Part shown: piece after piece, positions 1-37,769 of the stretch
Layout: the number at the start of each line of letters is the position of its first letter
How positions within the stretch are numbered: the stretch's first letter is position 1
Origin: a virus
Length of the DNA: 37,769 nucleotides
UHGV virus genome: UHGV-1372291
Direction: 5' to 3' (one strand)
Made by a program: the position numbers and the translations under genes
Notes under the pieces: generated by a model
Database searches by the model: none
What the model was told of the DNA's origin: nothing
Seen by the model: the letters and a program-made list of their open reading frames with translations, nothing else

Positions 1-211
1 CTTTAGGACCTTGAATACCCTGCTCTCCAGTATCTCCCTTAGGACCTTGAGGACCTTGTATTCCTTGCTCTCCTTTTGCACCAGGTAAACCTTGAATACC
101 TTGTTCCCCTTGTATTCCTTGTTCTCCTTTAGGACCTTGAGGTCCGATATCTCCTTGTTCTCCTTTAGGACCTTGAGGACCTACAACATTACCTATAATT
201 AATTTTGGCAT
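1..211 (-). CDS. collagen-like tail-fibre protein, N-terminal part (C-terminal part of the gene lies left of the window)
   Basis: Minus-strand ATG at 209-211 preceded by GGAGG (revcomp of 213-223). Translation reads [38 protein letters not shown]..., continuous Gly-X-Y triplets to the window edge. Not in the ORF track because it is truncated. Confidence 0.6.
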
Positions 212-224
212 AATTAAAACCTCC

Positions 225-1604
225 TTATTCTAAAATTTCTAATACCAAATTCCCATCTTCATCTATTGAAAAATTTGGTTGAGTATCATTCTCGTTATAA
301 TATACAACTAAGTTTCCATCTTCTATTTGGAATATGTACTGACTATTTATAGGAGTGATTACAGCAGTTCCATTATCTCCTTTATCTCCCTTATCTCCTT
401 TAGGACCTTGTATTCCTTGAGGACCTTGAGGTCCGATATCTCCCTGCTCTCCCTTAGGTCCTTGCTCTCCTTGTATTCCTTGAATGCCTTGTTCGCCTTT
501 TAGTCCTTGAAGTCCTCTTTCTCCTTGAATACCTTGTTCCCCTTGTATTCCTTGAATACCTTGAGGACCTGTTATTCCTTGAGGACCTTGAGGTCCAACT
601 TCTCCTTGTATTCCTTGCTCTCCTTGAATACCTTGAGGACCATTTTCCCCTCTTTCTCCTTGGTCCCCTTTATCTCCTTTGAATCCTCTTTCTCCTCTTT
701 CTCCTTTCGGTCCTTCTGGTCCATCATTGCCTTGAATACCTTGAGGACCTCTTCGTGCTAATAATTCTCCTATAATTTCTCCGTCTTCACGATAGACTGT
801 ATAGACGTTTCCTTCTGGTAATTCTTTATTAAAACCAACACTTGCTATTGAGTACCCTCTTTCTCCTTTTAAATCTTGCATATGATAGTCTATATAATCT
901 TGGATTTCTTTTTCTGCTTCTTCTATTTTTTCTTGTGTATATTTATCTAATTTTAAATAACTATCTGTTTTAAGATAATTATCAATAATTTCTTTTAAAT
1001 CTTTTTCTAATTGAATAACTAGCTCTTTTACTCTATTATCCAAATCTTCAAGTAATATTTTTTTTGTATCTTCATAAATCTTATTGAGCAACTCTTGATA
1101 TTTCTCAAATAGTGTAGTTACAGGATAAGTAGTTATCCCATCATCTGACATATACCAGATACAACCTTTTGGTAAATCTGGTAAACCTAATTGTTTGGGT
1201 ATTCCACTATCTACAAATAATTGAGATTTTATAATTTCTTTTTCTGTTCCAAGTATTGCAGCTTTTATTTTAGTAAATATATTATTTAGATTTTCTGGTG
1301 TAATATCTCCTGTACTACTAAAAGTAAAATCTAAATCAAAATAAGGTTCAGACTTAACTATCTTAATATCTGTGTAGTCATTCCATATACCATTTGGGTA
1401 GTTAGTAAAATCAATATTTCCAGCATTGTATGTGTAATAATCTTTAGGTATAAGGAATATAAAAGCTGTGCTAGTTATAGGATTTTGTTTTTTTCCATAG
1501 ACTTCACAACTTGTCATTAAGTCTGAAAAGTTAGTAGCATATTGCTGTCTATTCTTTTCTAACTTAAAATACTCTTTTTTAAAATTTAACATTTGCTTAA
1601 ACAC
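225..1604 (-). CDS. tail-fibre protein with ~125-aa collagen-like (Gly-X-Y) region and a small C-terminal beta-lectin-like domain
   Basis: 459-aa ORF. Residues ~289-413 are unbroken GXY repeats ([19 protein letters not shown]...). The C-terminus '[10 protein letters not shown]...DEDGNLVL' resembles the bulb-lectin QxDxNxVxY motif. It sits at the distal end of the virion module. Confidence 0.6.
368..740 (-). repeat. collagen-like GXY triplet-repeat coding region (nucleotide-level repeats shared with 1-190)
   Basis: Runs of ggaccttga/ggtcc 9-mers recur. For example, 'ggaccttgaggtccgatatctcc' is at 138-160 and again at 421-443. Confidence 0.7.
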
Positions 1605-1612
1605 CTCTTTTC

Positions 1613-3124
1613 TTAATAATAAGTTGTTAGTGGTCCATCAAAACTATCTTTTAGATATATGCTAGCAAATATCATAGCAGTTCTAAATGAATCTGCGTCA
1701 TCAGAAGCTTTATCATTTGCGTCGTGGTCTGGTATATCTAAGTAACAGTTCATGGACTTGTTATATTTTTTGACATAGCCTCCTAATTGTATAACTCCTA
1801 TGTTACACTCGTTATTATCTATCTCTACATTGTCAAACTCCTTTCTTATATAGTTGATTTGATTTATTAATGTAGTCATATCATTTTTAGCTAGCTCTGT
1901 CTTAGACAGAGTTCTTACATCACTAAAATAATTTAATCTTATGTAGTCACTTCTTTTTGAAGTTGCACTCCATTCCTCGACATCTCCATCATGTGGTAGT
2001 ACCATAGTAGGCTGCATATAGTACCCATTATCTTTGCACCATTTCTTTATATATTGGCAGCAGTGGTCTGGTCCTTGCCCAGTAACTCTATAATGTTTTA
2101 TGAATCTAATTCTATTATTGTGAGGGTTTTTTTGAAAAAACCACAATACTGTATTGTCCCTTTTTCCTATATCCCAAGCAACATATAAAGGTTGTTGTGT
2201 CCAGAAATGCCCTGTGTATATTTGAGTATATCTTCTACTTACACTATCTAATAACTCTTCATACCTACCATAAAACTTTATCCTTTCATCTTCGTAAGCT
2301 TTTTTTAGTTGTTCTCCATACCAAGCACCAACTAGATGAGTATTGATTTTACATTCCCACTCTTGAGCGTATGAATCTGGGTCCATAGTAAGAGCTTGTT
2401 TTCTAAGTTCTTTATCATTTATTACTCTCTCCCCTTTATAGTTCAAGGAATCTTTTCCAGATTGAATATCTACATACCACATATCTTTAATTTCTTTATT
2501 TTCTGGTTTACTTAGGATAGTGAAGTAATCTATAAAAAGTTTAGTAAACCAATTATATTTACCCCTTGGTGTAGAGATAAATATTACAAAACCAAAGTCT
2601 GTGTTATTGATAACCATATCAACTGCAGGTTTCATATATTGATAGAACTTTTCTTTTATAAGTGCTGCCTCTGTATAAATAACTCCTCTAGCTCCTACCC
2701 CTACACTTGCGTCTGGGTTATCTCCTCCACGAAAGAAGATTTTTGCTCCGTTAAATAAAGTTACACTCCAATCTGATTTATTAACTTTAGGTCCTCTTGG
2801 ATTTGCTAGTATTTCATCTGGTATAAGATTTTCAAGTAAAGGTAAACCGTTTAATGTCTTCCCATCTACAACTATCTCCTTTACCTGTCTAAAATATGGT
2901 GCATAGATATAGTAGTTTCCTGGGTGTTGAATAGCTGCTAGTATCATAATGAGTAGTGAAATAAAGTCCTTTCCATATCTTCTATGAGCCATTAGTGCAA
3001 AATACTTTTTCTTATTTTCCAAGACATTGTCCAGAAGTTCTTTCTGTCCTTTGTGTAGATATTTAATAACTTTTTTATAACTGATGGTTACTCTTCTTTT
3101 TGCTGCTCTTCCTAAAAAATTCAA
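1613..3124 (-). CDS. terL: terminase large subunit (T4 gp17 / Terminase_6-like)
   Basis: 503 aa, TTG start with AAGGAGGTG RBS. P-loop-like 'MAHRRYGKD' (cf. T4 SRQLGKT), Walker-B-like 'VIYTEAA' (cf. T4 IYIDE), ATPase motif III '[12 protein letters not shown]', C-terminal acidic nuclease-type motifs '[10 protein letters not shown]' and '[14 protein letters not shown]'. Confidence 0.7.
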
Positions 3125-3148
3125 AACTCCACCTCCTTACCTGTTTGA

Positions 3149-3240
3149 TAAAATAAAAAAAGGACAACCCTTTTAGGTTGTCCTTTGATTTTTCTGTAAA
3201 TGGAAAAAGGCAACTCTAAAAGGTTGCCTGATTTTCTTAA
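3149..3240. terminator. two tandem bidirectional rho-independent terminator hairpins upstream of terL
   Basis: aGGACAACCcttttaGGTTGTCCTttgattttt and aaaaaGGCAACtctaaaagGTTGCCtgattttctt. Each is flanked by an A-run on one side and a T-run on the other. Confidence 0.6.
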
Positions 3241-3504
3241 AATTATTATATCATTAAATACTAAAAAAGTCCATAAAAAGAAAAGGCTGGTATAGTTGCA
3301 GCTATACCAGCGATGAACATACTAAGTCTTCCGTTCTTCTTAGTAATTAAATTATAACAAAAATAACTAGAAAGTTCAAGATATTTTTGTTATAATAAGT
3401 CTAGCCCACCAAGAAAGGGGGTGAACATCATTAAGTCTTTCGTTCTAAGACTAATAATACTGGTTATTCTGTTTTTCTTAGTAAACAGAGTTGCATTATA
3501 ATTA

Positions 3505-3535
3505 GTCAAAAAAGGGGAGTGTTGCAGCACTCCTC
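3505..3535 (-). terminator. rho-independent terminator after the giant gene
   Basis: GGAGTG-ttgcag-CACTCC stem-loop. It is followed on the minus strand by a T-run (plus strand 'gtcaaaaaagggg'). Confidence 0.55.
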
Positions 3536-3540
3536 CTTTT

Positions 3541-6500
3541 TTATTGTAATAATTCTATAACATTTTTAGCTATATTATAGTTAGTTGTATTTATTCCCAT
3601 TTTAATTAAGTTGGTAGCAGCTTTGTCTATATCTCCTTTAGATATATTTTGAATCAAATATGCAGGTCTAACTATTGCCATAGAACCAGTAGTTAAAGCA
3701 TAACTATTTATAATATTATCATCAAAGAAAGTCCATAATGCACTTCCAGGACTATCAACCATATCATTGAATTTATCTATTACAGTTCCTAATGGGTCCT
3801 CATAGAACTCTCCATCTTTTAATAGACTTCCAGCAACAACTACAACTCCTAATTGAATCATATAATTCATCATTCTTTTTTGCCATAATTTATTAGTCCA
3901 GTCCATTTTACCATTATTTACATTTGAATAAAATACATCAGTAGCAAGTCTTCTCCATTGTTCTTGTAGTGATGTCTTGAAAAATCCTGTCATTCTAGCA
4001 AAGTTTCTTCTTACATTATCATTTATCATATCTATTTCATTTCTAGCAGCTGCAGTAGCTTCAGTAGGGGAAATGTCAGATACCATTTTATCATAGAATT
4101 TTGTAACCTTATCTACTATGTCGTTTTTCATATAATTAAATTCATCATCAGTAATAATATCTCCTAGATAATTTTCTATGTCGGTCTTTTTTATACTATC
4201 AGAAAAGCTAATCTCATCATAAAGTTTACTATTTTTAAAGCTTTCTAAGTCTGGAATTTTTTTCATAAATTCAAATTCAAGGCTTCCAATATTTAAATCT
4301 TCTATCATTTTTTTGAAATAGTGTCCTTGAGAATTTAACAACTCATCTAAAGAACTGTATTTAGCAAACTTTTCTAAGTTCATTCCACCTAAAGAGTAAG
4401 CAGCAGCTTTAAGAGCTAATTGTGTATATTGATATAGATTTAATTTATTAAGTCCACTGTCTAAAGCTGAAAGTAGTTTATCTTGGTTGCTTCCATATTT
4501 AATCATTCTAGCTTTTCTATATCCTGTAAAATCATCTAATTCCCCAAGAATAGCATTTACATATTCTATTGGCATGGAGTTTTTAAGTTGTGCCATCAAT
4601 TCTGGTGTGTTATTAACATTCATCATTAAAGCTATAACATTATTCATAACTTGTTTGTAAGTTGTAAAAAATCCATCTCCACCATATCTTGAAATATTAG
4701 CTCTTACCATAGACATAGGTTCCATATACAACTCTCTAAAAGCTTTTGGTCCTGTAAGATTGATTTTACCATAAACAGAAGTATATTTTTTTACAAATCT
4801 GTCTAGTGAAGTTTCAATAGGTTTAGTAATATGTCCTAAATCTCTACCTAATTCAACATCAATATATCCTTCTAGTTCTCTCATGTAAGATTTAAAATCT
4901 CGGCTTAGGGTAGAAGTTTGCAATTCTCCTAATAATTTTTTAAAACCTTTATATCCACCTTGAGGGAAAGTTGATTTTATAGCTTCTGCATTAGAAATTT
5001 CATTTATTAATTTTTGTAAAGCTAATCTTCCATCAACTTTGTTATTGGCAACAAAATCCTTTACTTTAGATTTTTTGATATATCCTCTGTCTATCCAATT
5101 TTCAAATCTACCAAATCTATGAACTGCCGTTTCTTTTAAAGGGTTTTCCTCTGCTCCTTTGTAACTGTCCATATCTTCTGTGAAAGCTCTTCTAGCATTT
5201 TGTTTTTTACTCTCTATATTATTTCTGTCAAAATCTGTTCCAGGTAAATCTTCAAAAAAATCTTTATTATTTTTTAAGAATCTTTGAACTTCTGGATATT
5301 GTTCTAAATTATACTTAGAAATTATTTTAAATCTTTCATCACTTGGAATACAAGTTTTAATTTCTTTTAATCTTTGTATTATTTCATAAGGACTTGGATT
5401 TTCTTTTTTAATTTCAACTTCAAGTCTTTCTACGCTACTCATAAAAAAATCATAATTTCTTTCAGCAAATCTTTCTCTAGGGTCAACAAGTCTTTTAGGA
5501 ACATCTTTACCAGTAACAGGATCAGCAATCAACTCTCCATCTAAATATTTTTGTCCATCAAATTCTTTAGTTAATGTAGTTAAATATTTTTGAAGTTCAT
5601 CTTGAGATAATAACTTTTCAAGACTTAAATTACTATCATAGTTTAAATTGTTATATATATCTTGCACATTAATATCATAATCTTTTGTCAATTCTTTTAC
5701 AGTCTGATATAAAGTTTCTCTAATATCTTCTAGCTTAGGTTGAAGTTCTGCTAATTCATCTGGTAATTTTCTATTAAAACTGAATAAAAAATCTCTTAAA
5801 TCAAATTTATTCTCTTCAAATAAATCTAACATTTTTTCTAAATCAAGTTTTTGACCTTTATAATCTAAAGTAAATAAATTTAATAGTTTAGTTTTACTTT
5901 GCTCTTTAGTTTTTTGGAAAGGTAAAAGTATTTGAGTTTTTAAAAAGTCTTTAGCTCTTCTTGCTTTACCAGATAAATTTTCATTACTTCTATAAATTTT
6001 TCTAAGTCCATCTTTTATTTTAAAATATTTATTTGTTTCAGCTTTCAGCTTAGCTAATCTTTCAGAAACATCAATTTCATTTCCTGTTTCTTTAATTATT
6101 TTTTTAACTGCACTTACATCATCTTTATCTATAACTTTTGGAATATCTAGTTTTAACACTTCTACAAATTCTGGATTCAATTTATCTCCATCAACTAAAT
6201 TGTCCATAGCATTTTTAATAATGTAAGAAAGTTCAAAGTAATCATCAGAGTAATCAGCAAAATGTCCCCTATTAATTCCTTTTAAAACCTCTTCAATAGG
6301 CTTAGCACTATCCATAACCACTGGGTTAAATTCTTTACTTCTAAATTCTGGAGTATTATATAAATCTAAAATATGCTGTATTTCATGTCTTAATACTCCT
6401 ATCTGTGTATCTAAATCTTTTATTTTATCACTGATAGCAACTTGTAAAATCCTACTACCATCTTTATTTTTTTTGATGATAGTTTCTCCTAAGTGTTGAA

Positions 6501-9069
6501 TTTTTTTAGCTCCTACAAACTCAAAATCAATATTGTATTTAAATTTATAAAAATCTAGCATTTTCTGTATGCTATCAATATTATTTTTCTTTCTTACAGT
6601 TTTACCAAATTCTTTTTGAACTGCTAACATATCATTGGTTAGTTGTTCAGCACTTGTAAATCTTTTATTCAAATTCAATTTTTCTTTAAAGTATTGAATT
6701 ATCTCATTTTTTCTAGCAGCTTTAGATTTACTTTTAATCTTTGGTTCTGTTGTGTCAACTTTAAGTTTATATATATCTCCTACTATTCCATAAGAAGTTG
6801 GGTCTTGAGAGAAAAGTCCATGATATTTAGTGTTGCTAATAGTAAATTCTACACTCATTATCGCTTCTTTTTCTTGCCATCTACTCCTTGTGAATACAGG
6901 GTTTCCATCTGCGTCAACGCCAGTTTGGATAGGATATTTAGTTCTACTAACATATCCTTTAGCTTTTGTAACTTTTGCTTCTTTAGGAATAGCACCTTTT
7001 CCTTTTAAAACTTGTGTTATTTGGTCTTTGTTGTAATCTCTTGGGTTGTGTCTTATAACAGTTTTTTTATTTTCAAACTCATCAGCAGTAGTTTCATAAA
7101 TATGTAATTTTAAATCTTTTTTATCAATTTCATTTATTAAAACTGTTTTAGGCTTTTGTGGCTCCAATATTTCAGCAGGTGTTTTATTCCATAGTTCTAA
7201 GAAGTTGCTAAAAGCTTTTTTCTGCTCTTTACTTAATTTTTTTTCTTGCATAATCATTTCAGCAAGTTCTTTCATAAGTTGTGGTTCTTGAGTTATTAGT
7301 TGAGAAAATTCTTCTTTTGAATTTATTCCTAATTCTTTTATTGATATAAAAGTATCCATAACTATTTTACCATCAGTTTTAGGAACAGTTTCCATTATTT
7401 CTCTAGGTTTAAATGGTTCTATTCCCAATCTTTCTCTTGCTAGTTTTCTCATTTGAAGTTTATTTAATCTTTTAGTTTCTGGAATATCTATTTCTGGGAA
7501 AACTTCTTCTATTATATTTTTAGGTTGAACAGTAGGTAAAATTTGTATAGTTTCCTCATCTAAAGGGAATACATAACCTTGATAATCTCCTTTTTCATTT
7601 TTTCTAAAATCAGCAAAGAATCTTTTACCACTATCTATAAACTCTGATTTTATAACATAATTTTTAGTTTCTTTGTCTTTATATCCTCTAGCATATATAA
7701 CATCAGCTTCTTCTGGAATAATTCCAGTAATTCTAAGTTCTGATTCTAAAGCTCCTTTTTTAAAAATTTTATAATCATTTTTTATAGGTTGTCTTCTAGC
7801 TGCTAAATCTCCTAAGTCCATTCCGTTTATAGCACGTGTCTGGCTTACTCCGTATCTAGTAGTAATTACTTTTTGTATATTGCTTGGATAAAGAGTAGGT
7901 TCATATATAACTACTGGGTCATCAAAATTTTTTATTAATTGTCTTGCTACTCCATTCATATCAAGATATATATCAGTTATTTGATTTGAGTTAGTTACAT
8001 CATAGTAATATCTAAAGGCTTGTATGTCATCAGCTCCTAAAGATTTATTTCTTAATGCTCTGGATATAATAGTCCTCATTTGTTGTGGGTTGCTTTCTAG
8101 TAGTTCGTTGAAATCAAATACAGATTTTATGTTTGGGTATCTAGGGTCATCAATAACATTATTGATTATACTTGCTGTGTATTCTCTTATAATTGGTAAT
8201 TTAACAGAGTTTATCTCCAAGTTATCTGGAACTATATTATATAAGCTACCAGTCTTACCAAGGCTTTCATTGAATGGCATCATATTTTGAATTGTAGCTC
8301 TTGTTATATCTGGGTCTATCTGTCCAGTATATCCAAAGGAACTCCTTATATTCCTTATAACGTCTATTTCTGAATTTTTAATAGAATTTAATATTCTTCT
8401 GCTACCTACTCCAATTCCAGCAAAACCAACACTAGCAACACCACCAGTACCAGCCGCAAAGAAAAGTTCTTCAAGTGTAGGTAATCTATCTTCTGTGCTA
8501 TAAATATCATAAGATTCTTGAAGTGTATTCTCTACTGCTCCAGCTCCTGCTATAACTCCAATTCTTGCTAATTTAGAAACGGGGTTAATTACATTCAATA
8601 TTCCAGCACTCAACATATTTGTAGTTGCATTTACTGCGAATTGGTTAGCGTCTGTTAGAACTCTTATTCCCTCTGCTCCAAGTGTTGCTAAAGTTCTTTT
8701 AGTTAAATTTGGGTCAGAACCTAACATTCTTCTCATTCTGTCAAGACTAGCTTTAGAAACTTTTTTATAGTCTTCAACATACATTTCTAAGTCTTGTATA
8801 TCTTTTTCTAATTCTTTATCTTTATAAGTTCTAGCTAATTTTTTCTCCTCTGCTAACACAACCTCATTAGCAAATCTATTAAAGTTGTTCTTTATTTGTG
8901 TTCCTAACTCTTTAAAAACTTTTCCTTGGTCTATATCATATTTACTTTTACCTTTTGTTATTTCAAATCTATCAGCTATTTCTTTATTGTCTTGATAATA
9001 TTTATTTATGTCTACTATATTAGCCTCCCCATTTTTAGCTAAATACAGTGCCTTATTCATTTCAGTCAT
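3541..9069 (-). CDS. giant 1842-aa virion protein (podovirus internal/ejection-protein or tape-measure-like) with HExxH zinc-metallopeptidase motif
   Basis: Single uninterrupted ORF. 'RHEIQHILD' (HExxH) is encoded at ~6373-6387, about residue 895. Gly-rich hydrophobic N-terminal segments. Position after the virion proteins is analogous to T7 gp15/gp16. Start overlaps the upstream gene's stop. Confidence 0.5.
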   Translation of the reverse strand: MTEMNKALYLAKNGEANIVDINKYYQDNKEIADRFEITKGKSKYDIDQGKVFKELGTQIKNNFNRFANEVVLAEEKKLARTYKDKELEKDIQDLEMYVEDYKKVSKASLDRMRRMLGSDPNLTKRTLATLGAEGIRVLTDANQFAVNATTNMLSAGILNVINPVSKLARIGVIAGAGAVENTLQESYDIYSTEDRLPTLEELFFAAGTGGVASVGFAGIGVGSRRILNSIKNSEIDVIRNIRSSFGYTGQIDPDITRATIQNMMPFNESLGKTGSLYNIVPDNLEINSVKLPIIREYTASIINNVIDDPRYPNIKSVFDFNELLESNPQQMRTIISRALRNKSLGADDIQAFRYYYDVTNSNQITDIYLDMNGVARQLIKNFDDPVVIYEPTLYPSNIQKVITTRYGVSQTRAINGMDLGDLAARRQPIKNDYKIFKKGALESELRITGIIPEEADVIYARGYKDKETKNYVIKSEFIDSGKRFFADFRKNEKGDYQGYVFPLDEETIQILPTVQPKNIIEEVFPEIDIPETKRLNKLQMRKLARERLGIEPFKPREIMETVPKTDGKIVMDTFISIKELGINSKEEFSQLITQEPQLMKELAEMIMQEKKLSKEQKKAFSNFLELWNKTPAEILEPQKPKTVLINEIDKKDLKLHIYETTADEFENKKTVIRHNPRDYNKDQITQVLKGKGAIPKEAKVTKAKGYVSRTKYPIQTGVDADGNPVFTRSRWQEKEAIMSVEFTISNTKYHGLFSQDPTSYGIVGDIYKLKVDTTEPKIKSKSKAARKNEIIQYFKEKLNLNKRFTSAEQLTNDMLAVQKEFGKTVRKKNNIDSIQKMLDFYKFKYNIDFEFVGAKKIQHLGETIIKKNKDGSRILQVAISDKIKDLDTQIGVLRHEIQHILDLYNTPEFRSKEFNPVVMDSAKPIEEVLKGINRGHFADYSDDYFELSYIIKNAMDNLVDGDKLNPEFVEVLKLDIPKVIDKDDVSAVKKIIKETGNEIDVSERLAKLKAETNKYFKIKDGLRKIYRSNENLSGKARRAKDFLKTQILLPFQKTKEQSKTKLLNLFTLDYKGQKLDLEKMLDLFEENKFDLRDFLFSFNRKLPDELAELQPKLEDIRETLYQTVKELTKDYDINVQDIYNNLNYDSNLSLEKLLSQDELQKYLTTLTKEFDGQKYLDGELIADPVTGKDVPKRLVDPRERFAERNYDFFMSSVERLEVEIKKENPSPYEIIQRLKEIKTCIPSDERFKIISKYNLEQYPEVQRFLKNNKDFFEDLPGTDFDRNNIESKKQNARRAFTEDMDSYKGAEENPLKETAVHRFGRFENWIDRGYIKKSKVKDFVANNKVDGRLALQKLINEISNAEAIKSTFPQGGYKGFKKLLGELQTSTLSRDFKSYMRELEGYIDVELGRDLGHITKPIETSLDRFVKKYTSVYGKINLTGPKAFRELYMEPMSMVRANISRYGGDGFFTTYKQVMNNVIALMMNVNNTPELMAQLKNSMPIEYVNAILGELDDFTGYRKARMIKYGSNQDKLLSALDSGLNKLNLYQYTQLALKAAAYSLGGMNLEKFAKYSSLDELLNSQGHYFKKMIEDLNIGSLEFEFMKKIPDLESFKNSKLYDEISFSDSIKKTDIENYLGDIITDDEFNYMKNDIVDKVTKFYDKMVSDISPTEATAAARNEIDMINDNVRRNFARMTGFFKTSLQEQWRRLATDVFYSNVNNGKMDWTNKLWQKRMMNYMIQLGVVVVAGSLLKDGEFYEDPLGTVIDKFNDMVDSPGSALWTFFDDNIINSYALTTGSMAIVRPAYLIQNISKGDIDKAATNLIKMGINTTNYNIAKNVIELLQ

Positions 9070-11059
9070 TTATACCACCTAGTTTTAAAATAATTGGTTT
9101 ACCATCTTTGTCTTGAGCAACCATTCCGCCATACATAAATACTGCAACGTTTGCTCCAGGCTTGCTTGAAACTCTTAATTCTTTTTTTCTGATATTGGTT
9201 CCGTTGATGTAAAACTCGTTATCAGCTACAAATGTATTTATTCCTTTTGCTATTTCATCAGCATTAGCGTTTTCATCAGTTAAAATCATTCCATATTTAC
9301 CAGTATCAACAGTTTTATAATTTATTATTTTAGGAATAATACTTGCCATTTTTCTATCAACATTTTTTCTAACATCATCATTTTCATTGTAAAAAGCTTG
9401 TAATACTTTGGTTTTTTGTTCTTTATTCAACGAATCTAAGGTTACATCAAAAACTTCTAAGTCTGCTTTTTTAGCTAAGTCTTTAGTAAGTATGCCACCA
9501 GTTTGTCTAAATAATTCAACTTTTATGCTATCACTATACATTTTTTCAAAATCTTCTATAAATCTATTAGAGGCTTTATCTCCTGCTAAAGAGGCAGCGT
9601 TTAAAGCTTCTAGTGTAGCCCCTGCTGCTGGAGTAGTAGATTCTTTAACATAATAAGAATTTAATACATTTTCATATGCTAAAGCTACTTCTGATGATAT
9701 ATTAAATTTTTCTATTCCATCAAAATTAGCAACTTCTATTCCTTTGAAACTTTCTATTGTTTGTCTGTTTGTAGAATCATATAAGTCATTATAAAGAGAT
9801 TGTACTTCTGGTTGAGAAAAATATGCTCTTGTAAGCATGCTTCCACCAGCAATATTTTTATTGGTGCTATCTAAATAATCTTCTGATATTTCTTTACTAC
9901 CATAAGAACCTGTATTTTTAACCATTGCTTCTGCTCTATCATTCATTATTGAGGCACCATTTAAAGTGGTATTATCATAAATATGGTCTGTGTTATCAAA
10001 TCCCTTTTCTTGCCACCCCATATCCAAACCTAACATATTAGCTTCCTCTACTGAAGATACATTTGTGCCATTAATTTCATTTATTATTTGGAGTTGCACA
10101 CTTTCTGGTATAGGATAATCTTTAGGAAGTTTACTTTTCTTTATATAGTATTCTCTAGGCTTAGTTTTTCTTTTCATATCATCTTCTATTTGTTCAGCTA
10201 AAGTCATTTCTCCAGCCATTTTTTTTCTGTTTTCTATTCTATTTATTGAAGATGATATTGTGCTTTTAAATTTTTTGTATTCATCAATACCAAGTCTTAC
10301 TTCTCCAAATTCACTAGAAAATTGTAAATCTTTATAATGATATATAAATTCCTCTGGTGTCCACTTATCCATTTGAATTAATAGTTCTTCTCCACCAGGC
10401 ATATTTTCATATGACATAATATTACTTTCTATAAGAGTTGGAATCTGTTCTCCTAGTGTTTCTATTGCTTTAGCTTTGGTTATAAATTCAGCGTCAATCA
10501 TTTTTTCTAAATCATCAACTAAAGAGTAGAAATTATTAATTCCTCCTGTATAATCTCCATTTAAAAATCTTGTATTTAAATTTTCTTTTTTTTGAGCTAG
10601 AATAAATTCTGCTTCATCTTTTTGAATTTTCTCATTATAGTCATTATATTCAACTAAATAATTTACATTTGATTTTTCAAGCTCTCCTGTTACCATAGAA
10701 CTATATTTTTCTAATATAGAATCATCTATTCCTAATTCCTTTCCATCTTTTTTAAATTGCTCTATATTAGCTTTTATTTCACTCTCTAAAGAGTTATAAG
10801 AATCAAAATTATGGAATAATTTTTTATTTATTTTTCCCTGGTTATCTCTATCTAATATCATTTTAGACATAGAGGCAGCAAATTGCTGCCCGAATGTTTC
10901 TGCTTGTATTAAGTCTTGTTTTTGTTTTTTCTGGAAAAGTTCCTCAAGTTTACTAGCTGCATTTCTCTCTACTCCAAAATCTGCAGCTATATTTAATTGT
11001 GGTAGTGCTCTACCAGTTGGTCTATTTATTTTTAAAGGTTGTATTAGTGTTCCTGCCAT
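9062..11059 (-). CDS. virion structural protein (665 aa), function unknown
   Basis: Large ORF in the structural operon; its stop overlaps the giant gene's start. Confidence 0.4.
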   Translation of the reverse strand: MAGTLIQPLKINRPTGRALPQLNIAADFGVERNAASKLEELFQKKQKQDLIQAETFGQQFAASMSKMILDRDNQGKINKKLFHNFDSYNSLESEIKANIEQFKKDGKELGIDDSILEKYSSMVTGELEKSNVNYLVEYNDYNEKIQKDEAEFILAQKKENLNTRFLNGDYTGGINNFYSLVDDLEKMIDAEFITKAKAIETLGEQIPTLIESNIMSYENMPGGEELLIQMDKWTPEEFIYHYKDLQFSSEFGEVRLGIDEYKKFKSTISSSINRIENRKKMAGEMTLAEQIEDDMKRKTKPREYYIKKSKLPKDYPIPESVQLQIINEINGTNVSSVEEANMLGLDMGWQEKGFDNTDHIYDNTTLNGASIMNDRAEAMVKNTGSYGSKEISEDYLDSTNKNIAGGSMLTRAYFSQPEVQSLYNDLYDSTNRQTIESFKGIEVANFDGIEKFNISSEVALAYENVLNSYYVKESTTPAAGATLEALNAASLAGDKASNRFIEDFEKMYSDSIKVELFRQTGGILTKDLAKKADLEVFDVTLDSLNKEQKTKVLQAFYNENDDVRKNVDRKMASIIPKIINYKTVDTGKYGMILTDENANADEIAKGINTFVADNEFYINGTNIRKKELRVSSKPGANVAVFMYGGMVAQDKDGKPIILKLGGIND

Positions 11060-11595
11060 TATTTACCACCCCATAAACTTCCTATCATACTTCCATATCC
11101 TCCACCTTGAATACCTTTATTTTTATTTATACTTGTTATTTCGTCCATTTTTTTCATATGTGTGTAGTCCATAAAGGCATTAGCTACACTTAACCCTGCA
11201 CTCAATCCAAGTTGCTTATAAGTTGCTCCTAAATTATAATTATTTTGAGCTTTGGTTAATTTAAGTCCTCCTTGTATATCCGTTAGTGCTTCACTCTGTC
11301 CTGTCTTAGCTTCTAGGAATGATTTTTCATGTGCTACCATTCCTTTGCTAAATAATGTGCTAGCCGTATCTATTCCAGCATTAGCAAAAGCTGCTTTTTG
11401 AGATTTCATTCTAGTAGTCATCTCTTCCATAGCTGATGTATAGCTCCTCATAGTATTGGTAGTTTCTTTAGCTGCATTTACTTCTGCTGTTAAATTATTT
11501 AATTTTGTTTGATTCTTTGCTCTTCCAGCGTCTGCCACTGAACCGAATAGACTTAGTCCAGTGTTTGCTAATTGCATTATCATTAATGGATTCAT
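11059..11595 (-). CDS. virion-associated protein (178 aa), Gly-rich C-terminus
   Basis: ATGA-type overlap with the downstream gene; sits within the structural gene train. Confidence 0.35.
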   Translation of the reverse strand: MNPLMIMQLANTGLSLFGSVADAGRAKNQTKLNNLTAEVNAAKETTNTMRSYTSAMEEMTTRMKSQKAAFANAGIDTASTLFSKGMVAHEKSFLEAKTGQSEALTDIQGGLKLTKAQNNYNLGATYKQLGLSAGLSVANAFMDYTHMKKMDEITSINKNKGIQGGGYGSMIGSLWGGK

Positions 11596-11610
11596 ATTCT
11601 CACACTCCTC

Positions 11611-13407
11611 TTATCCTATTTCTGCAAATATTCCTACTATTTCAATTTTCTCATTATTGAGTTGCTCTATAACTAATTCCTCTTTTCCAATGTTGGCCAT
11701 GTCTATGTAGTGAATTTTTTCATAAAAATTATCTGTATTTTCTCCAAAGCCTACTGTTTTAGTTTGATTATTTATTTTTAAGTTATAATTTCCATAACAC
11801 AAAATTTTGCAATTTTTAAATCTTGCTTTCATTAAAAATTCTGGAATTGGCATTTGGTAGTTTTGTGACATAGTTGTTTTTGGTAGTTTTAACTTTAAAG
11901 GCTCTACTTCTGTTTCCGAATAAGTATATATATCTATATTTTCATTATTAACATTGAAGATATAGAGTTTATCATCTATATTAAGATATTCATTTATTCC
12001 AGGTAATTTAGGTACTCTAGTCCAACATAATATATTTTCTGAATAATTGTAGCTTAATGCTCTTCCACCACTTACTGTATCTACTCCTATAATGTTGTTT
12101 TTACCTAATTTATGAAAGTAAATATCATTAATGTTATCCATTAAGTGTCCAGAATATAGTGTTACTTCTTGCACTACATAGGCACTATCTGCCCCTACGT
12201 CTTGTATTTGATAGATTCTATTCGAACTATCAACATAGTATATTGCGTCGTCTGCCTCTGTCCAATACCCAAGCCCTTTAGGTCTTGGTAGTTTTTGGTC
12301 GTACAGTGCTGATGTTTCAGTAGTTAGTCCCTCATTTAATTGTGTAGAATAAATTCCTCTATCTGTTATTACTATCAAGGATTTATAAGCTATAAACTCT
12401 TTAACAGTATTAACTTCATTACCAGTAACAAAGGTAGTAAATCCATCATTATCATCTGTTGATTGTCTAAAGTTAGTAGAGTCATATACCCTACTTGACA
12501 CTATAGCTGATGGGTTCCCTGCAACATTTCCGAAGATTACTCTACCTTTATACTCTGCCACTACTGCTGGATAACCTCCATTGAATAGAGATTCAGAGAA
12601 AGTTATATCCAGGATATTTATTTTTCTTTCAGCCTCTGGAGTTGATGAGGTAGGAATATCTATTCCAGTTGCTGGTGCTGTAACTTGTGTAGTGGTTATC
12701 TTTTGTTTCCCATCTCTTCCCTCTATTTTATTAATTCTAAACTCTCCAGCCATATAGGAAATAGTTCCCTCTTTTAATTTGTCCAGGAATGTAGGTTTAA
12801 ATACAGGACTTGAGATAGTAGATTCAAAGACAACACTTGCTCCAGATTGATACCATTGAAATACTTGTTTTTCTTCATCTGTATATTGATATTGAGTTTC
12901 CACTCTTTTTACTGGAGGATTTACTATATTTTCCCAATACTCTACTACATCAAACTCTTGACTATCTTCTGTAACTCTTATCATCTCTGGTTTTTTATTA
13001 GCTACACAAGTTATAACACTGTTTTGGAATTGTGCTATACTTAGATTCTCGATCTCTTCATCTGTATAATTTACTTCTATTTCCTTTATAACTTCAAAGT
13101 TATCTTCTCTTAATATAATTACTTTTAATTCAGTAAATAAAAAAAGATACCCACTAAGCGAGGTATCTTTCTTTTGAATTTTATATTTAAAAATCTTGAA
13201 AGCATTTATAATAGTTTTGGTTGTAACTGCTAGAATAGTAGCAACTTTTTTTAATGCTGGGAAATTAGTTATTCCTGCTGAAGAGGTTATAAGTCCATTT
13301 TCTAAATAGGCTAATCCTCTGTTTGGTATATCTGTATCTACCCTAAAACATAGTGGTGGGTCTATCTCCCCTAAAGAGAACCTCCCCTTTTTTTCATAAT
13401 ATTTCAT
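11611..13407 (-). CDS. virion structural protein (598 aa), possibly tail tubular/baseplate-like
   Basis: Large ORF in the operon; no motif recognised. Confidence 0.35.
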   Translation of the reverse strand: MKYYEKKGRFSLGEIDPPLCFRVDTDIPNRGLAYLENGLITSSAGITNFPALKKVATILAVTTKTIINAFKIFKYKIQKKDTSLSGYLFLFTELKVIILREDNFEVIKEIEVNYTDEEIENLSIAQFQNSVITCVANKKPEMIRVTEDSQEFDVVEYWENIVNPPVKRVETQYQYTDEEKQVFQWYQSGASVVFESTISSPVFKPTFLDKLKEGTISYMAGEFRINKIEGRDGKQKITTTQVTAPATGIDIPTSSTPEAERKINILDITFSESLFNGGYPAVVAEYKGRVIFGNVAGNPSAIVSSRVYDSTNFRQSTDDNDGFTTFVTGNEVNTVKEFIAYKSLIVITDRGIYSTQLNEGLTTETSALYDQKLPRPKGLGYWTEADDAIYYVDSSNRIYQIQDVGADSAYVVQEVTLYSGHLMDNINDIYFHKLGKNNIIGVDTVSGGRALSYNYSENILCWTRVPKLPGINEYLNIDDKLYIFNVNNENIDIYTYSETEVEPLKLKLPKTTMSQNYQMPIPEFLMKARFKNCKILCYGNYNLKINNQTKTVGFGENTDNFYEKIHYIDMANIGKEELVIEQLNNEKIEIVGIFAEIG

Positions 13408-13416
13408 TGTTGCCTC

Positions 13417-13920
13417 CTATCTTAAATCCTCTATATTAATTATTGGAGGATTGTCATGTATAAATTTATTTTGCTCTGCTAAGAAGAGTTCATACAATCT
13501 ACTTAATTCTCCAGCTTTAGAAAGTGGAGCTGCCATCATAATGGCTAAAGATATACTAGCAAGTCTTGTATATTTCTCATCTATTTCTTCTGGGTCTATA
13601 TTTTTCAAATATTTAAATAAAAAATTATTTTTTGAACTGATTAATTTATCCCTATAAGCCTCCACACCACTTGTTAATGATTTAATATACCCATCTGGTT
13701 TTAAGTAAATTATCTTCCCAAGCATATTTTGTACATCAGCTTTTCTTAGTACCACTTCATCTATATTAATTCCATAATTTTCATTTTGTAACATATCATT
13801 TATCATCATCATATAATAGTTATCTCCAACCTTATAAGCTGATGATGTTTCCTGGTCTGCCTCATCATAAGGAAAGCCAAGTTCTAACATAGCTGCTCTA
13901 ATTACTTTGTGTTTTTCCAA
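13417..13920 (-). CDS. hypothetical structural-module protein (167 aa)
   Basis: ORF with a short gap to neighbouring genes. Confidence 0.3.
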   Translation of the reverse strand: MEKHKVIRAAMLELGFPYDEADQETSSAYKVGDNYYMMMINDMLQNENYGINIDEVVLRKADVQNMLGKIIYLKPDGYIKSLTSGVEAYRDKLISSKNNFLFKYLKNIDPEEIDEKYTRLASISLAIMMAAPLSKAGELSRLYELFLAEQNKFIHDNPPIINIEDLR

Positions 13921-14084
13921 TTATCCTGTTACCTCCTTCTATAAATTTTTTCATTACTTTTAGTTGCTCTGGAGTATTTGCTAATTCAACTCCAATTTTT
14001 CCTACAACTAAAAAGAAAGTTCTTGCTTTGATATATTTGTTTTTTAATAAAAATCTCATAAATTTAAAAAATATTATAAATAAT

Positions 14085-14783
14085 TTACCTTTCATTTTCT
14101 TGTGCCTCCTCTAGTATAATATTTTTCTTATACTTGTAATATGTATTCTTAGTTATCCCTAGCAGTGTAAAGACTTCTATATCTTTAAGATTTCCTCCAA
14201 AATCTTTAGCTAGTTTTTTAATTTTCTCTCTCATCTCCTTTTCTTTCTTGGTAGTATAAGTATCTCCTTGTTTTCTACCTAATACAGTTCCTTTAGCTTT
14301 GGTAACTCTTAGTCCCTCTTTTGTTCTTTCTCTAAGGTCTAATACTTCCTTTTCAGCCTGGTCAAATGCTATTTTAATTTGTTCTTGAGCTAATATCTTC
14401 AATACTTCATTGGTTGCGTCTATGTATATATCAGCTATTTTATTTCCTGTTGAATCTATTTTGTTTTCTAAAGCCTTTTTATAAAGGGCTGTGTTAATAT
14501 ATCCCTCTTTTAAAAATATAAGTTCAATATCTCTTTCTACAAAATTAAAATATTCTTTTATTCCCTCTTCTGCATTTCTACTCATTCTACTAACAGAATC
14601 AAATACAATTGTATCTCCAGGTTTAACTATTTTTTTTAGTTTACTCCATTCTTTCCTATCTGTTGTAGTTCCTGTGTATGCTTCTTGAAATACTTTAGCA
14701 GTTGGATATATCTTTATGATATTTTCCACCTGTCTTAAAATATTTTGTTTTTTTGTAGATACTCTGCAATAACCATATATCAT
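14085..14783 (-). CDS. small serine recombinase (resolvase/invertase family: Hin/Gin/Cin or plasmid resolvase type)
   Basis: N-terminus 'MIYGYCRVSTKKQNILRQ' (catalytic-Ser motif YxRVST). 'GDTIVFDSVSRMSRN'. Arm 'AEKEVLDLRERTKEGLRVTKAKGTVLGRKQGD'. C-terminal HTH 'LLGITKNTYYKYKK'. Confidence 0.8.
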   Translation of the reverse strand: MIYGYCRVSTKKQNILRQVENIIKIYPTAKVFQEAYTGTTTDRKEWSKLKKIVKPGDTIVFDSVSRMSRNAEEGIKEYFNFVERDIELIFLKEGYINTALYKKALENKIDSTGNKIADIYIDATNEVLKILAQEQIKIAFDQAEKEVLDLRERTKEGLRVTKAKGTVLGRKQGDTYTTKKEKEMREKIKKLAKDFGGNLKDIEVFTLLGITKNTYYKYKKNIILEEAQENER

Positions 14784-15318
14784 CTTTTATCTCTCCTTTT
14801 AGTATTTATTCTGTCGTTCGTTTCACTTAATACCATAATTATACTATTTTTAGAGATAAAAAACAATGTACTTTTAATACTTTTTTTAATAGGTTTGTTT
14901 TGATACTTTTTTGTGTTTTCTACTTTTTATATTAGTGGTTAAAACTATAAGTAAAAATTGTTTAGGTACAAAGTCACAATCTTTGTATTTTTTACACCTA
15001 CAATATCTAACTTTACTTATAACACTTACTATTTTTTTACCTCTCGGTAAAACTTTATATTTTACTTTGCTATGGTGCTTAGTTTTTTTCTTTTTGTTCC
15101 AGGTTTTCATTTGTTGCCTCCACAAAGATAACACATTCGTTATCTTTTCTTTTGTAGTTGTAACATTCTGGAATGAATCCAGCCGTTTCTAAAGCGACAC
15201 AATAATTTTAAGGTTTTTGAATATACAGCCAGAGCAATCCCCTCTTGATGACTTTAAAACTAATATTTTCTTATTCCCAAAAGTAAATTCTTTTCCAATT
15301 TCAAGATTTTTAAATTCT

Positions 15319-15876
15319 TCATCTGTCATTTCCTCTACTCCATTCATCATCAATTCTTTTTAAATTTCTTTCTCTCTTGCTTATAAAGGCTTTTATAATC
15401 TGGTCTTTATAAAACCCTTTTTCTCTATACATTGAAATTAGAGTCATCAATATATTTATTAAACCAGGAAAAACATATTGAGAATTTGGAAATACTATAC
15501 TTTTTATTAATTCAACTTCATTATCACTGCATAAAAAATCATCTGCTTTCCAAAGTTTATTCCAAGTTTGTTCTAATGATTCTATTGCATATTTTTCTGG
15601 TTCGTAATAATTTACTAATTGCAAATAGAAAAATAATATATCTACTGCCTCTATTAACATTTTTTCTCTATCAAAATCTTCTTTTAACTTCCAAGTTTTA
15701 TGAGTATCTCTAGTTTGCTCGTTAAACTCTATTATTTCAGCTATCATAGATAATAATATATCATCTCTGTATCTGTGTCTTGGTATAAATCCATTAGGTC
15801 TAGGCTTGCTTGCTTCCTCATCAAATTTTGCTTGAAGTTCTAGCAAGTCTTTAAATTTTATCTCTTTTTCTTCCAT
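15319..15876 (-). CDS. all-alpha NTP pyrophosphohydrolase (dimeric dUTPase/dCTPase-like)
   Basis: 'DDILLSMIAEIIEFNEQT' and 'EAVDILFFYLQLVNY' fit the paired helices with an acidic metal-binding pattern of the MazG/HisE/dimeric-dUTPase superfamily. Confidence 0.4.
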   Translation of the reverse strand: MEEKEIKFKDLLELQAKFDEEASKPRPNGFIPRHRYRDDILLSMIAEIIEFNEQTRDTHKTWKLKEDFDREKMLIEAVDILFFYLQLVNYYEPEKYAIESLEQTWNKLWKADDFLCSDNEVELIKSIVFPNSQYVFPGLINILMTLISMYREKGFYKDQIIKAFISKRERNLKRIDDEWSRGNDR

Positions 15877-16085
15877 TCCTCATCTTCTCCCATATTATAA
15901 AATCTTACCTTTGTTTCTCTTTTTGGTGCTGATGTAGTCAATCCTTCGTAATATCTTCTGTTTTTTTCTAAGTTTTTAGCTATCAACTCATCACACATTT
16001 TAGAAATTTTTTTAATTCTTTCTATTTCTTGTATTTTTTCTAAAACAATAGGTGTAACTCCCCAAGGACATTGTTTTCTTTCCAT
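15858..16085 (-). CDS. hypothetical protein (75 aa)
   Basis: ORF in a tightly packed gene train. Confidence 0.3.
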   Translation of the reverse strand: MERKQCPWGVTPIVLEKIQEIERIKKISKMCDELIAKNLEKNRRYYEGLTTSAPKRETKVRFYNMGEDEEWKKKR

Positions 16086-16103
16086 TTATCCCCCTTTTAT
16101 ACC

Positions 16104-16334
16104 TCAAGGTATAATTTTAACTTTTGAGTATTTATCTGCCTCTTTCCAAAACCTTTCCATTTTTCTTTTTTGCAATATAGAACTTATAGTTCTACCTAAT
16201 TTTAAACTAATATCTTTTAAATCATTTCTATAATCTAGTGCATACTCTAAGTCTTTACTTGTCCAAGGTTTGTTATGATTAAAATGATATTTAGGGTTGT
16301 AATTGATTAAATCTTTATTTTTTACCTTTTCCAA
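16104..16334 (-). CDS. hypothetical protein (76 aa)
   Basis: ORF in the gene train. Confidence 0.3.
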   Translation of the reverse strand: MEKVKNKDLINYNPKYHFNHNKPWTSKDLEYALDYRNDLKDISLKLGRTISSILQKRKMERFWKEADKYSKVKIIP

Positions 16335-16336
16335 CT

Positions 16337-16414
16337 CTACCCCCTTATCTTTTGTAATACATCAATTACTATTACTGCTACTACTAACATTAATATAATT
16401 TTAGGTCTTGTCAT
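16337..16414 (-). CDS. 25-aa hydrophobic peptide (MTRPKIILMLVVAVIVIDVLQKIRG), translationally coupled
   Basis: ATG at 16412-16414 overlaps the TGA of the MazG-like gene (ATGA). Single predicted TM helix. Below the ORF-track size cutoff. Confidence 0.3.
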   Translation of the reverse strand: MTRPKIILMLVVAVIVIDVLQKIRG

Positions 16415-17100
16415 TTCATCTCCTTGTTTTTGACTTTGATTCTTTTTATATTCCTATCCATTTTTCTTTTATACTCTTCTTCTAGCTCTTCATCATCAAA
16501 GTTATAAATTTCTTTTAAAAGTTGGAGGCAGATATAAACGTCTGCCATCTCTTCTTTTATCTCTTCTCTCCTATCAAAACCTCTTAAATCCTTACAGATT
16601 TCTTTTTGCAACTCTGATAATTCCTCTACTGCTATCATTTTGTTGACGTCAACACTTTGGTTTTCTAATAAGAGTTTTATATCTGGATTTTCTATTAAAA
16701 TATTTTTATTTAATTTTTTGTTTTCTAATTCTATTTCTTTTTTGGTAGCAAATCCAATATGAGAACTTTTTTTATTTTTCCATAAAAAATTAAATTTTTG
16801 TAACTTGAAAAATGTTTCTTCTTTTTCAATAAACCATTTATCAAAAATTAAAGTATATCTTCCAATTCTTACAACAGTTTGTTGAAAATATGGTATATCA
16901 TCAATTGAAAAATTTTCTGTATAATGTTCAAGAAGATATTTAAAAGCTTTTTCATTTTTTAACACAAAATCCATGTGATTTATTTTTGTTTCTTTCTCAA
17001 AATCTTTTCTTATTTCCTCTTCCATTTCCTCTTTAGTTTTTTTACTATCTATAGACAAATCCAATATTGAACCTGGAATAATATTAAAGCCTCTAAGCAT
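16411..17100 (-). CDS. MazG-domain nucleotide pyrophosphohydrolase (C-terminal MazG-like domain)
   Basis: C-terminal 'VEELSELQKEI...EEIKEEMADVYICLQLLKEI' matches the MazG EExxE...EExxD helical pair. Confidence 0.5.
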   Translation of the reverse strand: MLRGFNIIPGSILDLSIDSKKTKEEMEEEIRKDFEKETKINHMDFVLKNEKAFKYLLEHYTENFSIDDIPYFQQTVVRIGRYTLIFDKWFIEKEETFFKLQKFNFLWKNKKSSHIGFATKKEIELENKKLNKNILIENPDIKLLLENQSVDVNKMIAVEELSELQKEICKDLRGFDRREEIKEEMADVYICLQLLKEIYNFDDEELEEEYKRKMDRNIKRIKVKNKEMK

Positions 17101-17111
17101 TTTTACCCCTC

Positions 17112-17621
17112 CTAGAAAGGAAACTCTCCATCATCTTCTATTATTTTTCCATATTTTTGACTGTATTTTCTCCAAGTAATTGGTTCTTCTATGGTGTCCT
17201 TTATCTCTTTAGCTGTTCTCTTACTCTTAATTTCCACAAACGATTGAACTCTTCTTTCTGTTCTTCCGTCTACATTATGTTTACACTCAACTATAATACC
17301 TATTCCTTTTCCCTCAAGTTCTTCTATAACAAACTTTTCTCCTCTAACTACTGGACTTAATTCTGGTTTATTCTTAGTTAAATACATAAGATGTGCTATG
17401 TGTCTTAAATTAAATGCTATATCTTTTCCATCTTTAGCTTTAAAGAAAAGACTTAAAGGTAATATATCCTCATTTACCTTTATTGTAAGATTTAATGCTA
17501 CTGCCTTGCTATCTCCTGCCTCAAATAATTCTGCTTTTGTTATAACTCCTGTATAACAACCACTCTCTTCAATTATTACGCTATCTGCCTGTTCATTTAA
17601 ATATTTTTCATCTAATGTCAT
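17112..17621 (-). CDS. putative phage SSB-like protein (acidic DDGEFPF C-terminal tail)
   Basis: Ends '...IIEDDGEFPF', resembling the SSB D-D-D-I-P-F interaction tail. An OB-fold-like N-terminus is plausible but not proven. Confidence 0.35.
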   Translation of the reverse strand: MTLDEKYLNEQADSVIIEESGCYTGVITKAELFEAGDSKAVALNLTIKVNEDILPLSLFFKAKDGKDIAFNLRHIAHLMYLTKNKPELSPVVRGEKFVIEELEGKGIGIIVECKHNVDGRTERRVQSFVEIKSKRTAKEIKDTIEEPITWRKYSQKYGKIIEDDGEFPF

Positions 17622-17622
17622 A

Positions 17623-17886
17623 TTATGCCTCCTGTTCCCATTTATCTTTTTGAAATTTTTTATTAAATATTTTAGGTGGATTTACAAACCACTCTACACT
17701 GTCAAAGCCTGTATAGATATAGTTGTTAGGTTCTACTTTCTCATAATCTATCATTATACAGTCCTCAACTTTTCTAACTTGATGGTCTGATAATACCTCT
17801 GCTACTTCCTTATGGTTTTTACCATTAAAAAATACTGCTTTTACTCTGAAATTACTTTCAATATTTCTATATATCATTCCACTCAT
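17623..17886 (-). CDS. hypothetical protein (87 aa)
   Basis: ORF in a 1-nt spaced train. Confidence 0.3.
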   Translation of the reverse strand: MSGMIYRNIESNFRVKAVFFNGKNHKEVAEVLSDHQVRKVEDCIMIDYEKVEPNNYIYTGFDSVEWFVNPPKIFNKKFQKDKWEQEA

Positions 17887-18221
17887 TATTTCTTTTCTCC
17901 TTTTTTATCTTTATCAAATGGTAACTGTTCTTTTTTTATAGCTTCCTCTATCTCTTCTGGGCTTAGTCCTGCTTCAAATTTTTCAAGGAATTTATCATAA
18001 TCTACATTTTTATATTTTCCTTGAGATTTTTCACTATCAAAATATACTTGTAATGCTTGTTTCTTAGATAGTTTTATAGATATTTCTAAATCTCCATCTT
18101 TGTATTTTAAGATAACATTAGCATTACTTACTTGATGTCCAGAAGGAACTAACTTAGTTGTAGGTTTATATTTTTTTCTAAATGATGTATCTACAACCTC
18201 CATAACTTTAATATCTACCAT
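17886..18221 (-). CDS. hypothetical protein (111 aa)
   Basis: ORF overlapping its neighbours by 1-7 nt. Confidence 0.3.
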   Translation of the reverse strand: MVDIKVMEVVDTSFRKKYKPTTKLVPSGHQVSNANVILKYKDGDLEISIKLSKKQALQVYFDSEKSQGKYKNVDYDKFLEKFEAGLSPEEIEEAIKKEQLPFDKDKKGEKK

Positions 18222-18505
18222 TCTTCATCAACTCCTTTTAAAGCTCTTCTAGCTTTTTCTGTTTTATTTTTCTTTATCTTTTTTAATAAGTTTTCAATAC
18301 TAATTTCTTTCCAGCTCTCTGCTCCTCTTTCTAGTATTTTTATAGGATTTTTAGCTTTAGGTTTCATTCTAAAAAAATATCTAGCTGCCTCATACATAGT
18401 TATGAACGATTCCTTAAATTCCATTCTTTTATACTCTTCTCCATTTATAACTACTATTTCTTTGATTGATTCTACTATGTAGTTATAGCTTTCTAAATTT
18501 ATCAT
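18215..18505 (-). CDS. hypothetical protein (96 aa)
   Basis: ORF. Confidence 0.3.
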   Translation of the reverse strand: MINLESYNYIVESIKEIVVINGEEYKRMEFKESFITMYEAARYFFRMKPKAKNPIKILERGAESWKEISIENLLKKIKKNKTEKARRALKGVDEEW

Positions 18506-18616
18506 TGTTACCCCCTTTTTTGCTTATAATCTAATTAAAACATTCAAGTCTTTAAATGTTTTAACTAGAGCATAAGCTCTAGCTTTATGTGTGTTGTAAG
18601 TTATTTTAAGAAAGTT

Positions 18617-19066
18617 TTATTTTTTATGTGCCATTCCTAAAGCAAATCCAAGTCCATACCATATTTGATTTTTAACTCTTTCTAATAGAATTTCAGCTCC
18701 TATTTCCTCTGAATAGTTTTTATCATCTACACTAGAAGTTGATTCTATTCCAGTAAATCCATTAGCTAGTTTATATTCCATTACAGTAGTTTTCTTACCA
18801 AACATAATTTTAGTGTAGATATTTTTCTCTACTATGAAGTCATCTACTAATTTTTCTGGAATTTTATTATTCTCTATTTCATATGCTTGCTCTAAAAATT
18901 TATCTTTAGGACACATAGAAACATATCCATCTTCATAGAATACTTTGAATACTCTTTCATCTCCATCTTCATTAGCTGGTAACTCCCAACCTCTGCTTTG
19001 ACAATATTCTTTCCTACTCATTTCCTCTACTTCTACAACCTTAGTTGTTAGAAATTGCTTTTTCAT
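18617..19066 (-). CDS. hypothetical protein (149 aa)
   Basis: ORF with AGGAGG RBS 8 nt upstream. Confidence 0.35.
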   Translation of the reverse strand: MKKQFLTTKVVEVEEMSRKEYCQSRGWELPANEDGDERVFKVFYEDGYVSMCPKDKFLEQAYEIENNKIPEKLVDDFIVEKNIYTKIMFGKKTTVMEYKLANGFTGIESTSSVDDKNYSEEIGAEILLERVKNQIWYGLGFALGMAHKK

Positions 19067-19088
19067 TCCTACTACCTCCTACCAATTC

Positions 19089-19196
19089 CTACTTATTTTT
19101 TATCTTATAATCTCTTTTACATTTTCTATATCCCCATACAAAACCACCAGCTATTGCAATGACTGCTCCAAATAATTCAATTATTAATCTACTCAT
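19089..19196 (-). CDS. 35-aa membrane peptide (MSRLIIELFGAVIAIAGGFVWGYRKCKRDYKIKNK)
   Basis: ATG at 19194-19196 preceded by AGGAGG (revcomp of 19201-19206) with a 4-nt spacer. One TM helix plus a basic tail. Missed by the ORF track because of its size. Confidence 0.4.
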   Translation of the reverse strand: MSRLIIELFGAVIAIAGGFVWGYRKCKRDYKIKNK

Positions 19197-19205
19197 ATTT
19201 TCCTC

Positions 19206-19514
19206 CTATAAATCTACTTCTATTTTTTTTAATTGCTTTTCTAAAACTGCTATCATTTTATCTACAAATTCAGGTGTTTTAATACCTTGATAGTTCCCAT
19301 TTTCTTTTATTTTTTTGTGATATTCCAACTCTTGCCCCCAAATTTGTTTTAACATTTTTGCATACATTCTACATATTGCCTTTTTAGTTAGATCATCTAT
19401 GTCTTTTCTTTCTTTATTTTCTTGGTATAAATTATCCCATTCAGTTACAAAATACCCCTCCATTCCTGAGTCTAATTCTAATATAAATACATTTAAGCCT
19501 TTTATCTTTTCCAT
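19206..19514 (-). CDS. hypothetical protein (102 aa)
   Basis: ORF immediately downstream of the capsid terminator/attenuator hairpin. Confidence 0.3.
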   Translation of the reverse strand: MEKIKGLNVFILELDSGMEGYFVTEWDNLYQENKERKDIDDLTKKAICRMYAKMLKQIWGQELEYHKKIKENGNYQGIKTPEFVDKMIAVLEKQLKKIEVDL

Positions 19515-19533
19515 ATTTTCCTCCTTATAAAAA

Positions 19534-19561
19534 ATAGAGGGAAAATGCAGTATCCCTCTAT
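19534..19561 (-). terminator. stem-loop (attenuator/terminator) after the major capsid gene
   Basis: ATAGAGGGA-aaatgcagta-TCCCTCTAT, a 9-bp perfect stem. A T-run follows on the minus strand. Confidence 0.5.
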
Positions 19562-19598
19562 TCAGTTGTAATGGTTAAATTAAATTGTTGCTTCCTGT

Positions 19599-20864
19599 CT
19601 ATTCTGATTTTTTAGCTGCTTTTGTAGTAGTTGTTGCTGGTGCTTCTTGTGTTTCAGTAACTGCTGCTTGTTTGTTAGCTGCTCTTAATCTTTCTAGTTC
19701 TAACTCTTTTTCTACTCTCTCCATTCTCATTTTTTCAATCTCTTTTTCCTGCTCTAGTTGTTCATTATTTGCTAACGACATTGTATTCATAGCCATAGCA
19801 GATACTGGTTCTACTGAGGCTGCAGCTGCTCCTGTTGTTCTCTTATACTTGAAAAAGAATACTCCCTCTGGATTTAATAATTCTGTTGAGTTATACACTT
19901 CAACATCTAATAAGTATGATTTTTTATCAGCTATATAGTTAGCTTCTGGTGTTACTGATACATCTTTGTTATCTTGTCCAAAACTTCTTTCAACCATAAC
20001 TACAAAATATCCTACTCCTTCACTACCTGTTGGATATAAAGTTTTGTCAAATTGGAATAAGCTTTCTACATGTCCACCCATCAACATAGATAATGGTTTT
20101 CCTGTTTTTCTTGTTTCTCCCTCTCCAAAATCTTTACTTGAGAATCTTTCAGCATTTGCAAGCTCTGTATTTCCTTCTACACCAGACACTATAGCTATTC
20201 TCAATCCTTGAGCTTCTGCTGCTTCTTGAGCTTGTAACATCATTTGTCTGAATAGTTTTATATTTTCTGGAGTATCAAACTCTTTTGTTTCATCTCCGTA
20301 AAATTGACTTTCTGGAATAGTTAAATCAAATGTTTTGTTGTTATTGTCATAAACTGTTCTTTTCTTATTTGTTATACAATCTTTGAAAAGTTCAGCTATT
20401 CTTTTAGCACATTTTCCACGAGTTGCAGCTATTTGTGCATCTATTATTACCGATTTTTCATCTAGTTGAGAACGGTCGAAATCTCTTCTCTTAACATATA
20501 CAGGACATTCCATTCCTGTTGGATATACTCTAATACTTTGTAAGAAAGTTCCTGTATCTTGTCCTTTAACCTCTCCTGGTGTATAATTAGGTCCAGACAT
20601 AGCTTGCTTATCATCTATATCTCTAGCCTCTAATCTTCCAGATACATAGAATAAAGAATAAGCCTCTTTTGTTGAAGCTGATTTTTCAAACCAACCCTCA
20701 AGTGGCATTTTGTTTGTTGTATTTAAGGCTCTTTTTACACTATTTACATATTTAGCCTGTTCTCCTGCTGAAAGGTTTACGTTTCCGTATTCATATCCTC
20801 CAGCTCCAGCAAATAGCTGGATATTTAATCCTGTGCTTCCTAATAAAGTTTTTTCATTTCTCAA
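19599..20864 (-). CDS. major capsid protein (with cleavable N-terminal L27-like leader)
   Basis: 421 aa immediately downstream of the scaffold. N-terminus 'MRNEKTLLGSTGLNIQLFAGAGG'. The terminator hairpin directly after it is typical of a highly expressed capsid gene. Confidence 0.55.
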   Translation of the reverse strand: MRNEKTLLGSTGLNIQLFAGAGGYEYGNVNLSAGEQAKYVNSVKRALNTTNKMPLEGWFEKSASTKEAYSLFYVSGRLEARDIDDKQAMSGPNYTPGEVKGQDTGTFLQSIRVYPTGMECPVYVKRRDFDRSQLDEKSVIIDAQIAATRGKCAKRIAELFKDCITNKKRTVYDNNNKTFDLTIPESQFYGDETKEFDTPENIKLFRQMMLQAQEAAEAQGLRIAIVSGVEGNTELANAERFSSKDFGEGETRKTGKPLSMLMGGHVESLFQFDKTLYPTGSEGVGYFVVMVERSFGQDNKDVSVTPEANYIADKKSYLLDVEVYNSTELLNPEGVFFFKYKRTTGAAAASVEPVSAMAMNTMSLANNEQLEQEKEIEKMRMERVEKELELERLRAANKQAAVTETQEAPATTTTKAAKKSE

Positions 20865-20882
20865 GTATTCCTCCTTAAAATC

Positions 20883-21545
20883 TTATTTTATAAAATCCCA
20901 ATAAAATGGGTCATCTTGCTTTTTAGCTTGTGCATATTCTTTTAATTTATTCATTAAACCTTTATCATTTGTATCTAAAGATTGATTATAAGCCTCAATG
21001 AATCCATCATGTGTATAATCTGTTGAAAGCTGTGTTTTTCCAACTCCTACTACACTTCCTGTACTTCCTGCTTTCATTTCCATGTATTCCTTTAGGATTT
21101 GAGCTCCTATTGCATTTTCTGCCATAGCTCTATATACTATCTGTCTATCTGTGTCTTTCTCTGCTCCTATGAAGTTATTTATTGCTTCCATACTTGCATT
21201 AAGTTCTGGAGTGAAAGCTGCTTTTTGTTCTGCTAGATAAGCTTTTCTATCATCTAGTCTTGATTTAATGTACTCTGGAGTGTAACCTTTTTCTTGAGCC
21301 TCTGTGATATATGGTGCTATATCTCCAATCTCTTGATAATCTTCTGCTTTTATTCCTTCCCAAGTTAATGGATCTGCTTTAGGTTCTGTCCCTGCTCCAT
21401 TATCTCCACTTGGTTGTGGTGGTTCTCCCCCAGCTCCTGTATTTACTGTTGGCTCTGGATTTGGTGTAGGTTCTCCTCCTGTATCTCCTCCCTCTGCTCC
21501 TCCAAATAATTGGATATTAAATTTAAATCTTTCTTTATCAGTCAT
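20883..21545 (-). CDS. scaffolding protein (likely start MTDKERFKFNIQLFGG at 21545)
   Basis: Gly/Pro-rich N-terminus followed by a helical acidic body, located between portal and capsid. The ATG at 21543-21545 overlaps the upstream stop (ATGACTGA). The ORF-track start at 21578 is probably too long. Confidence 0.5.
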   Translation of the reverse strand: MTDKERFKFNIQLFGGAEGGDTGGEPTPNPEPTVNTGAGGEPPQPSGDNGAGTEPKADPLTWEGIKAEDYQEIGDIAPYITEAQEKGYTPEYIKSRLDDRKAYLAEQKAAFTPELNASMEAINNFIGAEKDTDRQIVYRAMAENAIGAQILKEYMEMKAGSTGSVVGVGKTQLSTDYTHDGFIEAYNQSLDTNDKGLMNKLKEYAQAKKQDDPFYWDFIK

Positions 21546-21759
21546 TTTCTTCTTTTGCCTCCTTTGTAAATATCTCAATATATAAACTATTTGCTCCTGT
21601 TATCTCCTTTACTTTACCTGTTGTATCAACTCCTTTTTCATTCATGATAGAAACTCTATTGAGTTCGAGCATTAAGTATAGTTCGATTAGTCTTTTTAAA
21701 GCTCCATCATCTCTATATCTTCTCTTTAACTCTTCGTACTCTTTTCTCTCTACTGTCAT
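21538..21759 (-). CDS. hypothetical small head-module protein (73 aa)
   Basis: ORF overlapping the portal stop (ATGA) and the scaffold start. Confidence 0.35.
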   Translation of the reverse strand: MTVERKEYEELKRRYRDDGALKRLIELYLMLELNRVSIMNEKGVDTTGKVKEITGANSLYIEIFTKEAKEEND

Positions 21760-23267
21760 TGCTCTATCATTCCCCCTTGTTGTTGTGCAGCTATCATAGC
21801 ATTCATTTCCTCAACTTGCTTTTCTGTTTCCTCTCCAGATTTCCACTCTTTGTTATTGATTCTAAACCTTTTTTGTTGAGCATTTATGTATTCTGCTTGG
21901 TTCATATTAGCTGCTGCAACTTGAGGTCCCAGAGTGCTTGCTATATTTTGGAAATACAACATATTTCTTTCAAGGTCATCTTGGTCTTGTGCTATTGTTA
22001 GTGCATTGTAGAATCTTATCTTTAATCTTGGATTTTCCTGTAAAGCTTTAATTTTAGATATATCTATAATGCTAATCTTTTGTAGACATTGGAAAACTTT
22101 TATAACTATCTCTCTTAAAAGTTCCCTTTGCATTAGTGCATATGTTGGCTCTATTTGCTTAGCGAACTCTGTTGTTACTAGCTGTGTTGTTGTAGCAGTA
22201 ACATTCTTTAGCTGGTCTAAGTTTTGAGCCGTTTCAAATATGTTGATGTAGAATATATCTCTTAAAAGTTCCTTGTACATATCCAGGTTAAAGAACTCCA
22301 TGTTAGCATTCTCTCCCCTGTTGAAAGGTATTATTTGATTTTGCCCTGGGGATTGTCCCATCATAGATATAGCTCCTGGCTCATCTATTCTTGAGTTCTG
22401 AATATATTTAGCTTGCCCATAACCTAAATAGCTTGGTCTAGCCTGTTTCTTAGCAATACGTCTGATGTTAGCTTTAACTTCTTTTAGCCCCTCAATCTCC
22501 ATTATCGCTTTAACACAAGGTCCTATACCATATGGACTATCTCCAATGCTTTCGTATCTAGCTATTATCCAAGGGTTATAGTCATCAATTCTATAATCTA
22601 AAATATCTGTAAACTCATTTGAAGTAGATACTACATAGTGAAACATTTTAGTTTCTTGGTCGTATATTGTACCTTCCCACAACTCAATCTCGTCATCTTG
22701 CGACATACTTTGAACTTTTTCAGAGTTATAAGCATTTTCTCCAAAAAGATTAAGAATCTGATGTTTTCTCACTTTACCTGCATTGTAGAATGTATCTCCA
22801 GGTTGTTTACCTCTTCTTTTAGTAAGATAAACATTTATATTGGGTACTGGTTGAAATTCCACAGGATTTGCAATTTTACCAGTAAATCTAACTTTGAATA
22901 CTGCTGTTCCTATTAGATAGTCCATAAGAATTACAGCTTTCTCTGTTTCAAAGTTAGAATTTTCTTGAATCTCATCAAATACTATTTCTGTTATTCGTCT
23001 AAAGATAATCTTGTCATCTCTTGATATATCTTCAAACCTTGGTGTTTCTATCCAAGCCCAGATATGATTACTATTAAGTATCATAGCTGATAACTTGTTA
23101 GCTAACTTAGTAGCATATGCTAGTCCTGTACTGTCTACACCATTTAAATTAATTTCTCTTGGTAGAAAATGTGTTCTAGCTTTCAAATACCAAGCTAGTA
23201 TTACATTTCTTTCCTGTTGTGCCTCCTGGAATCTACTACGAAATAGATTTTTAATTCTATCTTCCAT
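21756..23267 (-). CDS. portal protein
   Basis: 503 aa, directly upstream of the scaffold and capsid genes; size and position fit a portal. No catalytic motifs are expected for this protein. Confidence 0.55.
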   Translation of the reverse strand: MEDRIKNLFRSRFQEAQQERNVILAWYLKARTHFLPREINLNGVDSTGLAYATKLANKLSAMILNSNHIWAWIETPRFEDISRDDKIIFRRITEIVFDEIQENSNFETEKAVILMDYLIGTAVFKVRFTGKIANPVEFQPVPNINVYLTKRRGKQPGDTFYNAGKVRKHQILNLFGENAYNSEKVQSMSQDDEIELWEGTIYDQETKMFHYVVSTSNEFTDILDYRIDDYNPWIIARYESIGDSPYGIGPCVKAIMEIEGLKEVKANIRRIAKKQARPSYLGYGQAKYIQNSRIDEPGAISMMGQSPGQNQIIPFNRGENANMEFFNLDMYKELLRDIFYINIFETAQNLDQLKNVTATTTQLVTTEFAKQIEPTYALMQRELLREIVIKVFQCLQKISIIDISKIKALQENPRLKIRFYNALTIAQDQDDLERNMLYFQNIASTLGPQVAAANMNQAEYINAQQKRFRINNKEWKSGEETEKQVEEMNAMIAAQQQGGMIEQ

Positions 23268-23276
23268 AGTATCTCC

Positions 23277-23552
23277 TTATCCTATTGTCTGGGTACTACT
23301 CTTCTTAAGTAGTCCTAGATTACCTTGTCTTAGGCTCTCCTGGAATTGTATTGCGGTGTTTCTTTGCTTGTCTTTTTCTGCTTGCTGCTTTTTAGCCTCT
23401 GCCTCTTGTTGCTTTTTTAGTTCCTCTTCCATTCTCTTTTGCTGCTTTTTAGTACCACTAAAGTCAGTAGCTCCAAGCGTAATGGTATCAACAAGTCCTC
23501 CTAATACATTTCCACCACCACCAAACAATTGGATATTTGGTTTAAATTTTAT
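23277..23552 (-). CDS. small head-module protein with L27/Prp-like N-terminal motif (KFKPNIQLFGGGG), probable non-canonical ATA start
   Basis: The ORF track starts it at TTG 23526-23528. The in-frame upstream sequence encodes IKFKPNIQLFGG, nearly identical to the scaffold leader RFKFNIQLFGG. An ATA codon at 23550-23552 lies 9 nt after AGGAGG. Confidence 0.4.
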   Translation of the reverse strand: MKFKPNIQLFGGGGNVLGGLVDTITLGATDFSGTKKQQKRMEEELKKQQEAEAKKQQAEKDKQRNTAIQFQESLRQGNLGLLKKSSTQTIG

Positions 23553-23553
23553 A

Positions 23554-24033
23554 TTATCTCTCCTCCTTTTCCCATGCTTCTACATCATAGAATTTATCAA
23601 GGATTTTTCTTGCTTTTCTAAAAGTCCCAACTTTTCTAAAGTTATATCTTTTAAAAAACTTCATAGCCAGTTTATATGCTGGACTTTCTGGAACTATATT
23701 TAATTCTATTTTTTTATAAAGTTTATCAAGCATACTACAAAATTTAACGAAATCATCTAAGAACTCTTTTCTCTCTGCGAGGTTATCTCCTAGAAAAATA
23801 AAGTCTAGTGATATTATTTTGTCATGTGGTATGTTATAGATACAGCCCATATAACCTACTATGTGTCCATCATGGATAGATAACATCATTAGTTCATCTA
23901 GCCCTTTTATATTTAGGTCATCTAATGAACCTGTGAAAAACTTATACTTTTCAGTGTTTGCTTGTTGCTCCTCTTCTAGTATTTCTTTTAGCACTAGAAA
24001 AGCTTTATCTTCTCTTGATACTCCCTCAAGCAT
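23554..24033 (-). CDS. hypothetical protein, possibly GNAT-fold acetyltransferase
   Basis: C-terminal 'PAYKLAMKFFKRYNFRKVG' resembles the GNAT motif-B region. Weak. Confidence 0.25.
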   Translation of the reverse strand: MLEGVSREDKAFLVLKEILEEEQQANTEKYKFFTGSLDDLNIKGLDELMMLSIHDGHIVGYMGCIYNIPHDKIISLDFIFLGDNLAERKEFLDDFVKFCSMLDKLYKKIELNIVPESPAYKLAMKFFKRYNFRKVGTFRKARKILDKFYDVEAWEKEER

Positions 24034-24522
24034 TTACACAACCCCCTCAACTTGTAAGAATTTCTTAGTCTTGTCATCTCTTTGCTCTTGCTTGTCCTCT
24101 GTCTTTTCTCCCAGCTCCAATGAAACCTCAATGTTATTAGTTCCACCTTGCTTGTCCCAGCCTGCCAGAGTTTCTATTCTTTGCGACAGTTGAACTGCTG
24201 CTTTAAAATCTACAAATTTACCTGTTTTTTCTAGTAGTCCTTTGTCTGTAAGTCTTATAATCTTTGTATCTTCTAGTCCTGCTGCCTGTTCAAATAGCCC
24301 TTGCATTATTGCTAAGTGTCCCATTTTATCTCTTCCAAGCATAAAGTCCACCATTTCCAAGTGTTCCTCTATTTGCTTGTTGATCTTCTTACTACTCATT
24401 AGCTTGTGCATTAGCTTTAGGTCGAATGGGATTCCAGCAGCTTGCATGGCTTTCATTCCATTTTTACAAACTAGAAATGATGATATGAACTTCTCTTCTT
24501 GCTCTTTGGTTATTCCTGCCAT
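24034..24522 (-). CDS. terS: terminase small subunit-like protein (Terminase_2/P27 family-like)
   Basis: 'ITKEQEEKFISSFLVCKNGMKAMQAAGIP' matches the LTxKQxxF...NGxxAaxxAG HTH pattern of small terminases; 162 aa. Confidence 0.5.
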   Translation of the reverse strand: MAGITKEQEEKFISSFLVCKNGMKAMQAAGIPFDLKLMHKLMSSKKINKQIEEHLEMVDFMLGRDKMGHLAIMQGLFEQAAGLEDTKIIRLTDKGLLEKTGKFVDFKAAVQLSQRIETLAGWDKQGGTNNIEVSLELGEKTEDKQEQRDDKTKKFLQVEGVV

Positions 24523-25598
24523 TCTAACTCTGCCCCCTCTTCTCCTAGTCTTATTTTTATACTAACTTTAGCTATTTTTTTGAGTAGTTTTTCCAATCTT
24601 TCAAAGTTCTTGGAATAAGACTTTTTAATCTCTCCAAGTTTTTCTAACTCTTCCAGCTTTTCAATAACTTTCTTTTTCTGGTATTGAATAGCTCTTTTTT
24701 TAATACTCATATTATTTTCAGTCATTACAACATCAAGTAATCTAATATCAAATATTAAATACTCTTTCATTATTAGTCTTTCTGCTAGCCCCTTAGTTCC
24801 TGGAGCAACTATCTTTTTCAATTCTTTGATATCATAGTTTAACTCTTTGACTATCTGCTCTGTAAGTATTGCTCCTATTGTTTTTCTAAGTGCTGCAGCT
24901 AGATTATCTTTAGTTATTCCACCTAGATGATTTAAATTATAGGTCTTGAGGTGTGGAGGTCTTAGCGTCAACTCTCCTCTTAATGCTTGTCTTTTCTTTG
25001 CTACCTCTTTTCCTGTATCTTCCATCTCTTTTCTTTTGGAATAGATTTTAAAATAGCTAGTTGTTTCTCTGGACTTTTTCCCTCTCTCTTTGAAGTCTAC
25101 TCCATCAAGTTCCAATCTTTTTTTATTGTCTGTATCAAAATACATTCTTGAAGTTGGAAAGATATTTTTATATGCTCTATAGATTAAATTTAGAACTTGA
25201 TAATAATTTCTGATGTTCTCAACTTCTAATTGGTTTGATAAGTCCAGACTAACTACTCTAATATCTTCTCCTTTTACAAGTTCCCCTGTTATGCTTCTAA
25301 GTATTAAGATTAATTCTTGATGTACTTGAGCAATAACTTTTTGATTTGTTACTAGCTTGTAATTGTCATTGTTATCATATCTGGAATAACTGAAAGAGAT
25401 TAATATATTTTTTTTCTCATCAATGCTGATGTAGTTTAACCAGTTATATTTTTTTAATCTGGTGTTTTTAAATATTATTTTTTTATTTTCATTTCGTGCC
25501 TCTTCTTCCAGTAGTATGCTAGTTGATTGAATTATGAAGTCTAGTTCATTCAACTTGGCTGGATAACTTATACTTGCAGTATCTACAATCCAACCCAC
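24510..25598 (-). CDS. hypothetical protein (362 aa), first gene of the long leftward operon; possibly DNA-binding or replication related
   Basis: ORF with a basic C-terminal coiled-coil; no motif recognised. Confidence 0.3.
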   Translation of the reverse strand: MGWIVDTASISYPAKLNELDFIIQSTSILLEEEARNENKKIIFKNTRLKKYNWLNYISIDEKKNILISFSYSRYDNNDNYKLVTNQKVIAQVHQELILILRSITGELVKGEDIRVVSLDLSNQLEVENIRNYYQVLNLIYRAYKNIFPTSRMYFDTDNKKRLELDGVDFKERGKKSRETTSYFKIYSKRKEMEDTGKEVAKKRQALRGELTLRPPHLKTYNLNHLGGITKDNLAAALRKTIGAILTEQIVKELNYDIKELKKIVAPGTKGLAERLIMKEYLIFDIRLLDVVMTENNMSIKKRAIQYQKKKVIEKLEELEKLGEIKKSYSKNFERLEKLLKKIAKVSIKIRLGEEGAELEWQE

Positions 25599-25795
25599 CC
25601 CCTTATTAATTTTCTAAAAGATAGCTTTAATAATTTAAAACTATCTCTAAGAAAATCAGGTATATTTTATTTTTTATAGTTAAACCCTTGCAGGATATAC
25701 AAGGGAGCTTTATTATATATTTAGCTGAGTTTCAATTTTCTAAAACATAGAATTTATGCTAGTTTCAGAAGATTTTTTCTTACTTTTATACCCTC

Positions 25796-25822
25796 AAAAA
25801 CGCAATTTTTTTTGCGTTTTTT
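25796..25822. terminator. bidirectional rho-independent terminator
   Basis: AAAAACGCAA-ttttttt-TGCGTTTTTT. Symmetric stem with A- and T-runs on both sides. Confidence 0.7.
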
Positions 25823-25849
25823 GGGTAAAAAAATATTTATTAGTATGTT

Positions 25850-25987
25850 TTAAAATTCTATATCTCTTATTTTTCTTTCATAGAACATCATTAACATATG
25901 TTCTTTGACTTCGTTTCTCAAGTCCATTTTGTCTAGCTCTTCTTTAAAATACTTCAATGTCTCAACGAGTTCTTTTGTTTCTTCCAT
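25850..25987 (-). CDS. 45-aa small protein (MEETKELVETLKYFKEELDKMDLRNEVKEHMLMMFYERKIRDIEF)
   Basis: ATG 25985-25987 with AAGGAGGTG RBS; located downstream of an XRE gene. Confidence 0.4.
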   Translation of the reverse strand: MEETKELVETLKYFKEELDKMDLRNEVKEHMLMMFYERKIRDIEF

Positions 25988-26015
25988 TCCTGCACCTCCT
26001 TTCGTTAGAAAAATG

Positions 26016-26240
26016 TTATTTAACTAAATCAGCAACTGAAACATCAAGAGCATTTGCTAGTTCAAATAAAGTTGATGTTGTTATCCCGTCGCCTTTTTCT
26101 AATTTTTTTAGTCTATTATGCACATTCTGGGGAGTAGTCCCAGTTTTTCTAGCTAATTCACTAGAATTTATTTTTTTCACTTCCATTTCTTTTAAAATAT
26201 TTTTATAAATTATTAAATTAAAATATTTAATTCCGTTCAT
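26016..26240 (-). CDS. XRE-family HTH transcriptional regulator (Cro-like, 74 aa)
   Basis: 'INSSELARKTGTTPQNVHNRLKK' is a canonical HTH_XRE helix-turn-helix. Confidence 0.65.
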   Translation of the reverse strand: MNGIKYFNLIIYKNILKEMEVKKINSSELARKTGTTPQNVHNRLKKLEKGDGITTSTLFELANALDVSVADLVK

Positions 26241-26395
26241 TATATACCCTATTTTTATTTTTTTATATATATTTTTAAACCATTTTAATTATATTAATAA
26301 CTTAAAAATTTAATAAAGTCAATATTTATTTTTTATATAAAAATAAAAAAGTTATAAAAACATTCTATTTTTCTAGCTTTTCAAAAGATAAAAAA

Positions 26396-26430
26396 TATAT
26401 AAAAAAGAGGAGAAAAAAATTCTCCTCTTG
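26396..26430 (-). terminator. rho-independent terminator after 26467..27198
   Basis: AGAGGAGA-aaaaaat-TCTCCTCT with a T-run on the minus strand. Confidence 0.55.
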
Positions 26431-26466
26431 TTTATTCTTGTGATAATTATTTTATTTCTTTATTTT

Positions 26467-27198
26467 TTAAATAATTTCTAATTTTAAAATCATTGTTTCT
26501 TCTTTAGGGTCTAATATTACACAAATTGTTAATTTATAAGTTTTTAAATAATCATATTTTTCTAATTTGGTTATATCAGTTATGATATACTCTTCTCTTA
26601 AAGTTTCATCTTTCACATACATTCCTGTTTTTTTGATAGTAAAATCTTTGAATTCTTTTTCTAATTCTATATTCAATCCTGCAAATAATGAAGCATAATA
26701 AAATTGTGCCAAACCTTTATTGTTTATATTTTTATGATTAAATTCTGGGGTTTTATATCTTGCAATTTTAAAATAAACAATATTATTTTTATCAATAAAG
26801 TTATTAATCATATTTTCTATTTTTGAGCTTTTATTTCTCAAAAATAAATCAAGAAATTTGTTAAACTTTTCTTTTTCCTCTTCAAATAAATTTTCAAAAA
26901 TGATTTTATCTACCTCTTCTGTTTCATTAAATCTAGATATTATCGAGGTTTCCCCTGTAGTTTCACTAGGTATTTTTATTTCATAATCATAAACGCCTTT
27001 TTTATAATTACTCTTTTTTTCTTTTTCTTTTCTTTCTTGTTCTTCACGTTCTTTTCTTTGTTTATCCCATTTTTCCATTTTTCTTACTTCTATCTGGTCA
27101 TGAATGAAAGCCCAAACAGAAGCTATTGCCAAAATAAAAATAGCTCCAACAATCGTTTCTCCTACTAAATAAATCAACTCATTTAAACTTCTTATCAT
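26467..27198 (-). CDS. membrane-anchored protein (N-terminal TM, charged coiled-coil, C-terminal domain); candidate superinfection-exclusion/abortive-infection factor
   Basis: TM 'LIYLVGETIVGAIFILAIASVWAFI' followed by a KE-rich stretch. Co-oriented directly downstream of the repressor-like HTH gene. Confidence 0.4.
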   Translation of the reverse strand: MIRSLNELIYLVGETIVGAIFILAIASVWAFIHDQIEVRKMEKWDKQRKEREEQERKEKEKKSNYKKGVYDYEIKIPSETTGETSIISRFNETEEVDKIIFENLFEEEKEKFNKFLDLFLRNKSSKIENMINNFIDKNNIVYFKIARYKTPEFNHKNINNKGLAQFYYASLFAGLNIELEKEFKDFTIKKTGMYVKDETLREEYIITDITKLEKYDYLKTYKLTICVILDPKEETMILKLEII

Positions 27199-27221
27199 AT
27201 CCCCGCCTTTATATATAACCG

Positions 27222-27539
27222 TTATTGTTTTAAAAATTTAATAGCATCTAACATATGATTTAATTTTTTATTCTCTTCTTTTAATCTTTTTACCTCTTCT
27301 ATCATTTCTGGGCTCATTCTATCGAAGTTCCAAGCTTCCCATGCTTCATTAGTTTCTTTCTCATTCAATTTTAAAAACTCTATTATTTTTTGCCAAGTTT
27401 CATATTTAGCAGTCTTTTTCCCATTTCTCATATAACTTAAATATACTTGGCTTATTCCTGCATACTCTGCCATATCTTTTAAATTTACATTTTTAGCAAC
27501 TGAATATTTTTTTAAAAAAATCTCTGTATTAGTCATCAT
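27222..27539 (-). CDS. XRE-family HTH repressor-like protein (CI-like position)
   Basis: 'NLKDMAEYAGISQVYLSYMRNGKK' HTH. Divergent from the consensus early promoter. Confidence 0.55.
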   Translation of the reverse strand: MMTNTEIFLKKYSVAKNVNLKDMAEYAGISQVYLSYMRNGKKTAKYETWQKIIEFLKLNEKETNEAWEAWNFDRMSPEMIEEVKRLKEENKKLNHMLDAIKFLKQ

Positions 27540-27641
27540 AACACCTCGTTTTTACACTTTTTTATTTATATTATAGCACAAGCTATTAAATTTAGTAAAT
27601 AACCTAGTTTTTATTTTTAAACTTTTTTATTTAAAAAACTA

Positions 27642-27670
27642 TTGACAAATTAAAAAAAATTCTATATAAT
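27642..27670 (+). promoter_or_regulatory. sigma70 consensus promoter (TTGACA-17-TATAAT) for rightward early operon
   Basis: ttgaca at 27642-27647, exactly 17 nt, then tataat at 27665-27670. RBS aggag at 27723 and ATG at 27736. Confidence 0.7.
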
Positions 27671-27735
27671 TCAATTAAGAAATTAAACTAAAAGGTTTAA
27701 AATAATAAACCTTTAAATTTATAGGAGTTGGTAAT

Positions 27736-28251
27736 ATGAAAAAATTATTAAATTATTTAGGGTGCAGAAGTAAACAAGACTTAATATATCAATTTAAAAA
27801 TAGCGATTCCGAAGAGATAGCAGAGTTGAGAATGGCTTTTGAATTAATAGCAGAGGATAGAGTAATGGATGATGAAATAAGATTAAAAGATAAGAAAAGT
27901 TTACTTGATTTTCTTAAATTCAAAGTAGGTTTTAAAGAAAGAGAAGAGTTTGTAGTAATTTTCTTAAATAATTACAACGTAATGACAGGATATGAAGTAT
28001 TATTCACAGGAACAATAGATAAAAGTGCTGTATATCCAAGAGAGATAGCAGAAAGAGTTTTTAAATATAAAGCTAAGGGAGTAATATTTGCACATAATCA
28101 TCCAAGCGGAAATTTAAGACCAAGTAAGCAAGATATTCAAATAACAGAACATATGCAAGAGTTCCTGGAAATGATAGATGTAAAACTTCTTGAGCATATA
28201 ATTATCACAAAAGATGGACATTTTAGTTTTTTACAAGAGGGAATAATTTAA
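27736..28251 (+). CDS. RadC-like JAB-domain protein
   Basis: 'FAHNHPSGNLRPSKQDIQITEHM' contains the RadC/JAMM HNHPSG signature. Confidence 0.75.
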   Translation: MKKLLNYLGCRSKQDLIYQFKNSDSEEIAELRMAFELIAEDRVMDDEIRLKDKKSLLDFLKFKVGFKEREEFVVIFLNNYNVMTGYEVLFTGTIDKSAVYPREIAERVFKYKAKGVIFAHNHPSGNLRPSKQDIQITEHMQEFLEMIDVKLLEHIIITKDGHFSFLQEGII

Positions 28252-28320
28252 GTTTTTATAGGTTCCCCAAGAGCCTTGGGGTACTTATTAAAAACTTAAA
28301 AGGGGGCGGTCAATATGACT
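28246..28320 (+). repeat. hairpin+RBS intergenic cassette, copy 1
   Basis: taatttaAGTTTTTATAGGTTCCCCAAGAGCCTTGGGGTACTTATTAAAAA...ggcggtcaatATGACT. Perfect 7-bp stem CCCCAAG/CTTGGGG. Confidence 0.7.
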
Positions 28321-28515
28321 GATGAGCAAATTAGATTTTTTATAAAAGATTATATTTTACCAGAGATTAGAAAATACAAATCTGAAAGTATAGAAGTATT
28401 TTACAAAGAAAAAAATGGTGTCTATACAGTTAGTATAGATGGCAAAGAATTTAAAGATTCTGATATTAAATCTTGCCTAGAAGAAGCAAGAGGATATTTT
28501 AAGGGGTGGTTCTAA
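28315..28515 (+). CDS. hypothetical small protein (66 aa)
   Basis: ORF starting MTD... immediately after cassette copy 1. Confidence 0.4.
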   Translation: MTDEQIRFFIKDYILPEIRKYKSESIEVFYKEKNGVYTVSIDGKEFKDSDIKSCLEEARGYFKGWF

Positions 28516-28694
28516 TGTCACAAGATGTAATGTTCTTAAAATATATCAATGAGAAATGGGGAGTTCTTACAGTAAGAAGATTTAAAAAATTTTATATAGT
28601 AAATGCTGGAGAGTTCCACGGATATGGTTTAACAGTATCTGAAGCGATAGCAAATTTAGCACTTAATAATCAAGAGGAGGGAAAACTATGTTAG
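28506..28694 (+). CDS. hypothetical small protein (62 aa)
   Basis: Overlapping ORF in the early operon. Confidence 0.3.
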   Translation: MVLMSQDVMFLKYINEKWGVLTVRRFKKFYIVNAGEFHGYGLTVSEAIANLALNNQEEGKLC

Positions 28695-28963
28695 ATAAAG
28701 AATTATTAGAAGGATTTGAAACAATGCAACAATTACAAGATGATGGACTAATTGATTCTTACAATTATAACTCAAAGACAGGAGATTTTATGGTATTTTC
28801 TGGACTTGGTAAAAAAGAAGTTAAGTTCCAGGTGGATATGGATAGTATGATGGAGTTTTTAGAAGAATGGGAAAAAGAAGTTGAAGAAGCTTTTCAGGAT
28901 AAAAAAAGAGAAGAGCAAGACAGAGAAGCAGCTTACTGGGCAGTCCAAGGGGTTAGATATTAA
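28688..28963 (+). CDS. small highly acidic protein (91 aa), candidate DNA-mimic/anti-restriction
   Basis: Very acidic composition (many D/E); early-region location. Confidence 0.3.
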   Translation: MLDKELLEGFETMQQLQDDGLIDSYNYNSKTGDFMVFSGLGKKEVKFQVDMDSMMEFLEEWEKEVEEAFQDKKREEQDREAAYWAVQGVRY

Positions 28964-29030
28964 TGATAGCTTGGATAAAACATATATTAAAATTCAAAAT
29001 TAAATATAGCAAAATGTAGGGGGAATAAAA

Positions 29031-29279
29031 ATGTTAGCAGTAATGATGGAGAATTTAAAAGAAAAATACAGTATTAAAAATTTAGCTTGGGAGATAAAAA
29101 ACAATATAGTTTTCTTTAGTGGAGAACTTAAAAAAAATATAGTTGCTGGATATGTAGGAGAAAAACCAGTAAGTTATGAGAAAAAATTAGATTTTAATAG
29201 CTTTAGGGTAGCAGATGAAAAAGTAGAAAAAGAAATTGATGACTTTTTCCAAATGCTTGAAAATGTTTTTAATAAATAA
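29031..29279 (+). CDS. hypothetical small protein (82 aa)
   Basis: ORF with GGGGGA RBS. Confidence 0.35.
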   Translation: MLAVMMENLKEKYSIKNLAWEIKNNIVFFSGELKKNIVAGYVGEKPVSYEKKLDFNSFRVADEKVEKEIDDFFQMLENVFNK

Positions 29280-29352
29280 TTTAGTTTTTATAGGTTCCCC
29301 AAGAGCCTTGGGGGACTTATTAAAAATTAAATTGGAGGTGGTCTTTATGACT
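29276..29352 (+). repeat. hairpin+RBS intergenic cassette, copy 2
   Basis: taatttAGTTTTTATAGGTTCCCCAAGAGCCTTGGGGGACTTATTAAAAATTAAATTGGAGGTGGTCTTTATGACT. Confidence 0.75.
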
Positions 29353-29484
29353 GATGTTAGATTAGAAAGACTTGATAATTACTTTGATGAGGAGCTAGAA
29401 GAAGTTAGAGAAGCTGCAGCAGATATGACAGAAAAAGAGCTTAGAGAATTTTTAGAACTTTTAAATATTGAGGAGTGGTTTTAA
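29347..29484 (+). CDS. 46-aa acidic protein (MTDVRLERLDNYFDEELEEVREAAADMTEKELREFLELLNIEEWF)
   Basis: ATG 29347 is supplied by cassette copy 2. The ORF-track extension back through the cassette (from 29236) is unlikely to be translated. Confidence 0.4.
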   Translation: MTDVRLERLDNYFDEELEEVREAAADMTEKELREFLELLNIEEWF

Positions 29485-29996
29485 TGGCAAATATAATAAA
29501 TTTATTAGAGGACAAATTAGCATTAAATGAACTTTGGGAAAATTCCATTGATGAGAACACAGGAGAAATAAAAGAGTGTGAAGCTTTAGAGGCTTTAACA
29601 AAAGAAATAGAGCAAGATTTGAGCAGCAAAACAGGTAGAATTATACAGGTATTCCAAAATAATAAAGCACAAATAGAGGTGCTGGACAAGGAAATAAAAA
29701 GGCTTGAAGCTAGAAAAAAATCTTTAGAGAATAAAGATAAAAATTTTAAAAACTTTTTAAAATATACTCTTGAAAGAATAGGAGTAAAAAAGATAGATAC
29801 TATCTTTGGAATAATAGGAATAAAAAATAATCCTGCAAGTGTAGAGCTTATAGACAAAGACAAAATACCTGCAGAATTTAAGACAATAAAATATGTTGAA
29901 GATATTTCAAAAACTGAAATTTCAAAAGCTTTAAAGGCTGGGGTAGAAGTTCCAGGAGCAGAACTTAAACAAAGTACAAGTTTATATATAAAATAA
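29484..29996 (+). CDS. siphovirus Gp157-like / coiled-coil recombination-associated protein
   Basis: Start MANIINLL (TAATG overlap, GAGGAG RBS). ~170 aa, helical. Lies immediately upstream of the SSAP, as Gp157-family genes often do. Confidence 0.3.
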   Translation: MANIINLLEDKLALNELWENSIDENTGEIKECEALEALTKEIEQDLSSKTGRIIQVFQNNKAQIEVLDKEIKRLEARKKSLENKDKNFKNFLKYTLERIGVKKIDTIFGIIGIKNNPASVELIDKDKIPAEFKTIKYVEDISKTEISKALKAGVEVPGAELKQSTSLYIK

Positions 29997-30069
29997 TTTA
30001 GTTTTTATAGGTTCCCCAAGAGTCTTGGGGTACTTATTAAAAATTAAATTGGAGGTGGTCTTTATGACT
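29994..30069 (+). repeat. hairpin+RBS intergenic cassette, copy 3
   Basis: taatttAGTTTTTATAGGTTCCCCAAGAGTCTTGGGGTACTTATTAAAAATTAAATTGGAGGTGGTCTTTATGACT. Confidence 0.75.
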
Positions 30070-30687
30070 AAAGAAAAATTTCAAGAAATGTATTTAAAAG
30101 ATTTAACAGGTATGATAGAAACAGTAGACACAGGAAAAAGAAAGCTATCATATATTAGCTGGGCTAATGCTTACAAAATGGCTATGGAGCAAGACCCATC
30201 AATGAGTTATGAAATATTAGAAGATTTAGAGGGGTTTCCTTTATTCTCAAGAGGGGATTGCCACTTTGTAAAAACTACTGTTACTATGTTTGGAGTAACT
30301 AAAAAAATGATGTTACCTATCATGGACAATAGACATAATTCTATAAGCAAACCTAACAGTAGAGATATAAACGACAGTATAATGAGATGTCTTGTAAAAA
30401 ATATAGCAATGTTTGGTATAGGACTATCATTATACACTGGAGAGGATTTGGAAAAGTATAAGGAATCTAAAGAAGATAAAGAGGTTAAGGAAGTTGAAGA
30501 GCAAATTACACCAGAAGAGAGGGCTAAATTTATAGAAGTTATAAACAAAAAATACTCTAAAGAGGATATAGACAAGGCTATATACTTAGTTAAGGAAAAT
30601 GGTAGATTTGAATTTAATATCTACACAGCAAGTAAAAAAGAATTGAACTATTTAAAAGCAACTTTAAGAAGTTTAAAGACTGCATAA
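30064..30687 (+). CDS. Rad52/Sak-like single-strand annealing protein (DUF1071-like)
   Basis: 'LSYISWANAYKMAMEQDP' resembles the conserved SYxSWA motif of Sak/Rad52-like phage SSAPs. Start MTKEKF at 30064 follows cassette copy 3. Confidence 0.4.
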   Translation: MTKEKFQEMYLKDLTGMIETVDTGKRKLSYISWANAYKMAMEQDPSMSYEILEDLEGFPLFSRGDCHFVKTTVTMFGVTKKMMLPIMDNRHNSISKPNSRDINDSIMRCLVKNIAMFGIGLSLYTGEDLEKYKESKEDKEVKEVEEQITPEERAKFIEVINKKYSKEDIDKAIYLVKENGRFEFNIYTASKKELNYLKATLRSLKTA

Positions 30688-30696
30688 AATAAAAAT

Positions 30697-30723
30697 GGCA
30701 GGTTTATTCCTGCCACTTTTATT
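30697..30723 (+). terminator. rho-independent terminator of the early operon
   Basis: GGCAGG-tttatt-CCTGCC followed by acttttatt. Confidence 0.6.
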
Positions 30724-31060
30724 AAAGAATCTTGAATAACATATGACGATTAAAAAAGCATCTTATATGGGGTTAAAAATCTGGATACAGTAGTATAATA
30801 TACTTTTAGGTATAAGTCAATATCTTTTTAAAATTATAACACTGTGAAATTTTGTCAAAGTAATTTTTAAGTATTTATTTTATTGGTTTTTATAGTGTGA
30901 AGTTTTGTCAGTTAAAAACTACAAAATCCAGAATATAACTACATATAATTTTATAATTGTAGTTAATTCTTTTCCCTTTTAGAAGAATCTTTATTCTTTT
31001 ATTCTTTTATATATTTCGGCACCTTCAAAAGCTAGAAAAAAAGCCACTTTATAAAAAGAT

Positions 31061-31181
31061 AAAGGTACAAAATCCAACTTTCAAAGGTACAAAATCCAGA
31101 AAATAAAGGTACAAAATCCAACTTTTAAAGGTACAAAATCCAATTATAGAAGGACAAAATCCAATTATAAAGGTACAAGAT
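31061..31181 (+). repeat. iteron array of plasmid-type origin (6 direct repeats, 22-bp period)
   Basis: AAAGGTACAAAATCCA(A/G) starts at 31061, 31083, 31105 and 31127. A degenerate copy is at ~31149 and a partial one at 31169. An extra copy is at 31295-31311, and an inverted half-copy (TGTACCTTT) is at 31220-31228. An AT-rich stretch spans 31180-31290. Confidence 0.75.
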
Positions 31182-31316
31182 ATTTTATAATGTACTTTTA
31201 ACGACATTTATTAGAATGATGTACCTTTATTATAAATTTATATAATAGTTAAAAACTTAGTGTAAATAGGGGTTGAAGAGTATTTTAAAAAGATAAAGGT
31301 ACAAAATCCAGAAAAT

Positions 31317-31361
31317 AAAGGTACATATATATTGACATTGTACCTTTGATTAAGTTATACT
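31317..31361 (+). promoter_or_regulatory. rep promoter with operator palindrome AAAGGTACA-N13-TGTACCTTT overlapping -35 TTGACA
   Basis: Perfect 9-bp inverted repeat made of iteron half-sequence. Embedded ttgaca at 31332-31337 and a tatact -10-like element at 31356-31361. Confidence 0.55.
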
Positions 31362-31390
31362 AAAATTAGTGAAATTTTTGGAGGGAATAT

Positions 31391-32515
31391 ATGAGTCAAG
31401 AAAAATATAATCTAATACATCATAAAGATTTCCATAATCTCCAATTACAAAATTATTCAGTAAAAGAAAGAGCAGTTTTTTTAGCTCTTTGCTTAAAGAT
31501 TATGGAACAGGAAGATGAAGTTGTAACTTTTAAAGTTTCAGAGATTTCAAAAATTGCAAATTATTCTGCAAGAAAAAAAGGAGATAATATTTATAGTTTT
31601 TTAAAAGAATTAAGTGATAAGCTTTTAAAATTACAGGTTATGCAAATAAGAAAAGATGAAGGATTTACAAATATGGTCTTGTTTCCAACCTTTTCAGTAG
31701 ATGAGAAAGAAAAAACAGTTAGAATAAGAATAAATCCAGACTATAAATATTTGTTAAATCATTTACAAGCTCCTTATACAATTCAAGCTTTGATAGAATA
31801 TTCTAATTTAAAATCTGGATATTCACAACTAATGTATTCTATTTTGAAAAAGTGGAATAAAATAAAAAAAGTAACTATAACTCTTGAAGATTTTAGAAGA
31901 GAATTAGGAGTTCCAGAAAGCTATGATACAGCAGTTATAAATAAAAGAGTATTGCCTCCTATTATGAAAGAGTTACCACAATATTTTGAAGGTTTGAAAG
32001 TAAAAAAAATAAAAGATGGTAAATTTATAAGTGGGTTTGAGTTTACCTGGAAAGATAACAAGGTTGATGATGTAGTAGTTGATGAAGAGGAAATAGAGAT
32101 TTCAGAAGAGTTACTATCAGCTATCGAGAAAGCAGAGAAAAATAGATTTATAAAACCTTTCTTAACTGATGATAATATAATAAAACTTTTAGATAAATTT
32201 AGCCAAGAGCAATTAGAAAAAGGATTGAAAGCTGCTTATGATTTAATTAAAACAGAATTTACAAGTCTTAATTATTTGATAAAAGTTATTGAAGATAGAT
32301 TGAATAAACCTAAAAGAAAAATAGTTATAAGAAGAACTAAGGAAGCAGAAAAAATAAAAGAAGTTGAAGAGCCAGTAGTCAAGAAAAAAACAACTCCACT
32401 AACTAATGAAGAATATCAAAATGCTATGAAAATATATCAAGCTACTGGAGAGGATTTTGGTTATGAACCAGAGGAAGTAAGAGAGTATATAAAAAAATAC
32501 AAGGATTTAATATAG
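31391..32515 (+). CDS. rep: iteron-binding replication initiator (Rep_3/RepB-like)
   Basis: N-terminal 'NLQLQNYSVKERAVFLALCLKI' matches the Rep_3 NxLxxAxYxLSxxExRL motif. Placed immediately downstream of iterons and an AT-rich region. Confidence 0.65.
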   Translation: MSQEKYNLIHHKDFHNLQLQNYSVKERAVFLALCLKIMEQEDEVVTFKVSEISKIANYSARKKGDNIYSFLKELSDKLLKLQVMQIRKDEGFTNMVLFPTFSVDEKEKTVRIRINPDYKYLLNHLQAPYTIQALIEYSNLKSGYSQLMYSILKKWNKIKKVTITLEDFRRELGVPESYDTAVINKRVLPPIMKELPQYFEGLKVKKIKDGKFISGFEFTWKDNKVDDVVVDEEEIEISEELLSAIEKAEKNRFIKPFLTDDNIIKLLDKFSQEQLEKGLKAAYDLIKTEFTSLNYLIKVIEDRLNKPKRKIVIRRTKEAEKIKEVEEPVVKKKTTPLTNEEYQNAMKIYQATGEDFGYEPEEVREYIKKYKDLI

Positions 32516-32524
32516 GGGGGTAAA

Positions 32525-33283
32525 ATGAAAATAATATCATTCATAACAGAAAAAGGTGGCACTGGTAAGACTACTGGTGCCAGAGAAGTTGCTGGGGTAT
32601 TATCTCTAGTTCATAACAAAAAAGTTTTGCTTATTGATTGCGACTTTCAACAAAATCTAACTGAAAGTTTAATAGAAGCAGACCAAGAAAAAAATATATT
32701 TAGAGCTATAAAAGAGAAAGATTTAAAAGGAAATATAATTCCTATTGAAAGAGATGGAAAACATATATTAGATTTAATACCTGCAAGTCTTAATTTAAAG
32801 GATTTAGAATATAAAAAAGATAGTGTTGATATGGAGATGATTTACCTGGATTTAAAAAGGGGACTAGAGCAACTCCAAGAATATGACTATATAATTATAG
32901 ATTGTAGACCAGATATGAGAGCAATAGAAAGGGCTGTGTTAAAGTGTAGTAATTATGTTATCACTCCTGTTGAAGCTCATCTATTTAGTTTTAGAGGGTT
33001 TGAATTATTGGAGAACTTTATACAAGCTCTTAAAAAAGATTTAAACACTCCATTCATTCATTTTGGTTATATAAATAGGCTACAAAATGATAAAGAGATA
33101 TTAGAAGCCACTGAAGATGTCAGAAATTCTTTTGAAAACATATTAGATACTCCTATAAGAGATAATCTTAAAATATTTAAAGCCTCACAGACAGGACATT
33201 TTATAATAGAATATAGTTCTACATCAAATGGGGCTAAGGATTTTAAAGCTCTTACAAAGGAGTTGTTAAATAAATGGCAATAA
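32525..33283 (+). CDS. parA: ParA/Soj-family partition ATPase
   Basis: Deviant Walker A 'KGGTGKTT' at the N-terminus; 252 aa. Confidence 0.8.
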   Translation: MKIISFITEKGGTGKTTGAREVAGVLSLVHNKKVLLIDCDFQQNLTESLIEADQEKNIFRAIKEKDLKGNIIPIERDGKHILDLIPASLNLKDLEYKKDSVDMEMIYLDLKRGLEQLQEYDYIIIDCRPDMRAIERAVLKCSNYVITPVEAHLFSFRGFELLENFIQALKKDLNTPFIHFGYINRLQNDKEILEATEDVRNSFENILDTPIRDNLKIFKASQTGHFIIEYSSTSNGAKDFKALTKELLNKWQ

Positions 33284-33939
33284 AAATAAATAGAAAACCT
33301 ATAATTTTAAAAAAGAAAGAAAATACAGAAGTAATTATTCCAGAAAAAAATGACATAGAAGATATATTGAAATATGATTATAACAAATTGGAAAATTTTT
33401 CAGATGATGATAAAAATCAATTAATTATATTTGAGAAAAGTATTATCACTAAAAAAGAAAATATCTCTTCTTTAGCACTACAAATAGGACAAAACTTAGA
33501 AGAGGCAAGAAAACTATTTGATAGATACTCTGAAAATCCAAGTTCATATATGGAGTGGTACCAAGCTTTAGGATTTAATAAAGACCAAGTATCACTACTT
33601 AGAGGGAGATATAAGTTATCTTTAAGCTATCCACAATACAACAATTTAATTTCAGACTTTTCAGACAGAGAAGTAAAAGCTTTAGTGAATAAAAAGGTTA
33701 ATGTAAGAATCCTTGAGAATATTTTATCTTCTGGAATAAGAACAGATAAAGAGATAAGAAAAGCTATTTCGAGCATGCTCGAAATAGAAGATGCCGAGAT
33801 AGTAGAGGAATCTGAAAAAGATAAGCTGGTATCCAGACTATCGGAGGTAGAGGCGAAAATCAGAAAATTAGAGGAAGAGTTGAAAGAATTGAAAACTGTT
33901 AAGGCTGAACTAAAAGAAAAAATAAAGGGGTTGAGTTAA
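33274..33939 (+). CDS. putative partition DNA-binding protein (ParB/ParG-like adaptor)
   Basis: Overlaps the parA stop. Basic N-terminus and a coiled-coil C-terminus. Assignment is by position only. Confidence 0.4.
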   Translation: MAIKINRKPIILKKKENTEVIIPEKNDIEDILKYDYNKLENFSDDDKNQLIIFEKSIITKKENISSLALQIGQNLEEARKLFDRYSENPSSYMEWYQALGFNKDQVSLLRGRYKLSLSYPQYNNLISDFSDREVKALVNKKVNVRILENILSSGIRTDKEIRKAISSMLEIEDAEIVEESEKDKLVSRLSEVEAKIRKLEEELKELKTVKAELKEKIKGLS

Positions 33940-33953
33940 TGAAATAAAAAAAT

Positions 33954-33986
33954 AGCTGGAAATAAATCCAGCTATTTTGATTTTTT
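33954..33986 (+). terminator. rho-independent terminator of rep-par operon
   Basis: AGCTGGA-aataaa-TCCAGCT followed by attttgatttttt. Confidence 0.7.
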
Positions 33987-34270
33987 GAAGTCGGTTTTCT
34001 CCGCTACACATACTTTCGGTGCCTCTAGCGAGTCCCTAGCAATAGCAACCTTCCTTAGCTTTTGTTCCAAGCTAGCCTATTTCGACATGGTGCCTTATTT
34101 TCCACATCTAGTTACTATTCGGAGTAACACCCTAGTCAATATTCGGATTGACTCCTAGTCTAATTAAATAGACATTCCATTTTTCGCTGCAAATAAATTA
34201 TATCACATCAACAAAAACATTTCAAGGAATATTTTAAGAACGAGCCTTTTAAATCGTTTTTAAGAGGTTT

Positions 34271-34308
34271 AAAAAAGAGAGGTATATATTTACCTCTCTT
34301 TTTGTTTT
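34271..34308. terminator. bidirectional terminator at the end of the lysis cassette
   Basis: AGAGAGGTA-tatattt-TACCTCTCT with an A-run before and a T-run after. Confidence 0.6.
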
Positions 34309-34343
34309 GACCTACCCTATTCTAAGGCTCATAAGCTCACATT

Positions 34344-34799
34344 TTATTTTTTCTTGTATTCTTGATATTGAACTAATACTTTTTTTATTTTCTCTGGAAT
34401 AGGCACTCCACAGATACTTGCATTTTCTAATATAGAAAGTCCCTCATTTGAAATAAAAACTCCTATTGTTAAAGTCTTTATTCCTAATTTACTACCAAGT
34501 AGTATGTCTAAGTGGTATGCTAATACTATAACTAGAATTATCATAACCTTTTTTAACATTCCTATTATCCCTAGTTTACTATTAGCAGTACAAGTAATAT
34601 AAGCTTTAATAACTCCAGATATATAATCAACTGCCATAAGAATTAAAAGTATTCTTAAAGCTTCATCTTGTCCACCTGTAATCATAAAGATAAAGGCTAC
34701 TAAACTTCCTATTCCTATTGCTACACAATTACTTAAAATTTTTATTACATCAACTAACAACCAAAAGAAATCTGTTGCTATTCTAGTAAAATCTCCCAT
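34344..34799 (-). CDS. phage holin (TcdE/LL-H family-like, 3 TM)
   Basis: 151 aa with three hydrophobic segments and a charged C-terminus (QYQEYKKK). Adjacent to the endolysin. Confidence 0.6.
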   Translation of the reverse strand: MGDFTRIATDFFWLLVDVIKILSNCVAIGIGSLVAFIFMITGGQDEALRILLILMAVDYISGVIKAYITCTANSKLGIIGMLKKVMIILVIVLAYHLDILLGSKLGIKTLTIGVFISNEGLSILENASICGVPIPEKIKKVLVQYQEYKKK

Positions 34800-35050
34800 T
34801 AATTTCCTCCTATCATATAGTCTAGTATCTTTTCAAAGATATTGTAAAACCAAGGTGTTATTTGTAAATTTAAGATATTATCTAGTATAAGTAATAATAG
34901 TAATATCATAAAGGCAGTACCAAGGTAATAGTTAAAACTTGTTAGTTTTTGCTTTTCTATCTCTTGGTCTACTTCTGCATTTCTAGTCCTTTTAAAGATT
35001 ATGCCTAGAGTATCTTTTATAACTTCTATTACTGAACCTATAATATTCAA
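34799..35050 (-). CDS. small membrane protein (holin-like or lysis accessory)
   Basis: 83 aa with one strong TM 'AFMILLLLLILDNIL'. Overlaps the holin start. Confidence 0.4.
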   Translation of the reverse strand: MNIIGSVIEVIKDTLGIIFKRTRNAEVDQEIEKQKLTSFNYYLGTAFMILLLLLILDNILNLQITPWFYNIFEKILDYMIGGN

Positions 35051-35063
35051 GTTATCACTTCCC

Positions 35064-35468
35064 TTAATCTTCCATCAACTCAAAATGTCCTCCATCAAAT
35101 GAGCCTCTTGCTATCTCATCATCATATTTACCATTCATATTCCAATCTCCACCCCATCTAACTTTAATACCAAGCTTTTCAGCCTCTTCTTTTAGTATAT
35201 CAGCTACTTTTTTAAATCCCTCTAAGTCATTCCAAGATTTAAAAGGGTATGGGATAAAGTCAAAAGCATATGATTTAGGTTTTTTACAATGCTTAGATTT
35301 ATTTGTCCATGATGTTCCTTTAGCTTGGTTTGCCTTTGCTTCTTCCTCTGTTCTAGCTCCATCTATTATAGAGAAGTCTATTCTTTTTATAGCTTGGCTT
35401 GCTATTAATATTAATCTATCATCACACTCTTCTAAGTGTTTTAAACTTCTTTCGCTAAATTTATACAT
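35064..35468 (-). CDS. endolysin, peptidase M15 family (L-alanyl-D-glutamate peptidase / VanY-like)
   Basis: 'SKHCKKPKSYAFDF' (H...D) and 'WGGDW...FDGGHFE' match the zinc-binding H-x-D ... H motifs of M15 peptidases. Confidence 0.65.
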   Translation of the reverse strand: MYKFSERSLKHLEECDDRLILIASQAIKRIDFSIIDGARTEEEAKANQAKGTSWTNKSKHCKKPKSYAFDFIPYPFKSWNDLEGFKKVADILKEEAEKLGIKVRWGGDWNMNGKYDDEIARGSFDGGHFELMED

Positions 35469-35479
35469 GCTATCATCTC

Positions 35480-36514
35480 CTATATTTCATAGCATTTTAC
35501 TGATGAAATTTCATTAATTTTACTGATAAATTCATCTATTTTTATATTTTTATTTGCTTCCATAGATTTCAATTGAGCTTCAATAGCATATACATTATTT
35601 ATAAACTCTGCTCCAGCTAATCTCATTTTTCTTAAATCTGTTTCAGTCATCAATGAAATATCATTGTCATTAAATGCCCAATTAATAGTTTTTTCTGAAG
35701 GATTCTCACTCAATCTATTAATCATTGAAAAAGTTTGACTATCATTAAGTGCTGCTACTGCATTTCCAAGTAAAGCTAAATCTTTTTCACGGCATCTTTG
35801 TTGGTGACCATCGTAGTTATAACCAGTATCTAGTATTTGTAATTTATAAGAGTTTATTTTATTATAATAATATTCTTTTACTTCTTCTTCTGTTGCTATA
35901 TCTTCAACTTTTTCTAGTTCCTTATTCCAAAATGGTTTTACTGTATTTTCTGGAATTTCTACTTTTTTAATACTATCATTTTCAACTATTTCATAATCTT
36001 CAAGTTTTCTTTGTCCTCTTTGGTATTTTTCATACTCTGTTGCTTCTCTAATTATATTTCCCTCATCTATTGAGATATAGAAAGGGATATCTTTTCCAAA
36101 ATGACTATATACCTCTTTTTGAAAATATTGATTAGGATTTTTTAAAGGTTTTGGAAACACTGCTATTACTTGAGATTTATGGAACTTATCAGCATAAGCT
36201 TTATCTAAATAGAAGTATTGTTTTTCAGGGTCTACCTCAACTTCTTCATCAAAATCACTTTCTACTTCTTGAATTTCTTCTGATAACATTCTAGGTGCTA
36301 TTTCTTCTAACTCAATAAGTTCTTCAATATTATCTAAAGATTCATTATATTTGAATTTATGAGGAATATCTATCCCTTCATAGATTAGTATTTCTTGAAC
36401 ATTAAAACATTTTTTTCTTGCTTCAAGCTCTTCTTGACTTATTTCTATTTCAGATACAGCAATACATTTTGCTATACCTTGTTTTGCTAAAATTTTATCT
36501 AAATAAAATAACAT
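35480..36514 (-). CDS. hypothetical acidic protein (344 aa) between tail-fibre switch and lysis genes
   Basis: ORF with AAGGAG RBS; no motif recognised. Confidence 0.3.
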   Translation of the reverse strand: MLFYLDKILAKQGIAKCIAVSEIEISQEELEARKKCFNVQEILIYEGIDIPHKFKYNESLDNIEELIELEEIAPRMLSEEIQEVESDFDEEVEVDPEKQYFYLDKAYADKFHKSQVIAVFPKPLKNPNQYFQKEVYSHFGKDIPFYISIDEGNIIREATEYEKYQRGQRKLEDYEIVENDSIKKVEIPENTVKPFWNKELEKVEDIATEEEVKEYYYNKINSYKLQILDTGYNYDGHQQRCREKDLALLGNAVAALNDSQTFSMINRLSENPSEKTINWAFNDNDISLMTETDLRKMRLAGAEFINNVYAIEAQLKSMEANKNIKIDEFISKINEISSVKCYEI

Positions 36515-36538
36515 TTTATCAACTCCTTTTTATAATTT

Positions 36539-37074
36539 AAAATGTTTGGGTATTTAAAAATTTCTGTCCATTTAAAGTAGGAGATATCTACTTAACTACT
36601 AACTCCACTAATCCAAGTTCTATATTTTTAGGTACTACTTGGCAGAAAATAGAAGGTAGATTCCTACTTGGTACTTCAGGTACTGGAGCTAGTAAAGCTA
36701 CTGGTGGTAGTAACTCTAAGACTATTGCTCAAGCTAATCTTCCTAATGTCAAACTGACTGTTAATAGTTTTTCTTTATCAAGAGGAACTATGGATATTAC
36801 AGGGATAACACCATGGGGCCCTTATCGTTCAGAAGCTGATAATAGTGGAAAACCTCAACCAAAAGGTTCTTTTTATTGGAATAAAGAACAGGCTGGACAA
36901 TACTTTCCCGCTGGACTTAGAACTGAAAGTGCTAGATTAGCATTCCAAGCTTCAAGAGCTTGGACAGGAACTACCAACACAGCTCAACCTCAAACAGTGA
37001 ATTTAGGTAGTGGACAAGCTTTAGATATTACACCTTCTTACTATACAGTTCATATGTGGCTTAGATTAACTTAA
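36539..37074 (+). CDS. promoterless, start-less alternative tail-fibre C-terminal segment (Sv'-like)
   Basis: The open frame begins right after a stop at 36536-36538 with no usable start codon. It encodes NVWVFKNFCPFKVGDIYL...GTTWQKIEGRFLLGTSG...ANLPNV...HMWLRLT, paralogous to the C-terminus of the minus-strand fibre 37066..>37769 (KNFCPFPVNSLYL...GTTWAKQEGRFLLGSS...ANLPSHTH...NIWKRLS). Confidence 0.6.
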
Positions 37075-37540
37075 TCTTTTCCATATATTTACGACCAAAT
37101 AAGGTGGCATAATAGAGAAAGCTGTTCCACTTCCTGTACTTCCTATTGAAGTTACTGGAGAGGCACTTCCTGTTGTTTCTCCTCCAGCACTAGAGGCTGT
37201 TGCAGATGTTTCAGGATAATTTTCTCTCCAAGGAAAAGAAGGTCCTTGTGTCCCAGCCCCAGAATAACCTCTAGGTAATGTTAGTGTATGTGTATGTGTT
37301 GGTTGAGTATGAGTATGAGCAGCAGTAGTTGCACTATGTGTATGACTAGGTAAATTAGCAACAGATAGTTTAACAGTGCTAGCTCCACCTGTACTACCTA
37401 AGCTATAACTAGAACTACTACCTAGTAAAAATCTACCCTCTTGTTTAGCCCAAGTAGTACCTAACCAAAGGATAGATGGATTCTCACTACCTAAGCTAAG
37501 ATAGAGAGAATTTACTGGGAAAGGACAGAAATTTTTAAAT
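36552..37540. mobile_element. candidate invertible DNA segment (tail-fibre host-range switch) bounded by exact 18-bp inverted repeats
   Basis: ATTTAAAAATTTCTGTCC at 36552-36569, and its exact reverse complement GGACAGAAATTTTTAAAT at 37523-37540. Both lie inside coding sequence in the same reading frame (encoding FKNFCP). Confidence 0.55.
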
Positions 37541-37769
37541 TTCTCATCAACTTCTGTTTCAAGTGCATATATGCTTAAATCTGGTTTATTTATTAGTTTT
37601 TCATAATCAGTAGTTCCAGGTTGACCGTTTTGTCCTGGTATCCCTTGTTGACCTCTAGGGGCAGTAAAATCATATGTGCTACCATTAGTTAAAGTCACAG
37701 CATAAACATTTCCACCATCTTCATTAGTATTCTTAAATGTTATACTTTTTACTCCTACTCCATCAGCTC
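37066..37769 (-). CDS. tail-fibre protein with collagen-like segment and phage tail-collar-type C-terminal domain; 5' part beyond the window
   Basis: The frame is open to the window edge (ADGVGVKSITFKNTNEDGGNVYAVTLTNGSTYDF...). 'GQQGIPGQNGQPGT' collagen triplets. 'ANLPSHTHSATTAAHTHT' and a C-terminal 'MPPYLVVNIWKRL' are typical of tail-collar domains. Confidence 0.65.
   Translation of the reverse strand, partial: ADGVGVKSITFKNTNEDGGNVYAVTLTNGSTYDFTAPRGQQGIPGQNGQPGTTDYEKLINKPDLSIYALETEVDEKFKNFCPFPVNSLYLSLGSENPSILWLGTTWAKQEGRFLLGSSSSYSLGSTGGASTVKLSVANLPSHTHSATTAAHTHTQPTHTHTLTLPRGYSGAGTQGPSFPWRENYPETSATASSAGGETTGSASPVTSIGSTGSGTAFSIMPPYLVVNIWKRLS

Follow-up and report, generated by a model that had tools for sequence, protein, structure and literature searches.

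Three proteins of one phage head module begin with nearly the same short leader, which raises the question of what this leader is for and which enzyme might remove it. The window, the whole stretch of DNA analyzed here, is a ~37.8-kb uncultivated phage genome (~30% GC) that contains a T7-type portal, podovirus-like tail genes and plasmid-type maintenance genes. All genes in question lie on its minus strand, and positions 19599-23552 are bounded exactly by the stop codon of the capsid gene and the ATA at which a small open reading frame (ORF) starts. The explanation that we favor, with a probability of about three in four, is that the host protease Prp trims three head pre-proteins bearing tags that resemble the leader of ribosomal protein L27, as in phage 80alpha.

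We searched a six-frame translation of the whole window with a permissive expression for L27-type Prp sites (N[ILVM]Q[LFHYM]F[AGS]) and found exactly three matches, all within the first 10-18 codons of head-module genes: the capsid, the scaffold-position protein and the small protein upstream of the portal. No further match was present in any of the six frames, and shuffled sequences gave an expected 0.07-0.13 matches per window, with a maximum of 2 in any of 300 shuffles. The near-identical leaders that the original prediction had assigned to these proteins are thus real. Their common core is [L/F/P]-N-I-Q-L-F↓[A/G]-G, where the arrow marks the cut site, and its codons differ synonymously among the three copies (CAG/CAA, CTA/TTA/TTG and GCT/GGA/GGT), indicating that the similarity is kept at the peptide level and did not arise by a recent DNA duplication.

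The major capsid protein (421 aa; 19599..20864, minus strand) starts at a TTG codon located 6 nt downstream of AAGGAGG, and its N-terminus is MRNEKTLLGSTGLNIQLF↓AGAGG. The leader occupies 18 codons (20811..20864, minus strand), with a Prp cut predicted after Phe18 and a predicted mature N-terminus of AGAGGYEYGNV. Pfam, PHROGs and NCBIfam scans returned no match to this protein; its AlphaFold model (pLDDT 67, pTM 0.60) has an HK97 fold and resembles encapsulins and phage capsid proteins of this fold in the PDB (372 matches at E<=1e-3, best 3.6e-11). Residues 1-31 of the model are disordered, the first helix comprises residues 33-46, and the C-terminus is a charged, coiled-coil-like extension of ~75 aa. 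Capsid homologues down to 36-39% identity keep LNIQLF, with residues 2-12 being variable. Family members that do not have a leader (P0234 and P0238-P0255) begin near the predicted mature N-terminus. The leaderless capsid of relative L010 also begins there, showing that the capsid leader is not obligatory for such a head type.

The scaffold-position protein (220 aa; 20883..21545, minus strand) lies between the T7-type portal and the capsid, and its real start is the ATG at 21545. Its N-terminus is MTDKERFKFNIQLF↓GGAEGG, the 14-codon leader (21504..21545, minus strand) matches the motif, and the cut is predicted after Phe14 to yield GGAEGGDTGG. The leader is conserved in relatives, whose scaffolds have FK[LF]NIQLF↓A/G. 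The protein is acidic (pI 4.5), with a Gly/Pro-rich N-terminal linker, and is otherwise all-helical in a low-confidence, single-sequence AlphaFold model; it has no family match in Pfam, PHROGs or NCBIfam, and we infer that it is the scaffold from its position and composition. Between it and the portal is a leaderless 73-aa ORF (21538..21759, minus strand), also without a family match in these three databases, whose position is held by an ORF of 72-82 aa in all relatives. The portal itself (503 aa; 21756..23267, minus strand) is of the T7 gp8 type (Pfam PF12236 Head-tail_con, E 7.6e-29; phrog_332, E 4.9e-40).

The small basic protein (91 aa; 23277..23552, minus strand) has the N-terminus (I/M)KFKPNIQLF↓GGGG, which matches the motif. 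No ATG, GTG or TTG precedes the motif, and an in-frame TAG (23582..23580) is followed by the stop codon TAA of the upstream gene (23556..23554). Therefore, the ORF must start at the ATA (23552..23550), a start permitted in translation table 11, and the original reading of this leader as IKFKP... was right. A Shine-Dalgarno AGGAGG (23562..23567, minus strand) lies 9 nt upstream of the ATA and is conserved in relatives L002-L004 and L008-L010. In L008, both the ribosome binding site and the ATA are kept, while the leader codons differ by 4 synonymous and 0 non-synonymous changes, indicating that the 10-codon leader (23523..23552, minus strand) is translated. Its cut is predicted after Phe10, for a mature N-terminus of GGGGNVLGGLVDTITLG. 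Downstream of the leader are a Gly-rich segment and a charged helical region, and every relative examined has a homologue in this position with the conserved C-terminus ESLRQGNLGLLKxKxxQTIG. The gene product probably serves as a minor component of the virion or as an internal protein; its PHROG matches are weak (phrog_26964, 7e-05; phrog_3112, 'virion structural protein', 1.7e-03). In L005, L006, L007, L011, L012 and L014, the homologue of the small protein has no leader and starts approximately where the mature N-terminus is predicted (..GGAIGSIVDTVTG..). Together with the leaderless capsids, these homologues suggest that the leader acts as a detachable add-on.

We compared these leaders to L27. 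The leader of Fusobacterium animalis L27 is MQFLFNIQLF↓AHKKG, that of F. nucleatum is FNIQLF↓AHKK (PMC9405229, Table 2), and the F. pseudoperiodonticum and F. necrophorum clusters have LNIQLF↓AHKK. The phage core [L/F/P]NIQLF matches the Fusobacterium leader residue for residue, so that a predicted resemblance to L27 turned out to be an equality. In a survey centered on Fusobacterium-like sequences (120 Fusobacteriota-like L27s), 31 of those that the leader parser recognized have a leader ending in NIQLF (Fusobacterium or Fusobacteriaceae), and so do further Fusobacteriaceae L27s with AKKK after the cut. Leptotrichiaceae have NLQLF, Psychrilyobacter and ZRK30 have E[IL]QLF, and NLQLF or NLQFF, not NIQLF, is found in Leptotrichiaceae and most Firmicutes. 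A published table of ~25 species lists NIQLF in F. nucleatum only (PMC9405229). The F. animalis record carries rplU, prp and rpmA consecutively, with prp immediately upstream of rpmA; this gene order and the literature (PMC9405229, PMC12341114) bear out the expectation that Fusobacteria have both Prp and an extended L27.

In 34 distinct leaders taken from the capsids, scaffolds and small proteins of the phage group, Phe at P1 is invariant (34/34) and Gln at P3 nearly so (33/34); Ile at P4 (32/34), Asn at P5 (31/34), Leu or Phe at P6 (31/34) and Ala or Gly at P1' (32/34) are also conserved, while P7-P9 vary. The motif persists in capsid and scaffold homologues down to ~40% identity with variable flanks. 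According to published work, Prp cleavage depends on Phe at P1, Gln at P3, Asn at P5 and a small residue at P1' (PMC9405229, PMC9261936), of which the P1 and P3 residues have proved critical in experiments; these are the positions that the alignment indicates to be conserved. Prps are reportedly very substrate-specific, with an S. aureus peptide remaining uncut by C. difficile Prp. Two of the three window sites have Gly at P1', a residue that we did not find among published Prp substrates, which have Ala and rarely Ser.

A dedicated protease was likewise sought. Neither a prohead protease nor a Prp homologue was detected among ~40 window ORFs scanned against Pfam, PHROGs and NCBIfam, and a phage Prp used as a tblastn query against the window found no homologue (E>5), in agreement with the predicted lack of a prohead protease in the head module. 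The relatives L012 and L014 have a Prp gene of their own. Its full-length product (Peptidase_Prp, PF04327, E 8e-24, with GHAGY...DIVCAS) is, over its whole length, 46% identical to F. animalis Prp and 35-38% identical to Lachnospiraceae Prps. The presence of this gene suggests a link between tag and Prp within the window phage's group. In L013, an unrelated siphovirus, the head module itself includes a Prp gene, and the scaffold and capsid bear the tags DLQLF↓AD and NLQRY↓AA.

According to the proposed mechanism, the HK97-fold capsid, the scaffold-position protein and the small basic protein just upstream of the portal would be made as pre-proteins with N-terminal leaders of 18, 14 and 10 residues, respectively, each closing with the L27 leader sequence of the host, (L/F/P)-N-I-Q-L-F. 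Prp, an essential cysteine protease of the host that normally removes MQFL(F/L)NIQLF from pre-L27, would recognize residues P6 to P1, above all Gln at P3 and Phe at P1, together with a small residue at P1', and would cut after the Phe to release proteins beginning with AGAGG, GGAEGG and GGGGNV. Because the tags copy the host's own L27 leader, host Prp is the most likely trimming enzyme, and a phage served in this way would not need its own prohead protease. In silico, each part of the original prediction that could be checked was borne out. The host's identity, the cleavage event, its position and its purpose are what we infer.

The most likely host is a Fusobacterium or another, closely related member of the Fusobacteriaceae. 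Independent support comes from two genes: at full length, the Rep3 initiator is matched best by plasmids of Cetobacterium and Fusobacterium, and RadC is matched best by a Cetobacterium plasmid and by the chromosome of F. vincentii. The GC content of ~30% also counts in favor of such a host. We found no CRISPR or DNA match of the phage to any Fusobacterium record. The sole match in a species-genome collection is a 6.6-kb contig with NIQIF leaders, binned as a Faecalimonas (Firmicutes) metagenome-assembled genome (MAG). The mechanism could be right and the host another Prp-bearing lineage with NIQLF in its L27, for example a Firmicute of the kind that the Faecalimonas MAG represents. The Fusobacterium-centered survey leaves room for NIQLF elsewhere, and Erysipelothrix L27 has DIQLF (PMC9405229), so that Ile at P4 also occurs outside the Fusobacteria. 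However, the Rep3 and RadC matches and the closer similarity of the relatives' Prp to that of F. animalis both point to Fusobacteriaceae, Lachnospiraceae L27s in the literature have NLQFF (PMC9405229), and the binning of a 6.6-kb phage contig is presumably unreliable, making a different host lineage distinctly unlikely.

The leader could instead be mainly a folding, assembly or chaperone-docking signal for procapsid co-assembly, with Prp cleavage incidental, partial or absent, and doubtful especially at the two F↓G sites, whose P1' Gly is undocumented. All three tagged proteins are head-module components, and 80alpha requires the scaffold N-terminus for assembly but can dispense with cleavage of its capsid and scaffold proteins (PMC5744158). 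By that precedent cutting may not be the selected function, and the leader's role in folding or assembly may outweigh that of the cut. Such a role is compatible with trimming by Prp. As a full account it is unlikely, since the conserved residues are exactly the protease determinants and identical to those of the host L27 leader, leaderless homologues begin at about the predicted cut site, and relatives carry a Prp gene. It is highly unlikely that an unrecognized phage-encoded protease cuts the leaders in place of host Prp. Certain relatives do have a protease gene of their own, for a Prp, and several window ORFs are without a detectable family, including those for proteins of 362 aa (24510..25598), 159 aa (23554..24033), 665 aa and 1842 aa; but no window scan gave a protease signature or similarity to the relatives' Prp, the L008 homologue of the 159-aa ORF weakly matches an acetyltransferase, not a protease, and a private enzyme would not need an exact copy of the host L27 leader. 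A motif of only 5-7 residues could also resemble L27 by chance or be a functionless remnant of recent intragenomic duplication. This origin is extremely improbable: three N-terminal matches compare to ~0.1 expected, the copies differ in synonymous codons, and the motif's conservation across homologues at 36-65% identity, where flanks diverge, refutes it.

Trimming by host Prp has a close precedent in 80alpha, whose capsid (gp47) and scaffold (gp46) proteins were experimentally shown to be cut at F↓A by host Prp (PMC5744158). Both phages have an HK97-fold capsid, tags on capsid and scaffold, and no recognized phage prohead protease. The 80alpha leaders, of 13-14 residues, likewise terminate in the L27 leader of their host (KLNLQHF↓A and KFNLQFF↓A, compared to KLNLQFF↓A in staphylococcal L27), and the window scaffold's KFKFNIQLF shares a basic-Phe-Lys-Phe/Leu prefix with NKLKFNLQFF of gp46. 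Unlike 80alpha, a siphovirus of a Bacillota host, the window phage has a T7-type portal, podovirus-like tail genes, a probable Fusobacteriota host and the corresponding variant NIQLF in place of NLQFF. It also has a third tagged protein and P1' Gly at two of three sites, its cleavage is predicted from sequence, and its capsid and scaffold have no detectable sequence homology to those of 80alpha.

Fusobacterium pre-L27 (bL27) has a P6-P1 ([L/F]NIQLF) identical to the phage tags and a similarly small P1', and its 10-residue leader equals that of the small protein in length; after the cut, the phage proteins continue with AG or GG and L27 with AHKK, and the tagged proteins are unrelated to L27. 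The motif also occurs on the capsid protein of phage 80 and the major tail protein of phi13, both staphylococcal (PMC5744158). Its presence on non-homologous virion proteins indicates that the tag is portable, although those phages have single tagged proteins and the window phage has three in one head module. Prp-type proteases encoded by phages (L012/L014, L013 and Cp-1, whose capsid-processing cysteine protease belongs to the same MEROPS clan, CR, as Prp; PMC9405229) are of the same family or clan and associated with head maturation, and in phages with their own Prp the scaffold and capsid bear leaders of this type as well. In contrast to L012/L014 and L013, the window phage has no Prp gene and would depend on the host enzyme.

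The window resembles T7 in its PF12236 portal, in the portal-scaffold-capsid order (gp8, gp9 and gp10 in T7), in having genes for small virion proteins directly before the portal gene and in having no recognized prohead protease. Its capsid and scaffold have no detectable sequence similarity to gp10 and gp9, and the T7 head proteins are not known to be proteolytically processed. With the window phage, the Prp-dependent head maturation already known from 80alpha would reach a further bacterial phylum, a phage whose portal is of the T7 type, and a third substrate.

We found that three head-module proteins begin with leaders ending in the same NIQLF motif. These leaders are 18 residues long in the capsid protein (MRNEKTLLGSTGLNIQLF'AGAGG, the apostrophe marking a predicted or known Prp cut), 14 residues in the scaffold-position protein (MTDKERFKFNIQLF'GGAEGG) and 10 residues in a small protein encoded upstream of the portal ((M)KFKPNIQLF'GGGG). 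When the whole 37.8-kb window was searched in six frames with the pattern N[ILVM]Q[LFHYM]F[AGS], exactly three sites were returned, all of them the head-protein leaders, compared to 0.07-0.13 matches in shuffled sequence. The N-termini and the six-frame search therefore bear out the shared NIQLF[GA]G leader of the original prediction. The synonymous codons for Gln, Leu and Gly/Ala differ among the three copies, indicating that the likeness is held at the peptide level and ruling out a recent DNA duplication as its source.

Prp, the host cysteine protease that removes the N-terminal leader of ribosomal protein L27, is encoded by all species with a long L27, whose leader has the consensus MLxx(D/N)LQ(F/L)F'A(S/H)KK (PMC9405229, PMC9261936). 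Counting substrate residues back from the cut, P1 Phe is stacked against the catalytic His, cleavage depends on P3 Gln (and is lost after Q-to-A or Q-to-E substitution), P5 Asn makes an intrapeptide hydrogen bond and P4 and P6 are hydrophobic, while P1', the first residue after the cut, is required to be small (PMC9405229, PMC9261936). The phage leaders have the form of such substrates: each lies at the extreme N-terminus, has a length in the range of about 9-18 residues and ends in (D/N)-(L/I)-Q-(F/L)-F. The P1' residue is Ala in the capsid and Gly in the scaffold-position and small proteins, and the two interchange among homologues. Glycine is smaller than alanine. We found no documented Prp substrate with a P1' Gly in the literature, known substrates having Ala or Ser at this position.

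Compared residue by residue, the phage tags equal the Fusobacterium variant of the L27 leader, which goes beyond mere likeness to L27. The F. nucleatum protein starts MQFLFNIQLF'AHKK (PMC9405229) and the F. animalis leader reads LFNIQLFAHKK (PMC12341114). Within an F. animalis record in PLSDB, rplU, a gene for a 109-aa 'ribosomal-processing cysteine protease Prp' and rpmA, the L27 gene, are consecutive, and the rpmA product starts MQFLFNIQLFAHKKG, which is the MQFLFNIQLF'AHKK leader. We then drew on 120 close L27s returned by a Fusobacterium-type L27 query. The most Fusobacterium-like of these read [L/F]NIQLF'A[H/K]KK, with [L/F]NIQLF held by F. animalis, F. pseudoperiodonticum, F. necrophorum and 'Fusobacteriaceae bacterium' MAGs; the Leptotrichiaceae proteins (Leptotrichia, Sneathia, Caviibacter, Oceanivirga and Pseudoleptotrichia) read LNLQLF'ASKK, and those of Psychrilyobacter and ZRK30 read E[I/L]QLF'AKKK. 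The scaffold's FNIQLF is identical to the F. nucleatum and F. animalis sequences, and the capsid's LNIQLF'A to those of F. pseudoperiodonticum and F. necrophorum. Consequently, the predicted resemblance to the L27/Prp motif holds down to the NIQLF core, and the F. animalis gene order and the Fusobacterium L27 clusters agree with the statement that Fusobacteria carry Prp and an extended L27. Both the L27 extension and prp are present in Fusobacterium, the genus to which Rep and RadC similarity points as the probable host.

The determinants of Prp recognition are kept across the family. Capsid homologues are few (33 clusters at 90% identity; 26 representatives among 1.84 billion proteins), and related contigs of about 36-38 kb match the window in size. 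With a pattern that left P5 and P6 free and permitted several residues at P4, P2 and P1', we collected 34 distinct leaders from the capsid, scaffold and small-protein sequences of twelve related loci and the window; among them, P1 is Phe in all 34, P3 is Gln in 33, P4 is Ile in 32, P5 is Asn in 31, P6 is Leu or Phe in 31 and P1' is Ala in 25, Gly in seven, Ser in one and Asp in one; positions further upstream are variable. The invariant or nearly invariant positions, including P1 Phe, P3 Gln and P5 Asn, are the Prp determinants known from crystal structure and mutagenesis. The capsid alignment agrees (F18 invariant, Q16 in at least 90%), and homologues down to 36-39% identity keep the leader core, with variation in the preceding residues and in the length of the following segment.

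In these comparisons, the leader behaves as a detachable module. Small-protein homologues at six related loci (L005, L006, L007, L011, L012 and L014) are leaderless and start at about the predicted mature N-terminus (..GGAIGSIVDTVTG..), and many more distant members of the capsid family start 'MA...', a few residues ahead of a conserved GEQAKY helix. At another related locus, L010, the portal and small protein are nearly identical to those of the window and the capsid has been exchanged for a leaderless subfamily (39% identical, ATG straight after the ribosome binding site, RBS), with leaders retained on the scaffold and small protein. This locus (4154..6009) is also mosaic relative to window positions 19599..21545 in that the scaffold C-terminus differs and the charged C-terminal extension of the capsid is the same.

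The leader of the small protein most likely starts at the rare codon ATA (23552..23550), 1 nt past the stop codon of the upstream gene (TAA, 23556..23554) and 9 nt downstream of a strong AGGAGG RBS (23567..23562, minus strand). No ATG, GTG or TTG is present upstream of the motif, and an in-frame TAG 14 codons 5' of the motif Asn excludes an upstream in-frame ATG as the start in the window. L008, a more distant relative, lacks that TAG, yet its RBS and ATA are conserved and its leader codons show four synonymous and no non-synonymous changes; the leader is therefore translated, most likely from this codon. Its 10 residues are the same length as the Fusobacterium L27 leader. The leader is missed by standard ORF callers, which begin this ORF at a TTG inside it (MFGGGG...), and several database capsid entries are likewise mis-started within their own leader (e.g. 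P0015, MFAREAGAGG).

The tagged proteins belong to a head region with every gene on the minus strand and a T7-type portal followed by scaffold-position and capsid genes. In order of transcription, it contains a terminase-small-like ORF (24034..24522, weak Terminase_2 match), a 159-aa ORF (23554..24033), the small tagged ORF (23277..23552), the portal (21756..23267; PF12236 Head-tail_con, E 7.6e-29; phrog_332, E 4.9e-40), a conserved 73-aa ORF (21538..21759), the scaffold-position gene (20883..21545) and the major capsid gene (19599..20864). Every relative has the 159-aa ORF at this position, and the version in L008 weakly matches a GNAT acetyltransferase family (PF13420).

The 421-aa capsid protein has no family match in Pfam, PHROGs or NCBIfam. 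An AlphaFold model built with 18 homologues (pLDDT 67, pTM 0.60) gave 372 Foldseek matches in the PDB at E ≤ 1e-3 (best E 3.6e-11), and the best 50 of these are HK97-fold phage capsid proteins or encapsulins throughout; on this model, it is the major capsid protein and of the HK97-fold class. The 220-aa acidic protein (pI 4.5) has a Gly/Pro-rich N-terminal region and an all-helical, low-confidence single-sequence AlphaFold model (pLDDT 53.5). From its T7-like position and composition, we infer that it is the scaffold. Isolate phages, searched with the head module at the DNA and protein level, included no relative of the capsid and gave only remote T7-like marine phage matches to the portal (23-25% identity); a characterised relative is therefore absent among them. 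The capsid also carries a C-terminal extension of about 75 residues (residues ~346-421; 19599..19830, minus strand), Ala-rich and then a charged helix (EQLEQEKEIEKMRMERVEKELELERLRAANKQ...), which is restricted to some relatives, is missing from 334-347-aa homologues and may serve as an intrinsic decoration or cementing arm.

As the original prediction stated, no prohead protease is evident in the head module. Pfam, PHROGs and NCBIfam scans of approximately 40 ORFs in the window, several of them without a family, detected no protease of any kind, and the HMM search for a prohead protease came back empty as expected. Peptidase_Prp (PF04327) with its His/Cys dyad was absent from the window by profile scan and tblastn, and tblastn with the relatives' phage Prp gave nothing there (E > 5). 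PDB sequence searches with the family-less 362-aa and 159-aa ORFs yielded nothing useful.

Prp genes are found beside tagged head proteins elsewhere. Two relatives with 48% identical capsids, L012 and L014, have a full-length Peptidase_Prp gene downstream of the head genes (8453..8782 and 7193..7516, respectively), encoding a 109-aa protein (PF04327, E 8e-24, 84 bits versus a cutoff of 27) with the motif GHAGY...GKDIVCAS and 46% identity to F. animalis Prp. In both, the scaffold site reads NIRLF'DG; Arg at P3 and Asp at P1' hint that the specificity of the phage enzyme has shifted. A more distant Prp homologue is encoded by an entirely different siphovirus (L013; SPP1-type portal, PF05065 capsid), inside the head module (10001..11987) and in the position expected of a prohead protease gene. 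It is flanked by a Phage_min_cap2 (PF06152) gene and the ORF that immediately precedes the capsid gene. That ORF, a scaffold by position, starts MKRKWMDLQLF'ADGG, and the capsid starts ...KKMNLQRY'AAS. These gene neighbourhoods offer independent comparative evidence that L27-type head-protein leaders go together with Prp-type proteases. Phage-borne Prp and L27-type tags may form a widespread head-maturation module, and their proximity in both the relatives and the unrelated siphovirus points to a portable one. The window phage, having the tags and lacking the enzyme, would use the host's Prp.

According to the proposed mechanism, the three pre-proteins would be made with leaders mimicking pre-L27, and host Prp would cut after Phe18 of the capsid, Phe14 of the scaffold and Phe10 of the small protein (predicted mass losses of 2.0, 1.8 and 1.3 kDa, respectively, which would take the capsid from 46.9 to 44.9 kDa and the small protein from 10.1 to 8.8 kDa). 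Residues 1-31 are disordered in the capsid model, where the first helix begins at residue 33, so the cut would remove a flexible segment that precedes the N-arm, as happens in staphylococcal phage 80alpha. That phage can do without cleavage of its capsid and scaffold proteins but depends on a scaffold N-terminus that is intact at first (PMC5744158). By analogy, it may be correct folding or co-assembly, and not the cut itself, that requires the leader, and the leaderless L010 capsid points the same way.

The tags could also act on the host. With hundreds of tagged copies of the capsid, scaffold and internal proteins made for each particle, the phage could present competitive substrates to the low-abundance, essential Prp late in infection; titration of the enzyme would stall newly made L27 before maturation and thereby prevent new host ribosomes from being assembled, so that head maturation would double as host shut-off. 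The L012 and L014 phages, having their own Prp, would then have uncoupled the two processes. We regard such titration as improbable. A weaker idea is likelier: because the tag reproduces each residue of the host's L27 leader, it could be read as a 'barcode' predicting the host genus of uncultivated phages, which would give a simple host-prediction marker for metagenomic sequences.

Our best inference is that the window phage would infect Fusobacterium or another member of the Fusobacteriaceae, based on its Rep3 and RadC matches, its GC content (about 30%), the exact match to the L27 leader and the Fusobacterium-like Prp of its relatives. The best full-length matches to the Rep3 initiator (31391..32515) are on plasmids of Cetobacterium somerae, Fusobacterium varium, 'Fusobacteria bacterium ZRK30' and F. 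nucleatum, and RadC (27736..28251) is matched best by a plasmid from Cetobacterium and by the F. vincentii chromosome. A whole-window DNA search of PLSDB, which includes the F. vincentii chromosome and a 219-kb F. animalis record, gave no match even at E ≤ 10, and spacer or prophage evidence for the host is thus absent. The sole relative in a genome-collection scan was a 6.6-kb contig binned as Faecalimonas, a weak host pointer. The best ParA matches (Bacteroidota, about 34% identity) are uninformative on the host, and no tRNA genes that might have hinted at it were found in the window.

The window phage looks like a phage-plasmid (episomal prophage). The Rep3 initiator (PF01051/PF21205) and the adjoining ParA ATPase (31391..33283, plus strand) form a plasmid-type maintenance set, with which a serine resolvase (14085..14783, minus strand) is counted; no integrase was detected in the window. 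L008 has the same Rep3. Other recognised functions include the terminase large subunit (1613..3124), tail proteins, a collagen-repeat fibre, a holin, an endolysin-like protein, SSB, Sak annealase, Gp157 and dUTPase. A non-structural block between the capsid and tail genes (14085..19514, minus strand) divides the structural module and contains the resolvase, dUTPase_2-family, MazG-like, SSB-like and N4 Gp49/Sf6 gp66-family proteins and small ORFs. A collagen triple-helix tail fibre (PF01391, E 3e-22) and a Gp10_C baseplate-type domain protein are encoded at 225..1604 and 37066..37698 (both minus strand). The window is apparently a complete genome whose ends fall within this tail-fibre region, and it shows no exact terminal repeat.

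The strategy would extend to another phylum and a different virion architecture, in a medically relevant genus with few characterised phages. The tags would also supply natural alternative substrates, including those with F'G sites, for studying the specificity of Prp, which is pursued as a narrow-spectrum antibiotic target. No report of host-Prp-dependent head maturation outside Staphylococcus appeared in the literature searched; the work on 80alpha also points out the motif in the phage 80 capsid protein and a phi13 tail protein (PMC5744158), and a 2025 preprint ascribes such maturation only to 'some staphylococcal bacteriophages'. The mechanism proposed here, with cleavage predicted from sequence, is that of 80alpha gp46 and gp47. 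Compared to these systems, the data suggest a second host phylum with a tag that follows that host's L27 variant. Also new are L27-type tags on a podovirus-like, plasmid-maintained phage with a T7-type portal, a third tagged protein that is small, head-associated and has a probable ATA start, F'G sites in L27-type leaders and relatives with their own Prp gene.

Follow-up and report, generated by a model that had tools for sequence, protein, structure and literature searches.

A repeated 58-nt hairpin at gene joints in the putative early operon of a gut phage-plasmid

Introduction

In a stretch of 37,769 nt of the virus genome UHGV-1372291 (the window), three near-identical units lie between genes of what appears to be an early operon. 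A preliminary description had read each unit as a cassette of about 75 bp that ends one gene, carries a short hairpin and supplies the ribosome-binding site and the first two codons of the next gene. It had likened the units to the promoter early stem-loop (PeSL) or RBS cassettes of T4-like and lactococcal phages. PeSLs are known from T4-type phages (Arbiol et al., 2010, PMC2839356; Comeau et al., 2014, PMC4122927). The locus raises two questions: for what reason a hairpin is kept at these positions, and whether the units are places at which gene blocks are exchanged. Here, we describe the layout of the operon, the structure and distribution of the hairpin, and the exchange of genes around it, and we weigh the roles that the element may have.

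Operon layout

The best match of the promoter scan was a putative early promoter, TTGACA-17-TATAAT, at 27642..27670 on the + strand, which agrees with the consensus at 12/12 positions. It points toward the radC-like gene and away from a divergent, repressor-like HTH gene on the - strand (27222-27539). The features of the operon described next are all on the + strand. Module A (27736..28251) encodes a RadC-like JAB protein of 171 aa (PF04002, E = 2.5e-39), which is replaced by a DnaJ-like 148-aa protein (module B) in the relatives L002, L003, L128, and L143-L152. The first hairpin joint, H1 (28245..28302), matches the covariance model of the element at 79.4 bits and holds the radC stop codon (28249-28251) within the 5' base of its helix. 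A Shine–Dalgarno sequence (SD), AGGGGGCGG, a spacer and the ATG of gene a, read from the sequence, span 28301..28317, with the ATG 13 nt past the model end. This gene opens a cargo block, a-b-c-d (28315..29279), whose ORFs translate into proteins of 66, 59, 91, and 82 aa, the third of them acidic, without family assignment; genes a and b share a TAATG overlap, and b and c overlap by 7 nt. Among relatives, the block is found whole, cut to b-c-d, or missing.

The second joint, H2 (29277..29334; 78.2 bits), begins with the stop codon of gene d (29277-29279) as the first bases of its helix, and is followed at 29334..29349 by the SD GGAGGTGG, the spacer TCTTT and the ATG of gene e. Genes e (45 aa, acidic) and f (170 aa, Gp157/Mu Gam-like; PF05565, E = 9.3e-35; phrog_253) occupy 29347..29996 and are joined in the window by a TAATG stop/start overlap. 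In the third joint, H3 (29994..30051; 76.7 bits), the stop codon of gene f (29994-29996) again forms the first helix bases, and the same SD, GGAGGTGG, with the spacer TCTTT and the ATG of gene g, follows at 30051..30066. Gene g (30064..30687), which thus starts right after H3, encodes a Sak-type (Rad52-like) single-strand annealing protein (SSAP; PF06378, E = 3.4e-34). The operon's canonical terminator, a stem at 30696-30715 followed by CTTTTATT (T-score 2.27), lies within a conserved 174-bp linker (30687..30859). This linker, an apparent second crossover patch, is 94.8% identical in L001 and L005 despite differing genes on both sides.

Scanning of the operon returned one 12/12 promoter (27642), one canonical terminator (30696), and no promoter within any of the three units, where a check by eye likewise found no TTGACA-like hexamer 16-18 nt from TAAATT or TATTAA. 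From these features, we infer that the genes between the promoter at 27642 and the terminator at 30696 form a single, co-transcribed early operon. The host is probably a member of the Fusobacteriaceae, because the Rep3 protein shares 36-42% identity with proteins of Cetobacterium and Fusobacterium plasmids.

Two small ORFs between the units had been singled out as very acidic DNA-mimic anti-restriction candidates. Their acidity was evident, with a pI of 4.27 and a net charge of -12 for gene c (28688-28963) and a pI of 4.05 and a net charge of -11 for gene e (29347-29484); the anti-restriction role was unsupported, as Pfam and PHROG searches matched neither ORF. A search of 5.8 billion proteins with the 91-aa product of gene c gave only 3 clusters, all unnamed, and its single-sequence AlphaFold model (pLDDT 62.8) was of too low a quality to support a search by fold. 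The 45-aa product of gene e is always encoded directly 5' of the Gp157/Gam-like gene. This constant place, together with the TAATG overlap in the window, suggests that it belongs to the recombination module.

Structure of the units

Copies of the unit were confirmed at 28246-28320, 29276-29352, and 29994-30069, on the + strand only. A 29-mer, TTTTTATAGGTTCCCCAAGAGYCTTGGGG, matched the window at 28253, 29285, and 30002 and had no match in 100 dinucleotide-preserving shuffles, and a repeat-family search of the window recovered the same three copies (family D2). Over 81 nt, copies 2 and 3 agree at 77/81 positions (95%), and copy 1 agrees with each of them at 66/81 (81%). The 80-nt flanks on each side of the units are unrelated between copies: their identity of 24-40% is at background level, given the 30% GC of the sequence.

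The hairpin had been described as a stem of 7 bp, CCCCAAG-AGC-CTTGGGG. Fold prediction revealed a strong + strand helix in each unit and corrected this extent, since the flanking AGTTTTTATAGGTT and ACTTATTAAAAAYTWAA pair as well, giving a helix of 24-27 bp with a single bulged U. The fold energies of the units are -29.4 to -32.7 kcal/mol on the + strand (z about -5), compared with -17.8 to -23.3 kcal/mol on the - strand. The helix reaches from the upstream stop codon to the last base ahead of the SD, its 3' base ending 0-3 nt before it, and the predicted folds leave the SD and the AUG unpaired. Hence the order upstream stop, hairpin, SD, and start codon, by which the units had been taken for gene joints, was borne out, and ATGACT is present after 3/3 copies. 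The finer claims held for copies 2 and 3 but not for copy 1. TAATTT contains the upstream stop in copies 2 and 3, whereas its TAA is out of frame in copy 1, where the TAA at 28249-28251 is the in-frame stop; similarly, copies 2 and 3 have a common SD and TCTTT spacer, whereas copy 1, which differs from them in its 3' third, has the SD AGGGGGCGG and the spacer TCAAT.

Distribution and conservation of the hairpin

The element, a conserved hairpin of 58 nt, was found in about 45 related viral and metagenome contigs, from which 34 distinct copies were analyzed. Across these copies, 96.7% of the alignment cells of the helix are paired, and compensatory changes occur in 10/24 pairs. None of 500 shuffles reached any of the five measures used, and shifting the partner by one column lowered pairing to about 62%. 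The covarying pairs are located in the apical stem and the outer base, both of which the search pattern for copies left free; the lower stem was required by that pattern, and its invariance is therefore partly a result of collection. The cells include 93 G:U and 5 A:C, and one G:U pair is nearly invariant (33/34). The excess of G:U far above A:C indicates that the helix forms in the sense-strand transcript; the covariance model scores about 30 bits lower on the - strand.

The copies are all co-oriented with their flanking genes, with arms of 24-27 nt and, in the predicted folds, loops of 3-8 nt. Nearly all strong copies have their upstream stop between model positions -6 and +5, and the next ATG with an SD follows 11-19 nt beyond the model end, beside many unrelated genes. 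Distant lineages keep the helix with wholly different apical sequences (for example, CTATGATT/AATCATAG, TTTTCCAAT/ATTGGAGG, and CTGCGATTAA/TTAATCGTGG). Longer viral contigs of other lineages (L007-L012) also carry the element, next to neighbours that look different (YqaJ-like and replication-protein-like). The relative L086 has two copies at gene ends, directly followed by TTGACT/TTGACA-17-TATTAT/TATCAT promoters and a distant SD. Together, these results show the helix to be a conserved and selected structure of the + strand transcript, always in the stop-to-SD position.

Searches of reference collections returned little. BLAST of an 88-nt unit against GenBank phages and PLSDB plasmids gave chance matches only (E about 0.06-1), and BLAST of the whole 3.9-kb region gave short gene-level matches only. 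A first genome scan with a strict hairpin pattern had no match. The 26 loci (L014-L039) from a genome scan with a looser pattern were rejected as chance matches in which the family's conserved helix is absent; one of them sits in a Fusobacterium genome. With filters off, the covariance model found only weak generic hairpins (at most 27 bits) in the Fusobacterium phage Funu2 and a Cetobacterium plasmid; the latter carries a related JAB-domain gene. Rfam, searched with region 27000-31500 at E <= 1, returned one chance-level match away from the units, and literature searches for the element or the phage-plasmid found nothing relevant.

Exchange of gene blocks at the joints

The units had been proposed to mediate modular shuffling, and comparison with relatives agreed with this: homology starts or stops within a few bases of the units. 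BLAST homology of the window ends at 29345 (L001), 28248 (L002), 28515 (L003), and 28304 (L005), coinciding with unit edges except at 28515, where the relative itself has a unit. Nine operon architectures were found among relatives, differing by whole blocks between units and combining A or B with abcd, bcd, none or other genes, and with ef[H]g or e'hi. One of these forms is a deletion. L005 differs from L001 in lacking the H1-H2 interval and has thus cleanly lost four genes; 500 nt sampled on either side are 100% identical, and the crossover lies within the identical core of the repeat. The H1-H2-deleted form was also recovered from ERZ1756023 and ERZ915998, which are independent samples. Surviving breakpoints could be gathered at gene joints simply by selection for intact genes; yet the L005 crossover is inside the repeat.

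Private variants are common to copies of one genome, namely AAAAGCC in H2 and H3 of L004 and a GGAA loop in H2 and H3 of L006, a pattern of sharing that indicates gene conversion, and internal hairpin markers reassort independently of both flanks. Since all joints share 30-80 bp of near-identical DNA, homologous recombination and gene conversion between them delete, insert, or replace whole blocks while leaving genes undamaged. A recombination role of the joints, within and between co-infecting genomes, is well supported by these genome comparisons. Rad52-like SSAPs recombine short, diverged homologies (PMC3945230), and the Sak protein encoded by gene g is a plausible catalyst of such exchange.

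Discussion

With moderate confidence, we propose that the unit serves, between cistrons, as an RNA element of the RNase III-substrate type that acts in processing or stability, and that it doubles as a homology patch for module exchange. The units would be transcribed joints within one early operon, whose sense RNA would fold into the 24-27 bp helix with the upstream gene's stop codon within its 5' base and a strong SD after its 3' base. Exchange between joints would probably be aided by the phage annealing proteins, either Sak with the Gam-like protein or the alternative YqaJ exonuclease module. The helix itself may be kept for a post-transcriptional reason, in that a long, near-perfect double-stranded RNA is the type of substrate that RNase III cuts; the enzyme needs roughly two helical turns, a length that the helix exceeds. 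Cutting the helix, or its presence at a 3' end, could divide the polycistronic early mRNA into parts, each with a stability of its own. The part downstream would start just ahead of a strong SD, and such a 5' end can be protected against decay of the RNase J type, as in the early region of T7 and the early mRNA of SP82.

RNase III sites between early genes were reportedly described by Dunn and Studier in coliphage T7 and by Panganiban and Whiteley, in 1983 (cited in PMC4838370), in Bacillus phage SP82. As would be the case in our putative operon, similar hairpins with stems long enough for RNase III are repeated between cistrons of a polycistronic early transcript, and the downstream product begins near a strong SD. 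Cleavage has been demonstrated in those phages and is proposed for the units; the T7 sites, moreover, have internal loops that steer single cuts, whereas the unit helix is almost perfect, with one bulged U. No T7 or SP82 site is known to serve as a point of module exchange. RNase III is expressed in F. nucleatum (PMC11039985), and we assume that the true host of the phage has it. The preliminary description had offered an RNase III, attenuator or stabilising role; the helix length, covariation, and strand-specific G:U pairs are consistent with these, attenuation being the least favoured, and we infer a role in RNA processing and stabilisation.

Attenuation or termination by the hairpins, as by the stem-loop half of a PeSL, seems unlikely to us. 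Expression would then fall along the operon unless a phage antiterminator overrode the hairpins, and recombination would arise only as a side effect. Termination was shown for PeSL stem-loops (PMC2839356), and two features here recall them: the layout of L086, with two copies at a gene end and then promoters, is the classical terminator-promoter one, and the loose rule of the terminator scan flags copies 1 and 3, though only these. However, the T-tail of the units has a score of 0.93 when taken from the upper stem and of 0.29 when taken from the end of the full helix, compared with 2.27-4.12 in three of the four terminator tails scored in the window (1.54 in the fourth), and begins with G/A-A-C in most copies; an intrinsic terminator was rejected on these scores of the tail ACUUAUUAAAAA and on the lack of a U-tract directly after the G+C-rich stem. 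A terminator does not need the 24 pairs that covariation keeps, the outermost included, and none of the genes e, f, and g carries its own promoter within the 12-30 nt upstream of its ATG, so that transcription must read through the joints. Less likely again, the helix would be a device that controls initiation at the adjacent SD, either as an operator to which an RNA-binding protein attaches or by coupling translation: a regulator would sit on the conserved lower stem, or a terminating upstream ribosome would melt it. The placement suits such a device, since a stop codon in the 5' base means that the terminating ribosome must open the lower stem, and the helix ends 0-3 nt before the SD; the near-invariant G:U, the invariant bulged U, and the near-invariant lower stem also resemble a recognition surface. 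But the lower-stem invariance owes something to how copies were collected, the SD and AUG are predicted to be free, in L086 a promoter comes after the helix and the SD is distant, so that the helix is not linked to a start, and Pfam and PHROG reveal no candidate RNA-binding protein among the operon genes.

It is very improbable that the repeat is functionless and spreads by promoting its own duplication, be it as a scar of recombination or as a linker that is selfish or hitch-hiking. Recent copying would give the 95% identity that copies 2 and 3 show, their SD and first codons included, and no Rfam family matches; against this, about 60 copies strictly keep their orientation and their place between stop and SD, and distant lineages have the helix with different apical sequences, which requires selection on pairing. 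Least likely of all, we believe, is action as folded single-stranded DNA, either as an attC-like structure-specific recombination site or as a single-strand initiation signal for plasmid replication. Integron attC sites, which need the IntI tyrosine recombinase and R/L boxes and fold as bottom-strand DNA, are likewise hairpin-forming imperfect inverted repeats 3' of promoterless cassettes, with a conserved stem base, a variable centre and extrahelical bases. The units share the cassette-like placement at gene boundaries, the conserved lower stem with its variable apical part and extrahelical base, and the gain and loss of blocks exactly between hairpins; DNA hairpins tolerate G:T wobble too, so strand bias alone is not decisive. 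Yet among the 30 window ORFs scanned with Pfam there is no tyrosine recombinase, IntI-type or other, only a small serine resolvase (PF00239, 14085-14783), and the R-box consensus (GTTRRRY) is absent at the stem base, on which grounds an integron attC was rejected. Marker reassortment and within-genome sharing fit homologous gene conversion rather than one fixed exchange point as in attC; the differing neighbours in L007-L012 suggest that the element is not bound to one replication module, and the exact stop-to-SD placement argues for gene expression. An early operon that is a phage-borne, integron-like cassette array with hairpins as dedicated structure-recognised exchange sites, rather than passive homology patches, is a long shot. 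If true, the array would take up, shed, and rearrange small accessory genes, possibly ones of anti-defence, between its hairpins; the work would be done by the exonuclease and annealing proteins of the phage, or by an unrecognised enzyme with the folded strand as its substrate.

The resemblance to PeSLs holds in part. The defining parts of a PeSL are a stem-loop terminator and, combined with it, a strong sigma-70 promoter (PMC2839356). Like the units, PeSLs are short repeated intergenic cassettes with an upstream stop, stem-loop, SD, and start; they flank small ORFs without assigned function, contain G-T pairs within stems, and recombine in ways that account for indels and replacements between close relatives. 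The likeness thus stands for the stem-loop joint with module exchange, but the promoter is absent from 3/3 units and the T-tail is weak, whereas each PeSL, with its strong sigma-70 promoter, AT-rich upstream region and effective terminator, starts a new transcript; in one relative, L086, a promoter does accompany the hairpin. In addition, the helix of 24-27 bp contrasts with the short G/C stem of PeSLs, and the units lie within one operon of a phage-plasmid of about 38 kb, whereas PeSLs lie in hyperplastic regions of a T4-like genome.

SAS/ESAS elements of Cluster K mycobacteriophages, whose function is not established, are also comparable (Pope et al., 2011, PMC3203893). They too are imperfect inverted repeats with a short variable spacer directly 5' of an RBS motif and start, occur in multiple copies per genome in a single orientation, and are conserved according to the downstream gene family, a trait that we count as shared; the likeness is one of architecture, not homology. 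The 13-bp SAS consensus, GGGATAGGAGCCC, is unrelated to the SD regions of the units (GGAGGTGG or AGGGGGCGG). ESAS repeats are 17 bp, without demonstrated RNA covariation, whereas the units have arms of 24-27 nt with clear compensatory changes, and module exchange is unreported for ESAS, whereas the units are associated with breakpoints. Lambdoid phages have boundary or linker sequences where modules meet, which are said to have been described by Susskind and Botstein in 1978, Juhala and colleagues in 2000, and Clark and colleagues in 2001. These, like the units, are short conserved sequences that join unrelated modules and were proposed as sites of homologous exchange, but they are generally not repeated within one operon and are not structured RNAs with covariation.

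These observations bear on the debate over phage mosaicism, in which homologous exchange at short conserved linkers is set against random joining followed by selection. The case is unusually clean, with a structured 58-nt joint repeated in one operon, nine block combinations from gut metagenomes, and a deletion crossover inside the repeat. The hairpin, with its good covariation, makes a candidate RNA motif that Rfam lacks, from phages whose probable hosts, the Fusobacteriaceae, are clinically watched and have a little-known RNA biology. As marks of the sites at which accessory genes without assigned function turn over, the joints may indicate where to look for new genes of phage-host conflict, and they would be natural landing pads for engineering these phage-plasmids.

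The hairpin unit occurs three times within the early operon

The preliminary description had reported three near-identical units of about 75 bp between early genes, each running from a stop codon through a hairpin to a ribosome-binding site and ATGACT. The 29-mer TTTTTATAGGTTCCCCAAGAGYCTTGGGG occurs three times in the window, always on the + strand (28253, 29285, and 30002), and had no match in 100 dinucleotide-preserving shuffles; the units are thus located as described and exceed chance. A repeat search of the window returned the same three-copy family, and R1, a covariance model of the hairpin, found no fourth copy in the window. The 58-nt hairpin joints are hereafter termed H1 (28245–28302), H2 (29277–29334), and H3 (29994–30051). 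Copies 2 and 3 agree at 77 of 81 nt and copy 1 agrees with each of them at 66 of 81, and the 80-nt flanks on either side show 24–40% identity, which is background at 30% GC. The shared TAATTT stop and the shared ribosome-binding site and spacer do not extend to copy 1, whose in-frame stop is TAA at 28249–28251 and whose Shine-Dalgarno sequence (SD) and spacer are its own (AGGGGGCGG-TCAAT). Mechanical ORF calls with TTG starts at 29236–29484 and 30025–30687 cross H2 and H3 and are artefacts; the plausible starts are instead the SD-preceded ATGs at 29347 and 30064.

The arrangement reads as a single early operon containing all three units. A perfect TTGACA-17-TATAAT promoter (27642–27670), placed back to back with a gene for an HTH repressor-like protein, precedes RadC (PF04002; gene A, 27736–28251), four small ORFs with no assigned family (a–d, 28315–29279), a 45-aa acidic ORF (e) and a Gp157/Gam-like gene (f; both within 29347–29996), and a Sak-type Rad52-like annealing gene (g, 30064–30687), followed by a canonical terminator (30696–30715). 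The leader between the promoter and the RadC start carries a 9-bp inverted repeat, AAAGGTTTA...TAAACCTTT (27691–27714), a candidate operator or leader hairpin. A second type of joint, GG(G/A)GTGGTT(C/T)TAATG, was observed within modules at 28499–28517 and 29468–29486, where the upstream proteins end in GWF and EWF and their stop codon is overlapped by the next ATG; their close match suggests that this, too, is a coupling sequence that can be reused. Two small ORFs that had been singled out as acidic are so by computed charge, and neither matched a family. Their proposed role as DNA mimics found no supporting evidence: the 91-aa ORF fell into three protein clusters only, all nameless, and its structure model was of low confidence.

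The hairpin covaries as an RNA helix

Folding of 86 nt around each unit produced one long helix of 24–27 pairs, from AATTTAG... through ...TTAAATT, with a 3-nt loop and a single U bulging from the 3' arm, rather than the 7-bp stem proposed initially. Fold energies were −29.4 to −32.7 kcal/mol on the + strand (z ~ −5) and only −17.8 to −23.3 kcal/mol on the reverse strand, which folds more weakly because several of the pairs are G:U. In the window, the helix extends from the upstream stop codon to 0–3 nt short of the SD, and the start codon lies 13 nt past the end of the helix model.

Covariation was evaluated twice. In an alignment of 20 distinct copies with a 25-pair structure, the basis of R1, 96.1% of cells were paired and 10 pairs showed compensatory changes; searching with R1 added more divergent copies within loci already found. 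Among 34 distinct high-scoring copies, 96.7% of cells were paired and 10 of 24 pairs had changed on both sides, and none of 500 shuffles reached these values by any measure. When the partner was shifted by one column, pairing fell to ~62%. Apical stems that are wholly unlike across lineages nevertheless keep their pairing (CCCCAAG/CTTGGGG, TTTTCCAAT/ATTGGAGG, CTATGATT/AATCATAG, and CTGCGATTAA/TTAATCGTGG). The lower stem is nearly invariant in part because the search pattern required it, and the covariation evidence comes from the parts that the pattern left free.

In the same 34 copies, G:U cells outnumbered A:C cells by 93 to 5, one G:U pair was nearly invariant (33/34), and the bulged U was invariant. 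The R1 score was ~30 bits lower on the opposite strand. The G:U excess and this lower score together point to a selected structure in the sense strand, which would most simply form in the mRNA. Selection appears to act on all 24 pairs, the outermost included; taken with the nearly invariant G:U pair and the invariant bulge, this suggests that the unit of selection is a long double-stranded RNA.

The unit is found in other viral and metagenome contigs

Exact-pattern scans detected the unit in six IMG/VR contigs, and a looser pattern (TTTTATAGGTT-N13-26-ACTTRTTAAAA) detected it in six further viral contigs and over twenty metagenome contigs. The 26 genome matches to the looser pattern lacked the conserved hairpin and were dismissed as chance. 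No Rfam family matched the hairpin, and BLAST of the unit against GenBank phages and PLSDB plasmids gave no match. Neither phage Funu2 nor a Cetobacterium plasmid encoding a related JAB-domain protein contained the element, and we found no description in the literature of the hairpin element or of the present phage-plasmid.

In nearly all strong copies, the stop of an upstream ORF falls at model position −6 to +5 and an SD-preceded ATG follows 11–19 nt past the model end, a rule that holds next to many gene pairs unrelated to one another. The exception is L086 (metagenome contig RCNH01001721.1), in which two copies at a gene end are followed directly by strong sigma-70-type promoters (hairpin plus promoter at 2361–2470, TTGACT-17-TATTAT, and at 5171–5290, TTGACA-17-TATCAT). 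In this more distant relative, hairpin and promoter form a composite resembling the promoter-early stem-loops (PeSL) of T4-type phages.

Modules are exchanged at the joints

The early region of the window was compared with those of close relatives using BLAST. Homology to contig L001 ends at 29345, just ahead of the ATG after H2, and homology to L005 stops at 28304, where H1 finishes on its 3' side; homology to L002 begins at 28248, the 5' end of H1, and homology to L003 begins at 28515, the site of a unit in L003. Gene maps revealed nine operon architectures, written here with A for RadC, B for a DnaJ-like 148-aa protein, e' for a 31-aa acidic ORF, h for a YqaJ exonuclease (PF09588), i for a 319-aa protein with no assigned family, and [H] for the hairpin. 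Those beginning with RadC are A[H]abcd[H]ef[H]g (window, L156–L158), A[H]bcd[H]ef[H]g (L155, L160), A[H]abcd[H]e'hi (L001/L161), and A[H]e'hi (L005/L159, L162). The others are B[H]abcd[H]ef[H]g (L002), B[H]bcd[H]ef[H]g (L128, L144–L149), B[H]bcd[H]e'hi (L003, L143, L150–L152), B[H]x-bcd[H]ef[H]g (L006), and B'[H]y[H]bcd'[H]ef[H]g (L004). Therefore, H2 divides alternative recombination modules, one with the Gam-like and Sak genes and one led by the YqaJ exonuclease.

The clearest single event is seen between L005 and L001: the whole H1–H2 interval (a–d) is missing from L005, yet identity is 100% over the 500 nt sampled on each side of the gap. The surviving hairpin of L005 joins the 5' foot of H1 to the 3' arm of H2, which places the crossover inside an identical core of ~30 nt; basal pairs are lost in this chimeric foot. 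The a–d-deleted form also occurs in independent samples, which argues against an assembly artefact. Private variants are common to H2 and H3 of one genome (AAAAGCC in L004; a GGAA loop with GTT in L006), and the same joint in different genomes carries different internal variants. This pattern reads as a signature of homologous gene conversion rather than of fixed-point exchange. The gene for the Rad52-like annealing protein adjoins H3, and proteins of Rad52-like families efficiently recombine short, diverged homologies (PMC3945230).

Two further conserved patches serve as joints, namely the SD region and a 174-bp linker (30687–30859) that includes the terminator. Compared with window 28290–28520, gene a (66 aa) is absent in many relatives, including L003 (4273–4345), L128, L155, and L160, a loss explained by the SD region itself working as a joint. 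The hybrid SD CTTAAAGGGGGGTGGCAATATG resembles a recombinant of the SD that follows H1 and a similar one embedded where a meets b, suggesting that SD regions too act as exchange points. The linker is 94.8% identical in L001 and L005 despite different genes on both sides, and forms a second crossover patch where the recombination module borders the replication module. Overall, the recombination role of the joints is well supported. The immunity region upstream of the operon (window 26016–27539) is also modular in L143–L152 and L155–L162, with either a LexA-like HTH plus Peptidase_S24 repressor (216–218 aa) or small HTH proteins (101–104 aa; the window type); Rep3 occurs in two types (374 and 319 aa), as does ParA (252 and 269 aa), and both reassort along with the immunity variants.

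The window resembles a phage-plasmid

Downstream of the early operon lie five 22-bp iterons (31056–31332), a Rep3 initiator (31391–32515), and ParA (32525–33283), and a ParB-like gene is also present. The remainder of the window consists of virion and lysis genes, including a terminase-like gene and a podovirus-type portal (21756–23267) with only 23–24% identity to any deposited phage portal. This combination suggests that the window is a complete phage-plasmid of ~37.8 kb. A collagen triple-helix repeat protein (PF01391; 225–1604) and a collagen-like Gly-X-Y ORF (37066–37698) occupy its two ends; these are probably tail-fibre genes, through which the contig may be circularly permuted. A family of 9-bp periodic DNA repeats in 20 registers was observed at 17–750. 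A small serine recombinase (Resolvase N-terminal domain, E = 7.8e-20) is encoded on the − strand at 14085–14783, within the block of virion genes, and could act in plasmid multimer resolution or as an invertase.

Three weak lines point to a host in the Fusobacteriaceae: Rep3 is 36–42% similar to Cetobacterium and Fusobacterium plasmid proteins, there are weak nucleotide matches to F. vincentii and phage Funu2, and the GC content is 30%. The phage is common: an index search for the exact sequence of the 91-aa protein c gave 338 collection blocks, of which many are ~37-kb contigs, and two sampled contigs bear human-gut metagenome labels.

Possible functions of the hairpin and relation to known elements

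No promoter-like site was present in any of the three units, and a promoter function was therefore rejected; the downstream genes have no promoters of their own. The T-tail scored 0.93 after the upper stem (ACUUAUUAAAAA) and 0.29 after the whole helix, compared with 2.27–4.12 for three of the four window terminator tails scored and 1.54 for the fourth, so the hairpin would make a poor intrinsic terminator. These low scores also weigh against attenuation, which remains a live rival favoured by the layout of L086, with its hairpin followed by a promoter. A protein-binding or translational role is likewise a live alternative. Strand bias alone would be insufficient against a DNA-level, attC-like exchange site, but no tyrosine recombinase was found among the 30 window ORFs scanned against Pfam, the only recombinase being the serine resolvase, and such a site is a bad fit to the gene-conversion pattern.

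Long double-stranded RNA is the type of substrate cleaved by RNase III, and both T7 and SP82 have RNase III sites separating early cistrons. A 5' end produced by cleavage is protected against RNase J-type decay when a ribosome sits close to it. Reasoning from these properties, we favour the hairpin as a processing or stability element that would cut the early mRNA into segments, with the strong SD right behind the helix placing a ribosome beside the fresh 5' end and so guarding it against RNase J-type decay. The SP82 early-cistron work is among that cited within PMC4838370.

What defines a PeSL is the combination of a strong promoter with a terminator (PMC2839356). The resemblance to PeSL claimed at the outset holds for the order of stop, stem-loop, SD, and start and for the evolutionary role in module exchange; however, the units here lack a promoter and are therefore not PeSL. 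The closest architectural analogue is the SAS/ESAS of Cluster K mycobacteriophages, an inverted repeat with a ribosome-binding motif ahead of start codons, in one orientation and of unknown function (PMC3203893). The sequences are unrelated, and RNA covariation and module exchange are reported for the hairpin joints here but not for SAS/ESAS. The element thus combines two features, a conserved RNA helix of the sense strand that joins genes and the crossover point of a modular early operon.

Follow-up and report, generated by a model that had tools for sequence, protein, structure and literature searches.

A gut Fusobacterium phage with a T7-like short-tailed virion that is probably maintained as a plasmid by a Rep_3/iteron and partition cassette

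The viral genome UHGV-1372291 carries an iteron origin, an initiator gene and partition genes among its phage genes, and the question is how such a phage is maintained in its host. A preliminary description had read this module as the mark of a phage-plasmid. We analysed the window (the whole stretch of DNA, 37,769 nucleotides), and with a probability of roughly three in four it represents a complete temperate phage of gut Fusobacterium, which has a T7-like short-tailed virion and is kept as a plasmid by a Rep_3/iteron replication and partition unit acquired from Fusobacteriaceae plasmids. The phage most likely persists as a plasmid because it has a plasmid origin, an initiator and a partition system but no integrase. 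Every sequence element that had been named is present, the circle is closed and the cassette is homologous to plasmids, and together these appear to bear out the phage-plasmid interpretation.

The window is the whole circular genome, and a collagen-like tail-fibre gene runs in frame across its joined ends. The circle measured 37,922 bp in two independent assemblies that differed in k (k = 119 and k = 127) after the k-long terminal overlap was removed, and the window is without 153 bp of collagen-like repeat that is present in the assembled circle. A circular contig and missing host junctions had been proposed as checks, and both were seen: the genome closed, and no host junction or host gene was found in any contig or locus examined. 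No contig above 50 kb carried exactly this Rep or its near-identical variant P0091 (97% identical; 84 collection blocks), and no podovirus-type contig above 50 kb was seen. A circular assembly is equally expected from a circularly permuted or terminally redundant virion genome, and missing host flanks in a metagenome are not decisive because actively replicating phage DNA can swamp the reads from integrated junctions. The joining of phage and plasmid genes has next to no chance of being an assembly chimera: the source is a short-read metagenome and assemblies tend to break at iterons and collagen repeats, but the same gene order, with 100% identity across both cassette boundaries, recurred in independent assemblies, made from different samples with different assemblers, and long-read contigs of relatives have the same cassette context. 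The phage was also found in a genome assembly labelled Fusobacterium (GCA_037419695.1), and chromosomal proteins of Fusobacterium mortiferum fall in the 90%-identity cluster of its endolysin; the host is a human gut Fusobacterium, most likely F. mortiferum.

The virion and lysis genes were located as follows.

225..25598, minus strand, virion and packaging block (PHROG, Pfam and fold-level matches)
1613-3124, minus strand, TerL, within the virion block
11611-13407, minus strand, tail nozzle ('Tail Nozzle' 8ck1)
13417-13920, minus strand, adaptor, within the virion block
21756-23267, minus strand, portal (PF12236, 7.6e-29)
34344-34799, minus strand, holin, in the lysis block 34344..35468
35064-35468, minus strand, M15 endolysin, in the same lysis block

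The virion block further holds tail fibres, a scaffold gene, a gene at the capsid position, a TerS-like gene and three consecutive internal proteins of 1842, 665 and 178 aa, and PHROGs 376, 394 and 2 were matched in it. The set of virion, packaging and lysis genes by which a phage-plasmid is recognised is complete (portal, capsid-position gene, nozzle, adaptor, internal proteins, TerL, fibres, holin and endolysin), and the podovirus-like order that had been described, with portal-scaffold-capsid, a giant internal protein (1842 aa), TerL and fibres, was identified in all its parts. The PF12236 portal, the nozzle, the adaptor, the portal-scaffold-capsid order and the three consecutive internal proteins, including the one of 1842 aa, are shared with T7-like (Autographivirales-type) virions. 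Unlike in T7-like phages, the capsid and tail genes are set apart by about 5 kb of small genes, among them SSB, NTP pyrophosphohydrolases and the recombinase, and the portal is only 22-25% identical to those of cultured phages. No phage RNA polymerase or DNA polymerase family was matched genome-wide (PHROG, Pfam and precomputed Pfam), and as judged from the sequence the T7 likeness is limited to the virion module, without the polymerases that would mark a member of the Autographivirales.

Two elements of the early region bear on whether the phage is temperate.

27222..27539, minus strand, candidate lysogeny repressor, a 105-aa HTH protein (PHROG transcriptional regulator/repressor families; Pfam HTH_3 precomputed for locus L001)
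30696..30715, plus strand, terminator-like hairpin TGGCAGGTTTATTCCTGCCA with a T run, which closes the upstream early operon (RadC ... Gam-like ... Sak)

The repressor candidate is divergent from the early operon, and an early promoter (TTGACA-17-TATAAT, 27642-27670) matches the consensus at 12 of 12 positions. The hairpin would insulate the rep unit on its left side. The HTH protein is short and has no S24 domain, which would suit a virulent or pseudolysogenic phage whose Rep_3 origin serves lytic replication only and whose ParA and ORF3 organise or position infecting DNA, with no stable plasmid prophage. Circular contigs without host flanks are equally expected from such a phage, and the Rep_3 origin would also feed lytic growth in any case, because PHROG, Pfam and precomputed Pfam gave no further initiator and no helicase or polymerase in the whole genome. 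However, near-identical sibling genomes have a LexA/CI-type HTH + Peptidase_S24 repressor at the position of the window's HTH gene, and among the siblings the immunity region has been exchanged as an allele, as in heteroimmune phages; these S24 repressors fit a temperate lifestyle. The occurrence of the phage in a Fusobacterium assembly also speaks against a purely lytic phage, as do the insulation of the rep-parA-orf3 unit by terminators and its own Rep-operated promoter, which is not the early promoter. With the plasmid ancestry of the cassette and the second initiator of some relatives, both described below, we regard a phage that is never a stable plasmid as unlikely.

The other way for a temperate phage to persist is integration, and one gene of the window is relevant to it.

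14085..14783, minus strand, small serine recombinase, 232 aa (Pfam Resolvase 7.9e-20; PHROG 125 'DNA invertase' 4.7e-36)

No tyrosine (PF00589) or large serine integrase was found on the whole circle (Pfam, PHROG, NCBIfam and precomputed Pfam), so the claim of a phage without integrase holds to this extent, but it had overlooked the small serine recombinase, which is the only recombinase in the genome. A temperate phage could integrate by this enzyme or by a host recombinase, with Rep and Par as a lytic-phase replicon or an inactive remnant; a site-specific recombinase is indeed present, its weak second-rank PHROG match is the 'integrase' family phrog_95 (2.7e-10), and tyrosine recombinases occur in some relatives. 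But the 232-aa protein has the size and domains of a resolvase or invertase, and its closest solved relatives are Sin/Tn552 Bin3 (1.3e-10) and gamma-delta resolvase (2e-9), then Mpi/Gin (Gin, 1e-6), not large serine integrases. The tyrosine recombinases, of which the window's genome has none, lie among inverted tail-fibre-tip cassettes in most relatives examined, which makes them shufflon-like, and a second one was seen in the early region of loci L017 and L018. The lack of host genes in all loci and of podovirus-type contigs above 50 kb also argues against integration. Moreover, the Rep/Par cassette appears to be under selection, because it is intact, 97% conserved among siblings and retains DNA signals encoded by rare codons. 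Integration is an improbable explanation on these grounds, and the small serine recombinase could serve as a multimer resolvase, a tail-fibre DNA invertase or both; its identity to the recombinases found alongside the cassette on other phage backbones is 61-63%.

The origin precedes the initiator gene and is made up of four elements.

30975..31055, no strand, left origin element (TRF, GC content, conservation in relatives)
31056..31180, plus strand, iteron array (four exact, one degenerate and one half copy of AAAGGTACAAAATCCA, 22-bp period)
31181..31290, no strand, AT-rich spacer (19% GC), with the inverted half-iteron TGTACCTTTATT at 31220-31231
31295..31361, plus strand, rep operator and promoter (iteron, inverted half-sites, -35/-10)

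Exact copies of the 16-mer AAAGGTACAAAATCCA lie at 31061, 31083, 31105 and 31127, in 22-bp steps, and the next two are imperfect, a degenerate one with 3 mismatches at 31148 and a half one near 31168; Tandem Repeats Finder counted 5.6 units of 22 bp over 31059-31178. When as many as 3 mismatches were allowed, the 16-mer had 12 matches in the window against 1.09 expected, and 12 were reached in none of 100 shuffles. Six iterons of 22-bp period had been claimed, and the period was right and the count close, with a further exact copy in the operator (31295-31310). The array recurs in relatives, equally far from rep. Two AT-rich stretches are present where one had been noted, with GC contents of 17% at 30975-31015 and 19% at 31181-31290, compared with 30% for the whole window. 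The left element contains AT-rich 8-mer repeats, 2.6 copies of TTTATTCT at 30990-31010, followed by TTTCGGCACC...AAAGCCAC; it is kept in four relatives (L005, L009, L016 and L017), is recognisable in the true plasmid NZ_CP092524.1 and is a candidate DNA-unwinding or host-factor region. The module had been taken to start at 31040, but the comparison with relatives moves its left boundary about 65 nt further left, to 30975. In the operator, the inverted half-sites AAAGGTACA (31317-31325) and TGTACCTTT (31339-31347) straddle the -35 box TTGACA (31332-31337) of the rep promoter (TTGACA-18-TATACT, 31332-31361; -10 at 31356-31361), which matches the consensus at 11 of 12 positions, and a ribosome-binding site GGAGGG lies at 31380-31385. 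This layout is conserved in L005, L009 and L016 and agrees with the autoregulatory operator palindrome that had been proposed. No DnaA box (TTATCCACA, up to 1 mismatch) was found between 30700 and 31400, and over the whole window the motif shows no enrichment; many but not all Rep_3 iteron replicons have one. By its WH1 and WH2 domains, tandem direct iterons beside rep (about 17-22 bp in this class), operator geometry and adjoining AT-rich regions, the locus reads as a Rep_3 iteron replicon.

The genes and signals downstream of the promoter complete the unit.

31391..32515, plus strand, rep, Rep_3-family initiator, 374 aa (Pfam Rep3_N 2.9e-18, Rep3_C 1.4e-10)
32525..33283, plus strand, parA, small Walker-type partition ATPase, 252 aa (Pfam AAA_31 3.7e-35 and CbiA; PHROG 164)
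33274..33939, plus strand, orf3, candidate ParB-like partner, 221 aa (predicted fold)
33764..33787, no strand, perfect 24-bp palindrome CTATTTCGAGCATGCTCGAAATAG inside orf3, candidate parS
33949..33978, plus strand, bidirectional terminator hairpin that closes the rep-parA-orf3 unit, right cassette boundary

Both Pfam domains of the expected Rep_3-type initiator were matched in Rep, Rep3_N with 67 bits (cut-off 22.4) and Rep3_C with 41.7 bits (cut-off 21.1); WH1 spans residues 10-153 and WH2 164-220, followed by a conserved C-terminal extension of about 150 aa. We found 89 Rep homologues, and the best tblastn matches were Fusobacteriaceae plasmid initiators with 35-42% identity. The described parA was likewise confirmed by its deviant Walker A motif KGGTGKTT (residues 10-17) and its AAA_31 match; it has no N-terminal HTH, its match to PHROG 164 ('ParA-like partition protein') was 2.9e-47, and the NCBIfam matches to PrgP and ParA_partition were below the cut-off. 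ParA-like genes are also known from phages that are not known as plasmids. The start of orf3 overlaps the parA stop by 10 nt. In the prediction for ORF3, residues 1-28 are basic and disordered, a helical core covers about 44-174 and the C-terminal part (181-220) is a coiled coil, and its predicted fold is nearest to the ParB/KorB DNA-binding domain; no ParB N-terminal (ParB/Srx, CTP-binding) domain was found in it, with no match to PF02195 or to any other Pfam family. The small parB-like gene that had been placed after parA is this one, and its predicted fold and the conserved internal palindrome make it a candidate for the DNA-binding partner of ParA.

The palindrome is unique in the window, where none is expected by chance, and its pattern was matched in 27 of the 39 fetched loci, each time in exactly one copy and always inside orf3. 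Its variants remain symmetrical about a centre of CATG, CGCG or AGCT although the peptide they encode varies (SSML, STAA, SAAV, SRAL), rare codons are used across it, and the true plasmid p6 has CAAATCGAGAGCTCTCGATTTG at the equivalent place. The palindrome is a candidate centromere (parS), and its proposed place inside the gene of the binding protein would be like that of B. subtilis, whose parS lies inside spo0J. The helical DNA-binding core predicted for ORF3 is like those of Spo0J/ParB and KorB, and its proposed site is likewise a palindrome, but ORF3 differs from them in having no N-terminal CTPase domain, in its length of 221 aa with a C-terminal coiled coil, and in its pairing with a ParA of the small type-Ib-like kind, which usually works with ribbon-helix-helix proteins.

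The cassette (30975-33978; ori, rep, parA, orf3) has terminators on both sides. Nucleotide homology to other phage backbones begins at 30974/30975, which is the left recombination boundary, and homology to the sibling genomes stops at 33949. Contractile-tailed phages have 85% nucleotide identity over ori, rep and the first part of parA, and the remaining cassette diverges; the loci sampled from them (about 18-21 kb each) otherwise share only a fragment of the tail-fibre tip and a 536-bp stretch within the 344-aa gene that adjoins the tail-fibre region. These contractile-tailed phages also carry a separate RepA_N initiator beside the cassette, which fits Rep_3 as the replicon of the plasmid state. 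The Rep of a true plasmid of Cetobacterium somerae, NZ_CP092524.1 (9.4 kb), is homologous with 42% identity, and this plasmid has the same left origin element and a 22-bp iteron array of different sequence. ParA and an ORF3 homologue are found on the true 48-kb Cetobacterium plasmid p6, with the same overlap and next to an iteron-bearing initiator. The nearest sequence relatives of the replicon are thus Fusobacteriaceae plasmids, NZ_CP092524.1 and AP017970.1 (F. varium), but the Rep identity is only 35-42%, the iterons have another sequence and the replicon here lies in a phage genome. With the Rep_3 theta replicons (pPS10 RepA, R6K pi, F RepE, pSC101 RepA) it shares WH1 and WH2, AT-rich flanks, tandem 22-bp direct iterons before rep and an inverted half-iteron operator on the rep promoter, and it differs from them in the C-terminal extension of Rep and in having no recognised DnaA box.

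For the plasmid prophage, a mechanism can be proposed by analogy with pPS10, R6K, F and P1-type replicons. Rep monomers would bind the 22-bp iterons and open an adjoining AT-rich stretch, where host replication proteins would load, and Rep dimers would bind the inverted half-sites on the -35 box and repress their own promoter, which would keep expression low and independent of the lytic promoters. The ParA ATPase and a ParB/KorB-like ORF3 dimer on the orf3 palindrome would segregate the low-copy circles at division, and the HTH repressor would hold the lytic genes silent. Resolution of multimers, inversion of the tail-fibre tip, or both may fall to the small serine recombinase. The plasmid origin, and then Sak/Gam/SSB recombination-dependent replication, would feed lytic growth too. 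No toxin-antitoxin module was recognised in the genome.

The P1 plasmid prophage has RepA with iterons, ParA-ParB-parS, dimer resolution by Cre/lox and Cin inversion of tail-fibre tips. The functional layout is shared: the initiator is regulated by iterons, a Walker ParA comes with a candidate DNA-binding partner and a candidate centromere, and there are a site-specific recombinase, a putatively invertible tail-fibre tip and a repressor-run lytic programme. The phage had been assigned to the P1/N15/phiSSU5 kind, and this holds for the functional likeness but not for descent, as no homology to P1, N15 or SSU5 was found. It also differs from P1 (a comparison taken partly from the summary in PMC10983915) in its size of 38 kb against about 94 kb, in its short-tailed T7-like virion against a myovirus, in a partner protein without the ParB N-terminal domain, and in that neither an origin or initiator of its own for lytic growth nor an addiction module was recognised. 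The defined phage-plasmid types are P1, N15, SSU5-related, AB and cp32, plus singletons, and they come mostly from Enterobacterales, the rest often from monoderms (tyPPing preprint, 10.1101/2025.08.29.673033). Like them, the present genome joins a complete set of phage genes to replication and partition genes of plasmid type and has no integrase, but it is related to none of them. No paper describing a Fusobacterium phage-plasmid was found in a full-text literature search. The crAssphage Carjivirus communis has a genome of about 97 kb. It has been proposed as a gut phage-plasmid (PMC10983915) and is likewise a prevalent, integrase-less, short-tailed gut phage that would persist extrachromosomally. 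In contrast, its host phylum is Bacteroidota, its replication genes are two RepL genes, and no iteron/Rep_3 and ParA/ParB-like cassette is described there (PMC10983915).

The 3-kb unit could be a portable cassette for a plasmid lifestyle, which we put forward tentatively: it would recombine between short-tailed and contractile-tailed Fusobacterium phages and true plasmids, with rep and par halves separately exchangeable, its acquisition would make an integrase-less phage a plasmid prophage, and in the short-tailed lineage it would be the sole replicon. If this is true, a T7-like virion would be propagated in the short-tailed lineage entirely by a plasmid theta origin and recombination-dependent replication. 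Phage-plasmids as a kind are already known, and this one would be new for the Fusobacteriota and for the T7-like virion module.

Profile and family assignments across the genome showed that UHGV-1372291 is a phage. It encodes a portal protein of the T7 gp8 family (PF12236, 7.6e-29), a relative of the tail nozzle protein, an adaptor, TerL, collagen-like tail fibres and three consecutive internal proteins of 178, 665 and 1842 aa, together with lysis genes (holin and M15 endolysin), early genes (RadC, a Gam-like/Gp157 protein, Sak annealase and SSB) and HTH regulators. Genes for a tape measure, sheath or tube were not found in the genome, nor were any for a polymerase, primase, helicase or further initiator. 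The plasmid-type maintenance module that the preliminary description reported in this phage is real, and its parts are as follows:

30696-30715, terminator-like hairpin that ends the upstream early operon
31059-31178, iteron array, a 22-bp unit in 5.6 copies by Tandem Repeats Finder
31332-31361, rep promoter, TTGACA-18-TATACT
31391-32515, rep, 374 aa
32525-33283, parA, 252 aa
33274-33939, orf3, 221 aa, overlapping parA by 10 nt
33764-33787, perfect 24-bp palindrome within orf3
33949-33978, bidirectional terminator-like hairpin that ends orf3

Reading of the window from 30700 to 34400 located exact copies of AAAGGTACAAAATCCA at 31061, 31083, 31105 and 31127 with the claimed period of 22 bp, and the array continued with two imperfect copies, one degenerate (31148) and one a half copy (about 31168). 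Beyond the array, the sequence recurs exactly once more, at 31295. When up to three mismatches were allowed, the window contained 12 iteron matches against 1.09 expected, and none of the shuffles reached 12. The AT-rich stretch of the preliminary description was found on both sides of the array (17% and 19% GC, compared with 30% overall), and its operator palindrome corresponded to the inverted half-sites AAAGGTACA (31317) and TGTACCTTT (31339), which straddle the -35 box of the rep promoter. This promoter was among the three best promoter matches in 9 kb and is followed by a GGAGGG ribosome-binding site and the ATG at 31391. The search for a DnaA box was negative.

The three genes also agreed with what had been claimed for them. 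Rep matched Pfam Rep3_N (2.9e-18) and Rep3_C (1.4e-10), both well over the cut-off, as expected of a Rep_3-type initiator. Past WH2, residues of about 221-374 (window 32050-32515) form a C-terminal extension of about 150 aa, which is well conserved across the phage-borne homologues (for example EKAEKNRFIKPFL and LNYLIKVIED) and matched no family. ParA contains the deviant Walker A motif KGGTGKTT and matched Pfam AAA_31 and CbiA and the PHROG family "ParA-like partition protein" (2.9e-47); its NCBIfam matches, PrgP and ParA_partition, were below cut-off. ORF3, the product of the small gene after parA, had no significant Pfam match, only coiled-coil matches below cut-off. Seventeen of its homologues were aligned, and its structure was predicted (pLDDT 78); the model shows a basic disordered N-terminus followed by a helical core, with a long coiled coil at the C-terminus. 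The top two Foldseek matches of this model were ParB-parS complexes. Sequence searches of the PDB, run for Rep and for the ORF3 profile, returned no useful match; the fold comparison alone was informative. The predicted fold gives moderate, consistent support to ORF3 as a ParB/KorB-like DNA-binding protein lacking the ParB N-terminal domain.

A dyad-symmetry search found the perfect palindrome CTATTTCGAGCATGCTCGAAATAG within orf3. The pattern ATTTCGR-N6-YCGAAAT was matched in 27 of the 39 fetched loci, as a single copy that always lay within orf3, and CAAATCGAGAGCTCTCGATTTG occupies the equivalent place in the ORF3 homologue of a true Cetobacterium plasmid. The palindrome centre is CATG, CGCG or AGCT across orf3 variants, and since each of these is self-complementary, no more than one pair of the dyad is ever mismatched. 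The peptide encoded there varies (SSML, STAA, SAAV or SRAL), and the site uses codons rare in this genome, namely TCG (2.4% of Ser), CTC (1.7% of Leu) and GCG (1.1% of Ala). Among four IMG/VR contigs of about 37 kb (L024, L040, L041 and L049), the centre tracked the orf3 type. The loop of an RNA hairpin does not require self-complementarity, so the kept self-complementary centres point to a DNA site for a dimeric protein. We propose that the palindrome is a candidate parS bound by ORF3. Two 24-nt hairpin repeats at 34108-34155 had also been considered as parS and were rejected, because 33985-34233 is genome-specific and absent from siblings (near-identical short-tailed genomes) with near-identical ParA and ORF3. 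No conserved element was found 3' of orf3 across the relatives compared.

The homology block shared with relatives runs from 30974/30975 to 33949. With terminators on both sides and its own Rep-operated promoter, the unit is insulated, and such an arrangement would fit genes that need expression during lytic-gene repression. Next to it, a candidate small RNA of about 240 nt (34190 to 33945) lies on the minus strand within 33945-34230, extending from a strong promoter (TG + TTGAAA-17-TATAAT, 34225-34197) to the terminator at 33978-33949. Its body contains the hairpin repeats at 34108-34155, is GC-richer than the surroundings (42%) and folds better than shuffles (z = -3.2); no Rfam family was matched, and the siblings carry an 85-aa ORF in place of this genome-specific segment. 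A different non-coding stretch, of about 300 nt and also GC-richer, precedes the serine recombinase gene of L025, a contractile-tailed relative (13607-14088; also in L016 and L017), and is absent from the window. It has promoter-like and terminator-like ends and may be another structured RNA.

Relatives of the cassette were found in true plasmids. The Rep of NZ_CP092524.1, a 9.4-kb circular plasmid of Cetobacterium somerae, was 42% identical to the phage Rep, and upstream of its gene stand a recognisably similar left element (...TTCTTTTAAATACTTTCGGCA...), then seven iterons of 22 bp with a different sequence (TTATCCCGTACAAAAAACGGTA), then a promoter. By this order, the entire origin layout is homologous between phage and plasmid, and the iteron sequence differs in step with the divergence of Rep. 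In p6, a 48-kb C. somerae plasmid without phage genes, a ParA of 30% identity is followed, with overlap, by an ORF3 homologue (43%), and this par pair adjoins a different putative initiator with its own repeats. Rep's best plasmid relatives were all from Fusobacteriaceae. Megablast gave no match for the module among plasmids or for 25 kb of the window among phages; homology is confined to the protein level or to metagenomes. A tblastn search of plasmids with the portal protein returned only a 22% Legionella match, and by this search none of the deposited "plasmids" is this phage. Scanning GTDB genomes with the Rep alignment found nothing, and an iteron-pair scan found only two small MAG-binned contigs, labelled Cetobacterium and "Sarcina". 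One member of the Rep cluster was deposited solely as "MAG TPA: DNA REPLICATION protein [Caudoviricetes sp.]".

The cassette was also found in phages with another virion. Rep, ParA and ORF3 with the same iterons at the same distances were present in contractile-tailed phages of 41-48 kb (Baseplate_J and sheath initiator proteins; L009, L016-L018 and L025-L032), which also encode a RepA_N initiator, and the cassette was further found in an element type of 50-70 kb. L016-L018 were 85% identical in nucleotide sequence to the window over 30974-32702, and the rest of these loci had in common with it only 536 bp (within a gene of 344 aa next to the tail-fibre region) and part of a tail-fibre tip. 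Among the IMG/VR contigs, L024 had a Rep of 97% identity with ParA of 54% and ORF3 of 58%; L041 had a Rep of 78%, a ParA of 99% and an ORF3 identical across 192 aligned residues; L040 and L049 combined the 54%/58% par genes with another Rep_3 (27%). The spread over these backbones indicates that the cassette is mobile, and the combinations indicate that its rep and par halves recombine separately. IS110 and IS21 insertions were seen in L025.

Comparison with the siblings (L012-L015 and L033-L036), which are 94-98% identical over most of the genome, gave signals of a temperate phage. The siblings have an HTH+Peptidase_S24 repressor at the immunity position, plus a DnaJ-like gene, and UHGV-1372291 has there a 105-aa HTH protein, a 243-aa protein without assigned function and RadC. 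All of 26006-28515 is a swapped allele, as would be expected for heteroimmune temperate phages. An early promoter with a 12/12 consensus match faces the repressor gene. An intergenic repeat of about 100 bp occurs three times in the early operon (28229-28331, 29261-29363 and 29978-30080; 71-87% identical), the first and third with a terminator-like hairpin CCCCAAGAG(C/T)CTTGGGG, and these may be regulated terminators or processing sites.

When the ends of the window (1-62 and 37769) were joined, a single ORF ran through the collagen-like (Gly-X-Y) tail-fibre gene. Two independent contigs, L001 and L004, matched the window at 100% identity in the fetched parts, and both span this junction, where each adds the same 153 bp of collagen repeat, which brings the fibre gene to 355 aa and the circle to 37,922 bp. 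Their lengths of 38,041 (k=119) and 38,049 (k=127) each equal 37,922 + k, and the coordinates imply identical first and last k bases. Such an overlap, derived here from the coordinates, reads as the signature of a circular path in de Bruijn assembly. A circular contig of about 40-60 kb had been anticipated, and two assemblies close at 37,922 bp. A plasmid should give a circle, but so should a phage genome that is circularly permuted or terminally redundant.

Table. Sizes of contigs carrying proteins of the element and its relatives
Query; contigs or blocks; longer than 50 kb
This exact Rep; 8 contigs read; none
Virion protein of 665 aa; 8 contigs read; none
P0091, a Rep variant of the same 90% cluster; 84 blocks, 34 of them at 20-50 kb; none
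Rep P0002 (91% identity); 43 blocks; none
Contractile-tailed-type ORF3 P0144; 122 blocks; one, 83.7 kb
Rep P0009 (74% identity); 11 contigs read; 3 blocks at 50-200 kb, with two long-read contigs fetched (50.0 and 70.9 kb)

The contigs longer than 50 kb contained phage-type genes only, within the parts fetched. The lack of host junctions suggests an extrachromosomal state but does not settle it, since an assembly can be dominated by free phage DNA.

The precomputed Pfam matches of L001 and L004 span the whole circle, and the sole recombinase among them is a Resolvase-domain protein, a serine recombinase of 232 aa (14085-14783), in agreement with the claim that no tyrosine or large serine integrase is present. 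It is at the same location in all short-tailed siblings examined and 61-63% identical to the recombinases that travel with the cassette in other backbones. Its nearest solved structures were the Sin/Bin3 plasmid resolvase (1.3e-10) and gamma-delta resolvase (2e-9), with Gin further away (1e-6); PHROG assigned it as a DNA invertase, and the best NCBIfam match, Mpi invertase, was below cut-off. Its role is possibly multimer resolution, inversion or both, and integration by it seems unlikely because of the recombinase type and the absent junctions. ARAGORN found no tRNA gene and Rfam no family, which leaves no tRNA-type att site. Upstream of the recombinase gene, AAAAAGTAT[CT]AAAA occurs twice in direct orientation, 26 nt apart (14871-14911, minus strand), and the same pair lies ahead of the orthologue in the contractile-tailed L009. 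The pair may serve as an operator or as a site bound by the recombinase (res).

About 22 kb from the recombinase, the tail-fibre tip at 36552-37540 looks invertible. Between inverted repeats (36552-36579/37513-37540, 28 nt, 86%; 36628-36673/37419-37464, 46 nt, 80%) lies an alternative C-terminus of the tail fibre, without a promoter, which is encoded on the + strand (FKNFCPFKVGDIYL...HMWLRLT, then stop) and faces the expressed one, and the predicted inverted junction had an exact match in two metagenome contigs of related phages (L052 and L053). The contractile-tailed relatives have a tyrosine recombinase amid several inverted Gp10_C tail-fibre-tip cassettes, a shufflon-like arrangement.

As to the host, the 90%-identity cluster of the endolysin includes chromosomal proteins of Fusobacterium mortiferum (strain ATCC 9817 among them), the portal cluster includes a RefSeq protein labelled F. 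gonidiaformans, and a UniRef ORF3 of 50% identity is labelled F. mortiferum. In the Fusobacterium-labelled assembly GCA_037419695.1 the phage is found on a 12-kb contig with phage genes throughout, and the Fusobacteriaceae origin of Rep's best plasmid relatives is in line with such a host. The source samples were human gut metagenomes. Maintenance of the P1/N15/SSU5 kind had been suggested for this phage; the functional parallel to P1 stands (iteron initiator, ParA with partner and centromere, recombinase, invertible fibre tip), but no homology to P1, N15, SSU5 or any deposited phage was detected. Taken together, the circle, the absent junctions, the plasmid-homologous cassette and the S24 repressors of the siblings make a phage-plasmid the best-supported reading of UHGV-1372291, as first supposed, with a probability of about 0.75. 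Defined phage-plasmid types are mostly from Enterobacterales, and the others are singletons or loose groups, often from monoderms (10.1101/2025.08.29.673033). crAssphage has been proposed as a gut phage-plasmid, and its replication genes differ (PMC10983915). No description of this element or of Fusobacterium phage-plasmids was found in the literature searched.

If this reading is true, the range of phage-plasmids, so far well studied mainly in Enterobacterales and some monoderms, would take in Fusobacteriota as well as a phage whose virion module is T7-like. The occurrence of the cassette in differing virion types and its resemblance to plasmids make a clear, testable case of lifestyle-module exchange between plasmids and phages, and genetic tools for Fusobacterium may find in the 3-kb cassette a self-contained replicon with stable partition. 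The element is common in human gut assemblies, with its proteins on well over 100 contigs, and how it lives therefore matters for Fusobacterium ecology in the gut; a phage-plasmid state would help explain the persistence of common integrase-less, "temperate-looking" gut phages.

Follow-up and report, generated by a model that had tools for sequence, protein, structure and literature searches.

The viral sequence analysed here (37,769 nt, hereafter the window) is a human-gut Fusobacterium-type phage-plasmid, in which an operon of rep, parA and a gene for a 221-aa protein is followed by a cassette present in some copies of the element only. A preliminary description had presented the region behind this operon (33990-34270) as a GC-rich, CTAG-dense and non-coding island bracketed by two terminators. 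Both brackets were recovered, as a stem at 33949-33978 and an inverted repeat at 34272-34303 with 94% complementarity. The elevated GC content held for about 33990-34180 but not for 34181-34270, which is AT-rich and made up of the promoter and upstream DNA. In 100-nt windows over 33950-34149, GC content was 0.40-0.47 compared with 0.26-0.30 in the flanks; for the 190 nt from 33990 to 34179 it was 0.426 against a mean of 0.299 (sd 0.052) for the whole window, a value within the top 1.6% of windows without being the maximum, as the collagen-like repeat region at 1-700 is richer in GC than the island. An identical copy of the island was found in one relative (L113) and a diverged version, referred to as allele 2, in two others (L139 and L158).

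All six CTAG tetramers reported earlier were located (34025, 34036, 34072, 34108, 34132 and 34155), two of which are gone in allele 2. This density, six in 134 nt with at most four elsewhere in the window, had a probability of ~0.012 under random placement, and the count had a probability of ~0.0008 when compared with composition-matched shuffles of the RNA itself. The repeat motifs and both internal hairpins quoted before were also found in the sequence, and the repetition is better seen as a tandem array of three hairpin units that are 23-24 nt long and have a CUAG end each on the minus strand; in the RNA, CCGA occurs four times, AGGCACC twice and CUAG four to six times.

Alignment with relatives carrying an ORF at this position revealed that homology stops after TAATGAAAT (33945) and restarts at AGCCTTT (34243), and blastn of the island against the collected relative loci agreed with these boundaries. 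The same alignment showed neither terminal inverted repeats nor a target duplication at the ends of the segment, on which grounds a MITE or an IS remnant was rejected. Most relatives had, at the cassette position, an 85-aa ORF next to an identical 221-aa partition-operon protein; in dozens of contigs both this protein (100% identical) and ParA were accompanied by the 85-aa ORF in place of the island. Distant relatives carried there a candidate defence system of two genes, PDC-M04 (PADLOC PDC-M04A/B at E values of 1.7e-75 and 7e-43), or a nuclease with an NYN domain, and some had nothing. It was also noticed that in sister elements the hotspot is the site of the PDC-M04 candidate defence system or the NYN nuclease. 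By these alignments the cassette is optional cargo, placed in a hotspot of variable content immediately behind the partition genes.

Examination of the minus strand revealed a sigma-70-type promoter (Table 1) with 11 of 12 consensus matches plus the TG extension, one of the three promoters scoring at least 11/12 when both strands of the 37.8-kb window were scanned; the other two are situated immediately 5' of the early operon and of rep. It faces a bidirectional terminator (33978-33949), which was called on either strand with a pair probability of 0.87-1.0, and the positions of these two elements delimit a transcript of about 245 nt, whose start, end and expression we infer from them. In allele 2, the -35 and the TG -10 elements were kept, as was the TTGCAG at the predicted transcript start, whereas the promoter spacer and the upstream DNA were ~45% diverged; the terminator stem was identical and its loop altered. 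Promoter and intrinsic terminator are found on one strand and conserved in both alleles. The terminator, taken before for that of the par operon, does serve the rep-parA-221aa operon, but it serves the predicted small RNA (sRNA) alike and is positioned inside the cassette, a double role that had gone unrecognised. A structured small RNA had been one of three readings proposed, and it is the one supported here, with a strand and a promoter now assigned to it. The segment 33946-34242 has the make-up of an autonomous minus-strand cassette, consisting of a strong promoter of constitutive type, a predicted ~245-nt non-coding RNA and a Rho-independent terminator.

Table 1. Coordinates of the cassette and of the elements predicted within it
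Feature	Coordinates	Strand	Description
Swap-in cassette, 297 bp	33946-34242	-	Terminator, RNA body, promoter and ~17 bp upstream
Sigma-70-type promoter	34197-34225	-	-35 TTGAAA (34225-34220), 17-nt spacer, extended -10 TGaTATAAT (34205-34197)
Predicted transcript, ~245 nt	33944-34190	-	Inferred start G34190, 7 nt past the -10; end in the U-tract after the terminator
Hairpin A	34158-34173	-	GUCUA-UUUAAU-UAGAC, then UAG; pair probability 0.91-0.93
Hairpin B	34134-34153	-	AGUCAAU-CCGAAU-AUUGACU between CUAGG and AGG
Hairpin C	34111-34128	-	GUUACU-CCGAAU-AGUAAC; tandem paralogue of B (D1 repeat, 79% identical)
Hairpin D	34084-34108	-	GAUGUGG-AAAAUAAGGCA-CCAUGUC; covarying stem, invariant 11-nt loop; pair probability 0.86-0.91
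Hairpin E	34056-34074	-	(UA)GCUU-GGAACAA-AAGC(UA); pair probability 0.74-0.96 in the window
3' domain	33990-34055	-	Purine-rich; second AGGCACC, two more CCGA motifs
Bidirectional intrinsic terminator	33942-33978	both	12-bp stem, 6-nt loop, T/U runs on each side

Secondary structure and conservation of the predicted RNA

Comparison of the two alleles suggests that four hairpins (A-D) follow one another along the 5' half of the RNA and that compensatory change maintains their stems. In hairpin A, an 11-nt apical insertion in allele 2 lengthens the hairpin and does not break the stem. Hairpin B lies in a 30-nt block, GACUAGGAGUCAAUCCGAAUAUUGACUAGG, that is 100% identical between the alleles, compared with 67-73% in the surrounding segment. 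A comparison of hairpins B and C over 24 positions showed 5 differences, of which four amount to two compensated base pairs (A-U to C-G, C-G to U-A), and in the window allele both have the same CCGAAU loop; between the alleles, hairpin C had one U-A to C-G and one G-C to G-U change, with a different loop, CCGAUUGUU, in allele 2. In hairpin D, 5 of the 7 stem pairs were changed between the alleles and all of them still pair, through two double and three one-sided wobble changes, the G-U pairs being such that they would read as A-C mismatches on the plus strand. Hairpin E is weakly supported, since its inner 4 bp alone were kept in allele 2, and the 3' domain appears to be without constraint beyond background, since its identity between alleles (90-93%) is that of coding sequence (~92%). 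Invariant single-stranded elements are the CCGAAU loop of hairpin B, with its flanks, and the 11-nt loop in hairpin D. In the block where the alleles have diverged strongly (55-73% identity), neither the promoter hexamers nor hairpin B nor the D loop varied; such elements, together with preserved pairing, are not expected from drift.

None of the 41 proposed pairs is broken in either allele; three have undergone double changes and four one-sided changes, and all of these belong to hairpins C and D. In a control that slid the 3' partners by 1-3 columns, only 23-48% of cells paired and 0-1 double changes were seen; in a shuffle control, uninformative with just two sequences, 65 of 500 shuffles reached the observed value. 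The covariation evidence rests on seven changed pairs because there are just two distinct alleles, and the compensatory substitutions therefore back the structure of an sRNA gene with modest support. The G-U pairs are compatible with the minus strand only. Minimum free energy was -47.8 kcal/mol for the minus strand and -38.3 kcal/mol for the plus strand; the folding z-score of the RNA body was -1.0 on the minus strand, no better than the -1.2 on the plus strand, and with values of only -1.0 to -1.2 thermodynamic stability alone lends no support. Some better z-scores were an effect of the terminators.

The island had been described as free of ORFs. Mechanical ORFs do exist, namely one of 57 aa on the plus strand (33985-34158) and two of 32 and 33 aa on the minus strand, but none looks coding, and the 57-aa and the 32-aa ORFs were rejected as genes on coding tests.

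Database searches and comparison with known systems

A search with covariance models, as had been recommended for this region, assigned the RNA to no family: Rfam 15 gave no match in the whole window at gathering thresholds and none for the RNA body at E <= 10, and the region and allele 2, each scanned at that same E value, gave sub-threshold terminator hairpins only. ARAGORN reported nothing for the RNA body. Neither the island nor 24 kb of the window matched INPHARED or PLSDB in blastn and megablast searches, and sub-fragments gave no match at E <= 10. Scanning IMG/VR, GTDB and JGI metagenomes for the pattern CCGAAT...CTAG...CCGAAT returned chance matches and a coding 24-nt tandem repeat; this degenerate pattern required two CCGAAT loops and would miss homologues resembling allele 2, in which the hairpin C loop differs, so that it was too strict for a narrow distribution to be firmly established by it. 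Five exact or near-exact blocks had zero or chance matches in IMG/VR, with one block matching allele 2 only, and a profile built from both alleles and searched with nhmmer over 167 loci (1.34 Mb) recovered only the four known copies. Homologues beyond the two alleles were not found in the databases scanned, and antisense targets in the phage and its relatives were none above chance.

Trans-acting sRNAs carried as 'morons' by phages and prophages include DicF, sponges of the AgvB/StxS type and other prophage sRNAs. Like these, the cassette is a self-contained unit of promoter, RNA and terminator, placed as optional cargo between conserved modules and, by prediction, independently transcribed; unlike them, its RNA has no sequence or Rfam relationship, is ~245 nt long with a 5' domain of tandem hairpins, and belongs to a Fusobacterium-type host. 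Sponges of the CsrB/RsmZ type share with it a strong promoter and a reiterated short motif that is partly placed in hairpin loops. A CsrA sponge, in which GGA is abundant and sits for the most part in hairpin loops, was rejected, as GGA was observed 8 times with 4.75 expected (P = 0.07) and only one GGA was in a loop. We know of no binding code that matches CCGA, AGGCACC or CUAG.

CRISPR repeats are typically 28-37 nt long. The cassette units differ from RNA anti-CRISPRs (Racrs) in being 23-24 nt long and in having no repeat-spacer-repeat layout. Racrs are defined by mimicry of host CRISPR repeats (PMC10651486; bioRxiv 10.1101/2024.10.29.618823), and they and viral CRISPR-like RNAs resemble the cassette as RNA-only cargo of mobile elements with conserved hairpin units as decoys (PMC10651486; bioRxiv 10.1101/2024.10.29.618823). 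A further likeness to Racrs is the location of the cassette, at which relatives carry defence-related genes. Antitoxin mimics are also known from phages. With type III antitoxins and pseudo-antitoxins the cassette RNA shares tandem direct repeats, which in it have a conserved CUAG/G junction. The repeats of type III antitoxins (ToxI, CptI and TenpI) measure 31-62 nt and come in 1.9-5.6 copies that are nearly identical, with a toxin gene behind them, and such systems are frequent in Fusobacterium (PMC3401426). The cassette repeats depart from this description in their unit length of 23-24 nt and in the 79% identity, with compensatory changes, between B and C; no type III toxin gene, which a phage mimic would not need, was present downstream on the minus strand, where only the antisense of the 221-aa gene follows.

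In TIGR arrays (TIGR-Tas), a Tas protein with a Nop domain is encoded beside units that are 36 nt long or form stem-loops and that contain box C/D motifs and dual spacers (PMC12045711). An array of this kind was rejected, the units here being self-complementary and 23-24 nt long, with no box C/D and with no Nop or Tas protein among the neighbours. The RNA also contains AAUAAGGC...CAUG.CGAAAU, which we take to be a local resemblance to tracrRNAs. A tracrRNA of type II CRISPR systems has an anti-repeat ahead of a nexus hairpin and 3' hairpins, and is found close to cas9 or a CRISPR array. This identity was likewise rejected, as covariation makes AAAAUAAGGCA the hairpin D loop and allele 2 cannot form the nexus-like pairing; the Rfam tracrRNA model gave no match, and no cas genes were found among the window proteins scanned.

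Alternative explanations and proposed role

Two of the readings proposed before treat the island as a DNA site. As a parS-type centromere bound by the 221-aa protein, it would have a P1-like place downstream of parB and would resemble P1- and F-type parS/sopC in following the partition operon directly and in having inverted and direct repeats; a single copy of CTATTTCGA (34077-34085), an arm of a palindrome within the 221-aa gene, also fits. However, this copy is lost in allele 2, and the island, which as a centromere would be expected in every replicon with the same centromere-binding protein, is missing from contigs with identical Par proteins. Its pattern of variation is also that of RNA hairpins: B and C have a constant 6-bp spacer between arms that differ, the reverse of a dimer operator with conserved half-sites and free spacers, and the allele changes compensate intrastrand pairing, G-U pairs included. 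Better candidates are present in all relatives, namely the iterons (31056-31332) and a palindrome of 24 bp (33764-33787), the two arms of which have changed symmetrically, preserving the palindrome, in relatives at 50-62% protein identity. A centromere is therefore highly improbable here, and the likely cis-acting replicon sites move from the island to these iterons and this palindrome. Still less probable, and the least so of all explanations weighed, is a site for site-specific recombination (att or multimer resolution) or for packaging (terminase pac or cos), in favour of which stand the clustered CTAG palindromes and the hairpins, all in non-coding DNA; complete, circularly permuted relatives of about 37 kb do without the island, no integrase or recombinase was found among the window proteins scanned, the cassette lacks terminal inverted repeats and a target duplication, and two CTAG sites are missing from allele 2. 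Since relatives with an identical partition protein carry other cargo at this position, the island would be neither a centromere nor a pac or att site. We consider it very unlikely that the plus-strand ORF is the toxin of a type I toxin-antitoxin system, with the overlapping minus-strand RNA as antitoxin and addiction provided beside rep and par. Both alleles keep this frame open, over 57 and 58 aa with a 3-nt indel that does not shift it, and the antisense layout and the neighbourhood of maintenance genes suit a hok/sok-like logic, but its codon differences were 3 synonymous and 14 non-synonymous compared with 39 and 17 in the neighbouring gene. In place of a conserved hydrophobic toxin with expression signals, we found an ORF that starts with TTG in the T-tract of a strong terminator, downstream of which it lies, with no Shine-Dalgarno sequence, no plus-strand promoter, no clean transmembrane helix and no protein homologue.

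The remaining alternatives concern the transcript. A non-functional remnant, in which a captured promoter drifts along with a piece of foreign DNA in a recombination hotspot, would account for the very narrow distribution (two alleles in a minority of contigs), the lack of homologues elsewhere, the weak folding z-score and a 3' half conserved no more than background, yet it is improbable in view of the stem substitutions, every one of which keeps pairing, and of the invariant promoter hexamers, hairpin B and D loop. Slightly more improbable is a conditional leader, in which an RNA sensor would gate the terminator and read-through antisense to the 221-aa gene, parA and rep would switch plasmid maintenance off. 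The transcript is convergent with the rep-par operon, AAUAGUAACU (34119-34110) can pair either within hairpin C or with GGUUGCUAUU (34050-34041) in a mutually exclusive manner, and GCUAUU is complementary to the 5' arm of the terminator (AAUAGC). Against it, the terminator is strong (12 bp, seven U, pair probability near 1.0 in the ensemble), whereas the candidate antiterminator has just ~6 AU-rich bp, no riboswitch or leader family matched even at E <= 10, and no covariation bears on the alternative helices. The reading that we rank next most likely after a decoy, possible though rather doubtful, is a base-pairing regulatory sRNA made from this same gene. Translation or stability of host or phage mRNAs would be altered by pairing with the D loop, with the CCGAAU loops or with the 3' domain, the invariant loops serving as seeds. 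Base-pairing sRNAs from prophages are common, a promoter of its own and an intrinsic terminator with a U-tail are typical sRNA anatomy, a covarying stem closes an invariant loop, and an interrupted complementarity of ~15 bp exists between 34091-34072 and the palindrome in the mRNA of the 221-aa gene. However, this complementarity to the par mRNA is gone in allele 2 with the palindrome unchanged there, no significant complementarity was found to any transcript of the phage or its relatives, and the RNA, at 245 nt and with its reiterated motifs, exceeds a typical seed sRNA in both size and repetitiveness.

The best explanation overall, to which we give a probability of roughly 0.6, is an optional sRNA-gene cassette; on the sequence evidence, its product appears to be a phage-plasmid sRNA that is new, has a narrow distribution and forms part of the cargo of a hotspot. 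Such an RNA would act in trans through its displayed, reiterated loop motifs, in a conflict between phage and host or between elements. Its most likely role, which we propose tentatively, would be that of a high-copy decoy or sequestering RNA for a protein or RNA factor of the host or of a rival element; this mechanism is a guess from architecture and location, since searches yielded no partner, no homologue and no complementary target in the phage or its relatives. It is also conceivable, if somewhat unlikely, that the cassette represents a new class of module for counter-defence or inter-element competition that consists of RNA alone. Its RNA would be made constitutively, and the tandem hairpins, with their conserved CCGAAU loop, CUAG junctions and invariant 11-nt loop, would mimic and titrate an RNA-recognising component of immunity or addiction. 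Candidates for such titration would be a CRISPR repeat-binding protein, a type III toxin or an NYN/PIN RNase of Fusobacterium or of rival phage-plasmids.

To our knowledge, few sRNAs have been characterised in Fusobacteria, which lack the classical sRNA chaperones, and Fusobacterium phage-plasmids are essentially unstudied. The locus is a compact test case, with a 297-bp RNA-only cassette at a hotspot that elsewhere holds candidate defence genes, and the identical flanking genes found with and without the cassette provide natural plus/minus isogenic backgrounds. If the RNA is not a decoy or regulator, it would be one more orphan phage sRNA; if it is one, in a conflict between phage and host or between plasmids, it would represent a new family among the few RNA-based counter-defence tools.

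Boundaries of the cassette and occupants of the slot after the partition genes

Alignment with relatives revealed that homology breaks off just past the stop codon in the partition-operon gene for a 221-aa protein (TAATGAAAT, 33945) and restarts at AGCCTTT (34243). The 297 bp between these breakpoints consist of a terminator, the body of a predicted RNA and a promoter, and stand in place of an 85-aa ORF, of which the first two codons remain as ATGAAATAA. This ORF was present in nearly all contigs encoding an identical 221-aa protein or an identical holin, accompanied in some by an additional 94-aa ORF. More distant relatives had in the same slot a 132-aa protein with an NYN-domain protein, no cargo, or a DUF3800 protein with a 200-aa protein; the last pair, found in phage-plasmids of 43-49 kb, matched the PADLOC candidate defence system PDC-M04A/B (E values of 1.7e-75 and 7e-43). 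Based on this varied cargo, the slot following the partition genes behaves as a hotspot for defence genes or other cargo, and the island is one optional, self-contained cargo of it. It was also noticed that a related 49-kb phage-plasmid (L162) carries an IS110-family transposase gene (DEDD_Tnp_IS110) and an IS21 IstB-like gene at 19280-20449, accompanied by tyrosine integrases and a resolvase, which are absent from the window.

The window, about 37.8 kb long and low in GC, is a phage-plasmid that human-gut assemblies frequently contain in the form of circularly permuted ~37-kb contigs. Its closest Rep proteins are from plasmids of Cetobacterium and Fusobacterium varium, and a homologue of the 221-aa protein carries the label Fusobacterium mortiferum. 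The GC-richest part of the window has tandem repeats with periods of 9/18/27/45 (CCTTGnnnn on the plus strand), which from position 225 on fall within a 459-aa ORF and would encode Gly-X-Y collagen-like repeats, presumably of a tail fibre. The plus-strand early operon, starting with a gene for a RadC-like JAB protein, is preceded by a perfect 12/12 sigma-70 consensus promoter (TTGACA-17-TATAAT).

Features of the window and of the corresponding slot in related loci
Feature	Position	Strand	Basis
GC-richest, tandem-repeat region	54-707		
459-aa ORF	225-1604	-	
Early operon promoter	27613-27642		
RadC-like JAB protein	27736-28251	+	
Probable replication iterons	31056-31332		
Rep3-family initiator	31391-32515	+	protein annotation
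ParA-type ATPase	32525-33283	+	protein annotation
221-aa protein, without Pfam family	33274-33939	+	protein annotation
24-bp palindrome	33764-33787		
Cassette terminator	33978-33949	both	
Predicted RNA	~34190 to ~33945	-	
Predicted promoter	34225-34197	-	
Second terminator	34272-34303		
Holin, endolysin-like protein, tail genes	beyond island	-	protein annotation
132-aa protein and NYN nuclease (L140-L142)	slot after partition genes		
PDC-M04A (DUF3800) and PDC-M04B, candidate anti-phage system	L005 3750-5044; L162-L166 ~10798-12092		PADLOC

Promoter, terminator and structure of the predicted RNA

The preliminary description had reported a GC-rich, CTAG-dense island at 33990-34270. The enrichment was real (0.40-0.47 in 100-nt windows over 33950-34149 versus about 0.27-0.30 in the flanks; 0.426 in a 190-nt core, within the top 1.6% of window segments of equal size), but the GC-rich part covers 33990-34180 only. 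All six CTAG tetramers were located, within the 134 nt of 34025-34158 (four at most elsewhere in the window), a clustering with P of about 0.01 under random placement and about 0.0008 against shuffled sequences with the composition of the RNA itself. The hairpins named in that description and the two flanking terminators were likewise present.

A minus-strand promoter missed at that stage, TTGAAA-17 nt-TGaTATAAT, matches the consensus at 11 of 12 positions and has an extended -10. Only three sites of at least 11/12 occur across the two strands of the window, and the other two directly precede the early operon (27642) and rep (31332). The scan can accordingly be taken as specific in this sequence, which makes it very likely that the site is a genuine promoter. 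It is directed toward a hairpin with a 12-bp stem that serves as a terminator in either direction, the minus strand having a run of seven U, and the two elements delimit a predicted RNA of about 245 nt. The second terminator, an inverted repeat of 16 bp with 94% complementarity and flanking T runs at both ends, is shared with the lysis operon, and in relatives without the island it is the sole terminator available to the rep-par operon.

Two relatives with identical loci (L139 and L158) have the cassette in a diverged form, allele 2, adjoining a 221-aa protein 94% identical to that of the window. Between the two elements, identity was about 0.92 in the coding background, 0.90-0.93 in the RNA 3' half (conservation of this domain thus equals background), 0.67-0.73 in the hairpin domain and 0.55 in the promoter region. 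Unchanged within the diverged block were the -35, the TG and -10, TTGCAG at the RNA start, a 30-nt block comprising hairpin B (34134-34153) with its CUAGG flanks, and 15 nt spanning the loop of hairpin D (34084-34108). In a six-helix structure of hairpins A-E and the terminator, 41 of 41 pairs form in both alleles; the seven variable pairs, confined to hairpins C (34111-34128) and D, comprise three double changes (U-A to C-G, A-U to G-C and U-A to G-U) and four one-sided wobble changes. Sliding the 3' partners by 1-3 columns left only 23-48% of cells paired and 0-1 double changes. Five of the seven stem pairs of hairpin D differ around an invariant 11-nt loop, hairpin A (34158-34173) is lengthened in allele 2 by an 11-nt apical insertion, and hairpin E (34056-34074) is conserved only in part. 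Within one allele, five positions distinguish the neighbouring units B and C, and four of them amount to two compensatory pairs enclosing a CCGAAU loop that both units share, a pattern characteristic of a single strand that folds rather than of a protein operator. Several pairs are G-U, for which the plus-strand equivalent would be A-C; this fits both the direction of the promoter and the minimum free energy, which is lower for the minus strand (-47.8 versus -38.3 kcal/mol). The folding z-score of the RNA body was weak (-1.0), and a shuffle statistic of 65/500, coming from two alleles only, is uninformative. Folded alone by minimum free energy, the window allele forms a long-range helix (34119-34110 with 34050-34041) in preference to hairpin C, whereas the consensus fold and covariation favour hairpin C.

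Alternative readings of the island

The region had been described as lacking an ORF; short mechanical ORFs do occur, but none was judged coding. A 57-aa plus-strand ORF, open in both alleles, starts with TTG within the terminator T-tract, lacks a ribosome-binding site, a promoter and any protein homologue found, and shows 3 synonymous and 14 non-synonymous codon differences (39 and 17 in the adjacent gene); minus-strand mini-ORFs are without ribosome-binding sites or not conserved. Among the three readings offered earlier, a parS-type centromere falls because identical Par proteins occur in contigs without the island, and a recombination (att) or packaging (pac) site because complete genomes occur without it. 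The structured small RNA is borne out by the minus-strand promoter and terminator and by compensatory stem changes between alleles.

Better candidates for cis sites, present in all relatives, lie outside the island. At least six probable replication iterons (AAAGGTACAAAATCCA, 22-bp spacing) are directly upstream of the 11/12 promoter and the Rep3 gene. A perfect palindrome (CTATTTCGAGCATGCTCGAAATAG) within the 221-aa gene remains palindromic in relatives at only 50-62% protein identity: its central 8 bp have changed symmetrically, and the encoded amino acids with them, and the outer arms CTATTTC/GAAATAG do not vary. This palindrome may be the true centromere (parS within parB) or an mRNA hairpin. 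The window-allele segment CAUGUCGAAAUAGGCUAG (34072-34091) of the RNA is complementary to 33761-33778, the left half of this palindrome in the mRNA, through about 15 bp interrupted by two bulges. As the complementarity is mostly lost in allele 2, where the palindrome is unchanged, it is probably a coincidence.

Possible function and relationships of the RNA

The Rfam covariance-model search proposed in the preliminary description gave no family for the RNA body, even at E <= 10. No tRNA or tmRNA was found in the searched sequence, and INPHARED, PLSDB and IMG/VR gave no match. GTDB genomes and JGI metagenomes, scanned with a sequence pattern, returned chance matches only, which is weak evidence of absence since the pattern excluded allele 2 itself. 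TIGR arrays, tracrRNA, a CsrA sponge and a type III antitoxin were rejected, each differing in at least one defining feature.

Both alleles reiterate CCGA (four copies) and AGGCACC (two copies), with four to six copies of CUAG, and the RNA may act in trans via these displayed motifs. The strong constitutive-type promoter, the repetitive multi-hairpin design and the location shared with defence-type cargo lead us to a tentative guess (probability about 0.3) that it serves as a decoy or titrating RNA in conflicts of phage with host or of one element with another. Close behind, and somewhat less likely, would be a base-pairing regulator, against which stands the lack of a conserved antisense target within the phage or its relatives. 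Minor possibilities are a gated terminator through which antisense transcripts would reach rep/par, a type I TA module and a remnant in decay.

Sequence and comparison show the island to be an autonomous, accessory, structured minus-strand unit for a predicted non-coding transcript, under selection for the promoter, the hairpin geometry and particular loop sequences. The feature is real and represents a new predicted RNA, known to date only from two alleles within a single lineage of gut phage-plasmids and without a known family, but of a familiar general kind, namely a phage- or plasmid-borne sRNA 'moron'.

Follow-up and report, generated by a model that had tools for sequence, protein, structure and literature searches.

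Tail-fibre inversion switches are textbook cases in the phages Mu and P1, where they are operated by serine invertases, and the mechanistic archetype of the shufflons driven by tyrosine recombinases is the Rci/sfx system of plasmid R64. To our knowledge, the tyrosine-invertase version of a fibre switch, Rin, has been described once, in prophages of bifidobacteria. These Bifidobacterium prophages carry a receptor-binding-protein shufflon operated by a tyrosine invertase, and the same study also noted a phage inversion locus without a recombinase, for which service in trans was proposed (Mavrich et al. 2018, PMC6109161). Our analysis points to an undescribed family, probably of the tyrosine-invertase kind, with a different site and Gp10_C tips, that is widespread in human-gut phage contigs. 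The copy on which we focus is found in UHGV virus genome UHGV-1372291 (the whole stretch of 37,769 nucleotides that was analysed, hereafter the window). We consider it probable that this copy is a fibre-tip inverton of the tyrosine-invertase family that here is an orphan, either locked or flipped only in trans.

A fibre gene with two convergent tip cassettes

The window represents the complete, circular genome of a phage-plasmid, linearised by a cut within the fibre gene (Table 1). The minus-strand fibre ORF runs from its ATG at 211 to position 1 and then from 37769 to 37066, and the circular junction inside it was confirmed by L106, L108, L109, L121 and L123, which align straight through. What the earlier note had called a long fibre gene actually encodes only 304 amino acids, with a collagen repeat (Gly-X-Y shaft) at the N-terminus of the protein. 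The host of this phage-plasmid is probably a member of the Fusobacteriaceae. A search with the portal protein returned solely remote phage matches (23-25% identity), uninformative on the host, and blastn of positions 36400-37769 against INPHARED phages and PLSDB plasmids gave no match. The protein encoded directly downstream of the inverton has a weak DUF4376-like match and no PHROG match; it may be a fibre chaperone or accessory protein.

Table 1 Features of the fibre locus and the serine recombinase gene in the window.
Feature	Position	Strand	Remarks
Fibre gene, 5' part	1..211	-	ATG at 211; collagen Gly-X-Y shaft; joins 37769 across the circular junction
Small serine recombinase	14085..14783	-	232 aa; candidate invertase of the earlier note
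DUF4376-like gene (weak match)	35480..36514	-	344-aa protein; directly downstream of the inverton, outside the segment
Silent cassette, FKVGDIYL type	36541..37074	+	173 aa from FKNFCP; Gp10_C fold
Predicted invertible segment	36552..37540		989 bp; two convergent fibre-tip cassettes
Left crossover core, silent side	36552..36569	+	ATTTAAAAATTTCTGTCC
Fibre gene, 3' part, expressed	37066..37769	-	Constant region to ...EVDEK-FKNFCP, then FPVNSLYL-type tip with HxH-rich run
Right crossover core	37523..37540	-	Within the expressed fibre ORF, codons F-K-N-F-C-P

Two paralogous fibre tips converge at the end of this gene, as had been described from the sequence alone, and their 3' ends overlap by 9 bp (37066-37074, the plus-strand cassette ending at 37074 and the minus-strand one at 37066). 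Both match the Pfam domain Gp10_C (PF21939; E = 4e-14 and 1.7e-12), with scores of 54.2 and 48.9 bits that exceed the gathering cut-off of 27, and tips of this fold presumably bind receptors. The two cassettes share 35% identity, being conserved at the ends and divergent in the middle, and contain a longer internal repeat of 46 nt (80% identity). The plus-strand copy had been said to lack a start codon and to begin right after a stop; it indeed has no start codon and directly follows a TAA (36538-36540), it is promoterless as well, and its earliest in-frame ATG, GTG or TTG is found at 36790. This silent cassette evolves under purifying selection (dN/dS of 0.32-0.52 against homologues), and in L124, L088, L105 and L116 it is the FKVGDIYL type, to which it belongs, that is expressed.

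The exact 18-bp inverted repeat ATTTAAAAATTTCTGTCC covers the F-K-N-F-C-P codons of both cassettes in identical phase; its coordinates and phase, as given in the earlier note, were verified. It can be extended to 28 nt at 86% complementarity. With up to 3 mismatches allowed, the repeat was counted 4 times (2 of them exact), against a mean of 0.45 in 100 shuffles, and the half-site AAATTTCTGTCC had no further occurrence anywhere in the window. Together with its outer arm, the left core (36544-36569) reads GTTTGGGTATTT-AA-AAATTTCTGTCC, with the central AA at 36556-36557, and the right core (37523-37548, minus strand) reads GATGAGAAATTT-AA-AAATTTCTGTCC, which includes the 8-2-8 dyad AGAAATTT-AA-AAATTTCT. 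A C at +12 is mirrored by a G at position -3 in 87% of the sites, and the outermost 4 bp of the outer arm vary among sites. The core sequence can be read equally as a 6-8-bp spacer plus arms or as an AA-centred dyad. It can be likened to sfx, whose conserved block of about 18-19 bp consists of the spacer and one arm, the outer arm being poorly conserved, and we take it to be unlike gix or hix. Inversion between the two cores in silico yielded an in-frame fusion of 320 amino acids with the junction ...GATGAGAA + core + ATTTAAAGTAGGAGAT, where ...GATGAGAA belongs to the constant region, and the in-frame continuity claimed earlier was thereby obtained.

A family of loci sharing the crossover core

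About 80 fetched phage loci carry the 18-bp core, which in them follows at least 8 different fibre shafts or constant regions and is present at 2 to 6 sites per locus; the crossover repeat stands in phase before each variable cassette, both in the window and in about 140 cassettes of its relatives. In other loci, the 24-nt outer flank and the core are joined, unchanged, to 6 different cassettes, and the switches from flank to cassette among loci fall exactly at the core. The core is kept at the nucleotide level although the cassette protein diverges right after it, and it is also kept in non-coding flanks. Several pairs of loci are isomers of each other: L116 and L087 differ by the inversion of a 986-bp segment that is 99.4% identical, with collinear flanks of 96% and 92% identity; L015 and L097 have a flank of 99.9% and a segment of 99.4% identity; further pairs are L017 with L105 and L003 with L040 (3.4 kb at 98.5%). 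Both junctions are present in one metagenome (L001 and L003). The invertible-cassette architecture of the Mu G and P1 C type recognised in the earlier note is supported, with sites at the constant/variable boundary of the fibre ORF and relatives in both orientations.

In 24 loci, the gene for an Xer-like tyrosine recombinase is found no more than about 1.4 kb from a core; in 22 of them the gene end is only 7-18 bp away from one, and every locus with at least 3 sites carries this recombinase. The protein matches PF00589, resembles XerA/XerC/XerD and has no arm-binding domain. All viral contigs retrieved by the recombinase alone (5/5) contain either the site or the FKIFCP variant of it, and the nearest named relatives of the enzyme (48% identity) are the fibre-adjacent 'integrases' of the Fusobacterium phages Funu1 and phiRTG5. 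We infer from these genomic associations that the tyrosine recombinase would catalyse inversion at the core in the relatives of the window, and it is presumably able to act in trans. A point against this is that many two-site loci have no recombinase within 8 kb and yet occur in both orientations, as is the case for L116 and L087, so that some enzyme must act on orphan copies. The family probably consists of widespread phage fibre shufflons of human-gut samples, with Fusobacteriaceae as probable hosts.

A scan of genome contigs with the 21-mer core gave 8 single matches, of which 7 were chance matches lacking fibre context, and the sole real cassette was that of L011, a plasmid-like contig from a Clostridium sp. 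MAG; no host could be named from it.

An orphan copy found in a single orientation

Neither tblastn nor Pfam (applied to essentially all ORFs of at least 150 aa) revealed a tyrosine recombinase in the window; when the L003 tyrosine recombinase and the L002 large serine recombinase served as tblastn queries on the circularised sequence, no homologue of either came up. The module of about 35500-37576, composed of the inverton and the DUF4376-like gene, is missing from sister phages, and the sister contig _163332 is fully covered by L063, L091 and L108. In L124, a sister podophage, the module is present but in the opposite state. In the window lineage, the module is a recent mosaic insert.

In other assemblies, the phage was represented by 8 contigs with 9 blocks, all in the orientation of the window, although these contigs are possibly non-independent (the samples may be related) and assemblies report the majority orientation only. 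The earlier note had proposed a search for both orientations and had named reads of a single orientation across many samples as an outcome that would refute the switch; our result, obtained on assemblies rather than reads, comes close to that outcome. Among 5.8 billion proteins, none was nearly identical to the in-silico fusion, whose best full-length matches were to this phage itself in its non-inverted isoform (55%) and to a sister phage (61%), and a 30-mer from the constant region of the window had no exact match among viral contigs.

Candidate recombinases and alternative explanations

The small serine recombinase, 21.8 kb away from the inverton, had been proposed as its invertase. It would be a Gin/Hin-type enzyme acting from 22 kb on 12-2-12 sites with AA as crossover dinucleotide, and the AA-centred dyad in the core also suits a serine recombinase. 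As claimed, it is the sole recombinase of the window, a complete genome; its catalytic motifs are intact, its C-terminal sequence is helix-turn-helix-like, though Pfam reported no HTH domain in it, and its PHROG family, phrog_125, is labelled 'DNA invertase'. It is present in three phage-plasmid contigs that carry the site and have no visible tyrosine recombinase (the window, 2806310874_000002 and OGZI01000637.1/178662), and in two phage-plasmid contigs besides the window, where no tyrosine recombinase was seen, homologues of 61% identity are located at 2-3.3 kb from this inverton. However, 5 sister genomes keep it at 99% identity and in the same context, their fibre end being of another, non-invertible type and the site being absent, and the flanks of about 19 further homologues (39-54% identity) are also devoid of the site. 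The comparison with Gin-type enzymes suggested in the earlier note placed it nearer to resolvases, with Sin/Bin3 and gamma-delta ranked above Gin among its PDB matches; its score against NCBIfam Mpi was 58 bits, for a cut-off of 272 bits. In other phage-plasmids, the gene is located within the Rep/Par backbone, as a resolvase gene would be. There is no half-site copy near the gene in the window; two AAAAGTAT(C/T)AAAA repeats upstream of it recur upstream of a 54%-identical homologue, a weak signal given that 3 of 100 shuffles reach this count. Considering also that elsewhere the very same site is in close linkage with a tyrosine recombinase and that the contigs show a single orientation despite the presence of the serine enzyme, its action as the invertase is quite improbable and this part of the earlier proposal is not supported. 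The serine recombinase more probably has a resolvase or other phage-plasmid backbone function and no part in the switch.

Homologous recombination of the RecA type between short inverted repeats, with no dedicated enzyme, would be another source of the inversions seen in the relatives, but we find it scarcely credible. Inverted repeats of 18-28 bp are present, as is the 46-nt repeat inside the cassettes, but efficient RecA recombination usually needs repeats longer than 18 bp. The breakpoints of all isomer pairs fall in the 18-21-bp core and never in the 46-nt repeat, for which reason this cause was rejected; furthermore, the core nucleotides are conserved among cassettes whose proteins diverge right behind it, and in non-coding flanks too, and a dedicated recombinase gene adjoins the core in 22 loci. 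A frozen relic is a more serious alternative: the module would come from a shufflon-bearing phage and never invert here, the silent cassette and the second core being leftovers that have not decayed. The lack of a cognate recombinase in the window, the uniform orientation of the contigs, with no inverted isoform on record, and the recent mosaic insertion of the module all agree with it. On the other hand, both cores are perfect, the 173 codons of the silent cassette are intact and retain a strong Gp10_C match, dN/dS is below 1 across the family, similar two-site loci without a recombinase are found in either orientation at 99.4% identity, and sister podophage L124 is in the opposite state. We regard a relic as unlikely. 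It overlaps with the orphan inverton that we favour, the sole difference being whether flipping in trans ever happens.

A putative switch served in trans

The orphan inverton that we favour would be a switch with two cassettes, working by site-specific inversion, that sets the receptor-binding tip of the tail fibre. The constant collagen-like shaft of the fibre ends at ...EVDEK-FKNFCP, the core is repeated in inverted orientation before the promoterless second tip, and recombination within the core would flip the segment, replacing the HxH-rich FPVNS tip by the FKVGD tip in frame. The cognate enzyme of the family would be an Xer-like tyrosine invertase, which would make the system similar to Rin and to the Rci shufflon rather than to Gin. 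The module appears to have been acquired without the tyrosine recombinase gene, hence its orphan state. Flipping would be expected only if a co-resident, shufflon-bearing prophage provided a tyrosine invertase in trans; in the sampled populations, the inverton would be effectively locked with the FPVNS tip expressed.

A broader possibility, which we put forward tentatively and hold to be rather less likely than not to be correct, is that the core is a portable shared site, such that the tyrosine invertase of one prophage would flip the tips of unrelated co-resident phages and mediate the exchange of tip cassettes. This would explain why at least 8 unrelated shafts end in one 18-bp core, why orphan invertons with two sites exist in either orientation and why inverted segments (99.4%) can be more alike than their flanks (92-96%). 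The phages without their own invertase would here comprise podovirus-like phage-plasmids and myovirus-like prophages. If true, sharing of the site would amount to a shuffling of host range in trans at the community level.

The copy in the window, devoid of an invertase, offers a test case for whether host-range switching can be driven in trans by the recombinase of another prophage, a question that matters for host-range prediction and for the design of phages against Fusobacterium. The probable hosts, Fusobacteriaceae, are a clinically watched group. The copy also calls for caution in annotation, since the sole recombinase encoded in a genome need not be the one that serves its inverton, and an 'integrase' adjacent to a fibre gene may be an invertase.

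Comparison with known systems

Unannotated members appear to exist in cultured phages. Funu1 (KR131710) and phiRTG5 (OR492272) resemble the loci described here in their gene order, in which a fibre gene is followed by one or more partial ORFs on the reverse strand, a tyrosine 'integrase' (48% identity to the L003 enzyme), a DUF4376-like gene and lysis genes. Their fibre gene contains inverted repeats that are in frame, and these also stand before the reverse ORFs (LENF and LNNL sites). Unlike the window, they carry their own recombinase, and their core sequences and tip domains differ; Funu1 additionally has a separate serine integrase remnant. The records of both phages leave the inverton unannotated, and we found no description of a fibre inverton from a Fusobacterium phage in the searchable literature.

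The switches Gin/G of Mu, Cin/C of P1, Pin of e14 and Min of p15B share several features with this locus: crossover sites placed where the constant part of the fibre ORF meets the variable one, alternative C-terminal ends in opposite orientation and, here by prediction, a host-range switch as the outcome. They differ in that the window has no adjacent invertase of the Hin/Gin family and no chaperone gene (the equivalent of U/U') within the segment, and in that its relatives have a tyrosine recombinase as the enzyme linked to the site; no Fis-type enhancer is expected in the probable hosts. The closest likeness is with Rin. There, as in the relatives of the window, inversion at short repeats placed before each alternative C-terminal cassette joins that cassette in frame to the constant N-terminal part of a gene for a receptor-binding protein, an Xer-like tyrosine enzyme without arm-binding domain is found at the edge of the cassette array and multiple inversions produce several isoforms. 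This kinship is one of architecture, and the chief difference is that a recombinase is altogether missing from the copy in the window. In contrast with Rin, the site is the 18-bp ATTTAAAAATTTCTGTCC instead of the 11-bp TTCCCTAACCC, the tips have a Gp10_C instead of a TP901-1-like fold, the cassettes form convergent pairs instead of tandem arrays, and the hosts, probably AT-rich Fusobacteriaceae, belong to a different phylum.

A phage-plasmid with two fibre-tip cassettes

The genome is that of a complete circular phage-plasmid (~37.8 kb, ~29% G+C) that encodes, besides the genes listed in the table, a Sak single-strand annealing protein, a Gp157 homologue, a RadC-like gene, two collagen-like fibre proteins, a protein with a weak DUF4376 match, a peptidase-like endolysin and a holin. 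Its host is probably a member of the Fusobacteriaceae, since the closest sequences to its Rep3 initiator are those of Cetobacterium and Fusobacterium plasmids (36–42% identity) and a human gut metagenome yielded one of the phage assemblies. A blastn search with the region 36400-37769 retrieved no nucleotide relatives from INPHARED or PLSDB.

As an earlier note had claimed, exact 18-bp inverted repeats, ATTTAAAAATTTCTGTCC, lie at 36552-36569 (plus strand) and 37523-37540 (minus strand), on F-K-N-F-C-P codons read in the same phase in both copies. This core has no further exact copy in the window, and shuffled sequence yielded a mean of 0.45 matches with 3 mismatches tolerated. The plus-strand cassette indeed lacks a start codon and directly follows a stop (TAA at 36538-36540); its first ATG, GTG or TTG appears only at 36790 and it ends at 37074, the minus-strand cassette ending at 37066. 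Both exceed the Pfam gathering score for Gp10_C (PF21939) and share 35% identity, with conserved N- and C-terminal stretches and a divergent centre. The expressed minus-strand cassette (FPVNS tip) contains an HxH-rich run without counterpart in the silent plus-strand one (FKVGD tip), a run that may be reminiscent of the HxH motifs with which T4 fibre tips bind metal.

The long fibre gene into which the minus-strand copy was thought to continue is instead an ORF whose 304-aa product has a collagen Gly-X-Y shaft. The ORF starts with an ATG at 211, runs from 211 to 1 and then from 37769 to 37066, and seems to leave the window because the circular genome was opened inside it; in relatives, and in independent assemblies of this phage, the sequence continues uninterrupted through the junction. 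From their arithmetic, the assembly sizes (38041 - 119 = 38049 - 127 = 37922 = 37769 + 153) fit circular contigs with k-mer overlaps and 51 extra collagen codons. The number of Gly-X-Y repeats varies among assemblies of this one phage (304 aa vs 355 aa).

Coordinates of features in the window and in related phage loci
Feature	Location	Strand	Remarks
Large terminase	1613-3124		
1842-aa virion protein	3541-9069		
AAAAGTAT(C/T)AAAA repeats	about 14870-14910	minus	upstream of 14085-14783
T7-type portal	21756-23267		
Rep3 initiator	31391-32515		
ParA	32525-33283		
ParB-like gene	33274-33939		
HxH-rich run SHTHSATTAAHTHTQPTHTHT	37270-37330	minus	expressed FPVNS tip
Variable collagen shaft	window 1-211 + 37576-37769; L121 2382-3449		
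Funu1 in-frame inverted repeat TTGGAAAATTTC	L114 (KR131710) 4675-5930		LENF; unannotated
phiRTG5 in-frame inverted repeat TTGAATAATCT	L115 (OR492272) 5048-5939		LNNL, three copies; unannotated

Inversion of the module in related phages

The site turned up in 13 IMG/VR contigs and 51 metagenome loci when either the constant region plus core or just the core was used for scanning. Including loci fetched by other routes, the core precedes an open Gp10_C-type cassette in 80 loci. At least eight unrelated constant regions, each ending in EK- or ET-FKNFCP, are followed by cassettes of the types FKVGDIY, FPVNSLY, FPIGSVLPMW, YAVGDIY and others; as many as six distinct cassettes occur behind a single outer flank, and the reverse is also seen, the junction always falling within the 18-mer.

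The segments between the cores do invert among these relatives. The architecture described in the earlier note is right, and the switch exists as a class. Two loci, L116 and L087, share collinear flanks of 7.4 kb (96%) and 2.5 kb (92%), while the 986 bp between their cores (8177-9162 and 8978-9963, respectively) are inverted and 99.4% identical, with breakpoints within two 21-bp overlaps. The pairs L015/L097 (flank 99.9%, segment 99.4%) and L017/L105 (segment 98.2%) are inverted likewise, as are 3.4 kb (98.5% identity) between the four-site loci L003 and L040; L001 and L003, from one metagenome, join the same constant region to two different cassettes. The dN/dS values (0.15–0.5) are alike in silent and expressed cassettes, which indicates that silent copies are expressed now and then.

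In the L116/L087 pair, the inverted segment (99.4%) is more similar than the flanking phage DNA (92–96%), which suggests that tip cassettes are passed between phages, possibly through the common core. Another contig, L111 (IMGVR_UViG_3300029460_000002, 3673-9817), contains the core six times, together with two tyrosine recombinase genes and a central segment common to two convergent fibre genes; it is either one shufflon serving both genes or an assembly chimera made by inversion.

Candidate recombinases for the core

The serine recombinase at 14085-14783 (232 aa) had been described as the only recombinase of the genome, which a Pfam search of essentially all ORFs of at least 150 aa bears out, and tblastn found no homologue of the L003-type tyrosine recombinase in the circularised window. 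Its proposed role as a Gin-type invertase is not supported, and several findings speak against it. The protein is 99% identical and in the same context in IMG/VR 3300045988_163332 and four other sister genomes, which lack the inverted cassette. Their similarity to the window ends at 37576 and restarts near 35500, the gap being filled by another fibre C-terminus and two same-strand genes. No core was found, with up to 2–3 mismatches, in the retrieved parts of these genomes (_163332 being covered in full), nor was the site present in the flanks of ~19 more distant homologues of the enzyme. Two other phage-plasmid lineages do have both gene and site, with the serine recombinase in a resolvase-like position behind Rep/ParA/ParB. 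By sequence, its closest structural relatives are Sin/Bin3 and gamma-delta resolvase, then Gin; the PHROG family behind its label 'DNA invertase' is a generic one, of small serine recombinases. The 8-2-8 dyad of the core, centred on AA, fits either recombinase class and therefore does not decide between them. Over the likely promoter of the gene lie two direct repeats, ~21 nt apart, of a motif that also has two copies ahead of a homologue in L070 (54% identity); they may be the enzyme's own binding or res-like site, the statistics being weak.

Tyrosine recombinases are linked to the core in other loci. In L003, two invertible segments flank a 318-aa enzyme with PF00589 and SAM-like N-terminal domains, resembling XerA/XerC/XerD, with intact RHR-H-Y residues and without an arm-binding domain. 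Homologues with 80–100% identity to it are present in 24 loci; the recombinase stop codon lies 7–18 bp from a core in 22 of these, and all loci with at least three sites have a tyrosine recombinase. Conversely, all five viral contigs retrieved via the recombinase alone carry the site or an FKIFCP variant adjoining the gene. In L110 (IMGVR_UViG_3300045988_179322, 10-3318), an 86% identical enzyme sits beside two core copies with the same single change at position 8 (ATTTAAAATTTTCTGTCC, FKIFCP) and a third with this change and one more. Such a shared change would be expected if position 8 lay in the strand-exchange (spacer) region, and hints at a 7–8-bp overlap.

The nearest named relatives of the L003 enzyme (48% identity) are the 'integrases' of the cultured Fusobacterium phages Funu1 and phiRTG5, similarly placed between a fibre gene with reverse-strand partial ORFs and DUF4376-like plus lysis genes. 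Beside them, inverted repeats occur within the fibre gene and before the reverse-strand partial ORFs; these are probably fibre shufflons, absent from the record annotation. A separate serine integrase remnant at the end of Funu1 (L120, 1-1197) makes the fibre-adjacent enzyme a second recombinase. A large serine recombinase serves as prophage integrase in integrated relatives (L002, 673-2067, and the same Funu1 locus), and these phages thus have both a serine integrase and a tyrosine invertase.

State of the switch and comparison with known systems

In the collection, 8 contigs, spread over 9 blocks, encode the exact DUF4376 protein of this phage; at the three places displayed, the sequence is 99.4–100% identical to the window, with unchanged orientation. 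A 94-aa ORF of the silent cassette, callable separately only in the window orientation, is on the identical 8 contigs, and nothing nearly identical to the fibre inverted in silico turned up among 5.8 billion proteins. The FPVNS tip is therefore the one expressed in every assembly of the phage. In L124, a sister podophage with ~75% nucleotide identity, the counterpart of the module is in the opposite state, so at least one flip would have occurred after the two diverged, unless each acquired the module separately.

The best reading of the window copy is that of an orphan within a family of fibre shufflons served by tyrosine invertases, either locked or flipped only with an invertase from a co-resident prophage. 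Action in trans is kept alive by orphan two-site copies elsewhere, which occur in both orientations without a recombinase within 8 kb. The core family, its site, its likely host clade and the orphan configuration appear undescribed in the searchable literature; the kind of system is known already, as the serine type of Mu and P1 and the tyrosine type of Rin. The fibre switches of Mu and P1 are operated by serine invertases. Mechanistically, the loci with a core-adjoining tyrosine recombinase would resemble Rci/sfx. Tail-fibre inversions have been catalogued (PMC9881135), and the Rin shufflon, which has a tyrosine invertase and for which a trans-served locus has been suggested, shows the same architecture as these loci (PMC6109161).
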